A DNA stretch of 64,000 nt from Octopus vulgaris (taxonomy: Eukaryota). The notes under the pieces were generated by a model. That model saw only the letters and a program-made list of their open reading frames with translations, made no database searches and was not told the origin of the DNA. A program made the position numbers and the translations under genes. Position 1 is the first letter of the stretch, and each line of letters starts with the position of its first letter. The stretch covers positions 120,280,001 to 120,344,000 of the forward strand of contig OX597814.1 in assembly GCA_951406725.2 (NCBI GenBank), in the 5' to 3' direction. This document shows, in pieces, positions 1 to 64,000 of the stretch.

Positions 1-324
1 ATAAATATAAGAGTTTCTGTGGAACAAAAATGTATTGTATAATAAGGTTATTTTGTCTAGAAGAACTAAGGTGAATGAACCTGCTGACTGGATGCATTAT
101 ACATACGCCAAATCCTTCACAGTTTTCAGAACCTAAGTAAATCAATCATGTTCATGTGTGAACGGGATTAAATTTAAAATCCAAGTGATTAAACTTTCAT
201 CATTTCGAATATAGTGAGAATCAGAACATAACAGCCACCTGATGGTTCGAAGTTATTAAGTATACAGAGAAAACACCTAAAATAAAAATTATAGTACCGA
301 TTAAATAATGCAAAAAAATAACAT

Positions 325-475
325 TGGCTCATAGTGTCGGCTTTCCGGTTTTCTTGGCGTATAGATCCCCCACCTGGATGGGACACCGGTCCGTCGCAGG
401 TGAGCTGCAAGATGCAGGAGGAAAGAGTGAGAGAAAGTTGTGGCGAAAGAGTCAGCAGAAGTTCGCTTTTACCTT
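325..475 (-). mobile_element. SINE-related fragment (3' part resembles tail of the SINE at 18699)
   Basis: ggctcat..ggctttccggttt..tggcgtat..ctggatgggacaccggtcc resembles the reverse complement of 18850-18925. Confidence 0.5.
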
Positions 476-3179
476 CTATATTGTTGTGCATGCATGTGGT
501 CAGTGATAACAATACATTTGTTAAAACACGTTTTCATGGCCAGACTTTCTATCTAACAGATAACCCTTCTTAGATTTACAATTACATTTATGCTCATATT
601 AGGTGAAATGTGTGTAGCTGATTGAGAACATAAGGGTTGGAGAAACTGCTTCTAGGATGTCATTAAGGTGTTATGAGTTCAGGTATCACCAAAAATTACT
701 GTGAAGGTCTAATTCAAAAAATATAGTACTAGTCAGATAGTTAGGGCTGTATGAATTGCTCTGCTCACGTCGTTTTAATTCAGTCTGTTAATCTTTTTCT
801 TTTTGAAAATAAAAGATGAGTGCCTAAGTTGGGTATGCAGAAAGCTCCTAAATTGCCCAATGCCGTTGTATATATTTCATTGGCGCCCACGCAACTCCAT
901 AAAGATTTAAAGGCACAAAAATATTTATATTACGCATACATGCATTCATAAGTGGATACACACACACACACATGCATAAACGTTCCTGAAGTTTATCATT
1001 TAAGTATATATGAGCAGGTCTAATATGCAATCATATGCATGAGAATACGTACATGCATAAAACAAAACATACAATTCTGCATATATACATACAAAAATAG
1101 GATATAGGTTAGAAACCGACTATTTCTGTATCGGTAAGAAATCTTGAAATAATACTGAATGAAGACATACATACATACATTCATAAATACATGTTTTGAC
1201 GTAATGGTGAGAATTGAAATGTGTAAATTATTATGCGCTTCCAACTGCTTAGATATTGCCCACATCGTCACATTTTCCTCATCACAGTAATTCTTAAGAT
1301 GGAATGACAAATAATGTCACCATAATGAGAAATCTCTACATCATTCTACTATTGTGATAAACATTTACACAATATGAGACCCACTCTTTGAGTCTATCTC
1401 ATTTTTTTCTAGTGAGTGGCCGAGGCAAAATGACCTGCAACGAATTGAAACCGTTGGTTTTAAAACAGAGCGTCCCTATCCTAGACGGATGCTGTAACAA
1501 CAGCTAGGTGTCCTTCATCCTCAGACATTTGCACACCAAGAAAAGAACCAAATATGTTCCTGTATCCTAACGCTCAGATAGAATGTCATCACATATGCCC
1601 ATTAACTCGTAACAGGGATCCTCACTGGTACTGCTAATCCAGGAAAAAAAGTGGCTAACAGATTGTTCCTTAAAACCCCTAGAAGTCCCGAACTGGAGCT
1701 ACCAGCATGAAGCAGTTTAATGTCATAACCAGGACGATGCACATACATATTTCCATTCATACACGCAAGCACACCAGAATTAACACGGTAGCTCACACGC
1801 GCATGCATGCAATTACATACATATTAATTATAAAAAAGCTAATAGAAATTCTATCAACAAACTGACATGACCTATAAGTATAGCAAATAGAAGGAGTGAG
1901 GTTTTGTTTGGTTTAGACAATTAATCTATCAGAAAATATAATACTGTTATAAACCATACATTATTACAAATTTCAAAACATCGTACATAAACGTATTTAT
2001 ATATTTAGCAGTATTTTGTGTATCTTGTATATTGATGCTCCTCTATCGCATAACGTAGCCTCGATACATCAAAAACATAACATCTATACGTATATAGAAA
2101 AACGAAAGACACAAATGGAATACAAAATAGGCATAAAGAATGTTTCTTCATCGGTTGTTGGCTCTTTCTTTAGTCTGATATTTCGAGCATTTAACAACAA
2201 TATACGCTTTCGATAAAACAGTTGCTTCCACAAAGCAAACCAAATAATATTTGGGATTTTGCAGTGGGTCAAAATAGGTAACACAAGCAGGACAGTCAAA
2301 ACAACCAGGAAGAGTTGCTAAGCTTAAACAAGGTCGTGGTGGCGAACTCGTAAATCAAGCTAGGACAGGAGACAAACAAGAACACGTCTACATTGTTCTA
2401 GCTATAACGGAGAGAAAGAAAGAAAGATTGCCGATGGTCACGTAGGCGCCATGCGAGCAAGGAAGGAGGAGTGAGGGACAGAGGGTGACAGAACAATAGG
2501 ATAGAATAGTGGGAGGAGTTATAAAAACAAAAGAGAGAAAAACGAAAGAGTAAAAAGATAGTATAGAGTGAGTATCATATAGTTAGATAGAGAGACAGAT
2601 ATGTATGTATGTGTGTTTTGTGTGTGAATGTTGTATGTGTGTTTGTGATTAAGCATCTGATCGAAAATGTGTCAAGAACAAGAGATTTTTGTTTTTCGGG
2701 GATAAGGGATTGCTGTCAAGACCTTTCCCAGGTCATCTTAACAGCAGAGGCTTCCATGCCGAATCGATATGGTGGATGTTTACAACCATTAGGATAAGAG
2801 GAAAAGAACTAACTTGTGTGCAAGATAGAAGAAACTGCAAAAAGAGTCTCTTGTTTGTTATGGAGCAAGAAAAGAGCGAGAATGGAAGTGGAAGGCAGGG
2901 GAAGATTTTGAGCAGTGATGAGACCACCTTTGCTGACCCACCAATGGTAAGATGATACGAGTCAGAATCAAAACAACTGGTCATCGTTGAATAATTTTTG
3001 ATGGCATCAATTAATCCTGGTTAAATCTCCGTCCCCTTGATGAATGAAAACGAAACATTTCGTTTTAAGTGTTATTGATAGTATCCATCTTCACAGATGT
3101 GCGTTTGTTTACGCTTGTAATTATCCCCCATCTGCCATGCCTATTGACCACTGTGTTGCTTTGTTTACATCCTCATAAC

Positions 3180-3370
3180 TTAGTAGTGTTATATAAGAAT
3201 CGCTTTGAAAAAATAAATATTAGGGTCGATAGTTCGAGTAAACAGCATTCAAGTTGGATCCTCAGCATAACTTCCAGAGATCCTACAGCCCCTGATCTAG
3301 TCTGTGAAGTTTTTGGCAGTAGATATATGTCTGGCGCAGGCTTAATAAGCCACCATAGATATCATGTAGT
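3180..3370 (+). pseudogene. Possible RTE-type LINE ORF C-terminal remnant
   Basis: Translation LVCEVFGSRYMSGAGLISHHRYH resembles the C-terminal C-x2-C...GLxSHxRxH zinc finger of RTE ORFs. Confidence 0.35.
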
Positions 3371-3515
3371 AATAACTGTTACAGATTAGAACGATTTTCA
3401 TGCCGGGGCCAAACTCACTTGCACTCTCTAGCGGAAAACGGGTATAAATTGCACATGTTTATCTCGGTACTTAAGTAAACTCAGAGAAAAATCATCAGAA
3501 TGATCTGGAATACTC

Positions 3516-3640
3516 TTTTACTCTTTACTCTTTTACTTGTTTCAGTCATTTGACTGCGGCCATGCTGGAGCACCGCCTTTAGTCGAGCAAATCGACCCCG
3601 GGACTTATTCTTTGTAAGCCCAGTACTTATTCTATCGGTC
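3516..3640 (-). mobile_element. 3' half of SINE family A, fused just downstream of the tRNA-Gly
   Basis: Near-identical to the 3' parts of copies at 41924-42312 and 60595-60972 (gaccgatagaataagtact..cttacaaagaataagtcc..ggtcgatttgctcgactaaagg). Ends in a (GAGTAAA)n tail. Confidence 0.88.
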
Positions 3641-3653
3641 AACATTGTCGATG

Positions 3654-3724
3654 TGCATCGGCCGGGAATCGAACCCGGGCCGCCCGCGTGGCAGGCGAGC
3701 ATTCTACCACTGAACCACCGATGC
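3654..3724 (-). tRNA. tRNA-Gly-GCC: tRNA-Gly(GCC), 71 nt, intact cloverleaf sequence
   Basis: Minus strand reads GCATCGGTGGTTCAGTGGTAGAATGCTCGCCTGCCACGCGGGCGGCCCGGGTTCGATTCCCGGCCGATGCA: acceptor stem GCATCGG/CCGATGC, GCC anticodon, GGTTCGATTCC T-arm. No encoded CCA and no immediate oligo-T terminator. Confidence 0.96.
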
Positions 3725-3954
3725 AATACTCAAACAGTCAAAAAAATTCATAAAATATCTCGAACCTACAACAAGTTCTGTAGGTCACTGGCAGGATTCC
3801 AGAGCCATTGTCGTTCTCACAACAGATAATAGTGTGGTACAGTCTATTTAGTCAGTTATGGCTATATACGTTTGAGTCGACAGGTAACGGAAGCCATCAA
3901 CAGTTATTATATATACATACATACATACATACATACATACATACACACAGACAG

Positions 3955-4015
<61 letters not shown>

Positions 4016-4804
4016 CAGAGAGAGAGAGACAGAGAGAAAGAGTTAGTAAGAGTAAGCAATCGCGATAAACGTGTTTTATATCTATATTGCGTTTGTATCA
4101 TATTTACATTGACTTTTGAAATGAATGATTTATTTCGTTAGTGTGATTCTAGTAGTACATAAAAAAAAGGACTTTTTGACATTTAAACTAGTGTTACCTC
4201 GCAAAACCACTGGGATATAGGACAATATAAATAAACCTTATATTATCAATTTCTTTGTCAATTACGCATTCTCCCTTTAGATGCCGTCTAACATTGAAAT
4301 AGTTGAGATGGAACGTTAGTAAATAATCGATTGACTTACTATCACTTGATAAACTTTTGGTCAAATAATTATAAGGGAAATGAATAAAAGTCTAACAAAA
4401 GTTATTAAATAGAAGTGAATAAAATTAAATTCAGTATAAGATTTGGTTTCAAGATTACCTTTCAAACACTTCAAAACGATATTGATTTTGGCTGATTTTT
4501 ATAAAGACGATTATATCTGAATAGATTTCCATATAATATAATATGTGTGAATATATTCGTGAGTGAAAACACCGATGTGCAATCATTAATTTACCAAATA
4601 CAAAACAGAAACGCTACATTAGCATTTCCTTCAGACTCTAGCATGCTCGATACGTTAATGAACATCACAACCTCTTTTCACATTTTCTCAAAACACAGAG
4701 CATCTTTTCAATAGATTTGAAAGCGAATTAGTGGTTGTGTTAGGGAAAAAAATGTGAAATCGAGCTTCAAATGAAGTCGCTGATTATAACGGATTGTAAT
4801 TGAA

Positions 4805-5005
4805 ATACAAGGCCAGAACTGTTGACGTGAAAGGGTAATCAAAGCCATAGATCATAATATTAATAGGTACTTTATTTTTTCGACCCTATAAACGTGAAAG
4901 CACTGTTAACCTTGGCTGGACTAGAAGCGAGATCGTAACTAATCAGATGACGTATCATATGACAGTCTTTTCGCGGTTTTAACGACTCTATCACCTCTTC
5001 ACCCT
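4805..5005 (-). mobile_element. Old copy of SINE family C (Nin-domain-like)
   Basis: acaaggccag..ggtactttatttt.tcgaccc..gttaacctt.gc aligns by eye with copies at 11395 and 44685. Confidence 0.5.
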
Positions 5006-5687
5006 TTCTGCATTTGCTCTTCCTTTTCGTTTAAAACCTACTAGTCATAATCTTATGGTGATTTCTAATAACGTGTATTGACCCATTCATTAAATTTCTT
5101 TCCTTTCAAATAGTGATTTCTTTACGCTTATTTAAAGAAGATGAATATAAGCTACATTATGCATATGTCATTGTTATGTCGAACGTTCGGATGACCTCTA
5201 CTCAACTCCTCGACGTCTAAACTTTTCTATATCTACGTACTGGGCTAGCCTACTTCATCGTCGGGGGCGTCGACACAAAAGTCATTGAAGGCAAAACATC
5301 TTTCAGTATCATCAGTACTTGATTCAATATAAACTACGGAGAATATTTTTTCTTTATATTGTTTCTCCTTTGTGTCTTCAACTCAGATAAATGAGAAGAG
5401 TCCGATACACTAAGGGAAATATCAATGAATTCCGTACAAACAAATAACTGTCCGTAAATTGAATCAACATGCAGGGACCACAGATAGACTCACTTGATTA
5501 GTTATCCCAATGTCTGTGGACTACAGACGTGGAAGCTATTCATTGTAGCAAACGTAACAGAGTGACCGAGAGTCGCAACGAAAATTCGCCTTCTTGAGTT
5601 TGCAAGAAGCTAAATTCATATCGTCACGTTTATAAATTTCTTCTGCAAGATTTCACCTGAAGAGAAATCGTGTGTTGAAATCAAATA

Positions 5688-6036
5688 GTGTTATATTTCG
5701 GAACGGCCATTTTTTTTCTTGCCAAATAAACACACGCATTATAAATAAATATATATATATATATATATATACGCATTCATTATTCACTCGTTTATTAATG
5801 TTATTTTATTTTATATCCAGTAGGGGAAAATATCTCGTCACACATCTCTGACCTCTTCACCAACAAAAGGTGGCACATAGGATGGAGGAATAACGGAAGA
5901 GGTCACAGATGTGCTACGAAAGATTTCCAGACAATGAGTATAAGATAAAATAAAAGAATCTTAAAATAAGAATGAATATATAGTTCGTGTGTATTTTGGG
6001 CCAAAAAGAAAATAATTACCATTCCGAAATACAACA
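5688..6036. mobile_element. Old fold-back element with long imperfect inverted repeats and decayed hammerhead-like motifs
   Basis: Arms about 5688-5860 and 5895-6036 are imperfect reverse complements (cacatctctgacctcttc / gaagaggtcacagatgtg; atttcggaacgg / ccattccgaaat). Each arm carries an NNGAAGA-GGTCA..GA(A/G)A remnant. Confidence 0.6.
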
Positions 6037-7899
6037 GTAAATTCATATCCCGAATCATGAGATAAAAATTACCTCACGCTATTTTACTGCGACAAAACAA
6101 TATTACTTAGAGAAATCGTTGTGTTACGCAAGTGACATTATCTGTATACATGAAGAAAGACGTTAAACTAGCAACTATCCAAGGCAATACAAATGGTCTG
6201 ATGCTATAATCTCTGGAAATTTGAAGTGAATATAAAATTTTCTATTATTTTAGATAATAAATTTGATAAGCAGACATCTGCTACTGATAATCACGAACAC
6301 TAATACAACTTGTGTACGGGTGAATCGTCGACTACTAATCCAATTAAGCCATCGAAGTTGTTTAGTGAAATGGATAAGATTTAGGCGCTTAGGTAGATGA
6401 AAAACAAAACCTTTCAAAGAAGTAATGAACTCGAGAGATTCAAAAAACATCGAAAGTGTGTATATATGCATGTGTGCTTGTGTCTTTATATTTGTGTATA
6501 TGTATGTGTATGTGCGTATAAGTATATATATAAATGTATTTATATCAAATGAATGAATTTACAGCAAGACATATCACCAATAATGCTATGAAGGTGTTCA
6601 CTGCGTAATCTCCATAAATATCCGTATACTGACATAACAGGAAAACTGTGTACTGTTATTAAGATTTTACGTTCAAGAGGGCTGAAAAGAGATTCAATAA
6701 TATAGGATTGTTGTAGTCCTTTATGTATGTGACAGACAAGATGCATTTTCAAATCCGCTTTAGTTTCTCAGCTTTATCGATACAACATCAATATACAAAG
6801 TAAAGGGAAATGTATGTATTAAAACTGCCGGTTTGAATGGTTGGTTTTAAGGCGATAAATTTTCGAGCTTCAAAATAATTAAATTCGTAGTAGTGACGTT
6901 ACAAAATGGATGTTGTGAGAGATGCAGAGTAGCTTACTCTGTGTGATAGCGATACTTCTTTGATTCAATATTGATAGTAAGAGAAGCTAACGATGAGATA
7001 AGAGTAATGTATTTCGTGTCGATAATATTCTAAACATTCATACTTCACGTTGTTTATTTCTCGAATAAAACTTGATTTCATGTATATGGTGTTTTTGATA
7101 TTATATTTTAGTGGTTTATTTAATTTGAGAACATTACGCTTTATGCTGCAATATACCAAGTTGACTATTTGTGTGTTGAATGTTATTTTTGTGTTCTGGT
7201 TTCCTGTCCGTTCTGATAATACTTCAATTGTTCCACTGAACAGTATGAGTTTTCTTTTTGATTCCCATTTGTGTTTTTAAATTTTACTAAAATGGAGCTT
7301 TGAAGAGAAATTTATGCGGAAGGAGCAGATAACTGACTCTTTTGTTCTGCTCTCTTTTCATCTTGTTTGTCTTTCTAACTGGTTGATAATTTTAAATTAT
7401 TAACGTTTTTAATGTGTCACGTGCAATATAATAAGCAGACCGCTTTAACACATTAAAGTGATATTCTCTTTCTTTCATTAGTTATATAGATTATAGATAG
7501 TATTTGGTTAAGAGAATACTGCACTTAGATATCATGGTTATTTATGGTTATTTATGTTACTGGTTCAAAGTATATCGATCTCAGTAAAACAAAAGAATAA
7601 AAGAATAAAAAAAGGAAGTCAGATTAAATGTATTTAACAACATAATCTCAGTTTGCCTCTACTGTATTTTTAATTAATAATGACTTTCAACTGGAGATAT
7701 AAAACTTGTAATGGAAGATGAATGCGGCGGTTTGAAGTTCATATTAGTCATTTTCTTTTTTTCTTTTTTGCAAAATGTTATGGCAATATCTACACTAGTA
7801 TACAATGAGCTGTACGCAGTTTTACTTCAGTATCCCTACCATGGTGACAGGAGAGCGTCGGGTAATATAAACAGGACACCTCGTTCCAAGAATGTTGCT

Positions 7900-8870
7900 A
7901 TTTTCATTTTCTCACAGACCTTTCTCTCAACAACACTCCACATGCAATAGTCCAATGGAATGAGATCAGGGGAATTAAGAGGCCAAATGTTAGGGATTAT
8001 GTGATCATGAACATTTTCAGCCATCCATTACTGTGTTACTAGAAAGATGTGTGGTAGTGCAGTTTCTTCTTTAAACACACGTGGCCTTCCATTGCATACA
8101 CTGTCTATCCAGGGCTTAGCAATTATTTCCAGGACATTATTGTAGGCGGCAGAATTCTGAAACCTTGAGGAAAGAAGTAAGGAGGCATCACATGTCCTTC
8201 ATCGTTGACAACCACTAAAACAGTGACAGTTGCCGGAAATTTTGTATGCATATTACTTAAAACATCAGAAGGGTCTGCATATAACCATCTGTTATTTCTT
8301 CTGTTAACATTTTGATCTTGGTCGAAGTTCTTCTCGTTTAAGAATAAACAAATCAAATCTTCTGCTGTGTCTTTCAGTTTGTTTAAGAGTCTTTTAGATC
8401 TGATGTAGTGATTTTCTTTTACTTTTTATGACAAATTGACCTTTCCTCATCTTATAAGACTTATGTCTTTGTGGACAACATTTCTGATTGTTCCTTCTGA
8501 CAGATGGAAATCTTTTGCAACTGACCCCGTGGACTTTGTGGGATTGTTATCGATGGTCTTTTGAACTTGTTGGATAACTTCAGGTATTATGATTTCAGAG
8601 CGTTTACAATACAGTTTATCCTTTGATACTGGTGATACACTTTCATCGTCAGTCTATCTCCTTACAAATTTTGCAGAAGAAAGATCTGGTGACTTTTAAA
8701 AAGTCGAGATATACTCAACCTTCATAACCGCAATAACAGCATATTTCTTCATTTCTTGAGTAAGCTGAGGGTCTGCAATTATTATTTTCTGAAACAAAGA
8801 TTATACTGCGTTAGGAAAAATGCAGGAATGACCGAAAAATGGTATGTCCTCAAATGCCTTAAGCACTCAG
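7900..8870 (-). mobile_element. Tc1/mariner-superfamily transposon relic, one end truncated
   Basis: Fragments WPLNSPDLIPLDYCMWSVVE and NEKNF..NRRNNRW..HTKFPATVTVLVVV..GHVMPPYFF. Terminal tgtcctcaaatgccttaagcactcag+TA matches the TIR of 62627-63772. Confidence 0.88.
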
Positions 8871-8987
8871 TATAACTGCAATTTGTCAACAAAATAATAC
8901 CTTTACATATTTATGAAGTTTTTATCCAATTGTAGCAAGCATGTTATGAATTTTTAAGTCATATAATTTACACAGGAACATATAGTA

Positions 8988-9032
<45 letters not shown>

Positions 9033-9180
9033 TACATATATATATTGCTGTAAGGAAGCACAATCTTAAAATTATGGCATACTCTAATTATTCTAATCAA
9101 TAAATTGACAGTGTTTTATATAACAGGAGAATGAAAGTATATGATTATTCCTCAAGCTATATCCTACCCTGATTTTGCAG

Positions 9181-9242
9181 CTAACTCGAGCAGATCAGAT
9201 ATTAGTGGGAAGAATGATGAAGCAGAAAATGATGGTTCAGAG
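9181..9242 (+). other. Candidate host exon
   Basis: ttttgcag acceptor, GAG|gtaaag donor, open frame NSSRSDISGKNDEAENDGSE. No homology recognised. Confidence 0.2.
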
Positions 9243-10275
9243 GTAAAGAGGGAGATTTTGAATAAAATGTAAAATTGAAAGCAAAGAACAATTCCACAGG
9301 GTGTACAGAATTTTCCTTTAGTTGCTGCAGAGAAAAGAGATTCATACTACCTTAGCCTTTGTTCTAATGAAACGCCAAATTCCATGGTAACCTGTAAGCC
9401 CATTCGATATAACTGCGGCGAGATATAATGTTGCAAGTTGTCGATCTCATTGTGGTATTTAGTCTAAAAATGATATTGGATGTCCCTGTAGCGGAATGTA
9501 TGTGTAACATTTTAAAGAAATGCTAAGTTCATTTTTATATAAAGCAAACATTTTCTGTTTCTCTTCCCGACACACAAATGGGCAAAACTGTTATGCTATA
9601 ACACAAGATACATACTAAAATTTATGACAGGACTCCATATATAATTCAGCTGTAAGCATTATACTTTATCATAAAATGCTTGTTTAAAATTTAGTGTAAT
9701 GCAGGTAATATACTATACTTTATTGTATCTAACTAGTTTATTATATGAAACTAAGTTTCAATGCAATAACATTGAAAATAGATGCTTATCCAGTAGTAAT
9801 GACAATATCTCTTTTGCTTCATAAATATTTTCATAAAGTTTCCACCGGGAAAACTAATTCCGCTGTGTTTGAATTAAATGCAAGTACAAAATTTCTCAAC
9901 ACAATTATACTTGAATTGCAGTGGTTTGTCAAATCGTGCTGAAATATTAAATGTTTTTTTTTAATAATCTAATTTCATGAGTATATATTAATACTTAAAA
10001 TCTAACTCATGGTTAACCTTCCATAACATGCTTAACATATATAACCGTACTATTTCAACAATGTTTAACTGCATAAAAATATCTACCGATGAAAAATCGG
10101 GTAATTTTGATGATGAAGCAGTTCAAGATAAATTTTACTCTATGTAGCAATCACTCTGTTTAGCCTGTTTGTTATAATATTCAAATATGTCAACCACCAT
10201 CAGTATTTTCACAAAGGAAGCGTGTATATTTGAGGATGCATATTATTATTGTTTAGCAGTTTTTTTTCCCATTAG

Positions 10276-10379
10276 AGTTATGGAAATGAATTATACAGGT
10301 GTGTCAGTGGAAATCATATTTAAGCTAGAAATATGTCGTACTTTATACGAAAATAACCACAATGTGATTGAAAAACCTT
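10276..10379 (+). other. Candidate host exon
   Basis: tttttttcccattag acceptor, CTT|gtgagt donor, open frame VMEMNYTGVSVEIIFKLEICRTLYENNHNVIEKP. Confidence 0.25.
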
Positions 10380-11394
10380 GTGAGTGCAACAAACTAAGCT
10401 AGTACTCACATTTATCTTCATACACATATATCCATGTACATGCACAAACAAAAAATAATAGAAGGCAATTTGCAGAACAATATTAGACTGCTGTCTAGTT
10501 GCACATTTCTTATCCAAACTACACTTAACAAACTACTTAGACTATGAGGTGTTTTGTTCTCAATAACCAATTTTCAGTTTTCATATCTACAGCTTAGGGA
10601 GTACATGCACCATATACGTATTTAAAAGGAATATATTTCAATTTCAATTACGTGTTTAACCTATATTAAAAAGTATTTAACCTATATTAAAACAGAAATT
10701 GCAACGCCGTTTAAAATGGAACTGTTAGGTACGAAATAAATGACAAAAATGCATAATAATTATTGTTATTTCTATCATTATTTATTCATTTTGCAAATGA
10801 TATAATTAGAAGTCGTAATCAATTCCACTGTTTTCTCTACCAGTACAAATAATCGCGTTTTTTAAAGGGAATTCATTATATAAAACTTACATATTGGTAT
10901 TATAACGTTTTCATGTTGAGTACCCAAATAGTATCTTGAAAATAGCTGAGTGATTTTAAGTCATACAACGTTCATTAGAAATGCTACAATATTAGAAATG
11001 CTACAATATTTAACAAGAAAGATATTATAAGGAAATCTGATTCACTAAATCGGTGCCAAAAATTTCAAAATATTTTATATTTTCACATGAAGTATATTTT
11101 GAGAGCCAGTTGCCTTTGTATCGTAACTCTATAACTTATAAGAATGATTAAAATAATTTATCTTAAAATTAGTGTGGTAACATCAGTATCAGAAGGTAAT
11201 AAATAGGAATAATTCTATTCACAATGTAAAACAAGACACAAATTTAAATTAAGAAATTCTTTTCTATGTCGAATAATTTTTGATGGAAAAATTCCGCCAT
11301 GTAATATTTACAATATATTATTTAATATTATCGGGCGTCAGTGGTAATGTTTTAAGAAATATTTGCAGTAAATCATTAATATACAGATTTCAAA

Positions 11395-11600
11395 TTTTGG
11401 AACAAGGCCAACAGGTTCAGTTTAGGGCGCTAGTCGATATCATCGACTCCAGCGCTCATCTGATACTTATTTTATTTATCCAGAAAGGATGAAATTCAAA
11501 GTCGACTCCGGCGAAATTTGAACTCAGAATTTAAAGACGGACGAAATGCCGCTAAGCATGTTGTCCGGCGTGCTAACTATTTTGTCAGCTCCCCATCTCC
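11395..11600 (-). mobile_element. tRNA-derived SINE family C (Nin-domain-like)
   Basis: Minus strand has a tRNA-like head with B box GAGTTCAAATT, then gtcgactttgaatttcatcctttc..gataaa..aagta. Homologous to 44685 and 52297. Confidence 0.8.
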
Positions 11601-12584
11601 ATATTATTAATATATTTTAACGATATGTCATGAAGCAAATTTAGCGGTCCTTCAAACGGTAATTTCCTACAGCGAATGAAAATTTTAAGATGAATGTCAA
11701 ATGAAGTACATATGTTAACACTCTTCAGTAGCATATGGACAACTACACTAAGTATATTCGCATATAGCAACTCTACATACCAACTCACGACAAACAAAAT
11801 AGTTGGTAGTCCAATGTGCTCGAAAATGAAACCAATTCCTTGAAATTGTAACCTACCAAATGCATTTGACAATTCCCGAACAAATAACGTGATCTACTCT
11901 GAATTGTTTGAATATATAGCATCTCGATCAAGGTAGAATTCATATTAAACAACAGAATTCTATGGTATATGAACTGTTATGAATCATTTTCCTGCAGCAT
12001 TTTCTCTTATTTATCAACAGTCTCAATCTCGTTAGTAAAGCTTGAGACTTCTGACAGATGAGGAGGTTTATTTAATACAAATATAGCTAAATCATATTTA
12101 AAAATTCATGTTTACCAAAATATTTCGGATTCATTTAGATATTAAGAGTTTGTCTACTATATTCAAAAAAATGAAGTAAATTCATTTTATAATTAAAATG
12201 AAGACAAGTAGGTAATTATGCATACCTGCACTCGCAACTTTACCAAGCTTAGATGTTTTATAATAGGAAGCGTTGCGTGTTTTACGCGGTGTTTTAAACT
12301 GAAAGAATCTGTGAGCTTTGTGTTGTAAAGATGCCAGTAAAATCTGCAGCGTGTACTAAAAGAATATCTTGTTTCTTGCATAAAACATTTAACATTATTT
12401 AAATATATGGCATTGTTTTGATTGCAGACAACGAGGATTCTCACTTGTAATTCGCACTTGCAGCTATGTATCAGTAAAATGATTTGCTTTGGTGATAGCA
12501 TAAGTTCGTATCATAATCTTCATTTAAAAAAGAGAAAAAATTCGTGCGAAATATAATTCCACTTCCGTGTAGCTTTCTCTTTTA

Positions 12585-12594
12585 TATATGTATG

Positions 12595-12674
<80 letters not shown>

Positions 12675-12689
12675 GCATACATATTTATA

Positions 12690-12729
<40 letters not shown>

Positions 12730-12732
12730 TAC

Positions 12733-12806
<74 letters not shown>

Positions 12807-12809
12807 GCA

Positions 12810-12850
<41 letters not shown>
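12585..12850. repeat. Long interrupted (TA)n microsatellite
   Basis: Direct reading; source of poly-(YI) ORF artefacts. Confidence 0.95.
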
Positions 12851-12852
<2 letters not shown>

Positions 12853-13376
12853 GGGGTGTGAAAATGGAGAATTTTCATTATTTTTTCTCATTCATAAATA
12901 TTTTAAATATGTATCTAATATATTTAGTTTTCACTGAACACTGTTCTCAACCGAAAAGCTAGGATGCTGGCATTCCTTAAAGAATTATAGGTTCGAGACG
13001 CAACTATATGTACGCATGTAATCACGGACTCACATTTTTACATATATCTATACCTATACGTTGTACACGGCCGTACACACAAGAGTTATGCTAAATGCTC
13101 ATCTGAGCGTGAGAAATATTGATATATGCGTGTTTAGGAAAAATTATAGAAGAAGCTTATATGTGGAATGAGAACGTTGGCATAATACATCAAGCTGGAT
13201 AGACTATGAGTAATGAATAAGAAGTATAACTCATGTTTGTGAAATAGTCTCTCATAAGGGGTCTATAAATCTAAGACATTAAGATTTAGGCTTACGATGG
13301 TTTCCAATAAAAAGGCAGCTAATTATGATAACGATTTTCATCGCTATCATTATTTTTTTAGAAGTTGAAAATACAT

Positions 13377-13680
13377 CCTCGGTTACGAGGATGAAGGTCA
13401 CAGCTAATAAAATCAACGGAACAGCTTGCTCGAGAATTTAACGTGCAAGTGGCAGAGCACTTCACAGTCACGTGTATCCTTAACGTAGTTCTCAGGGAGC
13501 TTCAGCGTGACACAGAGCACGACAAGGCTAGTCCTTTGTAATACGGATCATTTTTGCCAGCTTAGTGGACTGGAATCACGTAAAATAAAGTGTCTTGCTG
13601 AAGCACAGAACGCGTCACCTGGATTTGAACTCACAGCCGTACTCTCGTGAGATGGAAGCCCTAACCACAAAGCCACCTGT
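13377..13680 (-). mobile_element. tRNA-derived SINE family B
   Basis: A box GTGGCTTTGTGG, B box GAGTTCAAATCC, central gcaagacactt.attt.acg..ccagtccact.agctg.caaaaatga shared with the 18699 copy; different 3' tail. Confidence 0.8.
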
Positions 13681-13780
13681 CTTCACTAGATAAATATAGA
13701 TATATAAGATATAGACAGATAGATACAGAGATATATATAGAGAGAGATATAGTGAGATGGAGAGAGATAGAGAGGAAGGG

Positions 13781-13814
<34 letters not shown>

Positions 13815-14982
13815 GTCACTGATCGAAGTAAATATTTTAAAAAACTTTCAAAGACTTGCATCTAATGTAAAACGCAATATTTTTTAATAACCAATGGATA
13901 TAAGGGAGGCAATCAATTTCTCAAAGTTACTTTGCAAAAAGTTACCTGCCATCTCCACGTAACCTATGGATGACTGCTTTATGCCCCCAAGGGAGCCTGT
14001 TACTCATTGTGTTAAAGCTTTGAAGGGGCTAAAATCATCCCTGGAACATAATTAATGTATGTTCCCAATCTGGAAGAAGTCAGTTAAAAACTAGGACCCT
14101 TATAATCCTTTACACACACGCACAGCGGGATTGATATTATAGATTAGCAACACGTTATAATTAGTTGCAAGCCTCGTTGAGGTAAGTACATGTATGATTC
14201 TGATGTCCAACATATATTTCGCAAAATTACAGTTTGTTATTATATTCTAATTTATATTCGAATTTCGTAGAATATGTATGTGTGGGTGTATATATATATA
14301 TATCAATAAAGATATTATTATTAATAAAATAATTATTGTTATAAGTTGCTAGGAAGCATAAAAACCAAAAAGGAAATTTATATATTTATAGACATAATTA
14401 TAATTAAATGTACCAGATAGTCCTATTACCAGCGTTGCTAAAAATAAGAGTCGAAAAATAATGAATTTATAAACTTTATAAATGAGTCGTAACATGCTCA
14501 AATATAAATTCATAAATTTATAAATTTATCATTTTACCTTTTTAATTGTTCTGCTTGGTAGCCACTTATATTATTATTATTTGATTAATAATGATATCGT
14601 TATTTATGTATAATAATACATTACGATTGTTTGAATTTAGCGGTAGTAGTTTTATAATTTAACCAAGTATGATGAAGAGGGTAATAGTTTAACACCAGGC
14701 AGTGAGACCCACTGATGAGGATTAATAGTATTATCTCAGAGTTGAAAATCACATGTTATCGGCATATCTGCAAATATTTAAATATTATTTCTTAAATAAC
14801 GTCGCAATGGTAGTATGGCTACTTACTCGCTTCTCAAGTTCGTCAGCTTGTTGAATTTTCAGAGATAATTTAGATTTTTATTTCTAGCAAATCTGGTACT
14901 ATATGGTACTCTCTGTATTATAATATAACTATAATTATATAGATACATATATACATACATATATAAATACATATATAAATAC

Positions 14983-15013
<31 letters not shown>

Positions 15014-15321
15014 CGTTGGCATGTATATGCATATATTCATGCATTGATGCACCACAATATTATGAATATCATCCTATACATAAACGATAATCGCAGGATG
15101 ATGTCGAAACTATTGTCGTATGGAATAAAGACTCATACGAAATCTATCTTCTAATTCATTTATCAATTATTATCTCAACTGACACTGTGGAATTTGTGAA
15201 GTGGATCCAACGGAAATATACTCAACCTGCATATGACACCACGTAGACCAAAACCGTGTCTGTGCTTTACTCAACACATTTCCACACTGTTTGACAAATT
15301 CCCATTTTTCCAAAAGATTGC

Positions 15322-15383
<62 letters not shown>

Positions 15384-15950
15384 GAGAGAGAGGGAGAGAG
15401 AAATAGTAAACGAGAGGGACGTAGAGAGAGAATGTCACTTACATATATACATATATACTCATACATAAAGCCATACAGCACATACACGCGCAGACATACT
15501 TTCAATTCCATCTAAATAGATTTTGTATTGATCAAAATCTTGGTCTCCCTTCTCCATAAACATCCTCCGCACCCCATATCTCTTCTGTCCCTCTTCTCTT
15601 TCTCCCTCTCCATCCACCCTCTCTCTCTCTCTCTCTCTCTCAAACACTCCCATTCACTGTCACTTTCTTTCAAGAAACACTGCATACGTATGCACGTTTA
15701 CTAAAAATTAATGTGGAGAAGTATGTGTGTGAATATTATTTCTTAAATTTGTCTTAGTTTAAATATTTCCTAAGAGAAAAATTACCTATTGATTTTTCGC
15801 AATATAATAATTAGTGCGTATAAATATATTTAACTTTCGGTTAGTTTGTTCCTTGTAGCCTCTTTATAGCTCCAAGTCCTAATTTCGGCATGCATCTTCA
15901 AACGCCGTTTTCATCTCATTTTTTCATATATATACAAGCATATACATACA

Positions 15951-15992
<42 letters not shown>

Positions 15993-16089
15993 CATATACA
16001 TATATATAGAGAGATAGGAAGATAGATATAGAGAGATAGATAGATAGATATATAGATAGATAGATAGATAGATATACAGATAGATAGGT

Positions 16090-16129
<40 letters not shown>

Positions 16130-17742
16130 GTTTACTCTCCCCCTTAGCTATGTGAAATAACATTACATTTGAAGCTGGATATGGTAATTTTTTACAATCT
16201 CAGAACGTATAACATTTTTTTCCTACGTTTTATACAAATTAAAATATTTTTGGCTCAAAGCCCTGACGATGTAGAAATTAAGTTACTGTGCTTAAATATA
16301 TTTTTCTCCTTGACTTTGGCAATTCTTCTGAGATTACAAAAATGTAATACGCTTTTAAATTTACATACACGCTCATATATCTATGTGTGCATATACATAT
16401 GTAAGTATATATGTATAAGTATACATGTACATACATATATATATATATATGTATATATATATATTTATTTATTTATATGTGTGTATATATGTATACGTGT
16501 ATGTATATATATATACAAATTGAAATTTATATACGTTTGTATGTATGTATTATGTATGTATACATGTATATATGTATGTATGTATGCATACATATATACA
16601 TTTTTGGTTACCGAAAATAAACTACAAAAAATTCTCAATGTTTTATTTTTCTAGGTTACTTCCTGAACAACGTCAAACATATTGCAGTTTACATTTATGT
16701 GACTTGTTCTGACTTACCGATGTAGGCTCCGCATTTTAACCATTATTGATATACCAATCGCTCTTCAATTTTATTCGAATTTGTCAGCACACCACGTGTT
16801 TTAGACATGTGTTCATTTTGAGTGTCAATACATATCTTAGGTGCATATACCCTCACATAATTTCGGGCCGTAGAAATCTTCTGAATCTTCTGCCAGTCGG
16901 AAACTGAACGTAAGGCGACACAAATACTATGCACGCACACATATATACAACTCACGTGCACATAAACACACGTACATACACCCACATATTTCTGTTCATT
17001 GATTCAGTCATTGCATTGTGGCTTGGCAGAGCTTTGAACAACGGCTTTAATAGAATTACCCATAACACTTTATTTTCTAAAGCCTATTGCTTCTCATCTG
17101 TGGTTTTTTGCCGACCTTCTAAGTTACTTTAAGTTATACGTTCGTATGACCATAATTCATGGCCTAATGTTTTCCTAATAATTAATGCTGGATGAAATTT
17201 TCAAATTTTAGAAATAGAATTTCTATAGTACCTGTTTTTTCATCGAAGATTATTCTTTGTTAGGTGATCAGCAAGCAAAACGAGTGATGTTTGTTTATAT
17301 TCCCAAAATTATACTCATCATTTCAGTATGAGAATAGTTCCTGGAGCATGAGACAACAGAAATTATGACAAATTTTATTCATATGTCCCGGTGTTCATGT
17401 AAAGAATTTTAGTGTAGCATGTGCTGTAAAGCGAATTTAACATTCTGTATTGCATATGACCAGGTATATACTAAAACACTTGTACCAAGCGCGGTTATAA
17501 TTATGGAGCATTGGAATTCCGAATTATACGCCCGAATGATCGTTGTGAGAAATGTTATAATGAAATGCACAAATATAATATACACCAAATAACCACTTAT
17601 TTTTCTCGGATATATTTAAGCGGGAGTGTAAACAGAGCCTGGAAGATTGCTTTAAGATACAGGGCATATTTTATAAATATACCTGCTCCTATATCATAAT
17701 AGCATGAAACAATTAGCAGCTCTTTTCTTTTGTGGATTTAAG

Positions 17743-17804
<62 letters not shown>

Positions 17805-18698
17805 ATAAGTGTGCGTGTGTGGATAGTATCAATATTTATATTGTGGCAAGGGTTTAACTAATTTTAAAATTGTATATCAACCAATATTTTAGAAGAAGTA
17901 ATTTTCGACATAAAAATTATTTCTTTATTATAATTTTTCTTTTTACTCTCGTGTTTTATTTAAAAGAATGTAATTTAAATAAAAAAAAAACAACTACGTC
18001 ATATGGCATACATAGATATTCTAATAATTTAATGTTTTTTCAATGATGCTCTCATAGATATATTTGAATGATTGTACCCGTTGGTACATCACTTTCGTAT
18101 TTGTGTTTTTGTTGAGAAATGCACATTTCTTGTTTTAAATTTTCAGCAATAATTATCTGAAATATCATTTTTTAATAACTTCAGAATATCCAATTATTTC
18201 ATTTGACAAGTATTGTACTATCGATTTTATTGAAATTCTAGTTGAGTACAAAGATACACATACAGAGAAATATTCAATGTTTCACACGACGAACGGACAT
18301 CTAATGTATAAGCGTGGATAAATACAAATCTGCCATGCCAAAGGGCATAAAAATGACTGCATTTTAAAGAAATTTGAAACGTAAATTGTAGGGTTTCTCT
18401 TCCCTTCACACTCTTACTAATAACTTTTTTCTTTAACAACCATGAGTAGGTCAGGCTGTTGTGGATTAAGTTCTGGAAGGAAATCTGTCGTTGAAGTCTA
18501 CATAACCCTTGCGATTTGATGGTTTGTCTGGAGCCCAATCTGTTATAAGTACTTGCGTAAGTCTCCGATATGATTATTCGTCCTTCTCTTCGTTCTGCTT
18601 TACCACAATCCACTAATTATCACGCAGTTATTGATATTCCATTTCTAGCAATATTTAGGAAGATAATTTATAAAAGGTAAGTAAATATTCTTAACAGT

Positions 18699-18960
18699 GG
18701 AGGCGCGTGGCTTAGTGGTTAGGGTGTCAGCATCATGATCGTAATATTGTGGGTTCGATTCCTGGGCCGGGTGACGCGTTGTTTTCTTGAGCAAAACACT
18801 TCATTTCATGTTGCCCCAGTCCGCTCAGCTGCCAAAAATGAGTAACACCACGATGGACTGGCGTCCTGTCCAGCTGCGGAACACATATGCCACTGAAACC
18901 GGAAAACCGGGCCCATGAGCCTGGCTAGGCTTTAAAAAAGGCGCATTTATTTATTTATTT
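18699..18960 (+). mobile_element. Full-length tRNA-derived SINE family B with 14-bp TSD
   Basis: A box GTGGCTTAGTGG, B box GGTTCGATTCC, (ATTT)n tail. TAAATATTCTTAAC repeated at 18682-18695 and 18963-18976. Confidence 0.92.
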
Positions 18961-20063
18961 GTTAAATATTCTTAACGGAAGGCAAACACGTAGGTATAAT
19001 ATATGATTTTTAATGATTAATTCGTAAAGCTGTTCCGTTGATTCATTGAATAAAAATCACTACCATCTGATTCGCAGTAGCTTTGGATGTTCAGTATTCG
19101 AAAGAAACATGTTCAATGCTACAACTCTCTTAAAAATCTGTTCTGGTTACTCATTGTTGCAAACTTTATTTCTCGCATGATATAATGTTATGTAAAATAT
19201 AGCATGTATTGTATTTAGGTATTAGAATGTCGAAAGATATTCCGTACAATGTTTAACTTTTAATGATTTCAAAACCCGTTGAGGCCGGCACATCGGTATC
19301 GATACATAGTAATCGATACTTAGTATTCTGGCAGTGTTTCATAACAGATTGAGGTATCAGTCAGTGCAAAGTTTCTCTGTATTTTAAATCACGTACCCCG
19401 TTACTTGGGGAGTTGGCCCTTGGGAAGGTGCAAATTGGCAGCAGGCTCACAAAATAATTAAATGGGTACTCGAAATGATTTCGATCAATATTACCACTAA
19501 CAGTCCGCAACCTAGTAGGAACTGAAACATCTATTTCAATTCCTATACGAATTCTCTCAATGATCTCTCTCACTCTTACTCATTCTTTTCTGTTTACTTC
19601 CTCTCTCACACTCTTCGCCTCACTTTCTCTCTCATGCACACATTCTTCTCTCTCCTCATAACATACTTTACTTCTCATATTATAATTCAGATACACATCA
19701 CCTACTCATTCACTCCAGAATGCATAACTCTTTTCTTTCTGCGTCTATACCAGTTGAATTTCTAAATCAAAGAAGGAACACTCGACAAGGAATGACGGAC
19801 GAGGCAACGTTACTCAAATAGTTCGTGAAATGTTCTCTCCATAGGGAAAACAAAACACAGTACACTGAGGTTACATATTTGTATATTCAGCAGATGATCG
19901 GACATCAGGGGAAATCTAAGACACAAGAATAAACTCTCTTTTAACAGCTAGTTTGCATTTGCATAATTATTGCAGACACTACCGTTCGCCGGGCAGTTGA
20001 GAATAAAGGAGACTATTCTACCTGTGGCACTCAAGTACACACATTATACATACATATATACAT

Positions 20064-20095
<32 letters not shown>

Positions 20096-21491
20096 GTGCA
20101 TGCATGTGTGTATGACAGGCCATAGATATGACCTCCCGTGATATTGACTTCACTTTTGTTGCGTCGGTGTACTGATTTTTCTTCTCCAAAATCGGTTACA
20201 TTTATGATACAAATTCGTTCTATTTTTCGCTTTAAGTCGTGAAATGAAATCCCGTTGTAATACATAACATATTATTAATAATCCACTTTTGTTACTATAA
20301 CCATTGTTTGAAATGCATTTCGGATGCCATGATTGTAAAGTTGAATATGTAACGGAATCAATTTAATCGTTTTTTAAAAAAAATATGTGTGATTGAAACT
20401 TGTTTGTGTAAATTGATATCATATTATTTCTTAACGTCAATCTGGATTGGTATCCAGAGTTGAATCTCTCAGAAAATCAATACGTATTGTTTACACTGCA
20501 TCAATAAAAAAAATTATTCATATCTCCAGGCACGATGACATTTCGGAAGTGGTTATTGCTTTACTCTCCTGCCATCAAATCAGTTCAGCGCAGTTATCTT
20601 CTCGCAAATAATATTTCTAAATAAAATAATGTTTTTCGAGTCAATTGGGGTTTGCACTCTTGCAAAAGCTCTTATTGGATAATAACTTCTTTGTGGTTCC
20701 ATATAACATAGTTCCCTTCGGTTTTGTCATATTTTCAACAAAAAAAAAAAAAAAATATATGTGAAATACATTTCCAGAGTAAATGTATTTTTCATGGAAC
20801 CATTATCAATTATTGAACACAAATTCTATGTCTACACTTCTGTTTATATGTGTTTCTGTGCATAAATATATTTGTATCTCTTGATGTTTTGTTTTGATTA
20901 TTATGTGGAATTATTTATCACATATTTCTCGTAGCAATCCCAGCTGTATATTCCATATTCAGCATTATTTATGAGCTCATGAATATATCTAAGCAGATAC
21001 ATACGGGTGTATCTAGGATAGATTTAGTGTTAATCTATTGAGTGTTAATTAATCAAAATATATTATCCTTATTAACAGGTATTTGCTTTCAACAGTAACG
21101 TGCAAATTTTGCGTTGAATACGAACCCTTCTAAATGCAATACTATTGATTTAATGGTTGTTTTTGTTAAATATTTCTTTGTATATCATATGTCGAAATAA
21201 CACCTTATTATAAAGTTCAACGTTTTTCGAATCAATATAATCACGGATATGAGCATTGCTCTGGATTATGAACTAAACCACAGATATCATTCTGGTGTAT
21301 ACACATTATACTGAAAACGTAAGATTCTCTCGAATTTCTCTATTTACTAATGAAAGTATATAGAAGATTAATTTTAGGAAAATATATAAAGAGAGATATG
21401 TACAGTATTACTTAATTTTATATTTGTGGAATGCGTGCAATTACATTCTTACTTAGCTGCAAAATTAATCTAATATACACATTGCTTATAA

Positions 21492-21575
21492 ATGTTTGGA
21501 TTTCCCAAATGTATAATAAATTTTTTATTGTGTATTTTGCTATTATCTGGTGACATTTTTTTGGTGGGGGCGCTG
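21492..21575 (+). other. Candidate first coding exon (signal-peptide-like)
   Basis: ATG start, MFGFPKCIINFLLCILLLSGDIFLVGAL, ending at a CTG|gtatgt donor. Could be chance in T-rich DNA. Confidence 0.2.
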
Positions 21576-21929
21576 GTATGTCCGTTAAATTCTATGAAAG
21601 CAAAACTGTGCTGTATAAATCAGACTATGATAAATCATTTAAAAAGTTTGAATAATTTCATCAGATTACCATAAGACGAAATCCAATTTCTAAATACCAA
21701 GTTTTACAATAATCTTTTGCAGCTCAGATTACGTAATAAAGCAACTCCGTCGCATTCTTTATTCTGAATGGATATTCCAACTTAAGCATTTTTTCGGGTC
21801 ATAGTAAGGTTTCTTTTTCTCTTCGTGTGAGACTATATAATGCATTAAAACATACAATCCGCACATGAATCCGTTTATCTCTTCATCTCTCTCTCACTTT
21901 CCGCTCTCTCTCACACACACACACACACA

Positions 21930-22005
<76 letters not shown>

Positions 22006-22200
22006 GTGTGTATATATATATACTAATATATGATGCTGTATTTTTACAAAAAAATTTCATCAAAAAAGTGGCAGCATATTAAAATACCATTAAAGGTTAA
22101 AATTATAAACAACGTATAAACCAGGGCCATAGAAAATTAAAAGTCTGTTATCAACATATTGGCATAGAAATAATTTTCTTTTGCCCTTGTTTATAAGTTG

Positions 22201-22274
<74 letters not shown>

Positions 22275-22280
<6 letters not shown>

Positions 22281-22652
22281 GGCAAAAATACGTCACGTTG
22301 TGTTACCGCTACTGTATATAACTCACATTGATATTTATCATTGTTTGATTTCACTTTTTCAATATCAGCGACAGTGGACGCTGGAAAAAGTATAAGTATT
22401 TGTGAAGGAAATCTAATTCTCGGCGACAACTATGATTGTCACACGCTGACGAGAGGTCAATACCTCGAAACTCGAGTCCGTGTGTATCATAAGTTGAAGA
22501 CGGGAAGGATGACTTCCCTTTGCAAATACTGACAGGACACAGAAAGTGTGTCTATGGCCAGCTGGAGGAGTGTGTCCTCCTGGGGCTAAAAACTACAGTA
22601 GCATCCACCCTTAGGGGTTAGCCATATTGAAATGGCAAAAATACGTCACGTT
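22275..22652 (+). mobile_element. HHR-bearing non-autonomous Penelope-like/retrozyme element (family H1), 353-nt unit with 25-nt terminal redundancy, inserted in (TA)n
   Basis: Perfect direct repeat TGAAATGGCAAAAATACGTCACGTT at 22275-22299 and 22628-22652, TA tracts on both sides, intact HHR inside. Confidence 0.82.
22440..22484 (+). ncRNA. Minimal type I hammerhead ribozyme, intact core
   Basis: CACACG-CTGACGA-GAGGT(caat)ACCTC-GAAA-C(tcga)G-TC-CGTGTG. 6-bp stem I (extendable tatgat/atcata), 5-bp stem II, palindromic stem III ACTCGAGT, GUC cleavage after 22478. Confidence 0.92.
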
Positions 22653-24821
22653 ATATATATATATATATTGTAGGGTGTATACGTATGTGTGTGTGGGGTG
22701 TATGAATATGAGTGTGTATTTACATGGCTGGAGAAGAGTACAGGATGTTCACAACATGAACGTCTTAATCAAGATTAACCATGTTATGATAAACGAGTGC
22801 TGTAGAATATTTTATACACCCACACATTGTTACTCATGAATAAATTGTTTTATGTATTTTATGCATATTACTCTTTCAGTTATTTCTCTACGAACTATGA
22901 TAGAGAATTTTGTCATTCAAATAAAACATACGTAATGACACGAAAAGGAAACTGAATTTTGCAATTTCACATAGAAATATATTTTTGAAAAATACACACT
23001 ATAAATATCGTGATGGGTTAAATATAATTCTAATTAAAAAAGTAATTACATTAAAACTCATCAGTTGAACATCACTAATGTCATTACACAATTATATCAC
23101 AAAAGTTTCATCGAAGATTAATACATGCATGTGTGTATCTAAAAATGAATTTGCTTGGGCGTGTGTTTATATGTGTATGAGTGTTTGCGAGAGAAAATGC
23201 TAAAGATGAACGGGAGAAAATAGATTAGTCTTTTAATGCGAGCAGAGAGCTATAATATATTTGATAGAAAGTACACAAATCTGTAAACCGAGATTCTCGT
23301 GTAAGATATGTTCATGAAATAGAAGAATGGTGCATTAAACAGGTAATTGAATGACTTGCACTTTAGATATTCACTACAAGAAAATTTTAAGCTTGATTTT
23401 TTTCTCTTTCTCACGTGCACAGTGCATCACTTCAATGAAAAATAATTCTCCTGCAATTATGATCCGATATCGTTATAAACAATTCGTAATTAAACGATAT
23501 TTACATTTAGAAAGTATTGTTTTATCGTGGTATGCTTACAAAAAAAAAAAAAAAAACAAACCGCTGCATTCGAATCTCACACTGAATTCACTGACAAGAG
23601 AAATGAATTATCTGAAATGTTTACGATATTAGATTAGAATTAAAATATTTCTTCGTTGATATCCCGTTCGGCAATTGTCTTTCTGGTTAAAAGTTGAAGT
23701 AATGAAAATGAAATTAAACACTATTAATGGAGATAAAATTTACAACTAGTATCATGCAAATGGAGCTTTAAATAATGGAAGTATCGAGATAAAGAGAAGT
23801 ATTTTATGTGCAATACAATATTGCATATTTTCCAAAAAGATGCGTATGCACATACTCATTCCAGATAAGAACACTGACTGTTCATCAGATTGTAGAAATC
23901 TTCACACAAACAGTGTATCTCTGTAATAAACAGTAATTCCTATTATAAATGCATACATATATATATTGATTTGATAATTACGAATCGAATTAGACGTCTA
24001 TTAATAAGAATGTTTGTAATAGACAAATGACGTTTATTACGTCGAAATTTACACTTTTCTAATATATTTCTAGCACTACAAGAACGGGCATGCCGAACAT
24101 ATATTGTCTTAGTACACAAAGAAAGCAGCGAGGTTGAAAAAAAAATGTTAATCATAAGAATATATGCGGAAATTGGCATCGTAAATAAATCGCATATATT
24201 ATAATTACAATCTACATAACACACAATAGAATAGAAATGCTTCTCATGAATTGCCTAGATATTTTCTTTAATGAAGATGGCAGAATATCATTTCAAAGCA
24301 AAAAGTGCCTTATTTCTCGGCGAGAAAAATATTGAAATGAAGAAAATTTTAGATATGAACATTAAGTATACACACACACACACACACGCATGCATGCACG
24401 CACGCACTAACGCACGCACGCACACACGCACACACACAACACAAACAAACGCACGCAAACACACACACACACATGAAAACGAGTAACAAAATTGTGTACG
24501 TCAATTGATTCCGACCGTTTCGAGCAAAACCATTCTCATAAGATTACTGCATAGACCAATCATTAAGGACAAGTTATTAATATGGATATTGATGATATTC
24601 ATATCATCAATAGAGTGCAAATATTTACAATGCTTCCGCTGCTAAATTTTATGGCAGAATGAAAAAAGGACAGCCAGAAATTAGTATATAGCTAACAGAT
24701 ATAACTAAATAATGGAAATTTCGCTGTAGCCATTATATATCTATATATTTACACTGTACTTTAACGGTATAAATGAAATTAGGTTAAAACATACTCTGTC
24801 TGCATAAAACTGTCTGCAAGC

Positions 24822-25278
24822 AATAATAAATCTCTGAACGAGATGTAAACAGTAACTGCTCGACAACTTAAAGTATACTAGCCATCTCAATATGGCTAAC
24901 CACTAAGGGTGGGTGTTACTGTAGCTTCTAGCCCCAGAGTTTTTCGAAATCAGTGACGGAAGTTACTCGAAAACAATAGGTATCTGCAAACAGGTCTCCC
25001 TTTCATCGTAAACAGGTGACTGCCGTACGCCGAAGACAGGCAAATACCTAGAAACTGCAGTCCGTGCGTGTCACCTAGGTTTACGAGAGAGGGATGACCT
25101 CCCTTTGCAAATACCAGAAAGGCACAGAAAGTATATCTAAAGCCAGCTGAAGACGATGATCTTCTGGGGCTAGATGCTACAGTAACACCCACCCTTAGTG
25201 GTTAGCCACATTGAGATGGCTAGTATACTTTACGTTGTTGAGCAGTTACTGTTTACATCTCGTTCAGAGATTTATTAT

Positions 25279-25282
<4 letters not shown>
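24822..25282 (+). mobile_element. Family H1 element with 117-bp inverted terminal repeats, ending at (TA)n
   Basis: 24822-24938 is the near-perfect reverse complement of 25163-25279. The interior is homologous to 22430-22650. Confidence 0.85.
25024..25068 (+). ncRNA. Decayed minimal type I hammerhead (core CCGAAGA)
   Basis: CGTACG-CCGAAGA-CAGGC(aaat)ACCTA-GAAA-C(tgca)G-TC-CGTGCG. Palindromic stem III ACTGCAGT, U4->C core change; extended stem I gtaaacaggtgac/gtcacctaggtttac. Confidence 0.78.
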
Positions 25283-25344
<62 letters not shown>

Positions 25345-27308
25345 TATACATATATATATATACATATTGTGACACAGCTATTAAGGAGAAAAGACGGCAC
25401 GCGGTGTAATACGATGGAAAGTAAATAAATAGAAACAAAGAAAATATAGGCTAAGTAGGGAGGTAATGACTTTGTCTTAAAACTAATATATGAATATATA
25501 TATATATATATATATATACACAAAACTTAGTTGGAGTTATATTAAGATATATAAAAAATATTGTAAAATGTCCCACTGGTTCCGCGAAAATGAAACCGGT
25601 ATGACTATATATATATTTAGCCCGTCTATGATCTTACACGTGACATTAAATGTAGTAATTAAATTTCCCTCAAGTCACATGCAATTAATTTTGTGGTTGA
25701 TTTTAACCATGGTCTTTAAAGTCTAGCGTGAGTAGGGAAATAAACGCTACCATCATATATTATATTTGCAAAGTAGCGTATTCCTTTCCTGATTTAAATG
25801 TTTAGGAACAGGAGAAGGGAATTCTTCATTGTACTTGTAGAGGTTTAGGGATTTTTTGAAACAACAGTAGAGTTTATTGCTATCAGCAAAAAGGATGGTA
25901 ATAGTACTTGCATCTAGATGTGGTGATGCAGCGGGTTATGTATTTATTATCAACCTCCAACGAAAGAACTTTCTCTCTGACGAGACTCCCTCGTAGGAAA
26001 ATGCATTTTTTTAATGTTAATATGACCCTTTGCTGGTGACGCGTCAAAATGAAAGCATATTAAACGATAATATATCAATCAATTGATTGCCTATTTCATT
26101 AAGAATTATACTAATAGTAAAATATTAACTGTACTTGTGATTTATTTACGGAATGATACATAAAAATTTCATCCTACACATCAAGAATCTCGCAAGACAA
26201 TGGTAAGCATTCATACATATATGTATGCTTGTATGCATGAGTATTTGTATGAGCGTATATGTGCATATATTAGTGTACCTGTGTATGTGTTCGCATAGAA
26301 ACTTATACAAGAATAGATATATTTAAAAGTGTCATTTTGATATAGTTGATGGTAGGTAGGAGCATTCTAAAATATTCTTCAATGCTTTATTGTGGTGCAA
26401 GCTTACATTGATTCACAAAGATTGAGAAAGGCGCCATATGAACATCAATTGTGATTATGTTATGAAAGGCATTATACTAAAAGCATAAGAATTGCTTATT
26501 TGCTTCTGTATAGAATGCAACGTCAAGGAGAACATTATGTAGAAATGTAAAAACGAATCCGTAATTTTTGTACAATGGAAATCATCTGCGATTTTTGAAA
26601 CAACGGAAAAACAAAACAAAGCAAAATATGATCTCTAGCTATGCATCTGTTACTCTACATTATTATCAACAAAAATTGTCGTGAGACTTCGAATATTCAA
26701 TGCGAACATTGCTTTATTGAACATGACGTAAATTGACAATATATTCACAATAAATGCATATAATCGCCACATATAATGGACGATGTAAATGTATGGAGAA
26801 ATATTCTGATGGAGACTGAATAAATAATATGTAAGAGAATTTAGTGCTCTTGTTGGAGGATAGTTAGCAGCAATCAAAATATATTATTGACAATAATCGA
26901 GTAAAAACTTTATATGCAAAATATATATTTCATCAATTGTAAAACACCCACAAGCGTTTTGATGGAGCTATTGTATCCGAGATTGGTAAGTGAGAATTCA
27001 AATCTGCATGTGACGCCGAGTTTCTACATGTGACAGAGATAAAATCTTTCAATAAGTAAGAAAAAAGAAAACACAATAATAAAAAAGGCATTGATGCGCT
27101 GAAAGGTATAGAATGTCTTCGTATTGTTGAATGAATTTCCAAGTTAATATAGTTAAATGCATTTTCTGGGGGTGTCGTGTCTTCGGATGTGGAGAAATCA
27201 TTTCAACAAAAATAAATCTTAATGAAACATACTTGTCTCTTAAAAATTAAAGTATCCTTTTATTTAAAAATAATACGTAACTGCTAGATTATTTTACACA
27301 CACGCACA

Positions 27309-27377
<69 letters not shown>

Positions 27378-27389
27378 TGAGAGAGAGAT

Positions 27390-29114
27390 AATCATAAACT
27401 TACATAAACTTAGATATGTTTCGATAAAAGATTGGTCCAGGCAATGTCTAACTTAATAGCACCACTTGATGTGATTATCTAAATCCTCTCTAAGTCAAGT
27501 TTTGTTTATGGACCATTCAGGTAGTGAGTTTTTGTAGGGTGTGTTGTATCCAATTATGGGTGGCTTATCTGTTATTCCTTGAAGGAATCTATCCAGACTC
27601 CGTTTAAACTTGATGGGATCATTTTTCTCTTCGATCTCTTTCGAGACAATGTTAAATAAGGCAGGACCTGTTGAGGAAAAGAAATTATGTTGCAGTGTAC
27701 ATATATGCTGTGATCCTGAATTGGGCAAGTGACATATAGCCAGTGGTCCCAGTCTTGGATGAACCTTGAAGCTAATGTTCAGATCGTTTGGGCAAAGTTG
27801 GCGGTATATTCTTCACATCGTACAAATTAGGTACCGCTCACGGCGGCGCTGGAGAGAGTAGAGTTTCAAGGCTTTAACGCGATCCCAATAATCGAGAGCA
27901 GCCATGGCTTCAATTCGTTTAGTGTTTGCCATCTGGGGTGGTTCAATCCTCGAAATGTTTTGTCTTGTATGGGGAGACCACAGCGGGCAGCAGTATTCGA
28001 GGTGTGGCCGTACAAAGGAGGAGAAAAGTGGTATGATGATACCTTGTTCTCTGGACCGGAAAGTTCTTAAGATCCAGGAACTCATCCTACGAGCTATATC
28101 GACCTTATTGTTGATGTGGGCACTCCAACTGAGATTGTCATCAACAATTACGCCCAGGTCTCTGATATTGTTAGAGGCGGTGAGCTTTTTCCCTGAAGGA
28201 AAAGGGTATGGCTGTTTTAATGTGAACTTTCTTCCAAAATGCATCAGCTCAAATTTTCCCTCTTTCAGTTGCATTTTGTTCCTGTCTGCCCATTGAATCA
28301 CAGCATATATATCAGACTGGAGTTGAGTTCGGTCTGCTTCTTCATTGATGATTTGCTGGAGCTTAGTGTCATCAGCAAATATTTTCAATTTGCAGTAATG
28401 TACGACACTGGAAAGGTCATTTATATAAATTATAAAAAGGAGCGGGCACGAAACAGTCCCCTGGGGGACACCGCTGGTGACTTTTGCTAGACTTGAGTGG
28501 ACTCCATCGACTGCAACATGTTGTGTTCTATTCACCAGGAAATACTTAATCCAGTGTAGAAGTTTTCCACGGATTCCAACATATGCCAATTTTGAGAGTA
28601 GGATATTATGGTCAACCCTGTCGAACGCTTTACTGAAGTCAAGATAGATGACACCAGATTTCGAACCTGTTCCCAAGGCTTTAAGTATATCTTCAATGTG
28701 GTGTAAGAGTTGTGTTAGACAGCTTCTTCCACAGCGAAAGCCATGCTGATTTGCATTTAGAAGTTTGTGGGTCTCCATGAAGTCAGCTATCCTTGATCTT
28801 GACACTTTTTCAAACACTTTAATGATGTGGGAGGTGAGTGAGATTGGGCGATAGTTGACTGCGAGGGATCTGTTTCTCTGTTTGAAAACTGGGATGACAG
28901 ACTGGGAGAGGAGCTGTTGCGGTATATAACCTGAGTCTAACAAATTTCTCCAGAGGTTGGTCAGAGGGACTTCAAGTTGGTGTCTACATTCCTTCAGAAG
29001 ACTAGCGGGGAATATATAAGGGTCTACAGCAGAATAGTATTTGATCTCATTTATTGCTGCTATGATGTCTGAAGCAGTGAAGGTTATGTCTGAGATTTTA
29101 TGTTGGACAATCCC
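27390..29114 (-). mobile_element. 5'-truncated CR1-group LINE: reverse transcriptase ORF2 fragment plus 3' end
   Basis: 437-aa ORF 27813-29126 with NYRPISLTS, QHGFR, YLDFSKAFDRVDH, SGVPQG, IFADD, IRDLGV, RPHLEYC, SLQRRRER. Continues after a frameshift (NFFSSTGPALFN..FKRSLDRFL). Short tandem tail (aagtttatg) near 27390-27410. Confidence 0.93.
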
Positions 29115-29221
29115 AGCAAAAGTCACCAGCGGTGTCCCCCAGGGGACTGTCTTGGGCCCGCTCCTCTTTATAATTTATATAAACTACCTTTCTAGTGTCG
29201 TACATTACTGCAAAGTGAAAA

Positions 29222-29224
<3 letters not shown>
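29115..29224 (+). repeat. Inverted duplicate of LINE segment 28379-28488
   Basis: 110 bp with 8 mismatches by manual count; encodes AKVTSGVPQGTVLGPLLFIIYIN. Confidence 0.9.
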
Positions 29225-29271
<47 letters not shown>

Positions 29272-29417
29272 TTCCTACTATATACATTATATTATTTTTG
29301 TAATTTACTTAATCTTTACTTTTTAATTGTTATCTTAACTCTTTTCTATTATATATAATTTTCTAGATGGTATAATTTAATTATTTATTTTGATTTGATA
29401 AAAGGTGTTATTGTTTC

Positions 29418-29468
<51 letters not shown>

Positions 29469-29734
29469 ATGTGTTTGTGTGTGTTTATGTATACAAATGA
29501 TAAAGGAATAAGGGATTAGCTTATAAAATTCGTTTGCTTATAGCTGTTTCTGCTATAAGATACAGTGGTCTCATAGTTGGGTGCCTGAGTATTCCCTTGT
29601 CATCTCATTTTCTGATTACCGCTCCATCCTCAACTAACGGTTCGTTCTGAAGCATATTAATATCCAGTTCTACACCAGGTTATTAGCTTCGGAATCCCAA
29701 AGCGATATATATATATATACACACATATATATAT

Positions 29735-29987
29735 AGCTGGAATTGCTGTGCGCTAAGTAGCTTGCTTACCAACTACATGGTTCCGGGTTCAGTCCTACTA
29801 CGTGGCACCTTGGGCAAGTGTCTTCTACTATAGTCTCGGGCTGACCAAAGCCTTGTGAGTGGATTTGGTAGACGGAAACTGAAAGAAGTCCGTCGTATAT
29901 ATGTATATATGTGTGTGTGTTTGTGTGTCTGTGTTTGTCCCTACCCCCCACTCAACATTGCTTGACAACCGATACTGGTGTGTATTC
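29735..29987 (+). mobile_element. SINE family A, 3'-truncated
   Basis: ggttccgggttcagtcc..gtggcaccttgggcaagtgtcttctactatag..gtggatttggtagacggaaactgaaagaag; homologous to 41924 and 60595. Confidence 0.88.
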
Positions 29988-29999
29988 GTGAACGAATAC

Positions 30000-30540
30000 T
30001 CTAAACATATTCCAAACCATTTTAAGTTATGACAACACCATGAGTTAGCCAACATGCTACATTAGAAAGTGGGAACTAGTGACATGCGAGATGTAGTATA
30101 AGCCCAAACCGCAGAGATTTCCCGATCCAAACAGATCAGACACTCGAGCATAACAAGCCCGAAATTATTGTGACGGACAAGGTCAACCACATGTGCCATA
30201 TGACTGATGTTGCGTGCCTCCTTTCATCCACGAATAAGTGAAAAACTAAATATTTACAATCCTCTTAAGTACGAATTTGCCCACTAACAAAAATGAAGAT
30301 AGTGAAGAGACTGCCAGTTATTATTATGACCTTGGAGACAGTATTAGAAAGTATGAAGAGGAATATAAAATAAATCAGAATGGATTGCCTAGTAGATATA
30401 TTATAAGAGGTAACAACTCATCACTTCATCTAGATAGCTGAAAAGAGCAGGTAGCACGGGGCCTTAGGCTGCAGGTAGCAAACCTGCTTCCTTTACAATA
30501 CTTCAGGAATTCTAACAAAATCTAAGTCAAAGGAGTAAAA
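30000..30540 (+). mobile_element. 3' end of an R4/Dong-like RLE LINE (restriction-like endonuclease remnant), followed by (TAA/CAA)n
   Basis: Translation DFPIQTDQTLEHNKPEIIVTDKVNHMCHMTDVAC resembles the R4-clade PD-(D/E)xK endonuclease motif. Confidence 0.75.
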
Positions 30541-30789
30541 TTAATAATAATAATAATGATAATAATAATAACAAAACAACAACAATAACAACAACAACAA
30601 CAACAATAATAATGATAATAACAACAACAGCAACAATAACAACAACAACAACAGCAACAATAATAATAATAATGATAATAATAATAATAATAATAACAAA
30701 AACAACAATAATAACAACAACAACAACGACAATAATAATAATAATAACAACAACAACAACAGCAACAACAACAACAACAATAACAATAC

Positions 30790-30834
<45 letters not shown>

Positions 30835-30852
30835 TAATAATAATAATAATAA
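30541..30852. repeat. Compound (AAT/AAC)n microsatellite
   Basis: Direct reading. Confidence 0.95.
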
Positions 30853-32080
30853 AGCAGAGTATCAAGGTAGAGGATGTAAGATCTGCTCTCAGGAAGTCAA
30901 GCAAATGGAAGTCTCCAGGAAAGGACAACATTCCTAAGTTCTGGTTGAATGCCTTCCCAGAGAGCCATGAATTGCTAACAAAAATTTACAACAATGTTTT
31001 GCAACAATCTAGTGTGATTCCCTCTTGGTATAACATTCCTACTTCCAAAAACAATGAAGAAACAAATGAACCAAAACATAATTGACCCATATAAAACGCT
31101 AACATCTTTTTTGACTGAATATACCTATAGTCAATTAATAGAAAATGATATATTCCCTAATGAGCCAAAAGGATGTAAACGTGGGTCCTATGGTTGTAAA
31201 TTTCAGTTACACATCAATAAGATGATCTTCGAAAATAGTCACAAATAACACAAAAACTTGTCGATAACACGGATAGATTAAAAAAAGGTTTTGATAGTCT
31301 ACCACATAGCTGGATTAAGAAATGTCTGGAAATGTATAAAATAGCACCTACTCAGGGAAACTTTTTGTTGGTAAGATCAAGGAGTACCATACTGACTATG
31401 AACAGTAACAATGAATATATTAATGCTGGAGATGTAAGAATTTCGTGTGGCATTTTCCAGGGTGACTTTCTATAACGAATCCTCCTTTGCCTACCCTTAA
31501 TACATCTCTCGAAATTGCTCAATGATGTAATTACGGTTATACAATATTTGATGAAAATATAAATCCTCTCATTTACATGGATGATTTAAAGAACTTTGCA
31601 AAAAATGACCAACAACAACAAGGCTTACTAGCGATTGTTAAACAATTCAGTGATGACATCAGAATGCAATTTGACCTCGATAAATGTGCAAAGCTACCTT
31701 TATCAAAGGAAAAACTCACAAACATCTAACGTTAACCTTGACTAGCAGACTGTCACGAAGGAGCTAGAACCAGCGGAGAGCTAAAATACCTAGGGGTATT
31801 TGAAGGGGACGGAATCAAACATTCAGTGATGAGGGAAAGGAACGGAAGAGAATGTTATCGCAGGGTAAGAACAATACTCAAGACAGAGCTGAATGCAAGA
31901 AACAGGGTTGAAGTTATCAATACTTTAACCATACCAGTCGTGACTTACAGTTTCAATATCATTAAGTGGTCAATTATTGAAATATGTAATCTTGAGAGAA
32001 AAATACGAATATTGTTGTCAATGCATAGAATGCCCCACCCTACCAAGAAAATAGAGAGGTCGTGGACTTTTATCACTGGA
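30853..32080 (+). mobile_element. Decayed R4/Dong-like LINE RT fragment
   Basis: WKSPGKDNIPKFWL, KGCKRGSYGCKFQLHINKMI, GFDSLPHSW, CGIFQGD, LIYMDDLK, KYLGV, RRVRTILKTELNARNRVEVINTLTIPVVTYSF. Many frameshifts. Confidence 0.88.
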
Positions 32081-32465
32081 ATTAATTTGACAAATTAAAT
32101 TTAGAAAATTCAATTCTATATTTAAACGGTGAGGAATTATGTACGTTATTTACATTGTTTACATTATTTACATTCCACTAGATGAGGACAAACACCCATC
32201 GAATGTAAATAATGTAAATAAAGTAAATAAGGTTAAATTTAGATGTTGAAGTGAATCTAACAGTTTTTGTGGGTTTTTAAATGGCTTATAATCACTTTCC
32301 ACGCTGCAATATTATTATTATTATTATTATTATTAATAATAATAAGAAGAACTGCTTAATTATTATTATTATTATTATTAATAATAATAACAAGAACTGC
32401 TTAATTAATAATATTGTATTTAGATGTAGCCTTATGACTAATCAACGAACAATCGTTCACAATAG

Positions 32466-32573
32466 GTTTTACATCTAATTCCAAACCAAGATAACATAAT
32501 AACGACACCATTCCGAAGTAGAGAGTCTATCTTCCCTTGGCTCGAGGATCTGGCAATTAAAAGGATTAAATTG
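32466..32573 (+). other. Candidate 108-nt phase-0 host exon
   Basis: aatag acceptor, TTG|gtaagt donor, open frame VLHLIPNQDNIITTPFRSRESIFPWLEDLAIKRIKL. Confidence 0.28.
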
Positions 32574-33743
32574 GTAAGTGAATTTACCTATAGTGTTTAA
32601 CTTACCTTGTAGCATTTGTAAATATACTAAGCCTTATATTAGTGATACATCTGGTTCCAATCGCTGTTATTTTGAAGTGCTTGAATCTAAAAATGCTCAA
32701 ATAATATTATCCTAAGTAAATTTGAGGAGACTTGGGAAAATATTCATGTTTTATCCGATGAACTTTCTTATACTTCAAACTTAATTTATAAATTTTCTCA
32801 GTTTGCTAGAAGAAAGATTTCTCTAATCTATTTTCATTCACTTGAGCCTTTATTTATTCCTTTGATTCAAGTTTGATTTAAACAACCTCAGATATTTCTT
32901 GTCAACTCAATATAAAATGTCACCATAGTTTATAATATTAATTGCGCTACATATATTCTCCTCTTAATATTGGTTTTTATTTTTCTCATACGTGATTTTG
33001 AATTACTTTGATCCATTCTTACCACTATGCACAATTTCGAGATTTACGGACCGTGCTTGCATTTTTGGAAATTCCTGTTGGCCTATTGGAACAAGGTAAA
33101 AGGGTCACATAGGGTCAATAGCGAAAAGTAGAGTATCCCCCGTTGTTGACATTGAGTAGCGAGGTCCTTTCCTTTTCCGTTTTCTAGAGAGAGTGCTCGC
33201 TAGGGAGGCCATAAGCCAACACGTTTGGGATCTGATGATACGTTGCAAAACTAAGCGTTTTATGCACGTGAAATCCCATAAACCCATAATCCTATAAACC
33301 AGCCTTATCAAACTTTGTATAATATACTGCTCCATAAATTAGTGTATGCTTCTTTTTCTGAATTATGTTTTAGTGATCATATATATATCTGGGGTAACAT
33401 CCAGATTCCACTCAGGCGTAACCTTCTATAGCCACTCTCTCATTTACATGTGGTAATCCATACATACGTGTTGAAATGCATGATACTAAAGTACATATAT
33501 GCACTCATATATATATATATGGATGTATGTACGTACATAGTTTGATACTATGTACGTATGTGTAGTTGTATGTGTGTGTATGTCTCGTGTGCTGTGTATG
33601 TTAGTGTATAAGCATGTACAAGCATGGCATGCACATATGGGTATGTGTAGATATATGTATGTTTTGTATATGTATATGGGTAAAAAAAGAATAGAATAAA
33701 ATAAAGTAAATTTCAATTTTAACCGCTGTCCTTGAAACTAGTG

Positions 33744-33806
<63 letters not shown>

Positions 33807-33909
33807 TAGAGAGAAAGAGAGAGAGATGGATAAGCGTATATGTGTGTATACTTTACGATTATACGTATATTTGTGAGTGCTTGTAAGTGTCTATATGATT
33901 ATGTGCACT

Positions 33910-33946
<37 letters not shown>

Positions 33947-34041
33947 AATATTAGGGAATAAATCCAAATTTACAGGGAAAAATCAAATTTAGGATTGAAT
34001 CCAATTTTATAGTAAAATATAATATAATATTAATTAGAGAC

Positions 34042-34309
34042 AAAACCACTATTATGCAAATCAAACAAAGAAAGACTTAATCCAATACATAAAAAATTTT
34101 ATATAAATTAAATATATAAATATATTTAGGAGAGTGTGTGGACGTGTCTGTGTGTATCTACATGTGTATGTACATGTGAAGGTATGTTTATATACTGATA
34201 TGTGTCTATTCAAGTTGTATACATGACTGTTACTTTGTTGAAGGTTGTATACACACCCATATATATAAAATTCTTTGTTTGATTTGCATAATAGTGGTTT
34301 TGTCTCTAA

Positions 34310-34341
<32 letters not shown>

Positions 34342-34703
34342 CAGTAAGGTTATGTGTGAATATATGTATCTAAGACGTTGTATCCATTCACCGTTAGACA
34401 GTGGTGAGAGGGACAAACGCGCGCACACACAGACATATATATATATATATGTGTGTGTGTGTCTATTTTACCTATATACATGTATATGGGTGTGTATACA
34501 ACCTTCAACAAAGTAACAGTCATGTATTCAACTTGAATAGACACATATCAGTATATAAACATACCTTCACATGTACATACACATGTAGATACACACAGAC
34601 ACGTCCACACACTCTCCTAAATATATTTATATATTAATTTATATAAAAATTTTTATGTATTGGATTAAGTCTTTCTTTGTTTGATTTGCATAATAGTGGT
34701 TTT
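34042..34703. repeat. Near-perfect 220-bp inverted duplication (34042-34263 vs 34483-34703)
   Basis: About 1 mismatch and 1 indel by eye. A third partial copy of the end segment lies at 34271-34320. Confidence 0.92.
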
Positions 34704-34957
34704 CACATGCATACATAAGTACATACGTACATAATTACATACATACGTACATACATACATGCACACATACATACGTACATATATATCATGAACTAACTAT
34801 TACTCTTTCAGATGCATCACGGAATTTTGTCAGTGAACAGGTCGTGGTCTCAAAGCGACGAAAATATTTTGACAAGTTAAATTTAAATTTTGAAGTGAAT
34901 TTAACGGATTTTCTATGTTCCATAAATGGCTTATAAACACCTTCCATGCTGCAATAA

Positions 34958-34997
<40 letters not shown>

Positions 34998-35112
34998 ATG
35001 TAGGATAAAATTTTTTCGAAGGAAATTTTATCAATGGCCTGCATATGGAAAATATGTCCAATTTCGGCATATTTGGCATTAGAAAATTTTTCGTTTGCCC
35101 TTATTTATAAGT

Positions 35113-35148
<36 letters not shown>

Positions 35149-36067
35149 AAAATGTATTGTTGCAAAGTACATTGTTGATATCTAAACGCCAACAGAAATT
35201 TCTAAAACTGATTTACAACCGGCTCGTGGACATTCATGTGAAATTAAGAAACAATAGTTGGAACGAAATAAATATTTGTGGGATGTTCGAAAGTTAGTAA
35301 TGCATTTTTATTTAATTCCTTTAGTTGTGTATTAGACAAATACATATTAGTTGTATTTTGCAGTTTTCATCCAAATGGAGAAGTACTTGCGAAACTAACA
35401 GTTATGTATGTTGATATGCCATTCATACATGAGACTTTCAAATAATTCTTTGCCGCAGGTTGACACTAAGTGATAAATCTAGCTGCTTGTGAAGCAGAAT
35501 ATTTTCCGATATTTTACCAATCCATAATTATATCTGCAAGCATTATCTTAAAATGATCCTCATTCAAATGTAAACGTGTTATTCCAGAAATAATAAGATT
35601 GGTTTATGCTTTAAGAAGACTCGGAAACCTGCTTTTTACAAGGTGACGGCATTATGATTTCGACCGAGTATAAATGTATTTGTTGAAAAAAAGGAGGAAA
35701 ACGAGAATATTTAAGTTTAGTGTTGAATCGAAAAACATTTCTATTTAAAAGCAAAAGAGGCATATATGAATGACATGACTAACAACTAAACCTAAATGAA
35801 AGCGTTTACAAAAATGCAAATATCAATGCCTCTTCGGCATACGATATTAAAAATCAACTCTAAATTAGGTTTTAAATTACAAGAGCATACTGTATTATGA
35901 ATATCATTTGAGATTTCTAAGGAAGGAATTGCTGTAATTAAAATCAAGATGTTAAATTTCATAATTACCTAATAATTAAATTATTAATGTTACTATATAT
36001 TTAAATATAATTATACTGCCGTAACACAATGAACCCTTTTAATGCTTCAATATAACCAATTTACTGA

Positions 36068-36120
<53 letters not shown>

Positions 36121-37019
36121 TATACAGATATATGTGCGTGTGTGTGTGTGTGTCTGTGTGTGTGTGTGTTCCTAATTAGTATTTTATCACTGGAATGTTT
36201 AAAATTAATCTACTTAAAACACGTATTTTCCTTTAGTTCTTTTCAGTATGGAATGTAGTTTGCGCATATCGCTACATTTTAGAATGCAGTTTACTACCTG
36301 AAAAATCATATCATGGAAACTGGAAGAAATATGTGGAATGGAAATCCATTGGGGGATAAACAAAACTACGCACCTGTTAGAGGCAACGAATGGATAACTA
36401 GCAACTATGTGCCAAAATAAGAATCAAGACAAAAAACAATGAATTAAAGAATGCAGTAAGAGTTGAAGTCCTTTTCTCGGACGATAGTGATTATACTTAT
36501 ATGAATTACAGTATAAGCAAAGAAACTATATAATAATGAGATCGGAATCAATCTAAGGCGACGAATATAAACGACTTCCGCCACATATTTTCTGAAGCGA
36601 TAAGATGCAAGATGGCTTGTTTTATTCACTACGCTTTAACTTCAGATCATGTTATACAGAGCTTCACTAATCTTTCGGGTTCAATAGAGATGCATCTATC
36701 TAAAGCTGAGATATACCATTTTCTCAGAATTTATCTCTGCACCAGTAGTATAAATTTTCAGCCAGTCTGTGCACATGTCACCGGTATTTTCAGATATGGT
36801 TACATGGAACTGATTATGCAGTTCCTTGTTGCATAGTGCTTGTTGCATTATGCCTTTTTTCTACTGCTTAGATTGTCTTTTCCCTTTTTTTTTGCTTTAA
36901 GAACGTAATCATTACTAACAGACATTAGTACGATTTCCTTACTTGTCATTGGCATCGTCATCAACATCCTCTCCCTCCCCTTCATCATCCTTATCATCAT
37001 TATCACTGTTATTATTATT

Positions 37020-37432
37020 GAGTGAGAGATCAGTGCATGGCATCAAAGTGAAACTGGAGTAAAATATACGAAACCCAGTATACTCATCATGACTACTCGT
37101 CTGATACGAGTACACTAGGCACATGCATCAAAACCATACGTACGCGACATAGTGATCTCATATCAAGATAAATAGCACCTGACCTTGCAGGTGGGGCCCA
37201 GTTAGAATGGATGTTGAACGAAACACCCATATTTCCAGAAGTGAATTATTCAAACCCCAAAGAAACTCTCTCAACACATAGCTATGATGCTCCCCACTAC
37301 TTCTGCTTGTGACCAGAGATGCACATATCCTCAGCTACTAAGGGACGTATTCAACTGATTAAGGTCAAACAACTGACAAGCAAATCTGTGGTATTGAGCA
37401 GAATATATACTATAGCTCATCTTTTATACCAA
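37020..37432. repeat. Probable interspersed repeat between trinucleotide microsatellites
   Basis: Higher-complexity block bounded by (TCA/TTA)n and (TTA)n. Recalled as a common octopus repeat, not verified. Confidence 0.35.
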
Positions 37433-37451
37433 TACATTATTATTATATTAC

Positions 37452-37514
<63 letters not shown>

Positions 37515-37569
37515 CATTATTGCCTTTCACAACTGCTTCACCGCTCATGCCATCCTGTCATATCTATTG

Positions 37570-38500
37570 ACTTTCCTTATCGCATAACTTGTTATCAGCT
37601 GGGTATGCTATAACTATGATCCTGCATAGTTTGTTTTCTTTCTAAATTAAGACTAGATGTACCTTCCTGTTCTCTATCTCATGGTCACATTAAATCATAA
37701 AATCTCACAGGATCTTTGCATTATCATTTTCGATAATGCTTTCGGGTTTATGTTCGTACCAATTTTTACTGTTTCAAGTCCAATGGACAAGCCTTGCTAT
37801 ATTTTCGTAGCGTCCCTTATATTCCTTCTGGGCTAGTGGCGTCCATTGAGTGGTAATATGACATACGATTTCACCACTAGTCCACCAATCCTGCACTTAT
37901 TACTTTGTGATGTGTTGTTTATTCTGTATTTTATGTGATTTGTTTTTAGTGCTTGCTTTTGGGCAGCACAGATTACAGCTTCTCTTCCCCGGTTTAAATC
38001 ACTTTTAGTCATCCACAGTCATTTTTTTCTCTGTCAGCCTTATCTTTAACATCCCTATAAAATTGTTCATGCATTCTTTTCTTTTACACACCTATTTTCA
38101 GTTTCATTCCTTCTCAATTGCTTGCAGAGTGCGTTATCTTTGCAATCTTTCATCCTACAAAAGCCTGACCTTCTTAATACTAATAATAGCGGTTCTGTAG
38201 CATTTTTACATGCTATGTTATGCTGCTTTCCTGTGCTCTAATGCGGTATTTCATCCAATAAGTTCTCTTTCTTCTCCTTTTCTTGGTACATACAGTCCGT
38301 CTGTGTCACCTTTTGGGTGGAGTGTCCCGTATCTAGTTAGCAACTTCCTTGTCTTTCTGTCTAAGTTGTTTAGGTCGTCTACTCTCCATGCGATTACCCC
38401 TGCTCCATACCTAAGGAGTGAAACCGCCCTGGTGTTGATAGCTTCAGTCTTATTCTGATCGTTTAATTTCGACTTAAGGATCAGGCTTGCATGGGATTTC
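37570..38500 (-). mobile_element. Decayed R4/Dong-like LINE (RT thumb, CCHC knuckle, start of RLE region)
   Basis: ILKSKLNDQNKTEAINTRAVSLLRYGAGVIAW..LDRKTRKLL..LHPK..LYVPRK; KCRI..EIVCHIT..LAQKEYKGRY. Trinucleotide repeats on both sides. Confidence 0.85.
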
Positions 38501-38509
38501 CGTTTGCCT

Positions 38510-38538
38510 ATCAATATTATTATCATTTTCATTATCCC

Positions 38539-38586
<48 letters not shown>

Positions 38587-38731
38587 TATCATTATTATTA
38601 TCATTATTACTATTATTATTATTGTTAGTGTTGTTGTTGTTGTTGTTGTTGTTGATTTTATTGTTGTTAGCAACAGCAGGATCAGCAACAACAGCAACAT
38701 TAGTAGTAGTGGCAGCAGCAGCAGCAGCATC

Positions 38732-38796
<65 letters not shown>

Positions 38797-38825
38797 AAGT
38801 AGTCAATGAAATTATTATAATATTA
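38510..38825. repeat. Compound (ATC/ATT/GTT/GCA/TAG)n microsatellite
   Basis: Direct reading. Confidence 0.95.
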
Positions 38826-39329
38826 TTATACTTATTCATTCTTCCGATAATCGTCACACCTTCGTTTTTTAGAATACATTTCCTTATTGCGTCCTCTCTT
38901 CTGCTTTTCTAACTTTTAGAGAATCAAATAATAGACTCTCTCTCAGAAAAAAACGGCATTTAATGCTGGTTTTCATCGCATCTATGAAAGCATGAAAATG
39001 GGGTTTATTTCGTTTACGATTTGCAAATCACGGATACCTATCTCCATGCTTCATATTTACTGCATGGAAAGCAAAATTTAAAGAAGGTTTCTGTTTTCAT
39101 ATATTTGTTTTATCCCTTTCAATAGTTAACGTGATCAATGAGCGCTTTGATTCCTATTATCTATAAAGTTTCTTTTGATTCATCGATTTTCCTGAATATT
39201 ATAAAAATCTTCCTTGATATGTAGCAATTCCAGTCTTTGTTGAAAAATGATACTATTCCAAATCGTTGCATATTCAGATTGATAGGCATATTCCTTAAAA
39301 ACACACTCATGTATGAGTATCTAGATATA

Positions 39330-39403
39330 TCCATATATGTATGGATGAATATATGTATGGATATATGTATGCATGTATATATATGTGTATGTGTATATAT
39401 ATA

Positions 39404-39457
<54 letters not shown>

Positions 39458-39576
39458 TATGTGTGTATATTATATATATAAATATATACTTATATATATG
39501 TATATATATACATATATATATATATATACATACATATATAAATATATATGTAAATAAATATGTGTATGTGTATGTA

Positions 39577-39633
<57 letters not shown>

Positions 39634-39740
39634 TTATATATATGGATGCATGTGTATCTAGTTATATATGTGTGTTAATGTCTATATATACAGACATATA
39701 TAAGTATACATATGTGTGTATGTATGTATGTTTGTATATA
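39330..39740. repeat. Long degenerate (TA/TG)n tract
   Basis: Direct reading. Confidence 0.93.
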
Positions 39741-41277
39741 TGTATGGGTCTATGTATATGTGGAGTGTACGTAGGGTTGATATGGTTGAAATTTTCGATA
39801 AGAGATCCGCTCCGTATGTTACCTTTAAACGACTGCACAAAGATATACTCATAAGTCAAAATTATGGTGATTTATCGCTCTACAATCTTGGCAAATACTA
39901 TGAGTAATATGTGATATAGGAATGTTATTAACCATCAATATTCTACAATCTGGCAGCCAATATGCTACAGGATGTGAATTGAATTAAGATATACAGTAAA
40001 TCTCTAAGTCTAAGTGGACTCCTTCTTCAATACTAATATATTTTGATAATAAAACATTAGAAAAATGCGCAGCTTAAGAGAATCGATTCTGTATAAAGCT
40101 ACAATTGAAGTACTTCCAGATTAATCAAATACATACCCTGGAAAATATATAACACAAAGTATGATCTGTCTTCTGTTACCGCCTCTCATTAAAAACTAAC
40201 ATGAAATATCACGTGACTAAACATTCCTAAACTCTTGTTCAGTGAAAACAGATTATTTTCGTATATAGCACTAAATTTACGGGTAATTTCTCTTCTAGTA
40301 CTGGCTACTAATTTATATAAGTACAATTTCAACTGCACAAAATATACCGACCGTCGACATATTCTGAGATTGCTTCATGAGTCACTGAAATTCCACCCAG
40401 TAATTTAGAAAGTAATGGAAACCAAACTTACTTGCTGATTCAACACATGATACATCTACAGTATATTGTTATGTTCTTCAGTTTACAAACAACCTAAAGG
40501 AGAATTTAATCAGGTACTTTCTGGTTATCACACACCCATTAAAACATTGCCATTAACAAATTGGTTTATGTCCTCACTAAAAAGTTAAGTTTATGTGGCA
40601 ACAGTGATTGGATTAAACGGGTTAGATCCATTTGCTTCAATAATCAACACATTGTTGACGTTTGGCCTCCTCAATAGACAAGGTATGATTTATTATAAAA
40701 ATGCTATCAGATTCTTTCAGCTTTCATGTTTAATCTTTTCAGTTGTCTATGATTCGTTTTAAAAATATTATCAGATTCAATAAGATGATCTATCTTTTCA
40801 CTGTTCATGTTGATTTTTAATTTTTTTTTTCTTATTGAAGTTTAAACAATTTATTTAGTTGAAGGAGACGTCCAAAGCTGCTGGTATTTCTTGAAAAACT
40901 GGGAAGATAATGCAATTTTTTAATGGGAGTGAGATAATCAACAACTACCTTTAATCATCGAGGGAGATGATTTCCGATAATGTTCGGGTAACTGTAAGAA
41001 AAATTACGCAAAGCAATGTAACTTTATATATTTAAGCAAGTGTGAAGTTGCAATATAACATTTCTATACAACTACATACAAGCAGTCGAAGAAGTCTGCT
41101 TGCTTAATTCTATGGCAAAGTAGTATAAACTATCGCAAATACACGCACACACACATATCTCTCGAAACCACAATTTTAAGATCATGACTCCCACACGTGC
41201 CTCCACACAAAGTCACACACTCATATATGTACATATATACATATATATGCACATGTATACATACATGCATATGTATG

Positions 41278-41313
<36 letters not shown>

Positions 41314-41324
41314 TGTGTGTCTAT

Positions 41325-41831
41325 TCTCCCCTTCGCCGTTTGCTAACTGTCTTTTCTCTTTCTCTCTCTCTCTCTCATTACTCATATGTGACCATCGTCA
41401 ATCTTTCTTTTCCACACTTGACCATCTTTCATTTCCCTAAGGACTGTCCTAAGGACTTACGTATTCTATCTTTCTCTTCTAGCTTTTCTCTTTTCATAGA
41501 AAGTATTTCTCCAGCGTTCGCTATTTTACCCTCGTTCTGGTCTAACAACCCTGCTTGCTTCTTTCGTTCGGTTTCCTTCTATGTCTCCACTGTCCTGCAT
41601 TTGTTCCCAAATTTGAACCTCCAGAATACAAAATTATAGTTTGGTACTTATTGGAGCAACTGTCTTCGAAGACTCTTGTTATCGTTCAATGCACAAAATG
41701 AGGGGTTCATAGACAGTCAACAACTGATGAAGGGTCGTTCTTCGTTTTACTTGTGCTTACCATTCGTTGTTTGCGTATTGCACTAATTTGTTTTCGTATT
41801 TCATGTTGTTTACTCTTGGTGATGTCCTGTA

Positions 41832-41833
<2 letters not shown>
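41325..41833 (+). mobile_element. (TA)n-flanked non-autonomous element, family H3
   Basis: 3' ~190 bp (ttggagcaactgtcttcgaagac..aaatgagg..atagacag.caacaactga..gtcgttc..ttggtga.gtcctgtac) is homologous to the arms of 51826-52230. Confidence 0.7.
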
Positions 41834-41921
<88 letters not shown>

Positions 41922-41923
41922 TA

Positions 41924-42312
41924 GGCGCAGGAGTGGCCGTGTAGTATGTAGCTTGCTAACCAACCACATCATACCGGGTTCAGTCTCACTGCGAGGCACC
42001 TTGGTGAAGTGTCTTCTATTATAACCTCGGGCCGACCAAATCCTTGATAGTGGATTTGGTTGACAGAAAATGAAAGAAGGCCGTCGTATATATGTATATG
42101 TGTGTATATGTGTGTGTATTTGTGTGTCTTTGTTTGCCCCCTCATCCCCCCAAACATCAATTGACAACCGTGTGATTAGGTCCCCGTAACTTAGCGGTTC
42201 AGCAAAATAGACCTATAGAATAAGTACTACGCTTACAAAGAATAATTCCTGGGGTCGATTTCCTTGTATAAAGGCGGTGCTTCATCATGACCGCAGTCCA
42301 AAACCAAGAAAC
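41924..42312 (+). mobile_element. Near full-length SINE family A
   Basis: ggcgcaggagtggc head, gggttcagtc B-box-like motif, internal (TG) tract, 3' ccccgtaacttagcggttc..aataagtact..ggtcgatt. Confidence 0.9.
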
Positions 42313-44684
42313 AGTGCTGCCAAGTAAACCCTCTTCTACTGTCTATGGTAGAGTTGTATATGTAAAACACTCTGCGGGTAAGTCCGAAACTGACACTTGA
42401 TATACTTACGTACACAATCACATAAATCTGTGTATGTAAACATATGCACATACATATTTAACTGAGTGTGTGTGTTTGTGTGTGTGTTTGTGTGAATGTT
42501 TGTGTGAGTGTGTGTGCTTGTGTGCTTGTGTGCATATGTATGCATATAGATACAGGCACAGGCTATAATATTATTTCGTAGATGTGTGTTTGTACATGCG
42601 CGTATAATGAAAGTCGGTACTATAATAGACACGTCAATAGCTTGTTAATGAGTTGCAAAGTTAAAGTGACTTTTGATTGCCACCGATACTTTCCCTCTTT
42701 ATGAAAACCGTCACATTATCAGTCCTCACAGCTGAATTCAATCCTGAATCAACTCTCTGGCATTTTGTACAAACCCGTGTTTCTTTTGGCCATTTACAGA
42801 AACGTAGCATTTATTATATGTTTGTATTATAATTTATTATTAACCTTCTTTTCTTCATGCATCATTCACTACCTAACACGATCAGGCCTAGAAACATAAA
42901 CTCAGTTACAGATTCAGGATTTGAAAGGGTTATTGTTAACTATGGTGTTCCTAATTCTTTCTTCTTTCAGTTTTCAAAGCTTAATGTGATATTCTTCACA
43001 TGCAAGGACATATTGAGTGTATTGTTCACCATGAAGCAACATCGACCGGCTTTATTTTCCAACTTTGCACATGAATATTAACTTTTTTTTTCAGATCAAA
43101 TGTAGGAAGGTTTTGTATTTGATATTCCGTTAGTGCAAAATTTAATTTTCCAGATTATAATGCTCTACAGACACTCTGGCATTCTATTTCGCTTCCTATA
43201 TTGCTTCAGAACATTGTGATGATTGGAATTGCACAAAACTTTTCCGTGAATTCCGAATTCTATTTGCAATTTCTTCACCTGTATTTGCATTTTGCTTTAG
43301 CATACTGCTAATATATTTCAAGGAAAGCATGGTGGTGTATCAATGTTCTTCTGTATAACTTTACTTTTGAAATGCACACGAAATTTTCCAGACAAAATCT
43401 AATAAAGAATAACAGGTTTATCAAAATTATTTTGAAGACTAACACGTTTGCATACATGGAACCGTATACACATAAATTTGAATATGATATCATTTCATTC
43501 GACGTTCATAAATTAAATTATTATCGCATCCGAAGAAATTGTTATATTATTATTATTTTAATCACATGCTTCCAAGAACTCTCCGAAAACCGGTAATATT
43601 ATTCGTCTACTCCTTATCAATTTTGATGAAACTTGAGACCTGAGTATAACTCATATCTCGAAAGCTCATGGCATACTCAGATTGTTGAAAAAATAAACAA
43701 TGGGGCCTCTGGAAGGGATCCTTATATATATCTAATATATTTTATTTTAAAAACCAAGATAAATACCCATTCGCCCCTGGAAGGGAACTTTATATATGGC
43801 CAATGGAAATAACTAATTCATTTTCCAAAATTATTTAGTAAAAAGGAAATTGATTACACTTATTTCTTAGTATTTGAACTGTTAGAGTTATTTTCGCAAC
43901 TTGTCCAGTACAAACCTTAAACAAGTGAATAGTAGTTTGCTAAACACTCGATCCACTTATTTAGATTAGTGACTTATTCCCGAATATACCAACAGTAGCG
44001 CCCCTGAGGGTAATATTCTCTGGGAACGCATAAAAATTCCATTTCAGAGTGATTTACTTTGAATTGTTATTATCTCATATCCGATTAGCGTGTTATTAGG
44101 TAACATGTTTCACGATTTTAGTATACAAAGCTTATTAGTAACATGTGAACATATTAAAGCCCTTTTCGGGGCTATTTTATTTGAATGCTTACTATCGAGT
44201 AACTAAGCTCACGTTAATAAATAACTGACTGCACAATTTGAGTATTCATAACTTATTGGGTAATTCACAAAAATCTGATCCTGTGTAAAGCAGTTCGATA
44301 TTCTTTGTAAATACATAAAAACCGTTTTAAGGGCTACCTACTTTGTATTATTGTTATTGGATTAGCGAAAGAATTATTAAAACGGAACCAATGGATAAGC
44401 CCCGCTTTTCCAGGAATTTACGGGTACGTCAATTAGTGTTTCATACTTCCTTCTCAATCTTTGAATTTTACATTAGTCTGTTACACAAGGAAAATAGCAC
44501 GGCCAATAAACTTTCAATATACACTTATGCTTTTAAGTTCCTTTTCAGATGTAAATATCTTTTATGTAATTATTATTATAATTTAATCAAAACTTGCTAC
44601 CAATCAATACGTAGCTATTAATCCTTATGTCGAAATTTACATCGACATTTTGAAAGTTTAATTCAAGTTTCTACATTGGTTTCA

Positions 44685-44880
44685 AATGTTCGCACAAGGC
44701 CAGCAAGTATATTGATCGGTTACGTCGCCCTATTGCTCAACTGGTACATGTTTTATCAACACCAACATGATGATAGGCTAAGTTCACCCTGGTGGCATTG
44801 GAACTCAAAACGTAAAGAGCGACGAAATGCAGCTTGTCACATTGCCGTGCATGTGAATGATTGTTCCAGCTCATCGCCTT
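44685..44880 (-). mobile_element. SINE family C copy
   Basis: Homologous to 11395-11600. Confidence 0.72.
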
Positions 44881-45900
44881 AATGCGATGTAGCATATATT
44901 TCCTTGTCCCTCTTTTTGTGCATAACCTCCAAATCAAATCATTTTATGTAGGCACATTGTGTCGACCATGAAATTTTTACAAATATTTAGTTGATAAAAT
45001 TTAATGATTTAAACACAAAAATTAATTAATATAACATGATAGCAAATATAGCTGATAACAAAGTTATATTTACAAAATACGTTATGTTACTATACATTTT
45101 TTATTGTAAAGCATATCTATAACTACAGTAAAATTTATCCTTTTTTCTTCTTCCTCCTCCTTTTCTACTTAGGTTAAAGTGTCCTACAGCGAAATTTTAG
45201 TACTATCGGCTAGTATTGAATTTTTTTTTCACTTTCATGAAGCGTCAAATGAAAGTTTATCAAAAAGAAGTTTATCAAGTTATGAAGTCTTCCAACCCCA
45301 CTCCCCCGTTTGAATATCGAGTGGTGCAGGTGAAAGGAGGGGGAAAAGGTAACTCATGTGAGCACCTGAACTCACTGCACAATAATGTAAATATGTTGCA
45401 AAGAATGAAAGCTTGGGAAATTCGTCCTAACAATGCTTTATTCTGTAGTGATGAGATTTTATCATGACAGGATGACTGATTTACTTTCGGTTTAACTGTT
45501 TTGAAATAAGCCCGTGTTTTTGCAAGCTAGTTTTCGATTATATATCTTCTTTAGAAGTACGAGGTAGCAGGGTTTCCCCCTTTATATTTCTACTTACTTT
45601 TTTTTTTAAAGTAATGTAGTTATATTTGTGGTTTTACTAATAGATATTAAATGTAAGATTGGAAGCGAAATATGATGTTCCCAGGTTTATATCAAGACAC
45701 AGTTTTAGGATTTCCACAGATTTTACTTTTCTGTTTATAAGTTATAATCAGTATTCTTCTCCTCAAGAATTTATAAGCTGCAAACATTAGAATTGTTAAC
45801 GGCGAATGAAAGGATTTTTAGTGGCAAACTGATGAGTTGTTTTCAATTTCATATTTTTATTTATCATTCAATTTATTTTCTTGCTTCCCACTACATTATA

Positions 45901-47850
45901 ATGAGCAAAAAAAATGTTGCACCAGCCAAAAATCCGAAAGACTGGCTTAAGATGCCAGCGTTTACTAAGTGGTTGTGTGAAGTACCTAGTGACCAACCTA
46001 GAGCATATTACAGATATTGTAGATGTAATATGTTGGCAAAATACTATCTTTTAGTAAGTCACTGTGAAGCAAAGAAACATAAGGCATCAACACCACAACA
46101 AAGGATTCCTCTTACCAATTTTATGAAAATCAAAAATCATAAGACGTCTATGCTTGAAGCAAATACAGCAACGTTTATTTGTTGCCACGTATCATTTAAT
46201 AGCTGCGATCACTTAATACAGTTATGTAAGAATTATATGTCTGATAGTGATATTATGTTCAAAGTGAAGTTGCATCGTACTAAATATGCAAATATTGTGA
46301 GAAATATTGTAGCTCCATATTTTGAAGGAGATTTGATTTCTGATATAGGAGATAGAAAATTTAGCCTGTTATTAGATGAATCCAATGATATATTTATAAG
46401 CAGGTTGTTAGGAATTTTTCTCATATATTACAGTGACACTCACAAAAAAGCGGTACATACATATCTCAGTATGGTATCTTTAGAAACATGTGATGCAGTT
46501 GTCATTGTAGATGCCTTAAAAATTGAATTAGCGAAAAAGAAATTAGATATAAAAAATTTACTGACTATAAAAACCGACAATGCTAGAGTAATAATAGGAG
46601 ACAACAATGGTGTTTTCTAGAAATTAAAATACGTTACATCAGTATTCCAATTTAGATGTGTATGTCATTCTTTACAATTGGCAGTATCCAACACTTGTGC
46701 TGAATGCCTGCCAATAAAATTAGAATTTTTAGTATCCGAAACCTATAAATGGTTCTCTTATTCTTCAACAAGAAGAAATGCCTGCAAACAACTTTACTTT
46801 GCTATGATAAAGAACCTTTGAAGATTGTGAATTCTTGTACAACTAGGTGGCTGTCAACAGAACCAGCTGTAAATAGAATTTTAAGCCAATGGTTTGAATT
46901 GCTAGCTCACTTCCAAACTACAACTACAAAAGAAAAATGCTTTACAGCACAAGCATTACATGAAATGTTTTGTGATTCTAGGAATGAAATTTATATTTTA
47001 TTTTTGCATCCAATTTTAAAGCATGTTCAGGAATTGAATAAACTGTCGACAAATCAAAATTAATTGAAGATATTTCAAATCTGTTGCAGATATGATAGTG
47101 TTGCCAACATGTAGAATGGATCCTCTTCATCCCGATGCTTCTATTGAAAAGGTATTTGATCCTAAACCAAATTTAGGCTACAGGTTCGAGAGGAAGAGTA
47201 GAAATGATTATCAACAAGACTGTAACAGCCACCGAAGAAAATAATATTCGCAAAAGAGCACAACAATTTTTACTCTGCCTTTATAAAGAGCTCAAGCACC
47301 GTTTGCAAGAAAATATTAATATACTGAGGAATGTCTCATGTTTTTCAGTAGAGAAGATTTTGCAACATTCCAAAGAGCCAAGTTTACCTGCCTTAGAAGC
47401 AATGTATTGAAATGAAGAAAAAATTACTTCAATTGAAATATAGTTTAATAGCATTCATTTAGTTAAATGGACAAATACGTCTAATGCTGACATATTCTGG
47501 CTGGAGGTCTCAGAATATAAAGATGCTACTGGAGGAAATCTTTTTAGAGATGTTGCAGATTTTGCTATTAATCTATTGACATTGCCAAACTGAAATACAG
47601 AAGTGGAACGGTCGTTCAGTTGTATGGGAGTAATCAAACCAACATTGGAAGCCAAAATGCCTATTCCTATGCTTAGATCAATATTCTCTATAAGATATAG
47701 CCTGTAAAACTATTGCAAATGTTGCAACAAATTCGATATTCCAAAACACATATTTAACAAGATATGGACCTTGAATGTATACAGAATTCAAGACATAGGT
47801 ATTGCAGCTGAAAGTGATCAAATCAGTGAAATTCAAGAAATTATTTCTCG
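45901..47850 (+). pseudogene. Decayed hAT-superfamily transposase (ZNF862-like type)
   Basis: N-terminal Zn-finger remnant YCRC..LVSHCEAKKH, FSLLLDESND, TDNA, CVCHSLQLA (CxxH), TRWLS, and C-terminal dimerisation motif LP.*NTEVERSFSCM. Stops and frameshifts. Possible TIR remnants cagggtttcc (45568) and gttggcaaaattg (47985-47997). Confidence 0.9.
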
Positions 47851-48634
47851 ATGATGAATATAATTAAAGTAAATGAATAAAAATGTAAATAAAAACCAAA
47901 CTTTTTATATAAATATTATTTAGCATTTTATAGCATTTTTTAGTATATTTTCTACTAAAACTTAGCAAAAAAGTGTGATTTTAAGTTGGCAAAATTGCAA
48001 AGGGCTCTATCAAAAGTAATCCATGATTCAGGAAAATAAACAAAACCCGCCAATATTTCTGCCTTGTATGTGTTCAGGTTGAAGATAACAAAATGAAATG
48101 AATCTCTGTAAACAATTGTCGAGCGTTTTCTACTTTAATCCATTCAGACTGATAACTGCTTAGATAATCTTTCTGACTTTTATCAAATTAGAAATGAGTT
48201 TTGTGCGGTCGCCGGAAGACGACATATTACATTTCATTTTCACACTTATATTCGTGAAATACTGTCAGATTTATACTCCATTTAAAGTACTCGATATTTC
48301 ATTTAGTAATCAGTTTATAGAAAATACATGCTATTACGTGTTGTAATTCGATGCATTTTGAAACATTTGCAGCTGCTCATGAAAACTCCATGAATTAGAA
48401 TACATTAAACTAAGACATATTTATTCAAAGTTACAACACTCGTGAACAGCAAATATATTATTCCTATTTTCTTTCATTACCAGTGTATCTAAATACATAT
48501 CGACTAATATACACTGGCAGTCAGTAATAAAATCGTTGAACCATTTATCTAGTTCGAAAGGGGTGAGACACATATAGGTATCCAATTTTTTTATGCCATA
48601 GCCTTTTGCATATTCTAGCATGTCCTTTTTCCAG

Positions 48635-48901
48635 AAACATAATTCTAGATACTGAAATCAATTTGAAGTTTGGAAAGCTTCTGTTGGGCGTCAGACACGA
48701 GAACCGAATATGGTTAGGTAGCGATTTGAAACTACCACAAATTTGCATCTAATTATCCTTGCATCATCATAACCTTGTTTGTCTTACCCGAGACATGAAA
48801 TTTTATCAGCAACAAATGAAGGGATTTCACAAGAATTATCTCATGTGCATGCTAAATACCAGATGGAATTCTTGTAATAGAGATACAGAGCTTCAGGAAA
48901 G
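48635..48901 (+). pseudogene. Candidate decayed exon (267 nt, one in-frame stop)
   Basis: cctttttccag acceptor, AAG|gtaact donor; NIILDTEINLKFGKLLLGVRHENRIWLGSDLKLPQICI*LSLHHHNLVCLTRDMKFYQQQMKGF... No family recognised. Confidence 0.25.
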
Positions 48902-49976
48902 GTAACTGTTTCTGTATATATTTTTGTCATGCCACTTGCCTTGATTAATTATCTGAAGTGAACTATATAAGACTTTGTCCCCGGCAAAGATCCCCAGTAC
49001 AAACACCGAAAAATGTTCATATCATTATATACACTTTGCGTTTTTGTAACATATAAGTTTTCCTTGTATGAAGAGAAACGAACGATAGCTTCCTGCGGTT
49101 TGAGCAATACAGAATTCGGCACCAAATAATGGATTCTAATTGGATTCTAATACCTAAAATAAGTACGAGTTTGGACCACTGCATACACGAGTGCCCCAAG
49201 AAAAACTTACCAACGCTGGATTTATGATTATCTCACCATTGAACCTTCTATGTTTAAAGACCAATGTATTGAGTAATAATGAAACTCCCGAGGTACAGCT
49301 TTACCTCATGCTCCAGTTGAGCCCTAACTGACCTAGAAATGTAAATATCGATATCCAGCTGCAATAATGCGTTTGCGACTGATAATCCTTACATTATTAA
49401 AATTGCTTTTAAATCGTAATTTAATGTGTACGTGTGTGTATGTATATACAGAAAAACACCTTCGATTTCAAGGACATTAATGATCATCTAGCATGATCAA
49501 TATATACAAAATATACATATTGGATTCTTCAGGAATTCCCCTAAATATATAAATCAGATTTAATGAACTCATTTAAGAGATACCTAAGAGGTGTTTACAA
49601 AACTTGCTTTGCTTGCGATATATATATTAGAAGAAATGGAGTACTAAGAAATCAGGATGATTTTATATTTACATGTATTAGTATGTTACATGTTTTTATA
49701 TATCATATGTCATATAATAGCACTTTCGTCCACTCTAGTGGAGTTTTCAAATTGAACTAACTTTTGCAGGAACTTTGACTCTTTTCATAGTATTATTGAG
49801 TGTGTGGAGAGATATAAGATAGTACAAGAAGGTGAGGAATGGGGAGAAAGTGAGAGAGAGCAGGTGTGTGTGTGTTTGTATCTGAAAGACGTGTATATAT
49901 CTATCTATTTATCTATCTATATGTATATATATATATATATATATACTCAAAATAAGCAACAAGAATGACTCCGGTA

Positions 49977-50066
49977 ATTTGGTACGATCGTTTCGTACTA
50001 CATCATTTTATTAAATGTTGTAAGTATTACAACAGTTTTAAAATGCTGAGTACTCATCAGCCAAAT
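49977..50066 (-). ncRNA. Type I hammerhead ribozyme with long stem II insertion, intact core
   Basis: Minus strand: ATTTGG-CTGATGA-GTACT-[~49 nt]-AGTAC-GAAA-C(gatc)G-TA-CCAAAT. Palindromic stem III ACGATCGT, GUA cleavage triplet. Confidence 0.9.
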
Positions 50067-50701
50067 ATAGAGGTTTTCCATTAATACAAAAATTTTCATA
50101 TCAAGAGGCAATACTATCTCACTTCCATTTCTTAATATATAATTAGTCTAAGATATCTTTACAAAATATATTTAACCAAATAGGAAAGAATATACCATAC
50201 TGGTTTTAGTTTATCACACATAAATGATTAAAAAACTTCATTACAAACTTAGAATTAAATTCTCCTTTTTTATAGTGTTCTCCAATATTGTTGCAATGAT
50301 ATGCATATGGTTTGTAAGGTCTCTGCATTCTCTGGGAATATTATTGTGACCTTTTGACATTGACCTAGTTCTCCTAACGCTGAATCTGTTCATCAAATAT
50401 TAGTAATTGGCATTTAGTTGTGACAATGGTGTCTCCCACACAAATTCCTTATATGGAGCTATGACATCTTCATTATCCCATTTCTATAATTAGAAAATCT
50501 TTATTGCCTCCTCTCACTTGTTCTTCATTCTCAGAACCTTAAAGTAGTTTGGAACAACTGAATCTTAGTCAGTCAGTTAATGAGCTCCACTACCTCAAAT
50601 GTTCTTAAAATTTAAATCCACATCTTTGTTTATGTATCTACCTTCTCTATAATATTGCCACTTGATATGAAAATGTTTGTATTAATGGAAAACCTCTATA
50701 A

Positions 50702-50787
50702 TTGGCTGATTAGTACTCAGTATTTTAAAACTATTTTAACACTTACAACGTTTAATAAAATGATGTAGTACGAAACGATCGTACCAA
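50702..50787 (+). ncRNA. Second hammerhead copy, core mutated (CTGATTA, G8->U)
   Basis: TTGG-CTGATTA-GTACT...AGTAC-GAAA-CGATCG-TA-CCAA. Confidence 0.8.
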
Positions 50788-50917
50788 ATCACTGGAGTCA
50801 TTCTTGTTGCTTATTTTGATTATAATTACCCCACGGATATTTATGGATAACACCATACAGAATTCTGGTGCATCTAAATTAAATAACATATTCATTTGAA
50901 TCTAAATTTTTGCTGAA

Positions 50918-50961
<44 letters not shown>

Positions 50962-51693
50962 AGACAAGAGGTAATTTTTGCCTCTTTTATGGAGACAAAA
51001 GAGTTTATAAGACTGCAAAAAAGAAGTGTTCGAATGTAATTGAGACAGAGATAAATACAAAAAACTTTAATCAAAGAACAAACATCAACTTCGATTTAAC
51101 GACATTATACATAACACCATACATAACGAATAATTTGTTGAGATTCCTGTTCATTCCGATGATGGGGCCATTGCCGTGATGCACCTTAACTCGTAATCGA
51201 ACAGCGGCAGTGAACTCCCGAAATGGCCATTGATTACTTTCATTTGATTTTGTGGAAATACCATGGTTTTTATGTAATGAAATTTTTTGACATATAATAT
51301 TTTTTTTTATTTGAGAGGATTAAAAAAAGGGTTTTTTTTAGTCAATTGATATTTTATTTTATTTAGATTTGTAATCGCATGACACGCTTGAAAATTTTTA
51401 GTCGATTGTATATACCGTATTGATAGGCCGTTCTATATGTCTAGTTTTATTTTGACATATAGTTTTACTTTCTGTGTTTTTTATATATGTATTCTTTATA
51501 CGTTGAAAGGCCATGGTAATATTTATATACGATCGAATGTTTGGAGGCGCGGTGTTATATATAAGGTCGTTAGCTCAAATTTGATGTTTATTCTCTGATC
51601 AATGGTTATATATATATAGAGAGAGAGATAGATACATAGATAGATACATAAATACATACATACACACAGACACACAGACACATACACATACAT

Positions 51694-51753
<60 letters not shown>

Positions 51754-51825
51754 TTGGAAATGGAAGCGTGGCGCTCAATCAAATAATAATATAAATAATA
51801 TGTATATAGAGGTTTATATGGGTAG

Positions 51826-52230
51826 AGGACGTCACGAAGTGTGTAAACAACATGAAGTACGAAAACAAAACGAGATGAATACGCAAACGACAGAAAAAAG
51901 GAAAACAGGACAAGTAACATAGAGAACGACGCTTAATGCGTTGTTGGCTGTCTATCTATTCCTCATTTCGAGCATTCAATATGGGTCTTCGAAGACAGTT
52001 GCTCCAAACTCCTACCCTCTAGAAATCCAAAATTATATTTTGAAATTAATGGGAGTAACAATTTATTGTCATTGAATGCTCGAAATGAGGAGTAGATAGG
52101 CAGATGACAACTGACGGAGTGTCGTTCTCTGTGTTACTTGTCCTGTTTTCCTTTTTTCACATCTTGTTTGCGTTGTATTTAACTCGTTTCTGTTCGTACC
52201 TTATGTTGTTTAGCCAGTTGGTGACGTCCT
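51826..52230. mobile_element. Family H3 element with ~155-bp imperfect inverted repeats between (TA)n tracts
   Basis: 51826-51980 vs 52071-52230 (aggacgtcac/gtgacgtcct; ctcatttcgagcattcaat/attgaatgctcgaaatgag). Confidence 0.82.
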
Positions 52231-52238
52231 GTACACAC

Positions 52239-52296
<58 letters not shown>

Positions 52297-52298
<2 letters not shown>

Positions 52299-52483
52299 GC
52301 TAGCACGCCGGACATAGTGCTTTGCTTAGCGGTATTTCGTATGTCTTTACGCTCAGAGTTCAAATTCCACCGAGGTCGACTTTGCATTTCATCCTTTCGG
52401 GTTCGATAAATTAAGTAGCATTTGCGTATTGGGTCGATCTAATCAATTGGCCTCCTTCCCCAAAGTTTCGGGCCTTGTGCCTA
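52297..52483 (+). mobile_element. SINE family C copy
   Basis: gagttcaaattccaccgaggtcgactttgcatttcatcctttcgggttcgataaattaagta..ggccttgtgcc. Confidence 0.82.
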
Positions 52484-53214
52484 GTGTATGTATGTATTTC
52501 AGCAAACTTCTAATTACAATCTACTTAATCTCGAACTGCTATGGGAATAGGAAAAGTGACTGTGTGACTGAGACATCAGATAAACTGTATCAGTCAATGA
52601 CGAAGAACACGTTCAAAGGGGGAATTCATCGGTAAAATTACCTTCGGAGCCATTATATTTTATAATTTTACAATAAGGCATGCTCTTGTATACAGAGGTA
52701 GGCATTCCCTTACGTTAAGTTGATAACGAGAGAGTACCAAGAAATAAGTTGGAGGCGCCAAAAACCGAAACGAAATGCCAAATGCTATCCACAAGTTGGG
52801 GGCAGAAGCAGAGGGAAATGACATCTATACCATTTTTACCTTTGGGGTAATTGCTAAAATATCGTTATATTTGTAATTCTCGAAAACAAAAACAAAAAAA
52901 AACATGAATTCTACTACTACAGTGAATCTAACACTGGGGTTTATTTCTAAAAAAAAATTATACTTTTATAAGCACAAGCATCTGTATCACATATATAATT
53001 ATATACATGCATACATACATACATATTTACATATATATATGTATATATAACAATAATACACACACACACAAGCACACGCATATATATATCATGTATTATT
53101 TCTACAAAAGACAACATATTCTCAAGGTATGTTATATACGATTAAAAATGCCAGCATGCAGAACAGTAACATAGCTATACACAAAAGAAATTGATATGCA
53201 CATGCATATAGCAA

Positions 53215-53224
53215 AATCTATGTA

Positions 53225-53285
<61 letters not shown>

Positions 53286-53426
53286 ATATATATATATGTA
53301 TGTATGCATATATATATGTATGTATATATATATATATATACGCATATATATATACACATATATATACATGTTTGTATATATATACGTATATATATACATA
53401 TATATATATATATACACACATATATA

Positions 53427-53485
<59 letters not shown>

Positions 53486-53492
53486 CATATAT

Positions 53493-53523
<31 letters not shown>

Positions 53524-53560
53524 TACATATATACATGTATGTATGTACCTATATATACGA
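53215..53560. repeat. Long interrupted (TA)n microsatellite
   Basis: Direct reading. Confidence 0.95.
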
Positions 53561-53821
53561 ACAAGCATACACACACCCATAGTCGTTTTCCTGTGGATTA
53601 GCTAGATGAACATATTCGCGCAGTCTTATTTATGCAATTACAGAACATGTAATTTTCCTCATGCGTTTCTTTCACTGAATTATATATTTCTGCAGCGCCG
53701 TTAGCTGTACGTTTCATGAGAAGCTACGAGTTAAAATTCAGAACGAATAATTCTTTGCCTTTAACAATGAAGATAATTACATCAGTGAAATAGTACTGTT
53801 CTTTCATTTTTATGCATTATC

Positions 53822-53875
<54 letters not shown>

Positions 53876-54758
53876 GCTTCAACGTGTAATGGAAGTGCTT
53901 GCAAATGTCTATTTTTTTCCATTTTTATTCATCTTCAACACACATATACACCCACGTACTTAACGCCGCTTCATTATATCTCTCGACATTGAAAAAGAGA
54001 AATGCGCATTAGGTAATTATTTTCTATTGTCGTGTGTTCAAATCCTACACACACAACAGAACCACGCACATATAATATAAAAGTATACATATTTAGATAT
54101 GGAAGAATATATAATATATAATATATGATATAGAAATATGGAAGAAGAATATATATACGATAATGCTTGTGTATATGTATTTGTGTATATTTATACATAA
54201 GTTTGTCTCGCTCCTATGTATGCGTTTGTGTGTGTGTGCGCGTGAGAGAGAGAGAGAGAGACGGAATATTTTGTGTGTGTGTGTGTATAAGAGAGAAAGT
54301 GAGAGCGTGAGAGAGTGTGTGTGTATGTGTGTGCGTGTGTGTTTTCCTGTCTTATGTTCGCATCGTTTCGACCTATGAAGATCTAACGCAGTGGAATAAC
54401 ATGGAATCAAAAAGAAGAACATATACCGCTTCGCAAATCTGGAAAAATAATTACCGTAAAGATTATGAAATGCATTTCATCGTAACTTTTTTAATGTTAT
54501 TCTAAACAAAATTTCATATAATAGAAACGATTGTTTCTTTATGAAACTTATTATTATAGTTTTCCCCATGTATAAAGTGATATTTATCTATTTGTGTTGT
54601 TAGAATTACTCGGATATTCCATAGAAAAGGAACACATGTAACCAGAAGAGAAGATAAAGCGTGCAACATGCACAACACGTATTTACGCATAAATATATGT
54701 ACACACAAACACAAGGCCCTCACACACACGTGTGTGTGTATCTACATTTTATGTATAT

Positions 54759-54867
54759 ATGTAACTTCATCAATAAATAGAGAAATTATGTTTATATGTG
54801 TGTGTGTGTGTTTATAAATATATATATATATATATATATATGCATAAAATTGGTTTTATCTCTAATT

Positions 54868-54902
<35 letters not shown>

Positions 54903-55209
54903 AAGATAAAATATGTTAGAATATTCACAGAGATTCTTTAAATTCCTGTATTTTTAAACTTATTAAAAACTTAATCTGGTCCATATATTTCTCTGATTTT
55001 CGAAAATTGAGATATGAAGAGGTAGAACTATGCCGCAAATTCCAAATATTCATTTGTCTAAATTTTTAGAGAGAACATGGCTCAAATATTCTCTTGTAGT
55101 TCAAATATTCTCTTGTCTAACTTTTTATGCATATATATATATATATATTTATAAACCCACACACACACATATATAAACATAATTTCTCTATTTATTGATG
55201 AAGTTACAT
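54759..55209. repeat. ~90-bp inverted duplication (54759-54849 vs 55123-55209)
   Basis: atgtaacttcatcaataaatagagaaattatgtttata.. vs ..tataaacataatttctctatttattgatgaagttacat. Confidence 0.88.
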
Positions 55210-55250
55210 TATTTTTGATAATCTGTTATAATCGATCATATTCGTTTCAG

Positions 55251-55266
55251 ATATATCTTACCGGAG
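55251..55266 (+). other. Candidate 16-nt micro-exon
   Basis: ttcgtttcag|ATATATCTTACCGGAG|gtaagt; consensus acceptor and donor. Confidence 0.22.
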
Positions 55267-55589
55267 GTAAGTAAACTTGTCTGTAGTATACCGGATATGA
55301 AGTATCTCAGGACCAAACAACAATAGCAACAACGATGCCTGATATCAATTTAAAACCAAATGCCTTGAAATTGAACTTCTTTAGTTTCTAGTATATTGAA
55401 AATATGATTTTGATGACAGATTAGGCCAATGTTAGAAATACTTGGGTAATATTTCAGACTTATGAAATATTCTTTCGTTGCATAGTAATACAGAAGAGTA
55501 GAACTACCTTTCAGGTTCTGCCGACATTCATATTGTGACGGAATTATCTAATTTTCCATCATTCTAAACTGATATCGTAGTAAAAATTA

Positions 55590-55800
55590 TTTGCCAACAT
55601 TACATGGCAGTCCTGGTTTAGGACAATGGTTACTGTAATTTAACCCCAGGACACATCATCTCCAGCTGGCTATACTACACGATCTGTGTCCTTATATTTT
55701 CGAACAAAGGAATCTTGCACCCCAACTCAGCTCAAAACAATATCTGTGTATCGCGATTTCCGGGTTATTTCCCTTCATCAGCACAGAATAATAGTTCGGC
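55590..55800 (-). mobile_element. Divergent family H1 copy
   Basis: Minus strand ggacacaga..tagccagctggag..cctggggttaaattacagtaa matches the block downstream of the HHR in the 22275 and 24822 copies. Confidence 0.72.
55743..55787 (-). ncRNA. Minimal type I hammerhead ribozyme, intact core
   Basis: Minus strand: TCTGTG-CTGATGA-AGGG(aaataa)CCCG-GAAA-T(cgcg)A-TA-CACAGA. Palindromic stem III ATCGCGAT, AUA triplet, A.G at the base of stem II. Confidence 0.85.
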
Positions 55801-55959
55801 CGATATGGTTTTGATTTTTTTTCTTCATTTGAAAGCATGTCCGTTTACATTGTTTCAACAGAACAAAGACACACATTTGTCATAAAAGATAGTAATAAAA
55901 TGTTAAAAGGAACATTTAATTTTATAAATCTGTAAAAAACTGAAGTAAACAAGTAGTGA

Positions 55960-56071
<112 letters not shown>

Positions 56072-56615
56072 AGAAAATCATTTATGATTACATAAATTGT
56101 TTTGATTTTTCAAAATAATGCACGTTCAGTGCAATGTTTCCACACTTAACATAATCACCGGATAAAACAAATAAGTGCCAACGGTTAGAACGTGCTTAAA
56201 TTGAAATACATTTCACAAATGCTTGTTATATGTTTCGCGGAACCAATTGAGCAATTCCAGAGATATAATACAGAAGAGAAACCAACAAAAGTAAGTTATG
56301 TAATTATTTTATAATGAAAGAATTAATTCCCGGTTTTGATGTAACTTTGAAATTATTGGTTCAAGTATACTGATGTTGTACCAGTGGTTGTTGACGGCGC
56401 TCCAGCTGCTACGTTTGAATTTGTATAATATTCTAATTTGCGTTCAATTTGATTAAGCTTCGTTTAGCGTTAATTATTGTCAACTGATTGAATAATTTTT
56501 AGTTCCTGGCAGTATAATTAATCGAATCTTAGGAATTGAAAGTATTGTACAAAATATGTCAGAAATGTCGAATAGTTGCAGTAATTACAATTAGAAAGAT
56601 TTGACAAAAGAGTGA

Positions 56616-56711
<96 letters not shown>

Positions 56712-57547
56712 ATGTCTATATATCCATTCAATACAAATCATTATATTATAAACATGGATACTGAACTGTGCTGAAGAATTCTCATTTATATATTACAGAA
56801 GCACGCAGTTTGATCGACCTTCGTTCGGAAAACGATTCAATCAATATTCATTAGTTACAGTACAACCTTAAATAACGATTTATCATATGCTGTTCATTAA
56901 ATCAGAAAATAGAATCACTTATTTGATTATCGTAAATACCTATAGAATTTCTAAGAAAATGGCAGATCCAAATCTACAAGAAAGGTGTCATGAAATAAAA
57001 ATGGCTTAAATTAGCCGATGACCACAAACTTAATTTTCGTTGGTCTGAAAAAATACAAATCAAGTTGGTGCAATATGCAAATGGCAGACAAGAAACCAGG
57101 CACATAACATTTTAAAATAAAATGACTGTTAATGTGTTTAATCTGATATGAAAAATAAGCAGTCTATTCAAATATAAAGTTAAGTAGATATTCGCTATAC
57201 GAATATAAAATCAAACAAAGCAGGGGGAAAAAGCAGTGTCTACAACGGAATTTTACACAATGAATTGACCATTAGAATATGAAGTGATAATAAGTAAACG
57301 TAACTAGAGTCTAAAGCGACGAATATTATCAATGTAAAAGCGGGAAACTATAGCTACTTATTCCTACATGGAGGTACGACTTAAAATCCTGGTATTTATG
57401 TGTGCCCGCGTGTTTGTAGTATATATCTGTGGTAATGGTGGTGTCTTTTTTTAAATATATATACATACCTACATACACACACACATACACACACGCGCAC
57501 ACGCACACGCACACACACACACGCACACACACACGTACGTACACACA

Positions 57548-57588
<41 letters not shown>

Positions 57589-57689
57589 GCCAAAAGAAAA
57601 TAGAGGAGATACAAAAATGACATACATCAGCGGGTAGACATTCTATTATATATATATATTATGTAATTTTTGTATCCCTCCATTTCCGT

Positions 57690-59500
57690 ATAAATTAGGG
57701 GTAAACCACTTTTTACCCCCGGCCTTATATGACGCTCGATTGCGAAATTGCCACGCAATAACCTTAACTCATTATGTCTTTTGATGTGGTTTTTAAACCA
57801 GCCGTTGTATTGAGAAGACACCCACATACATTGCATATCTGATTTCAACAATTAGGAGCTGTATTTACGTTTTGAAGTTTGTGCATCTTAAAGTGTCTCT
57901 TCAGGTCTCCGTAAGATTTGCAGACCTTATTAGCTTACACGGGATTGAAAGGTGTGCACATATATATATGCAGAATGGTTGGTGGAGGTTCTTTCTTCGT
58001 GGATCCGTACTTCAGACAGAACAGCTTTGCTTATTAAAAGTTGTTTGGTATATCCCCACACCGCCTTCTTTCCACCAGCCTGTTCATCTGTTACAATGAT
58101 GTTCGACTCACAATTGTCCTGGAGGAATTGGTTGAGGCACCTTGTGTATAGTTTGTATATAATGTTTCGGCAAGCAAGGGTATGCAGTTTCCTGTCATTT
58201 CGGTGATTTAATTTTTTGCAACAAGATTTGTCCTTCCTCTAACACACCAATTTGGTATATCAGTCTGACCTTCCATAGTCCTTTTGAATATACATATCAA
58301 CTGATTTCTGAAAAATGTCAGCTTCTTGTACGAATATCCAACTATTAGGTCGCTTCGAGGTGCCTTCCCATTCTGCAGTTTGCCTAATACTATAACGAAG
58401 GTTTCTGACTCAATTTTGTATGTTTTAATGTTAGTGTTGGTACAGTATTGTCTCTCAATTTTATTTTACCATGATGCATTTAGTTTGAAATCCCTCTTTC
58501 CGTTCCAGATTTTTTACCAGAACGATTGTAGATCTTCTTGGGAGGGAGCTTTCTTAATGATAATGTTTTCCTTCCTCATCTCTCTTTGTAATACTTGTGG
58601 GTTGGAAGCAAACTTGCAATTGTTACTGGCTCGTTCAAAACTTCGCATGCGACAGTGCAATTTCTCGCTCATCGTCCTAAGTTCATGTTTTAAAGTGATA
58701 AGCTTTCCATCAAAAGCTCGGTGTGAAGATTGCCATAAGGTTTCATTAATTTTTGTTTAAGGTAGAGTTGGTAAGGTGTCACCACATTTTTCTCCTTACA
58801 TTTAATTGCTGTAGTTAACCATCCGATATGGCGGCGCACGTTGTTGATGTTTTCTTGAAGTATTGTTTTCCATCTATTTTGTCTCCATTATGTAATTTCG
58901 TTACTTTCTTCACTGTAGATTTTTCCTAAGTGTTCTTTAAGAGTAATAGCGACTGTGTATATAAGAGTATTTATATAACTTCACATGATTCCATGTGCCC
59001 TCTAGTAAGAGCGTTGTTAACTTAAAACATTAGATCGGTCGGTTTTTTTCTCAATTTTGTTGGGAGACTAGCAAAATTTGTTGCGAATTGTAATTTTAAA
59101 ATGTTTTGAGTTGGATGCATTCCATAGATTTTGCTACTGTGTCAGCTAACTTTGGAGACTCACTTGAATTTAGAGATGTTTAGTTTACATTATATTCTAG
59201 GCTACTTTTGGCAGCATTTGGCCCATTCTCAGTGTTTGGAAGGATCGAGGTTCAGTTGATTTGATTTTTTTTTTATAAAAGATGTTTGTTGTCGGAGCTA
59301 TTTCGCCGTGAAGGTATTTAAGTTGGTTTGAGATTCGTGCCAGTATTGTTTTAACCGCTTCATGTATCTGACTGAAGGGTCATCTCGGGCTTTTTGATAG
59401 CACCGAAGTAAATCTTGGTTTAGTCGTTCAGTCTAAGTGAAATGAGAAGTGTACGTACGTCTTCTTAAATAACTTACTGGTGAAGTTGTTCTGTTTTCAT
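57690..59500 (-). mobile_element. Heavily decayed R4-like RLE LINE (pre-RT and RT region)
   Basis: Manual translation of about 57990-58370: GKAPRSDLIVGYSYKKL..IPNWCVRGRTNLVAKN..LYKLYTRCLNQFL..EQAGGKKAVWGYTKQLLISKAV; IRPGVK near 57715. The 5' boundary is uncertain. Confidence 0.7.
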
Positions 59501-60496
59501 CGGTGGCGACGTTGTTAGTTTCATCTGTAGTGGTGTTAGTTTCAACTATATTCGTGTTAGCGAGATTTCACGCTGTGTAGGCGTATATCTTTAAATTGTA
59601 TAGCAATTGTATATCTCCATTTTCTATTCATTTTTATGGATTTAATATATACCCATGTGATTTGTAAGGCTTTTCTCTACGAATATGAATATTTAACAGT
59701 GAAGCCAGTGAAAGATTAATGTTTTCATACCTATTCTCCTTCTATATGCTTTAATTATAAATATATAGTATGTGTGTGTGTGTGCGTGTGTGTGTGTGTG
59801 TGTGTGTTTGCATGAGTATATAGACACATAGTTGTGTGTTGGTGCGGGCCATTGTGAACATATATGCGTGTGAGTTTTGAGCTATTATAAAACTCTATTT
59901 TAAACTTTCGCGTAAATTCTTATAACAAATATACTTTCGAGAGAAGAACGAAAGGACAATTGGACAATTTGGATGGCCACTGGCGTAAGAATAAAAATTA
60001 TTGAATGGACCCAATGTAGTACATATTATAGATCGAGAAATAGAGAATGATTTTATAGGACAGCATCATTTAGCAAGCAGCAAGAATAAGTAATCAATGC
60101 AGAACATTATATGCAGCTTATCTAAAACGAGTGTTGGTAATGCGTATGACGGTTCGTCAGTGCAGACTGTAGAGGAGCGATCTTGCATTAAACTTCAAAA
60201 CCAGGTGCAAATGGTAGATGAATCTTAGAAGCAAACGACATGCATTTCGCTTTGTTTTCATATAAGACAAAGAGAAATGCATTGTAATAAAAAAAAACAT
60301 TGTTCACTTGGATTTCTCATGTATCAACATGTTTTTAATGAGGAAGGTTATATGTCATGGATATATTTCCTCTTGAATATTAGAGAGACCTGATTCGTGC
60401 GCATTAAAAGATATGACCGTGTGTTTTTGTTTGACTTCATTATTACAATTCATATTGCACAGACACATACATATATGCATATTTATATACACACAC

Positions 60497-60589
<93 letters not shown>

Positions 60590-60594
60590 TACTA

Positions 60595-60970
60595 TTTTAC
60601 TTGTTTCAATAATTTGACTGTAGCCATGCTGGAGCACGGCCTTTAGTCGAGCAAATCGACCCGAGGACTTATTCTTTGTAAGCCTAGTACTTATTCTATC
60701 GGTCTCTTTTGCCGAACCGCTAAGTTACGGGGACGTAAACACATCATTATCTGTTGTCAAGCGATGTTGGGGATGGGACAAACACAGACACACAAACATA
60801 CACTCACACACATACATATGTATATATACATATATATGACGGGGTTCTTTCAGTTTCCGTCTACAAAATCACTCACAAGGCTTCAGTCCGGCCGAGGCTA
60901 TAGTAGAAGACACTTGCCGAAGGTGCCACGCAGTTGGTAAGCAGTTACTTACCACACAACCACTACAACG

Positions 60971-60972
<2 letters not shown>
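60595..60972 (-). mobile_element. Near full-length SINE family A (head partly deleted)
   Basis: Homologous to 41924-42312 and 3516-3640. Confidence 0.9.
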
Positions 60973-61022
<50 letters not shown>

Positions 61023-61026
<4 letters not shown>

Positions 61027-61433
61027 AAAAGCAATAAAGATTCAAGTTAATTTAAATGAATTTACTTGAATATGGTACCTAACTTAGATGCACCAAAAAA
61101 AACCATACTGTTTTAACAATACAGTAATGTGGGGTGATTATAAGCGAGAAAGAAGCAACAAGAATGGATAGGTTTTTAGTACAATCGTTTCATACAAGGA
61201 CAGGCTTTATTAAAAGTTGCAAAAATTGGAAATCTGTTTATGTTACTTAATTATCTACATTACTTCATGAGTATAGCCTCAACCACTAGGATGTCTAGAG
61301 AACTCACATGTATTTTAGCTGATGAGTACGGGACACGTTTATATGCTGTAATTTTTGCAACTTTTAATAAAGCCTGTCCTTGTATGAAACGATTGTACTA
61401 AAAACCTATCCATTCTTGTTGCTTCTTTCTCGC
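61023..61433. mobile_element. Short family H2 HHR element with perfect 84-bp inverted repeats and a one-sided tail, in (TA)n
   Basis: 61144-61227 is the exact reverse complement of 61350-61433. Tail 61023-61143 is homologous to 50820-50918. Confidence 0.87.
61313..61403 (+). ncRNA. Type I hammerhead ribozyme with long stem II, intact core
   Basis: TTTTAG-CTGATGA-GTACGGGACA-[loop]-TGTCCTTGTAT-GAAA-C(gatt)G-TA-CTAAAA. G.U closes stem II; GUA cleavage after 61397. Confidence 0.85.
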
Positions 61434-61467
<34 letters not shown>

Positions 61468-61470
<3 letters not shown>

Positions 61471-61622
61471 TACAAGGTGTGTTATGAGCATTTATAGAAC
61501 ACGTATCCTATAGAAACTCAACAAACAATTAAAGATGGAGAACACCTAATCTCCATCTTAATTGTTTATTGAGTTTCTATAGGATACGTGTTCTATAAAT
61601 GCTCATAATTCACCTTATACTT
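61468..61622. repeat. Near-perfect hairpin, ~74-bp arms, 8-nt loop, at the edge of a (TA)n-flanked segment
   Basis: ..ttatgagcatttatagaacacgtatcctatagaaactcaa..agatggaga[acacctaa]tctccatct..ttgagtttctataggatacgtgttctataaatgctcataa.. Confidence 0.9.
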
Positions 61623-61779
61623 GTAACATTTTCATATTCGAAACATAGTTACAACAGTAAGCTACCAATGAAATATGATGAATCGTTATTAGCAATCGTC
61701 CTTTGGAATCCCAGAAAATAAAGGATGAAATAAACTCAACCTTTTCTCATATATATATATATATACATACACACATATG

Positions 61780-61864
<85 letters not shown>

Positions 61865-62134
61865 ATAAAATTAGTTAATTAATTAATTATTTATAATTTT
61901 ACCAAGTTGTTCGGTATGTTAAAAGAACCATTATCGGTAAACTTATACAAAAATTATGTAATTATGAGTATATTTATAATTTGGGTTCAACAAAATTTGC
62001 TTCACCACATGCCGAAATTTAGACATAGAAGTTAAACTACTATTTTACAACCTTAAGATATCTCCCAGACAGCAATACTCAATAAATCACGCAGGTAAAA
62101 AGAAAAAAATACCGAATCTCCTCGACTCTGATTA

Positions 62135-62217
62135 ACTGTATACGCGTTTCGGAGTTAGAGAGAAGTGAAAAATGTAAAATCATATTTCTACTCACTCATT
62201 CTCCTCATTAGTACAGT
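62135..62217 (-). ncRNA. Decayed type I hammerhead (core CTAATGA, G5->A) in a (TA)n-flanked element (~61860-62570)
   Basis: Minus strand: ACTGTA-CTAATGA-GGAG-[~46 nt]-CTCC-GAAA-CGCG-TA-TACAGT. Palindromic ACGCGT stem III. Confidence 0.75.
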
Positions 62218-62564
62218 ATTTCAAGATTGTAAATTTCAGAGCACTGATAATTAACATACGTATTTGACCAAAAGTCATCATACAGCATATATCCAAAGAC
62301 CAGTACTTCCGAATTCAAACAGACAATTTGTACACATAGATTAGTAAACAGAGAGAAGACATGCTAAAAAGGGAAGTTAAAATCCAAACCTGAAAACAGA
62401 ACGTGGTTTGGGGTGTAACTGCCCTTTTCAGCATGTAAGAAATCACGTCAAGTGTCTTCGCTCTGTGCATAAATCTTTATACGCTCAAATATATATACAT
62501 GCCTCTTATTACGCATGCGAACCACTGTCAATAAATTAATTTTATTTTTTACCCACACATTTCC

Positions 62565-62626
<62 letters not shown>

Positions 62627-63772
62627 CACGGTACGTAAGGTATTTGAGGACAGATTTATGTTTATAAAAACAGATATATGAGTATATTAAAAATTCTGAG
62701 GATTAAAATAAACATTCTTTTCTATAATGTTTTTCAATAAAGCCCCCATCATCTTCAACAGCTGTTTCTATATGAGATCTAAATCACCTACATGCTCGAA
62801 TCAAGGGTCCTGGTTCACTTTGGACATTACTCTGACTATGGCAGCTTTTAAAGTAACTTTGGTGTAATGGGCTTGTTCATGTACATTTCTCCGCATGTAA
62901 TGATCTATTGGACTGAGGTTTGGAGAATTAGGAGGCCAAGTGTTATAGCTACGTGATCGTGAACATTTCTAACCATCAATTCCTGTGTCAATAGAGCCAT
63001 ACTGCAGAGTGTATCTATCCAGAGTTTAAAAATTCTTTCCAGGACCACAACGTAGGCGACGGTGTTAACCTTATGCCTTGTGGAAAGAAGTAAGGGGGGC
63101 ATCACATGTCCTTCATTGCTGACAACCCTTTAAACCATGACAGTTGCAGGAAATGTTATGTGCATAACACTTGGTACTTCAGGGAGGTCTGCACATAGCC
63201 ATCTGTCATTTCTTCTGGTAACTTTGCGAACTTAGTCGAAATTTGTGCTGTTTGAGAAAATCAAATCAAATCTTTTGCTGGATTTTTAGTTTAAGAACAT
63301 TTTAGATCTGATGTAGTGATTTTCTTTTGCTTTTACTGACAAATTGACCTTCCCTCATCATATAAGACTTATATCTGACTGTTCCTTCTGACACATGGAG
63401 ATATTTTGCAATTGACCTCATTGACTTCTAGAATTGTAATCAATGGCCGTTTGAACTTCCTGGATAAATTCAAGTGTTCTGGTGATTTCAGAGCATTTAG
63501 AATGCATTTTATGCTATGATACTGGTGATACGTTTCCGTCTTCAGTCTCTAACTCCTTATAAACTCTGTAAGAACGAGCAACATTTAAAAATCGAGATAT
63601 TTCTAAATCGTTATGCTCAGCCTTTAAAACCACAATAACAGCATTCCTCTTCATTTCTTGAATAAACTGAGGGTCCACAATTATTATTTTCTGAAACAAA
63701 GACTATATAGATTTAGCAAGAAATGCAGTAGTGACCCCAAAAGTTATGTCCTCAAATAAATTACGCACCCTG
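62627..63772 (-). mobile_element. Tc1/mariner transposon relic with both TIRs and TA target duplication
   Basis: Left TA|cacggtacgtaaggtatttgaggaca vs right reverse complement TA|cagggtgcgtaatttatttgaggaca. Remnants QEMKRNAVIVVLKAEHNDLEISRFLNVARS and GHVMPP. Same family as 7900-8870. Confidence 0.9.
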
Positions 63773-63778
63773 TATATA

Positions 63779-64000
63779 GGTGCAGGAGTGGTTGTGTGGT
63801 AAGAAGCTTTCCAACCACATGGTTCCGGGTTCAGTCTCACATTGTAGCATATTAGACACATATCTTCTACTAAGACATGTGAGTGGATCTAGTAGGAGGA
63901 AACAATCAGAAGGCCGCGAATATAGGCAAATATATATGTGTTGTGCGTGTATGTGTGTTCGCGTGTGTGTATGTGTGTGTATGTGTGTTTCTGTTTGATT
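63779..64000 (+). mobile_element. SINE family A, 5' part (runs off window)
   Basis: ggtgcaggagtggttgtgtggtaagaagctt..ccacatggttccgggttcagtc. Confidence 0.8.

Follow-up and report, generated by a model that had tools for sequence, protein, structure and literature searches.

A complete tRNA-Gly joined to the 3' end of a SINE in the Octopus vulgaris genome: a probable product of one retroposition event

Did the tRNA-Gly and the SINE fragment that lie end to end at positions 3509-3731 arrive at this site together, as a retroposed chimera, or did a truncated SINE land in the trailer of a tRNA gene that was already resident there? A sequence-only reading of the locus had offered both histories, and the two make different demands on the short direct repeat that brackets the unit, on the linker between its parts and on the T runs around it. 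All positions given here refer to the window, i.e. the whole 64-kb stretch of Octopus vulgaris DNA that was analyzed, which is AT-rich and holds plenty of microsatellites and mobile-element remains.

Anatomy of the tRNA-SINE locus and its surroundings

The order of the parts can be read directly from the DNA (Table 1). On the minus strand, 3509-3731 consists of a 7-bp repeat, tRNA-Gly(GCC), a 13-nt linker, the 3' end of a SINE with its short-repeat tail, and the identical 7 bp once more. The coordinates which the sequence-only reading had given were all recovered when the sequence was read again, and GAGTATT does bracket the whole unit as claimed (3731-3725 and 3515-3509, minus strand). The SINE part had been rightly recognized as the 3' end of family A; its length, put at approximately 125 nt, was measured as 130 nt.

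Table 1. Features of the tRNA-SINE locus and the two reference copies of SINE family A, with positions in the 64-kb window.
Feature	Positions	Strand	Remarks
T7 run	3740-3746	-	Positions -15 to -9 relative to the 5' direct repeat; resembles, post hoc, one half (thymine stretch) of the RTE target signature
5' copy of the 7-bp direct repeat GAGTATT, likely target site duplication	3725-3731	-	Directly adjoins tRNA +1
Intact tRNA-Gly(GCC), 71 nt	3654-3724	-	A and B boxes intact; without CCA
Linker, 13 nt, TT at end	3641-3653	-	Not significantly SINE-like; likely 3' trailer of the source tRNA gene
SINE family A 3' part, 130 nt	3511-3640	-	Core also present in another SINE family, a pair of small 3' hairpins, GAGTAAA(A) tail units
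3' copy of the direct repeat GAGTATT	3509-3515	-	First 5 bases are the last tail unit
T5, predicted Pol III terminator	3487-3491	-	First T run of at least 4; read-through RNA ~238 nt counted from tRNA +1
Near full-length family A SINE, reference	60590-60973	-	Microsatellite in the middle, tRNA-like head of its own, same 3' part
Second full-length family A SINE, reference, more diverged	41925-42316	+	Own tRNA-like head

The tRNA-Gly(GCC) was called by ARAGORN at 3724-3654, with A as discriminator and as the sole tRNA in the window, and the same interval matched Rfam RF00005 with 66.7 bits over model positions 1-71, i.e. the entire model. All 21 stem pairs are formed, 19 of them Watson-Crick and two G-U, and the description of a complete tRNA-Gly(GCC) is thereby borne out. 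We take the sequence to be that of the common invertebrate tRNA-Gly(GCC). Of the features expected from a functional tRNA gene, the intact cloverleaf and the A and B boxes are present, and a close terminator of T4 or longer is lacking. The first such run lies 162 nt past the discriminator, just where it had been placed before, and is preceded only by a T3 at 3591. A close terminator is not strictly required: in human tRNA genes it is remote in approximately 12% and within 15 bp in 50-60% (PMC3141230).

Two other copies align with the SINE part (3640-3511): the one at 60704-60590 with 92% identity over 115 nt, and the one at 42210-42301 with 86% over 92 nt. Both of these are full-length members of family A of approximately 390 nt, each with a different tRNA-like head of its own and a microsatellite middle, and it follows that the tRNA-Gly head is a replacement rather than native to the family. 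Two changes in 92 aligned columns are private to the SINE part, compared with four and 11 in the other two copies, and out of its six CpGs only three are kept in each of the others. It looks young, which is a rough sign from three copies and gives no date. Family A is presumably an abundant octopus SINE, and its central domain may be that of the Deu/Nin-domain superfamily, for which no consensus turned up in the supplementary files searched. Octopus tRNA-derived SINEs were reportedly described by Ohshima and Okada in 1994; family A is likewise tRNA-headed and could be OK, OR1, OR2 or another.

Further SINEs were found in the window. A second family, at 52297-52450 (plus strand) and 11400-11590 (minus strand), has a central core in common with family A. 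It is at the start of this common core that the SINE part at the locus is truncated. A third tRNA-headed repeat, with recognizable A and B boxes, is present in two copies of approximately 71% identity at 18696-18841 and 13548-13687. All four head-bearing copies of family A (29736, 41925, 60973 and 63782) start right after TA repeats, long in three cases and short in one, and for this reason the frequency of duplications cannot be gauged from the remaining copies of family A. These starts suggest that the family has a liking for TA tracts; the tRNA-SINE site itself contains no such tract. Module exchange is described as common in mollusc SINEs (PMC4758252), and an annotation of Octopus vulgaris includes thousands of recently active SINE insertions as well as active RTE elements and a U-L1 class (PMC13282606).

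Remains of other mobile elements are spread over the window. One is an open reverse transcriptase (RT) frame of 453 aa with the Pfam domain RVT_1 on the minus strand (27813-29174), whose best match is an Argonauta hians protein at 56% identity and whose middle recurs in inverted orientation (29115-29227), a pattern seen in 5'-inverted LINE insertions. Broken RT-like frames occur at 30516-32098, 38201-38908 and 57930-58760, and long (TAA)n or other triplet arrays adjoin or interrupt two of these; they seem to resemble the microsatellite-targeting Dong/R4 elements, though the four short frames compared with Pfam had no match. A Mariner-like transposase remnant in two copies (8104-8874 and 63014-63776, 75%) and a hAT-like one (45748-47063) were labeled by eye and have no Pfam match. 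A MITE-like structure is found at 49942-50824, with 176-bp inverted repeats (93%) around approximately 530 bp. Lastly, 34017-34703 consists of nested near-perfect inverted repeats of ordinary-looking sequence with a TA run between them (34042-34266 and 34480-34703, 225 bp inverted, 98%; 34017-34072 and 34271-34327, 57 bp, 98%), which has the look of either a fold-back rearrangement of recent date or a fold in the assembly.

The flanking repeat and the number of insertions

The likelihood of finding such a repeat by chance was estimated by scanning both strands of the window: each position in turn served as a pseudo tRNA start, and the sequence upstream of it was matched to the actual end of the tail, so that the tail overlap was allowed for. 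Matches of at least 7 nt were found at 109 out of 127,920 positions (0.085%) with no slack, and at 449 out of 127,920 (0.35%) with 5 nt of slack; these figures are somewhat flattering, since the locus was chosen for showing the repeat. Five of the seven bases can equally well be assigned to the last tail unit, and the duplicated part proper may be anything from 2 to 7 nt. The sequence-only reading had warned that, with the repeat overlapping the tail motif, chance was possible. The overlap is indeed there, and a chance origin is unlikely even so, at the rate of the controls.

Around the SINE alone, a duplication of at most 2 nt (TT) was found among eight left ends tested. The locus thereby has the make-up of a chimeric retrocopy: a small RNA sequence runs into a retroposon that has lost its 5' portion and kept its 3' tail intact, and a duplication of 7 nt, five of which overlap the tail, surrounds the whole unit and not the retroposon by itself. 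Furthermore, the T7 run is situated approximately 10 nt upstream of the 5' repeat, and the window background at positions -13 to -8 is 11.6% for T3 and 0.7% for T5. RTE-clade elements have a thymine stretch approximately 10 nt upstream of their duplications (PMC13295347). The T7 run fits this half of their target signature, and the other half, TA at the cut, is absent (T|G). Spotted post hoc, the run provides only mild support for the repeat as a target site duplication.

Taken jointly, the readings in which tRNA and SINE inserted as one unit are very probable. Out of the two histories originally offered, the retroposed chimera is favored, as the repeat is unlikely by chance, no duplication of more than 2 nt surrounds the SINE alone and a T7 run stands upstream of the 5' repeat. 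The other, which we regard as unlikely, would have a SINE, truncated at its 5' end, split the T4 terminator of a working resident tRNA-Gly gene down the middle; the insertion would have duplicated TT at most or nothing, and the 7-bp repeat would be a product of chance. It is in keeping with the undamaged tRNA, and the T runs speak for it too: taking out the SINE without a duplication rejoins the TT of the linker with the TT past the tail into a T4, as in a resident gene, and this T4 would be found 11 nt after the discriminator, which is the usual place of a terminator. There is also a T5 19 nt beyond the tail. In the window background, TT follows 10.6% of random sites and a T4 is found within 20 nt in 16.8%, and a coincidence of this sort is thus far cheaper than that of the 7 bp. 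The chimera, moreover, predicts both TT pairs anyway, one from the oligo-U end and the other from the copy of the upstream repeat. What the resident gene requires in addition is a coincidence of 0.09-0.35% upstream and an insertion without duplication, and the T7 run upstream is left unexplained by it.

The templates of the joined unit

The linker is the part that bears on which RNAs were joined. Compared with the SINE bases that it replaces, it has six in-register matches out of 13 (p 0.08), and its best local alignment to the SINE is no better than chance (p 0.56). Elsewhere in the window nothing matches it over 10 nt or more, and an 8-nt match 88 nt upstream of the tRNA is within chance. 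A derivation from the SINE was consequently rejected as not significant. Another candidate, a fold-back product, was also rejected, as the hairpin formed by linker and junction has 5 bp and merely -2.0 kcal/mol. Given its TT end, which starts at a typical terminator distance from the discriminator (11 nt), and the lack of significant likeness to the SINE, the linker is likely to be the trailer of the source tRNA gene, and the final TT would be the U residues left by Pol III termination. A tRNA intermediate that starts at +1 and retains its trailer is usual in eukaryotic tRNA maturation. The locus resembles a retrocopy of such a pre-tRNA also in that no CCA follows the discriminator, which is a direct observation; a match to the trailer of a source gene would be expected as well.

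From these features of the sequence we infer that, probably, one retroposition event fused SINE RNA to a 5'-matured pre-tRNA with its trailer still on. In such an event, an endonuclease would cut a site whose GAGTA pairs with the last tail unit, which would make the duplication overlap the tail. A LINE reverse transcriptase would prime on the SINE tail at this target site, matching it by 5 nt, copy 130 nt, and then pass to the 3' end of the pre-tRNA-Gly, whose leader was gone and whose trailer was kept. The two could be joined by template switching or by a prior ligation of both RNAs, with the same product either way. Template switching is mildly preferred, since the RtcB ligation route, as shown for U6 in PMC6789731, needs a 2',3'-cyclic phosphate, in which U6 ends. 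Copying would continue to tRNA +1, and repair would presumably duplicate the target.

A mature tRNA as the second template of one insertion event, with the linker as filler made of a damaged CCA and templated or untemplated repair bases, seems distinctly improbable to us. The linker does begin with CA, it has the in-register resemblance to the SINE just upstream of the truncation point, and together with the junction it can make the 5-bp hairpin mentioned above; neither p value reaches significance, however, the hairpin is weak and CCA is absent.

Alternatively, the unit may not have been fused at this site, but be the daughter of a chimeric master elsewhere. This master might be a small SINE family with swapped heads, or a tRNA gene whose trailer bears a SINE and whose read-through transcript is retroposed. 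That such a family can arise is illustrated by PittSINE (PMC5729268). A daughter copy is expected to look just like the locus, with a duplication around the whole unit, a start at +1 and an intact tail. We nevertheless hold this descent to be quite doubtful, as only one copy of the tRNA-linker-SINE unit is present in the 64-kb window, an intact cloverleaf is likely to be processed off the transcript, and no true second junction was found in a metagenome collection, which is a weak test given that the SINE itself was absent from it where tried. The junction pattern had one match in the metagenome contigs, with neither tRNA nor SINE in its flanks, and this was taken as chance. SINE motifs gave no matches in viral and prokaryote collections in any of four scans. 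SINEBase defines a family by a tRNA identity of 60% or more across 60 nt or more, a length below 1 kb and at least 100 interspersed copies per genome (PMC3531059); the unit has the tRNA identity and the length, and with one copy in 64 kb it is not filed as a SINE family. The proposal of a new SINE being born finds no support here beyond the structure, no second copy having been found.

An assembly error or DNA-level recombination joining two repeats is very improbable, for although both parts are repeats and the junction is known from the assembly alone, a mis-join would not be expected to create a 13-nt linker that is unique, nor a repeat at either outer end. Among 24 sequencing runs, eight, with four organism labels, contained a share of 0.39-0.83 of the 121 words sampled from 2700-3905 and none contained all of them, these shares being silent on the insert; 12 runs with small word shares (0.05-0.19) were left out of use. 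For a protein-level search for an empty site, stop-free codons proved too scarce in the flanks next to the junctions.

Coming back to the fused pre-tRNA and SINE, the question remains what the product would do at its new site. RNase Z cleaves at an intact tRNA as an established step of tRNA processing. The expectation that Pol III would read through the SINE tail is right as a prediction, up to 3487 (approximately 238 nt), but it overlooked the likely cleavage of the head by RNase Z. If transcribed, the locus would be read through to the T5 at 3491, and the likely cut would release a normal tRNA-Gly from a SINE RNA of approximately 165 nt that lacks a head. The role of an additional tRNA gene, or of a passenger that stays silent, is predicted to be likelier for it than that of master of a new family. 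The folding of the 238-nt read-through RNA has a z of -2.8, with an alternative structure that is more stable than the enforced cloverleaf by 9.6 kcal/mol, and the acceptor-stem probability is 0.21 in this RNA vs 0.98 in the 84-nt pre-tRNA. As a sign of escape from processing this was not accepted, the cloverleaf being missed also for the tRNA alone.

There is a slim chance that the locus represents step zero of a SINE head swap, i.e. that it is transcribed or has a few sister copies while its head is still a working tRNA-Gly with trailer. If this were true, the split by RNase Z would produce a usable tRNA together with a headless SINE RNA that is still mobile, and daughters would come in two marked forms, whole or beginning at the 13-nt linker. 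One could then test directly if the spread of a new SINE requires a prior loss of tRNA processing.

Relation to known chimeras of Pol III RNAs

Most likely, the locus works like the U6-SINE chimeras and the proposed founder of PittSINE, and is of a kind already known. U6 chimeras are described with L1, L2 and RTE LINEs and with SINEs, and U6-SINE chimeras are known in platypus and lizard, with Mon-1 and AnolisSINE2 as the partners; the duplications of platypus U6-L2 chimeras are 1-9 bp, and as at our locus they are short where the element ends in a simple repeat (PMC4476161). U6-SINE and U6-LINE chimeras also share with it the Pol III RNA in sense, the 5'-truncated 3' end of a retroposon and the one duplication around both (PMC4476161, PMC6789731). 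Unlike U6, the head is here a tRNA with internal promoter boxes and a likely unprocessed trailer. Head addition by template switch is a general model (PMC5786205, PMC4824008), and the origin proposed for PittSINE is a switch from SINE RNA to tRNA, resulting in a chimera flanked by a duplication. This proposed founding structure matches the locus, whereas PittSINE itself is a family with several insertions and we know here of a single copy with an undamaged tRNA head (PMC5729268).

Other tRNA retrocopies are more remote. Human tRNA/LINE-1 chimeras, with 21 loci, likewise combine tRNA and retroposon in one event and are bounded by a duplication, but most contain antisense tRNA halves, as produced by twin priming, and not a full-length sense tRNA with a SINE as partner (PMC13174262). 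Unprocessed tRNAs can be retroposed by LINE enzymes, with priming via complementarity to the target; the resulting tailless or pre-tRNA retropseudogenes have an unprocessed tRNA as template in common with the locus, and differ in being 3'-truncated and tRNA-primed, in contrast to a whole tRNA and apparent priming by a SINE tail (PMC5322556). What would set the octopod locus apart from the known chimeras, judging by its sequence, is a full-length, undamaged tRNA in sense with a likely trailer. In the part of the cephalopod literature that was covered, we found no report of a tRNA-SINE chimera of this kind, and looking for its sequence motifs in papers yielded nothing of relevance.

The fusion of a Pol III RNA to the 3' end of an existing retroposon is regarded as the start of new SINE families, and the founder is usually inferred from old families. 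A single locus is an example and not a discovery, and a genome-wide count of the junction would be worth more. Young-looking as it is, with its head undamaged and a trailer that is likely, the locus would point to a nuclear processing intermediate as the template, and not to the mature tRNA. It would extend the chimeras of Pol III RNAs to an octopod and to a SINE with a short-repeat tail, and would show one way in which a tRNA gene relocates with its promoter intact.

Follow-up and report, generated by a model that had tools for sequence, protein, structure and literature searches.

The described systems closest to the locus examined here are the retrozymes of animals and plants and the Penelope-like elements (PLEs). 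Metazoan non-LTR retrozymes are defined as tandem repeats that give circular RNA. Their units are non-coding, 150–450 nt long, present in many copies, low in GC and self-paired in their folds, and they carry a type I hammerhead with a 6-bp helix I, a 4-bp helix II and a short palindromic helix III (PMC7229834; bioRxiv 10.64898/2026.07.22.740005). LTR, PBS and PPT are not seen in them, dispersed monomers are described, and PLEs are proposed as the mobiliser. In mussels, retrozymes of 350–390 nt occur as abundant circles, and a model with a circular template and a PLE helper was proposed (Cervera and de la Pena 2020, PMC7229834). Copying of more than one unit from circles was already suggested in Cervera and de la Pena 2014 (PMC4209133), where dimeric hammerhead cleavage is also described. 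Li, Clavereau and Pollet 2026 (10.64898/2026.07.22.740005) recorded dispersed monomers and argued that retrozymes derive from PLE pseudo-LTRs. The link between animal retrozymes and PLEs is already in print, and elements of this kind are known. Plant LTR retrozymes (PMC7229834; Li 2026 preprint) are non-autonomous, hammerhead-bearing and terminally repeated; they have type III hammerheads in long LTRs, a PBS, a PPT and 4-bp TSDs.

PLEs leave partial tandems, an inverted 5′ copy and a tail of 30–40 bp, use TA-rich targets and are joined at the 5′ side through microhomology (Craig 2021 PMC8557442; Arkhipova 2013 PMC3846280). A PLE enzyme cuts AT-rich DNA on both strands (Frangieh 2024 PMC11167929). 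According to the same study, reverse transcription begins at two internal sites of the RNA, which delimit the tail, unprocessed RNA serves as the main substrate, and the one PLE tested in vitro did not require hammerhead cleavage. A paper on octopus repeats (PMC13282606) reports recently active PLE families, with no mention of ribozymes in its accessible portion. Our literature search returned no title on a retrozyme or hammerhead family in octopus or cephalopods; the supplements of PMC7229834 and Li 2026 may list it.

The window, that is, the whole stretch of 64,000 nt of Octopus vulgaris DNA that was analysed, holds three related sequences. The one at 22275–22652 is young and belongs to an abundant 353-nt repeat, non-coding and with a hammerhead; with a probability of roughly 0.85, this repeat falls in the class of non-autonomous retrozymes mobilised by PLEs. 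Its parts, those of a sister copy and the position of a third, distant relative are as follows.

22197–22274, no strand: (TA)n target, left flank; its last ATAT equals the letters preceding the repeat inside the unit
22275–22299, plus strand: segment A, first copy, the 25-nt terminal redundancy, read as a 5′-truncated pseudo-LTR stub
22300–22342, plus strand: segment B, about 43 nt, an optional 3′ extension (tail); loose ends at 22650
22343–22430, plus strand: segment C, non-coding body; holds 22395–22411, the 5′ arm of a long stem enclosing the ribozyme
22431–22491, plus strand: type I hammerhead with its outer stem (motif scan, Rfam, folding)
22492–22627, plus strand: segment E, structured 3′ region common to the sister and the third relative (motif 22557–22600)
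22628–22652, plus strand: segment A, second copy; ends at the usual 3′ terminus of the family, 22649–22652
22653–22668, no strand: (TA)8, right flank; a TSD is undefinable within the microsatellite
24806–24938, minus strand: sister, 5′ arm in inverted orientation, made of the end of E, then A, tail B and some 16 nt beyond (120 nt at 96%)
24939–25282, plus strand: sister, forward part in the order C-hammerhead-E-A-B, then (TA)n (alignment to the rotated unit)
55560–55955, minus strand: third, distant relative, hammerhead and E-type 3′ region (boundaries approximate)

The insertion at 22275–22652 comprises 378 bases, and the first-pass annotation was right that it starts and ends with the same 25 nt: 22275–22299 and 22628–22652 are identical at 25 of 25 positions, with a period of 353, and no extension is possible on either side. 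Only four perfect direct repeats of at least 25 nt outside low-complexity sequence occur in the whole 64 kb, a window in which the repeat search was dominated by microsatellites. The segments are arranged as A-B-C-ribozyme-E-A, and both flanks are TA runs. The ATAT shared by the left flank and the unit marks a possible microhomology join at the 5′ end. Tail B is missing at the 3′ end of this copy, and it is present at both ends of the sister. None of the six frames is open across the 353-nt unit on either strand. The same annotation had regarded the direct repeat as internal to the element. This holds, since the sister has it internally and other copies in all four sequencing runs compared below continue past it; reading the repeat as a TSD is thereby ruled out. 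A hairpin at 22621–22636 spans the permutation point and is predicted in all three relatives; the 5′ end of the 22275–22652 copy falls in its loop, beside the target-matching ATAT.

The type I hammerhead lies at 22440–22484, with a predicted cut after 22478. It consists of helix I (22440–22445/22479–22484), helix II (22453–22456/22463–22466) and a palindromic helix III (22470–22477), and an outer stem is formed by 22431–22436/22486–22491. All core letters are present (22446–22452 and 22467–22470), and this is the sole match of the strict hammerhead motif scan in the window. The earlier description of a perfect hammerhead stands for the complete core and the cut site, and it needs a qualification for helix III, which is 2 bp inside an 8-nt palindrome. 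The Rfam model Hammerhead_1 (RF00163) matched over 45 of its 45 positions with 32.2 bits (E=2.1e-5). Because this is below the gathering score of 34, the hammerhead is absent from the gathering-level Rfam scan of the window, which returned a tRNA only (3654–3724, minus strand, 66.7 bits; anticodon GCC, Gly, by reading). Rfam reports neither the hammerhead of the sister nor that of the third relative. A relaxed scan requiring a palindromic helix III found exactly the three window relatives. Helix III is an 8-nt palindrome in all three, each time with a different sequence, which fits dimeric cleavage of the kind described in PMC4209133.

Variation within the family also bears on the ribozyme. 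In 40 of the 44 variant rows, the conserved core is hit only at 22450, a free position, and at 22478, by a change that is still cleavable; the helix II variants on paired positions carry pair-restoring letters (A22454G with T22465C, and G22453T with C22466A, which are not linked per contig). Contigs of two runs, X1 and X4, show at 22498 a further subfamily, with G at 22475 and a different stretch after the ribozyme; its helix III is still self-complementary through wobble pairs.

The sister copy was examined for its relation to this unit. When the unit is rotated, it aligns along the full forward part of the sister, with 245 identities in 338 columns (about 72% alike). This copy, about 28% diverged, agrees with the unit in length, and its segment C is homologous (score 33, 0 of 1000 shuffles). 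It had been claimed that the first ~70 nt of the 22275–22652 copy are homologous to the last ~70 nt of the sister and that the two copies are permuted. This was upheld by an ungapped comparison of the first 68 nt (A and B) with the last 68 nt of the sister, which gave 46 matches and a score of 48; the highest score among 1000 shuffles was 28. Segment B alone scored 26, a value reached by 3 of 1000 shuffles, and window-wide BLAST scored A and B against the sister end at just E=0.86. Judged from these alignments, the permutation between the two copies is real, although the match is weak and the B part is weak when considered by itself. The ribozyme core of the sister is damaged by one core change, and one base pair of helix II is broken.

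Two features are seen in the inverted arm of the sister, which, like the third relative, the first-pass annotation had left out. One is that, read outward, the arm extends 16 nt beyond B, into the first part of C, with 10 of 16 positions in register; the P value for this extension is about 0.006, both by the binomial and by a window-wide count, for a single match found post hoc. Another is that, within 24806–24943, the arm stops 5 nt into the start of the forward part, so that the two together tile about 1.35 units. The arrangement resembles an inversion made by twin priming, a comparison drawn from L1, with a template about 1.35 units long. A literature search for twin priming in Penelope gave unrelated titles only. 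A short 8-mer is duplicated at the outer junction of the arm. A MITE reading of the sister was ruled out, because its arm repeats the 3′ end of the unit itself in inverted orientation and includes the tail, as PLE copies do.

The occurrence of the family was then surveyed in public sequencing runs. At least half of the words of the stretch are present in 20 of the 24 listed runs, which come from 11 studies, with at least 8 organism labels among the holders; none of these is recorded as RNA, which weighs neither for nor against. Four runs were compared over 22275–22860 at 85% likeness: X1 and X4, guessed to be DNA (X1 possibly the source sample), and X9 and X18, guessed to be RNA. All are contigs, from which the starts, ends, strand, level and circularity of RNA are unreadable, and a tabulation of recurrent molecule ends gave no entry. 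Contigs matching the family numbered 4583 in X1 and 3456 in X4. The summed depth was 2.6–4.6e5 over 22295–22454 and reached 2.3e6 over segment E, as compared with 55.5 (X1) and 46.8 (X4) over the unique flank. The family is thus highly repeated; the depth is not a copy number, yet it points to thousands of copies. In both of these runs, the summed depth of E is about 3–6 times that of the 5′ half. Over B, C and the ribozyme, it is roughly level (2.6–4.1e5 in X1), and the join of B to C is therefore family-wide rather than a one-off deletion. Pattern scans of metagenome contigs (two scans) and viral contigs (two scans) gave no matches.

The ends of the copies were read from the contigs, of which 32 pieces among about 8400 were inspected, together with the best 24 of 435 loose-end rows. 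Among these rows, long unrelated AT-rich flanks attach at 22649 in 21 contigs of X1, 34 of X4 and 1 of X18, and X9 shows one attachment at 22640. The first-pass annotation had envisaged start points scattered around the circle. Such a pattern was not found: the 3′ ends in these best 24 of 435 rows cluster at 22649–22652, with some lying 36–43 nt further on, and 5′ start points are readable for two or three copies only. Copies that continue from A into B are represented by 22, 22, 4 and 1 contigs in the four runs, and one contig of X1 leaves B at 22335 into TA. Joints to the opposite strand were found twice in X1 and once in X4, two of them possibly at one locus. One contig of X4 enters the unit from a TA run near the same point as the 22275–22652 copy, where the unit has ATAT. 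In X18, a single contig of 383 nt, which is 353 nt with an overlap of 30 nt (depth 139; 3 letters differ), covers the whole unit and connects 22627 to 22275 again, so that the family consensus closes into a 353-nt cycle in one contig of a guessed-RNA run. This back-joint is listed in that run only, and the contigs of the other three runs are short. No tandem array was found in 21800–25500, and the public contigs are too short to show one; the closed consensus and the even depth over the join between units would fit arrays without demonstrating them.

The unit is predicted to be strongly folded. As a circle, it reaches −117.5 kcal/mol, as compared with −82.9 ± 4.6 for 100 dinucleotide shuffles, none of which was as low (z = −7.5); the minus strand gives −102.4 kcal/mol. 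Constraining the circle to form the hammerhead costs 6.8 kcal/mol above the minimum in the folding computation, and the 76-nt ribozyme region alone has a z of −3.05. Between the 22275–22652 copy and the sister, 7 of 38 chosen pairs are changed on both sides; paired cells amount to 97% between these two closer copies, against 21–45% when the partners are slid, and RNAalifold counts 17 of 69 for the same two-copy pairing. This conservation of pairing, being derived from two sequences and a structure built on them, is supportive only.

The third relative carries its hammerhead at 55781–55749, with an imperfect base of helix II. Its 5′ part is unrelated and starts at a (TA)n run; it may be the stump of a longer PLE. 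A segment-E pattern has exactly three matches in the window, where 0 are expected, the pattern having been built from these three. Several other features occur in the window. The region 34022–34703 contains nested inverted repeats (175 nt at 95%, 70 nt at 99% and 51 nt at 100%) and a 31-nt direct repeat with a period of 402, with TA runs inside; it looks like another PLE-type insertion with inverted and partial-tandem parts, and a hammerhead search there gave no match. At 8392–8420 and 8776–8800, there are perfect matches of 29 and 25 nt with periods of 54908 and 54902, so that these sites and their partners about 54.9 kb downstream are probably two copies of another dispersed repeat. An open frame of 453 aa at 27813–29174 (minus strand) matches RVT_1 (E=1.8e-29) and is LINE-like by eye. 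LINE-like fragments near 30516–32098 and 38251–38908 and a DNA-transposon-like frame at 45748–46620 were labelled by eye, without a Pfam family match for the label.

As compared with metazoan non-LTR retrozymes, the 353-nt unit has the same non-coding, multicopy, low-GC and self-paired character within 150–450 nt, the same type I hammerhead, here with an intact core, and the same helix sizes; LTR, PBS and PPT are likewise not seen, and dispersed copies and a proposed PLE mobiliser are common to both. The earlier statement that its size falls in the range of animal non-LTR retrozymes agrees with the length of 353 nt, the hammerhead and the lack of an ORF. Two differences should be mentioned. 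One is that those retrozymes are tandem repeats by definition, whereas the copies found here are dispersed and comprise 1.07 and about 1.35 units. The other is that insertion into TA runs with a PLE-type tail and an inversion is a feature of the 353-nt family. With plant LTR retrozymes, the unit shares its non-autonomy, a hammerhead and terminal repeats, but a plant-type LTR retrozyme was ruled out, as the 25-nt repeat is without a ribozyme and the single type I hammerhead lies outside it.

The likeness to endonuclease-bearing PLEs concerns the manner of insertion: a partial tandem that gives the direct terminal repeat, an inverted 5′-truncated arm in the sister, fixed 3′ ends, an optional tail of about 30–45 nt, AT/TA-rich targets and a hammerhead in the terminal region. 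TA runs adjoin all three window copies on at least one side, in a window where such runs are common. In contrast to these PLEs, the 353-nt unit has no RT/GIY-YIG ORF, which rules out its being an autonomous PLE, and its helix sizes are canonical, whereas metazoan PLEs typically have a minimal hammerhead. A search for a partner PLE among 11 of the 28 long ORFs of the window by Pfam scan found one RVT_1 and no GIY-YIG; the other 17, outside the scan, are mostly translations of simple repeats.

None of the copies seen has an end at 22478; the template therefore exceeded one unit in length and extended across the cut site. In addition to the class assignment, we lean towards an uncleaved multimer RNA as this template. 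Tandem or partial-tandem master copies would be transcribed on the plus strand, and a PLE RT/GIY-YIG protein acting in trans would nick (TA)n DNA. Priming would take place within the RNA, either where A ends (22652) or where tail B ends, these being the two preferred sites. For the 22275–22652 copy, priming at the end of A would have been followed by 378 nt of reverse transcription that passed directly over the hammerhead cut site; short microhomology would then have joined the cDNA to the TA run, leaving the 25-nt stub. The sister would have been primed on both strands of the target, with one start at the end of B and the other, on the opposite strand, about one unit upstream of it. This would have given the forward part of about one unit and the inverted arm. 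The hammerheads, probably as dimers, may also cut the multimers into 353-nt monomers; these may circularise, as in mussel and axolotl, and need not be the template.

The nearest alternative keeps the same family and the PLE helper and takes as the template a ligated 353-nt circular RNA, primed at a fixed site and copied once round plus 25 nt. We regard it as possible yet less likely. The first-pass annotation had proposed reverse transcription over just more than one turn of such a circle or copying from a tandem array. The template exceeding one unit and the 353-nt consensus cycle are retained from that proposal, and the circle has become the less likely of its two branches. From contigs, the two templates are indistinguishable. 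A circle would agree with the ends of the copies, which do not lie at the cut site and therefore exclude a cleaved linear monomer as the template, with the strong circular fold (z = −7.5), with the circles abundant in mussels and with the X18 contig that closes the unit, in a run with zero depth over the unique flank. Nevertheless, an assembly-graph cycle also arises from tandem transcripts or from mixed permuted copies. X18 is labelled RNA by guess, and carried-over DNA of a high-copy repeat might give the same contig, a possibility for which the zero flank depth in X9 and X18 is an inadequate control; the depth profile of these runs has the same shape as that of the guessed-DNA runs, and the back-joint occurs in one contig of one of the four runs. 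Furthermore, a single 120-nt stretch of one circle would have to serve as the template for both arms of the sister. In this one case, the geometry seems easy on a multimer or on two RNA molecules and awkward on one monomer circle, and for this reason, we consider the multimer somewhat more likely. The dispensability of cleavage in the PLE tested in vitro (PMC11167929) also counts against a circular template. On the other hand, the conserved catalytic positions suggest that cutting is under selection, which would fit a circle-based cycle at least as well, and the pair-restoring helix II variants also count for a circle. Given the conserved core, cleavage matters at some point of the cycle, so that circles may well be formed even without serving as the template.

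Two further explanations dispense with the small mobile family or with RNA altogether. The copy might be a rare internal-deletion by-product or a stump of a long autonomous PLE, without any self-propagating small family. The 3- to 6-fold depth of E over the 5′ half in X1 and X4 and the third relative, which shares the hammerhead and E and not C, speak in its favor, and longer relatives therefore probably exist. This origin is nevertheless improbable for the copy itself: in both guessed-DNA runs, the depth at the B-to-C join matches that over the remainder of the 5′ half, the closed contig includes this join, and the diverged sister keeps both the unit length and segment C. More improbable still is an origin at the DNA level, be it through local duplication, through a large TSD or an artefact of the assembly, or because an excised satellite circle was inserted. 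In its favor, both flanks consist of microsatellites, in which assemblies are prone to slip, and none of the contigs listed spans the whole locus. However, the repeat is element sequence and not flank, the 3′ end is the common terminus of the family, a contig of X1 (possibly the source sample) joins 22639–22860 without a difference, and the RNA pairing is conserved on one strand.

What is new in the preferred reading, that of a PLE-mobilised retrozyme family, is the combination of retrozyme-sized units and a canonical hammerhead with the full insertion signature of PLEs, that is, fixed ends, a tail and an inversion. The 353-nt family thus ties retrozymes to PLEs through the anatomy of its insertions instead of through joint occurrence. 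Its youth (3 letters differ in a contig from another labelled organism) and its great abundance make it a handy subject for the question of circle versus uncleaved-multimer templates. If the less likely circle were the true template, thousands of TA-targeted, terminally redundant copies would record a PLE RT running round a ribozyme-made circle, and the family would offer a way to settle the still unproven claim that retrozyme circles serve as templates for retrotransposition.
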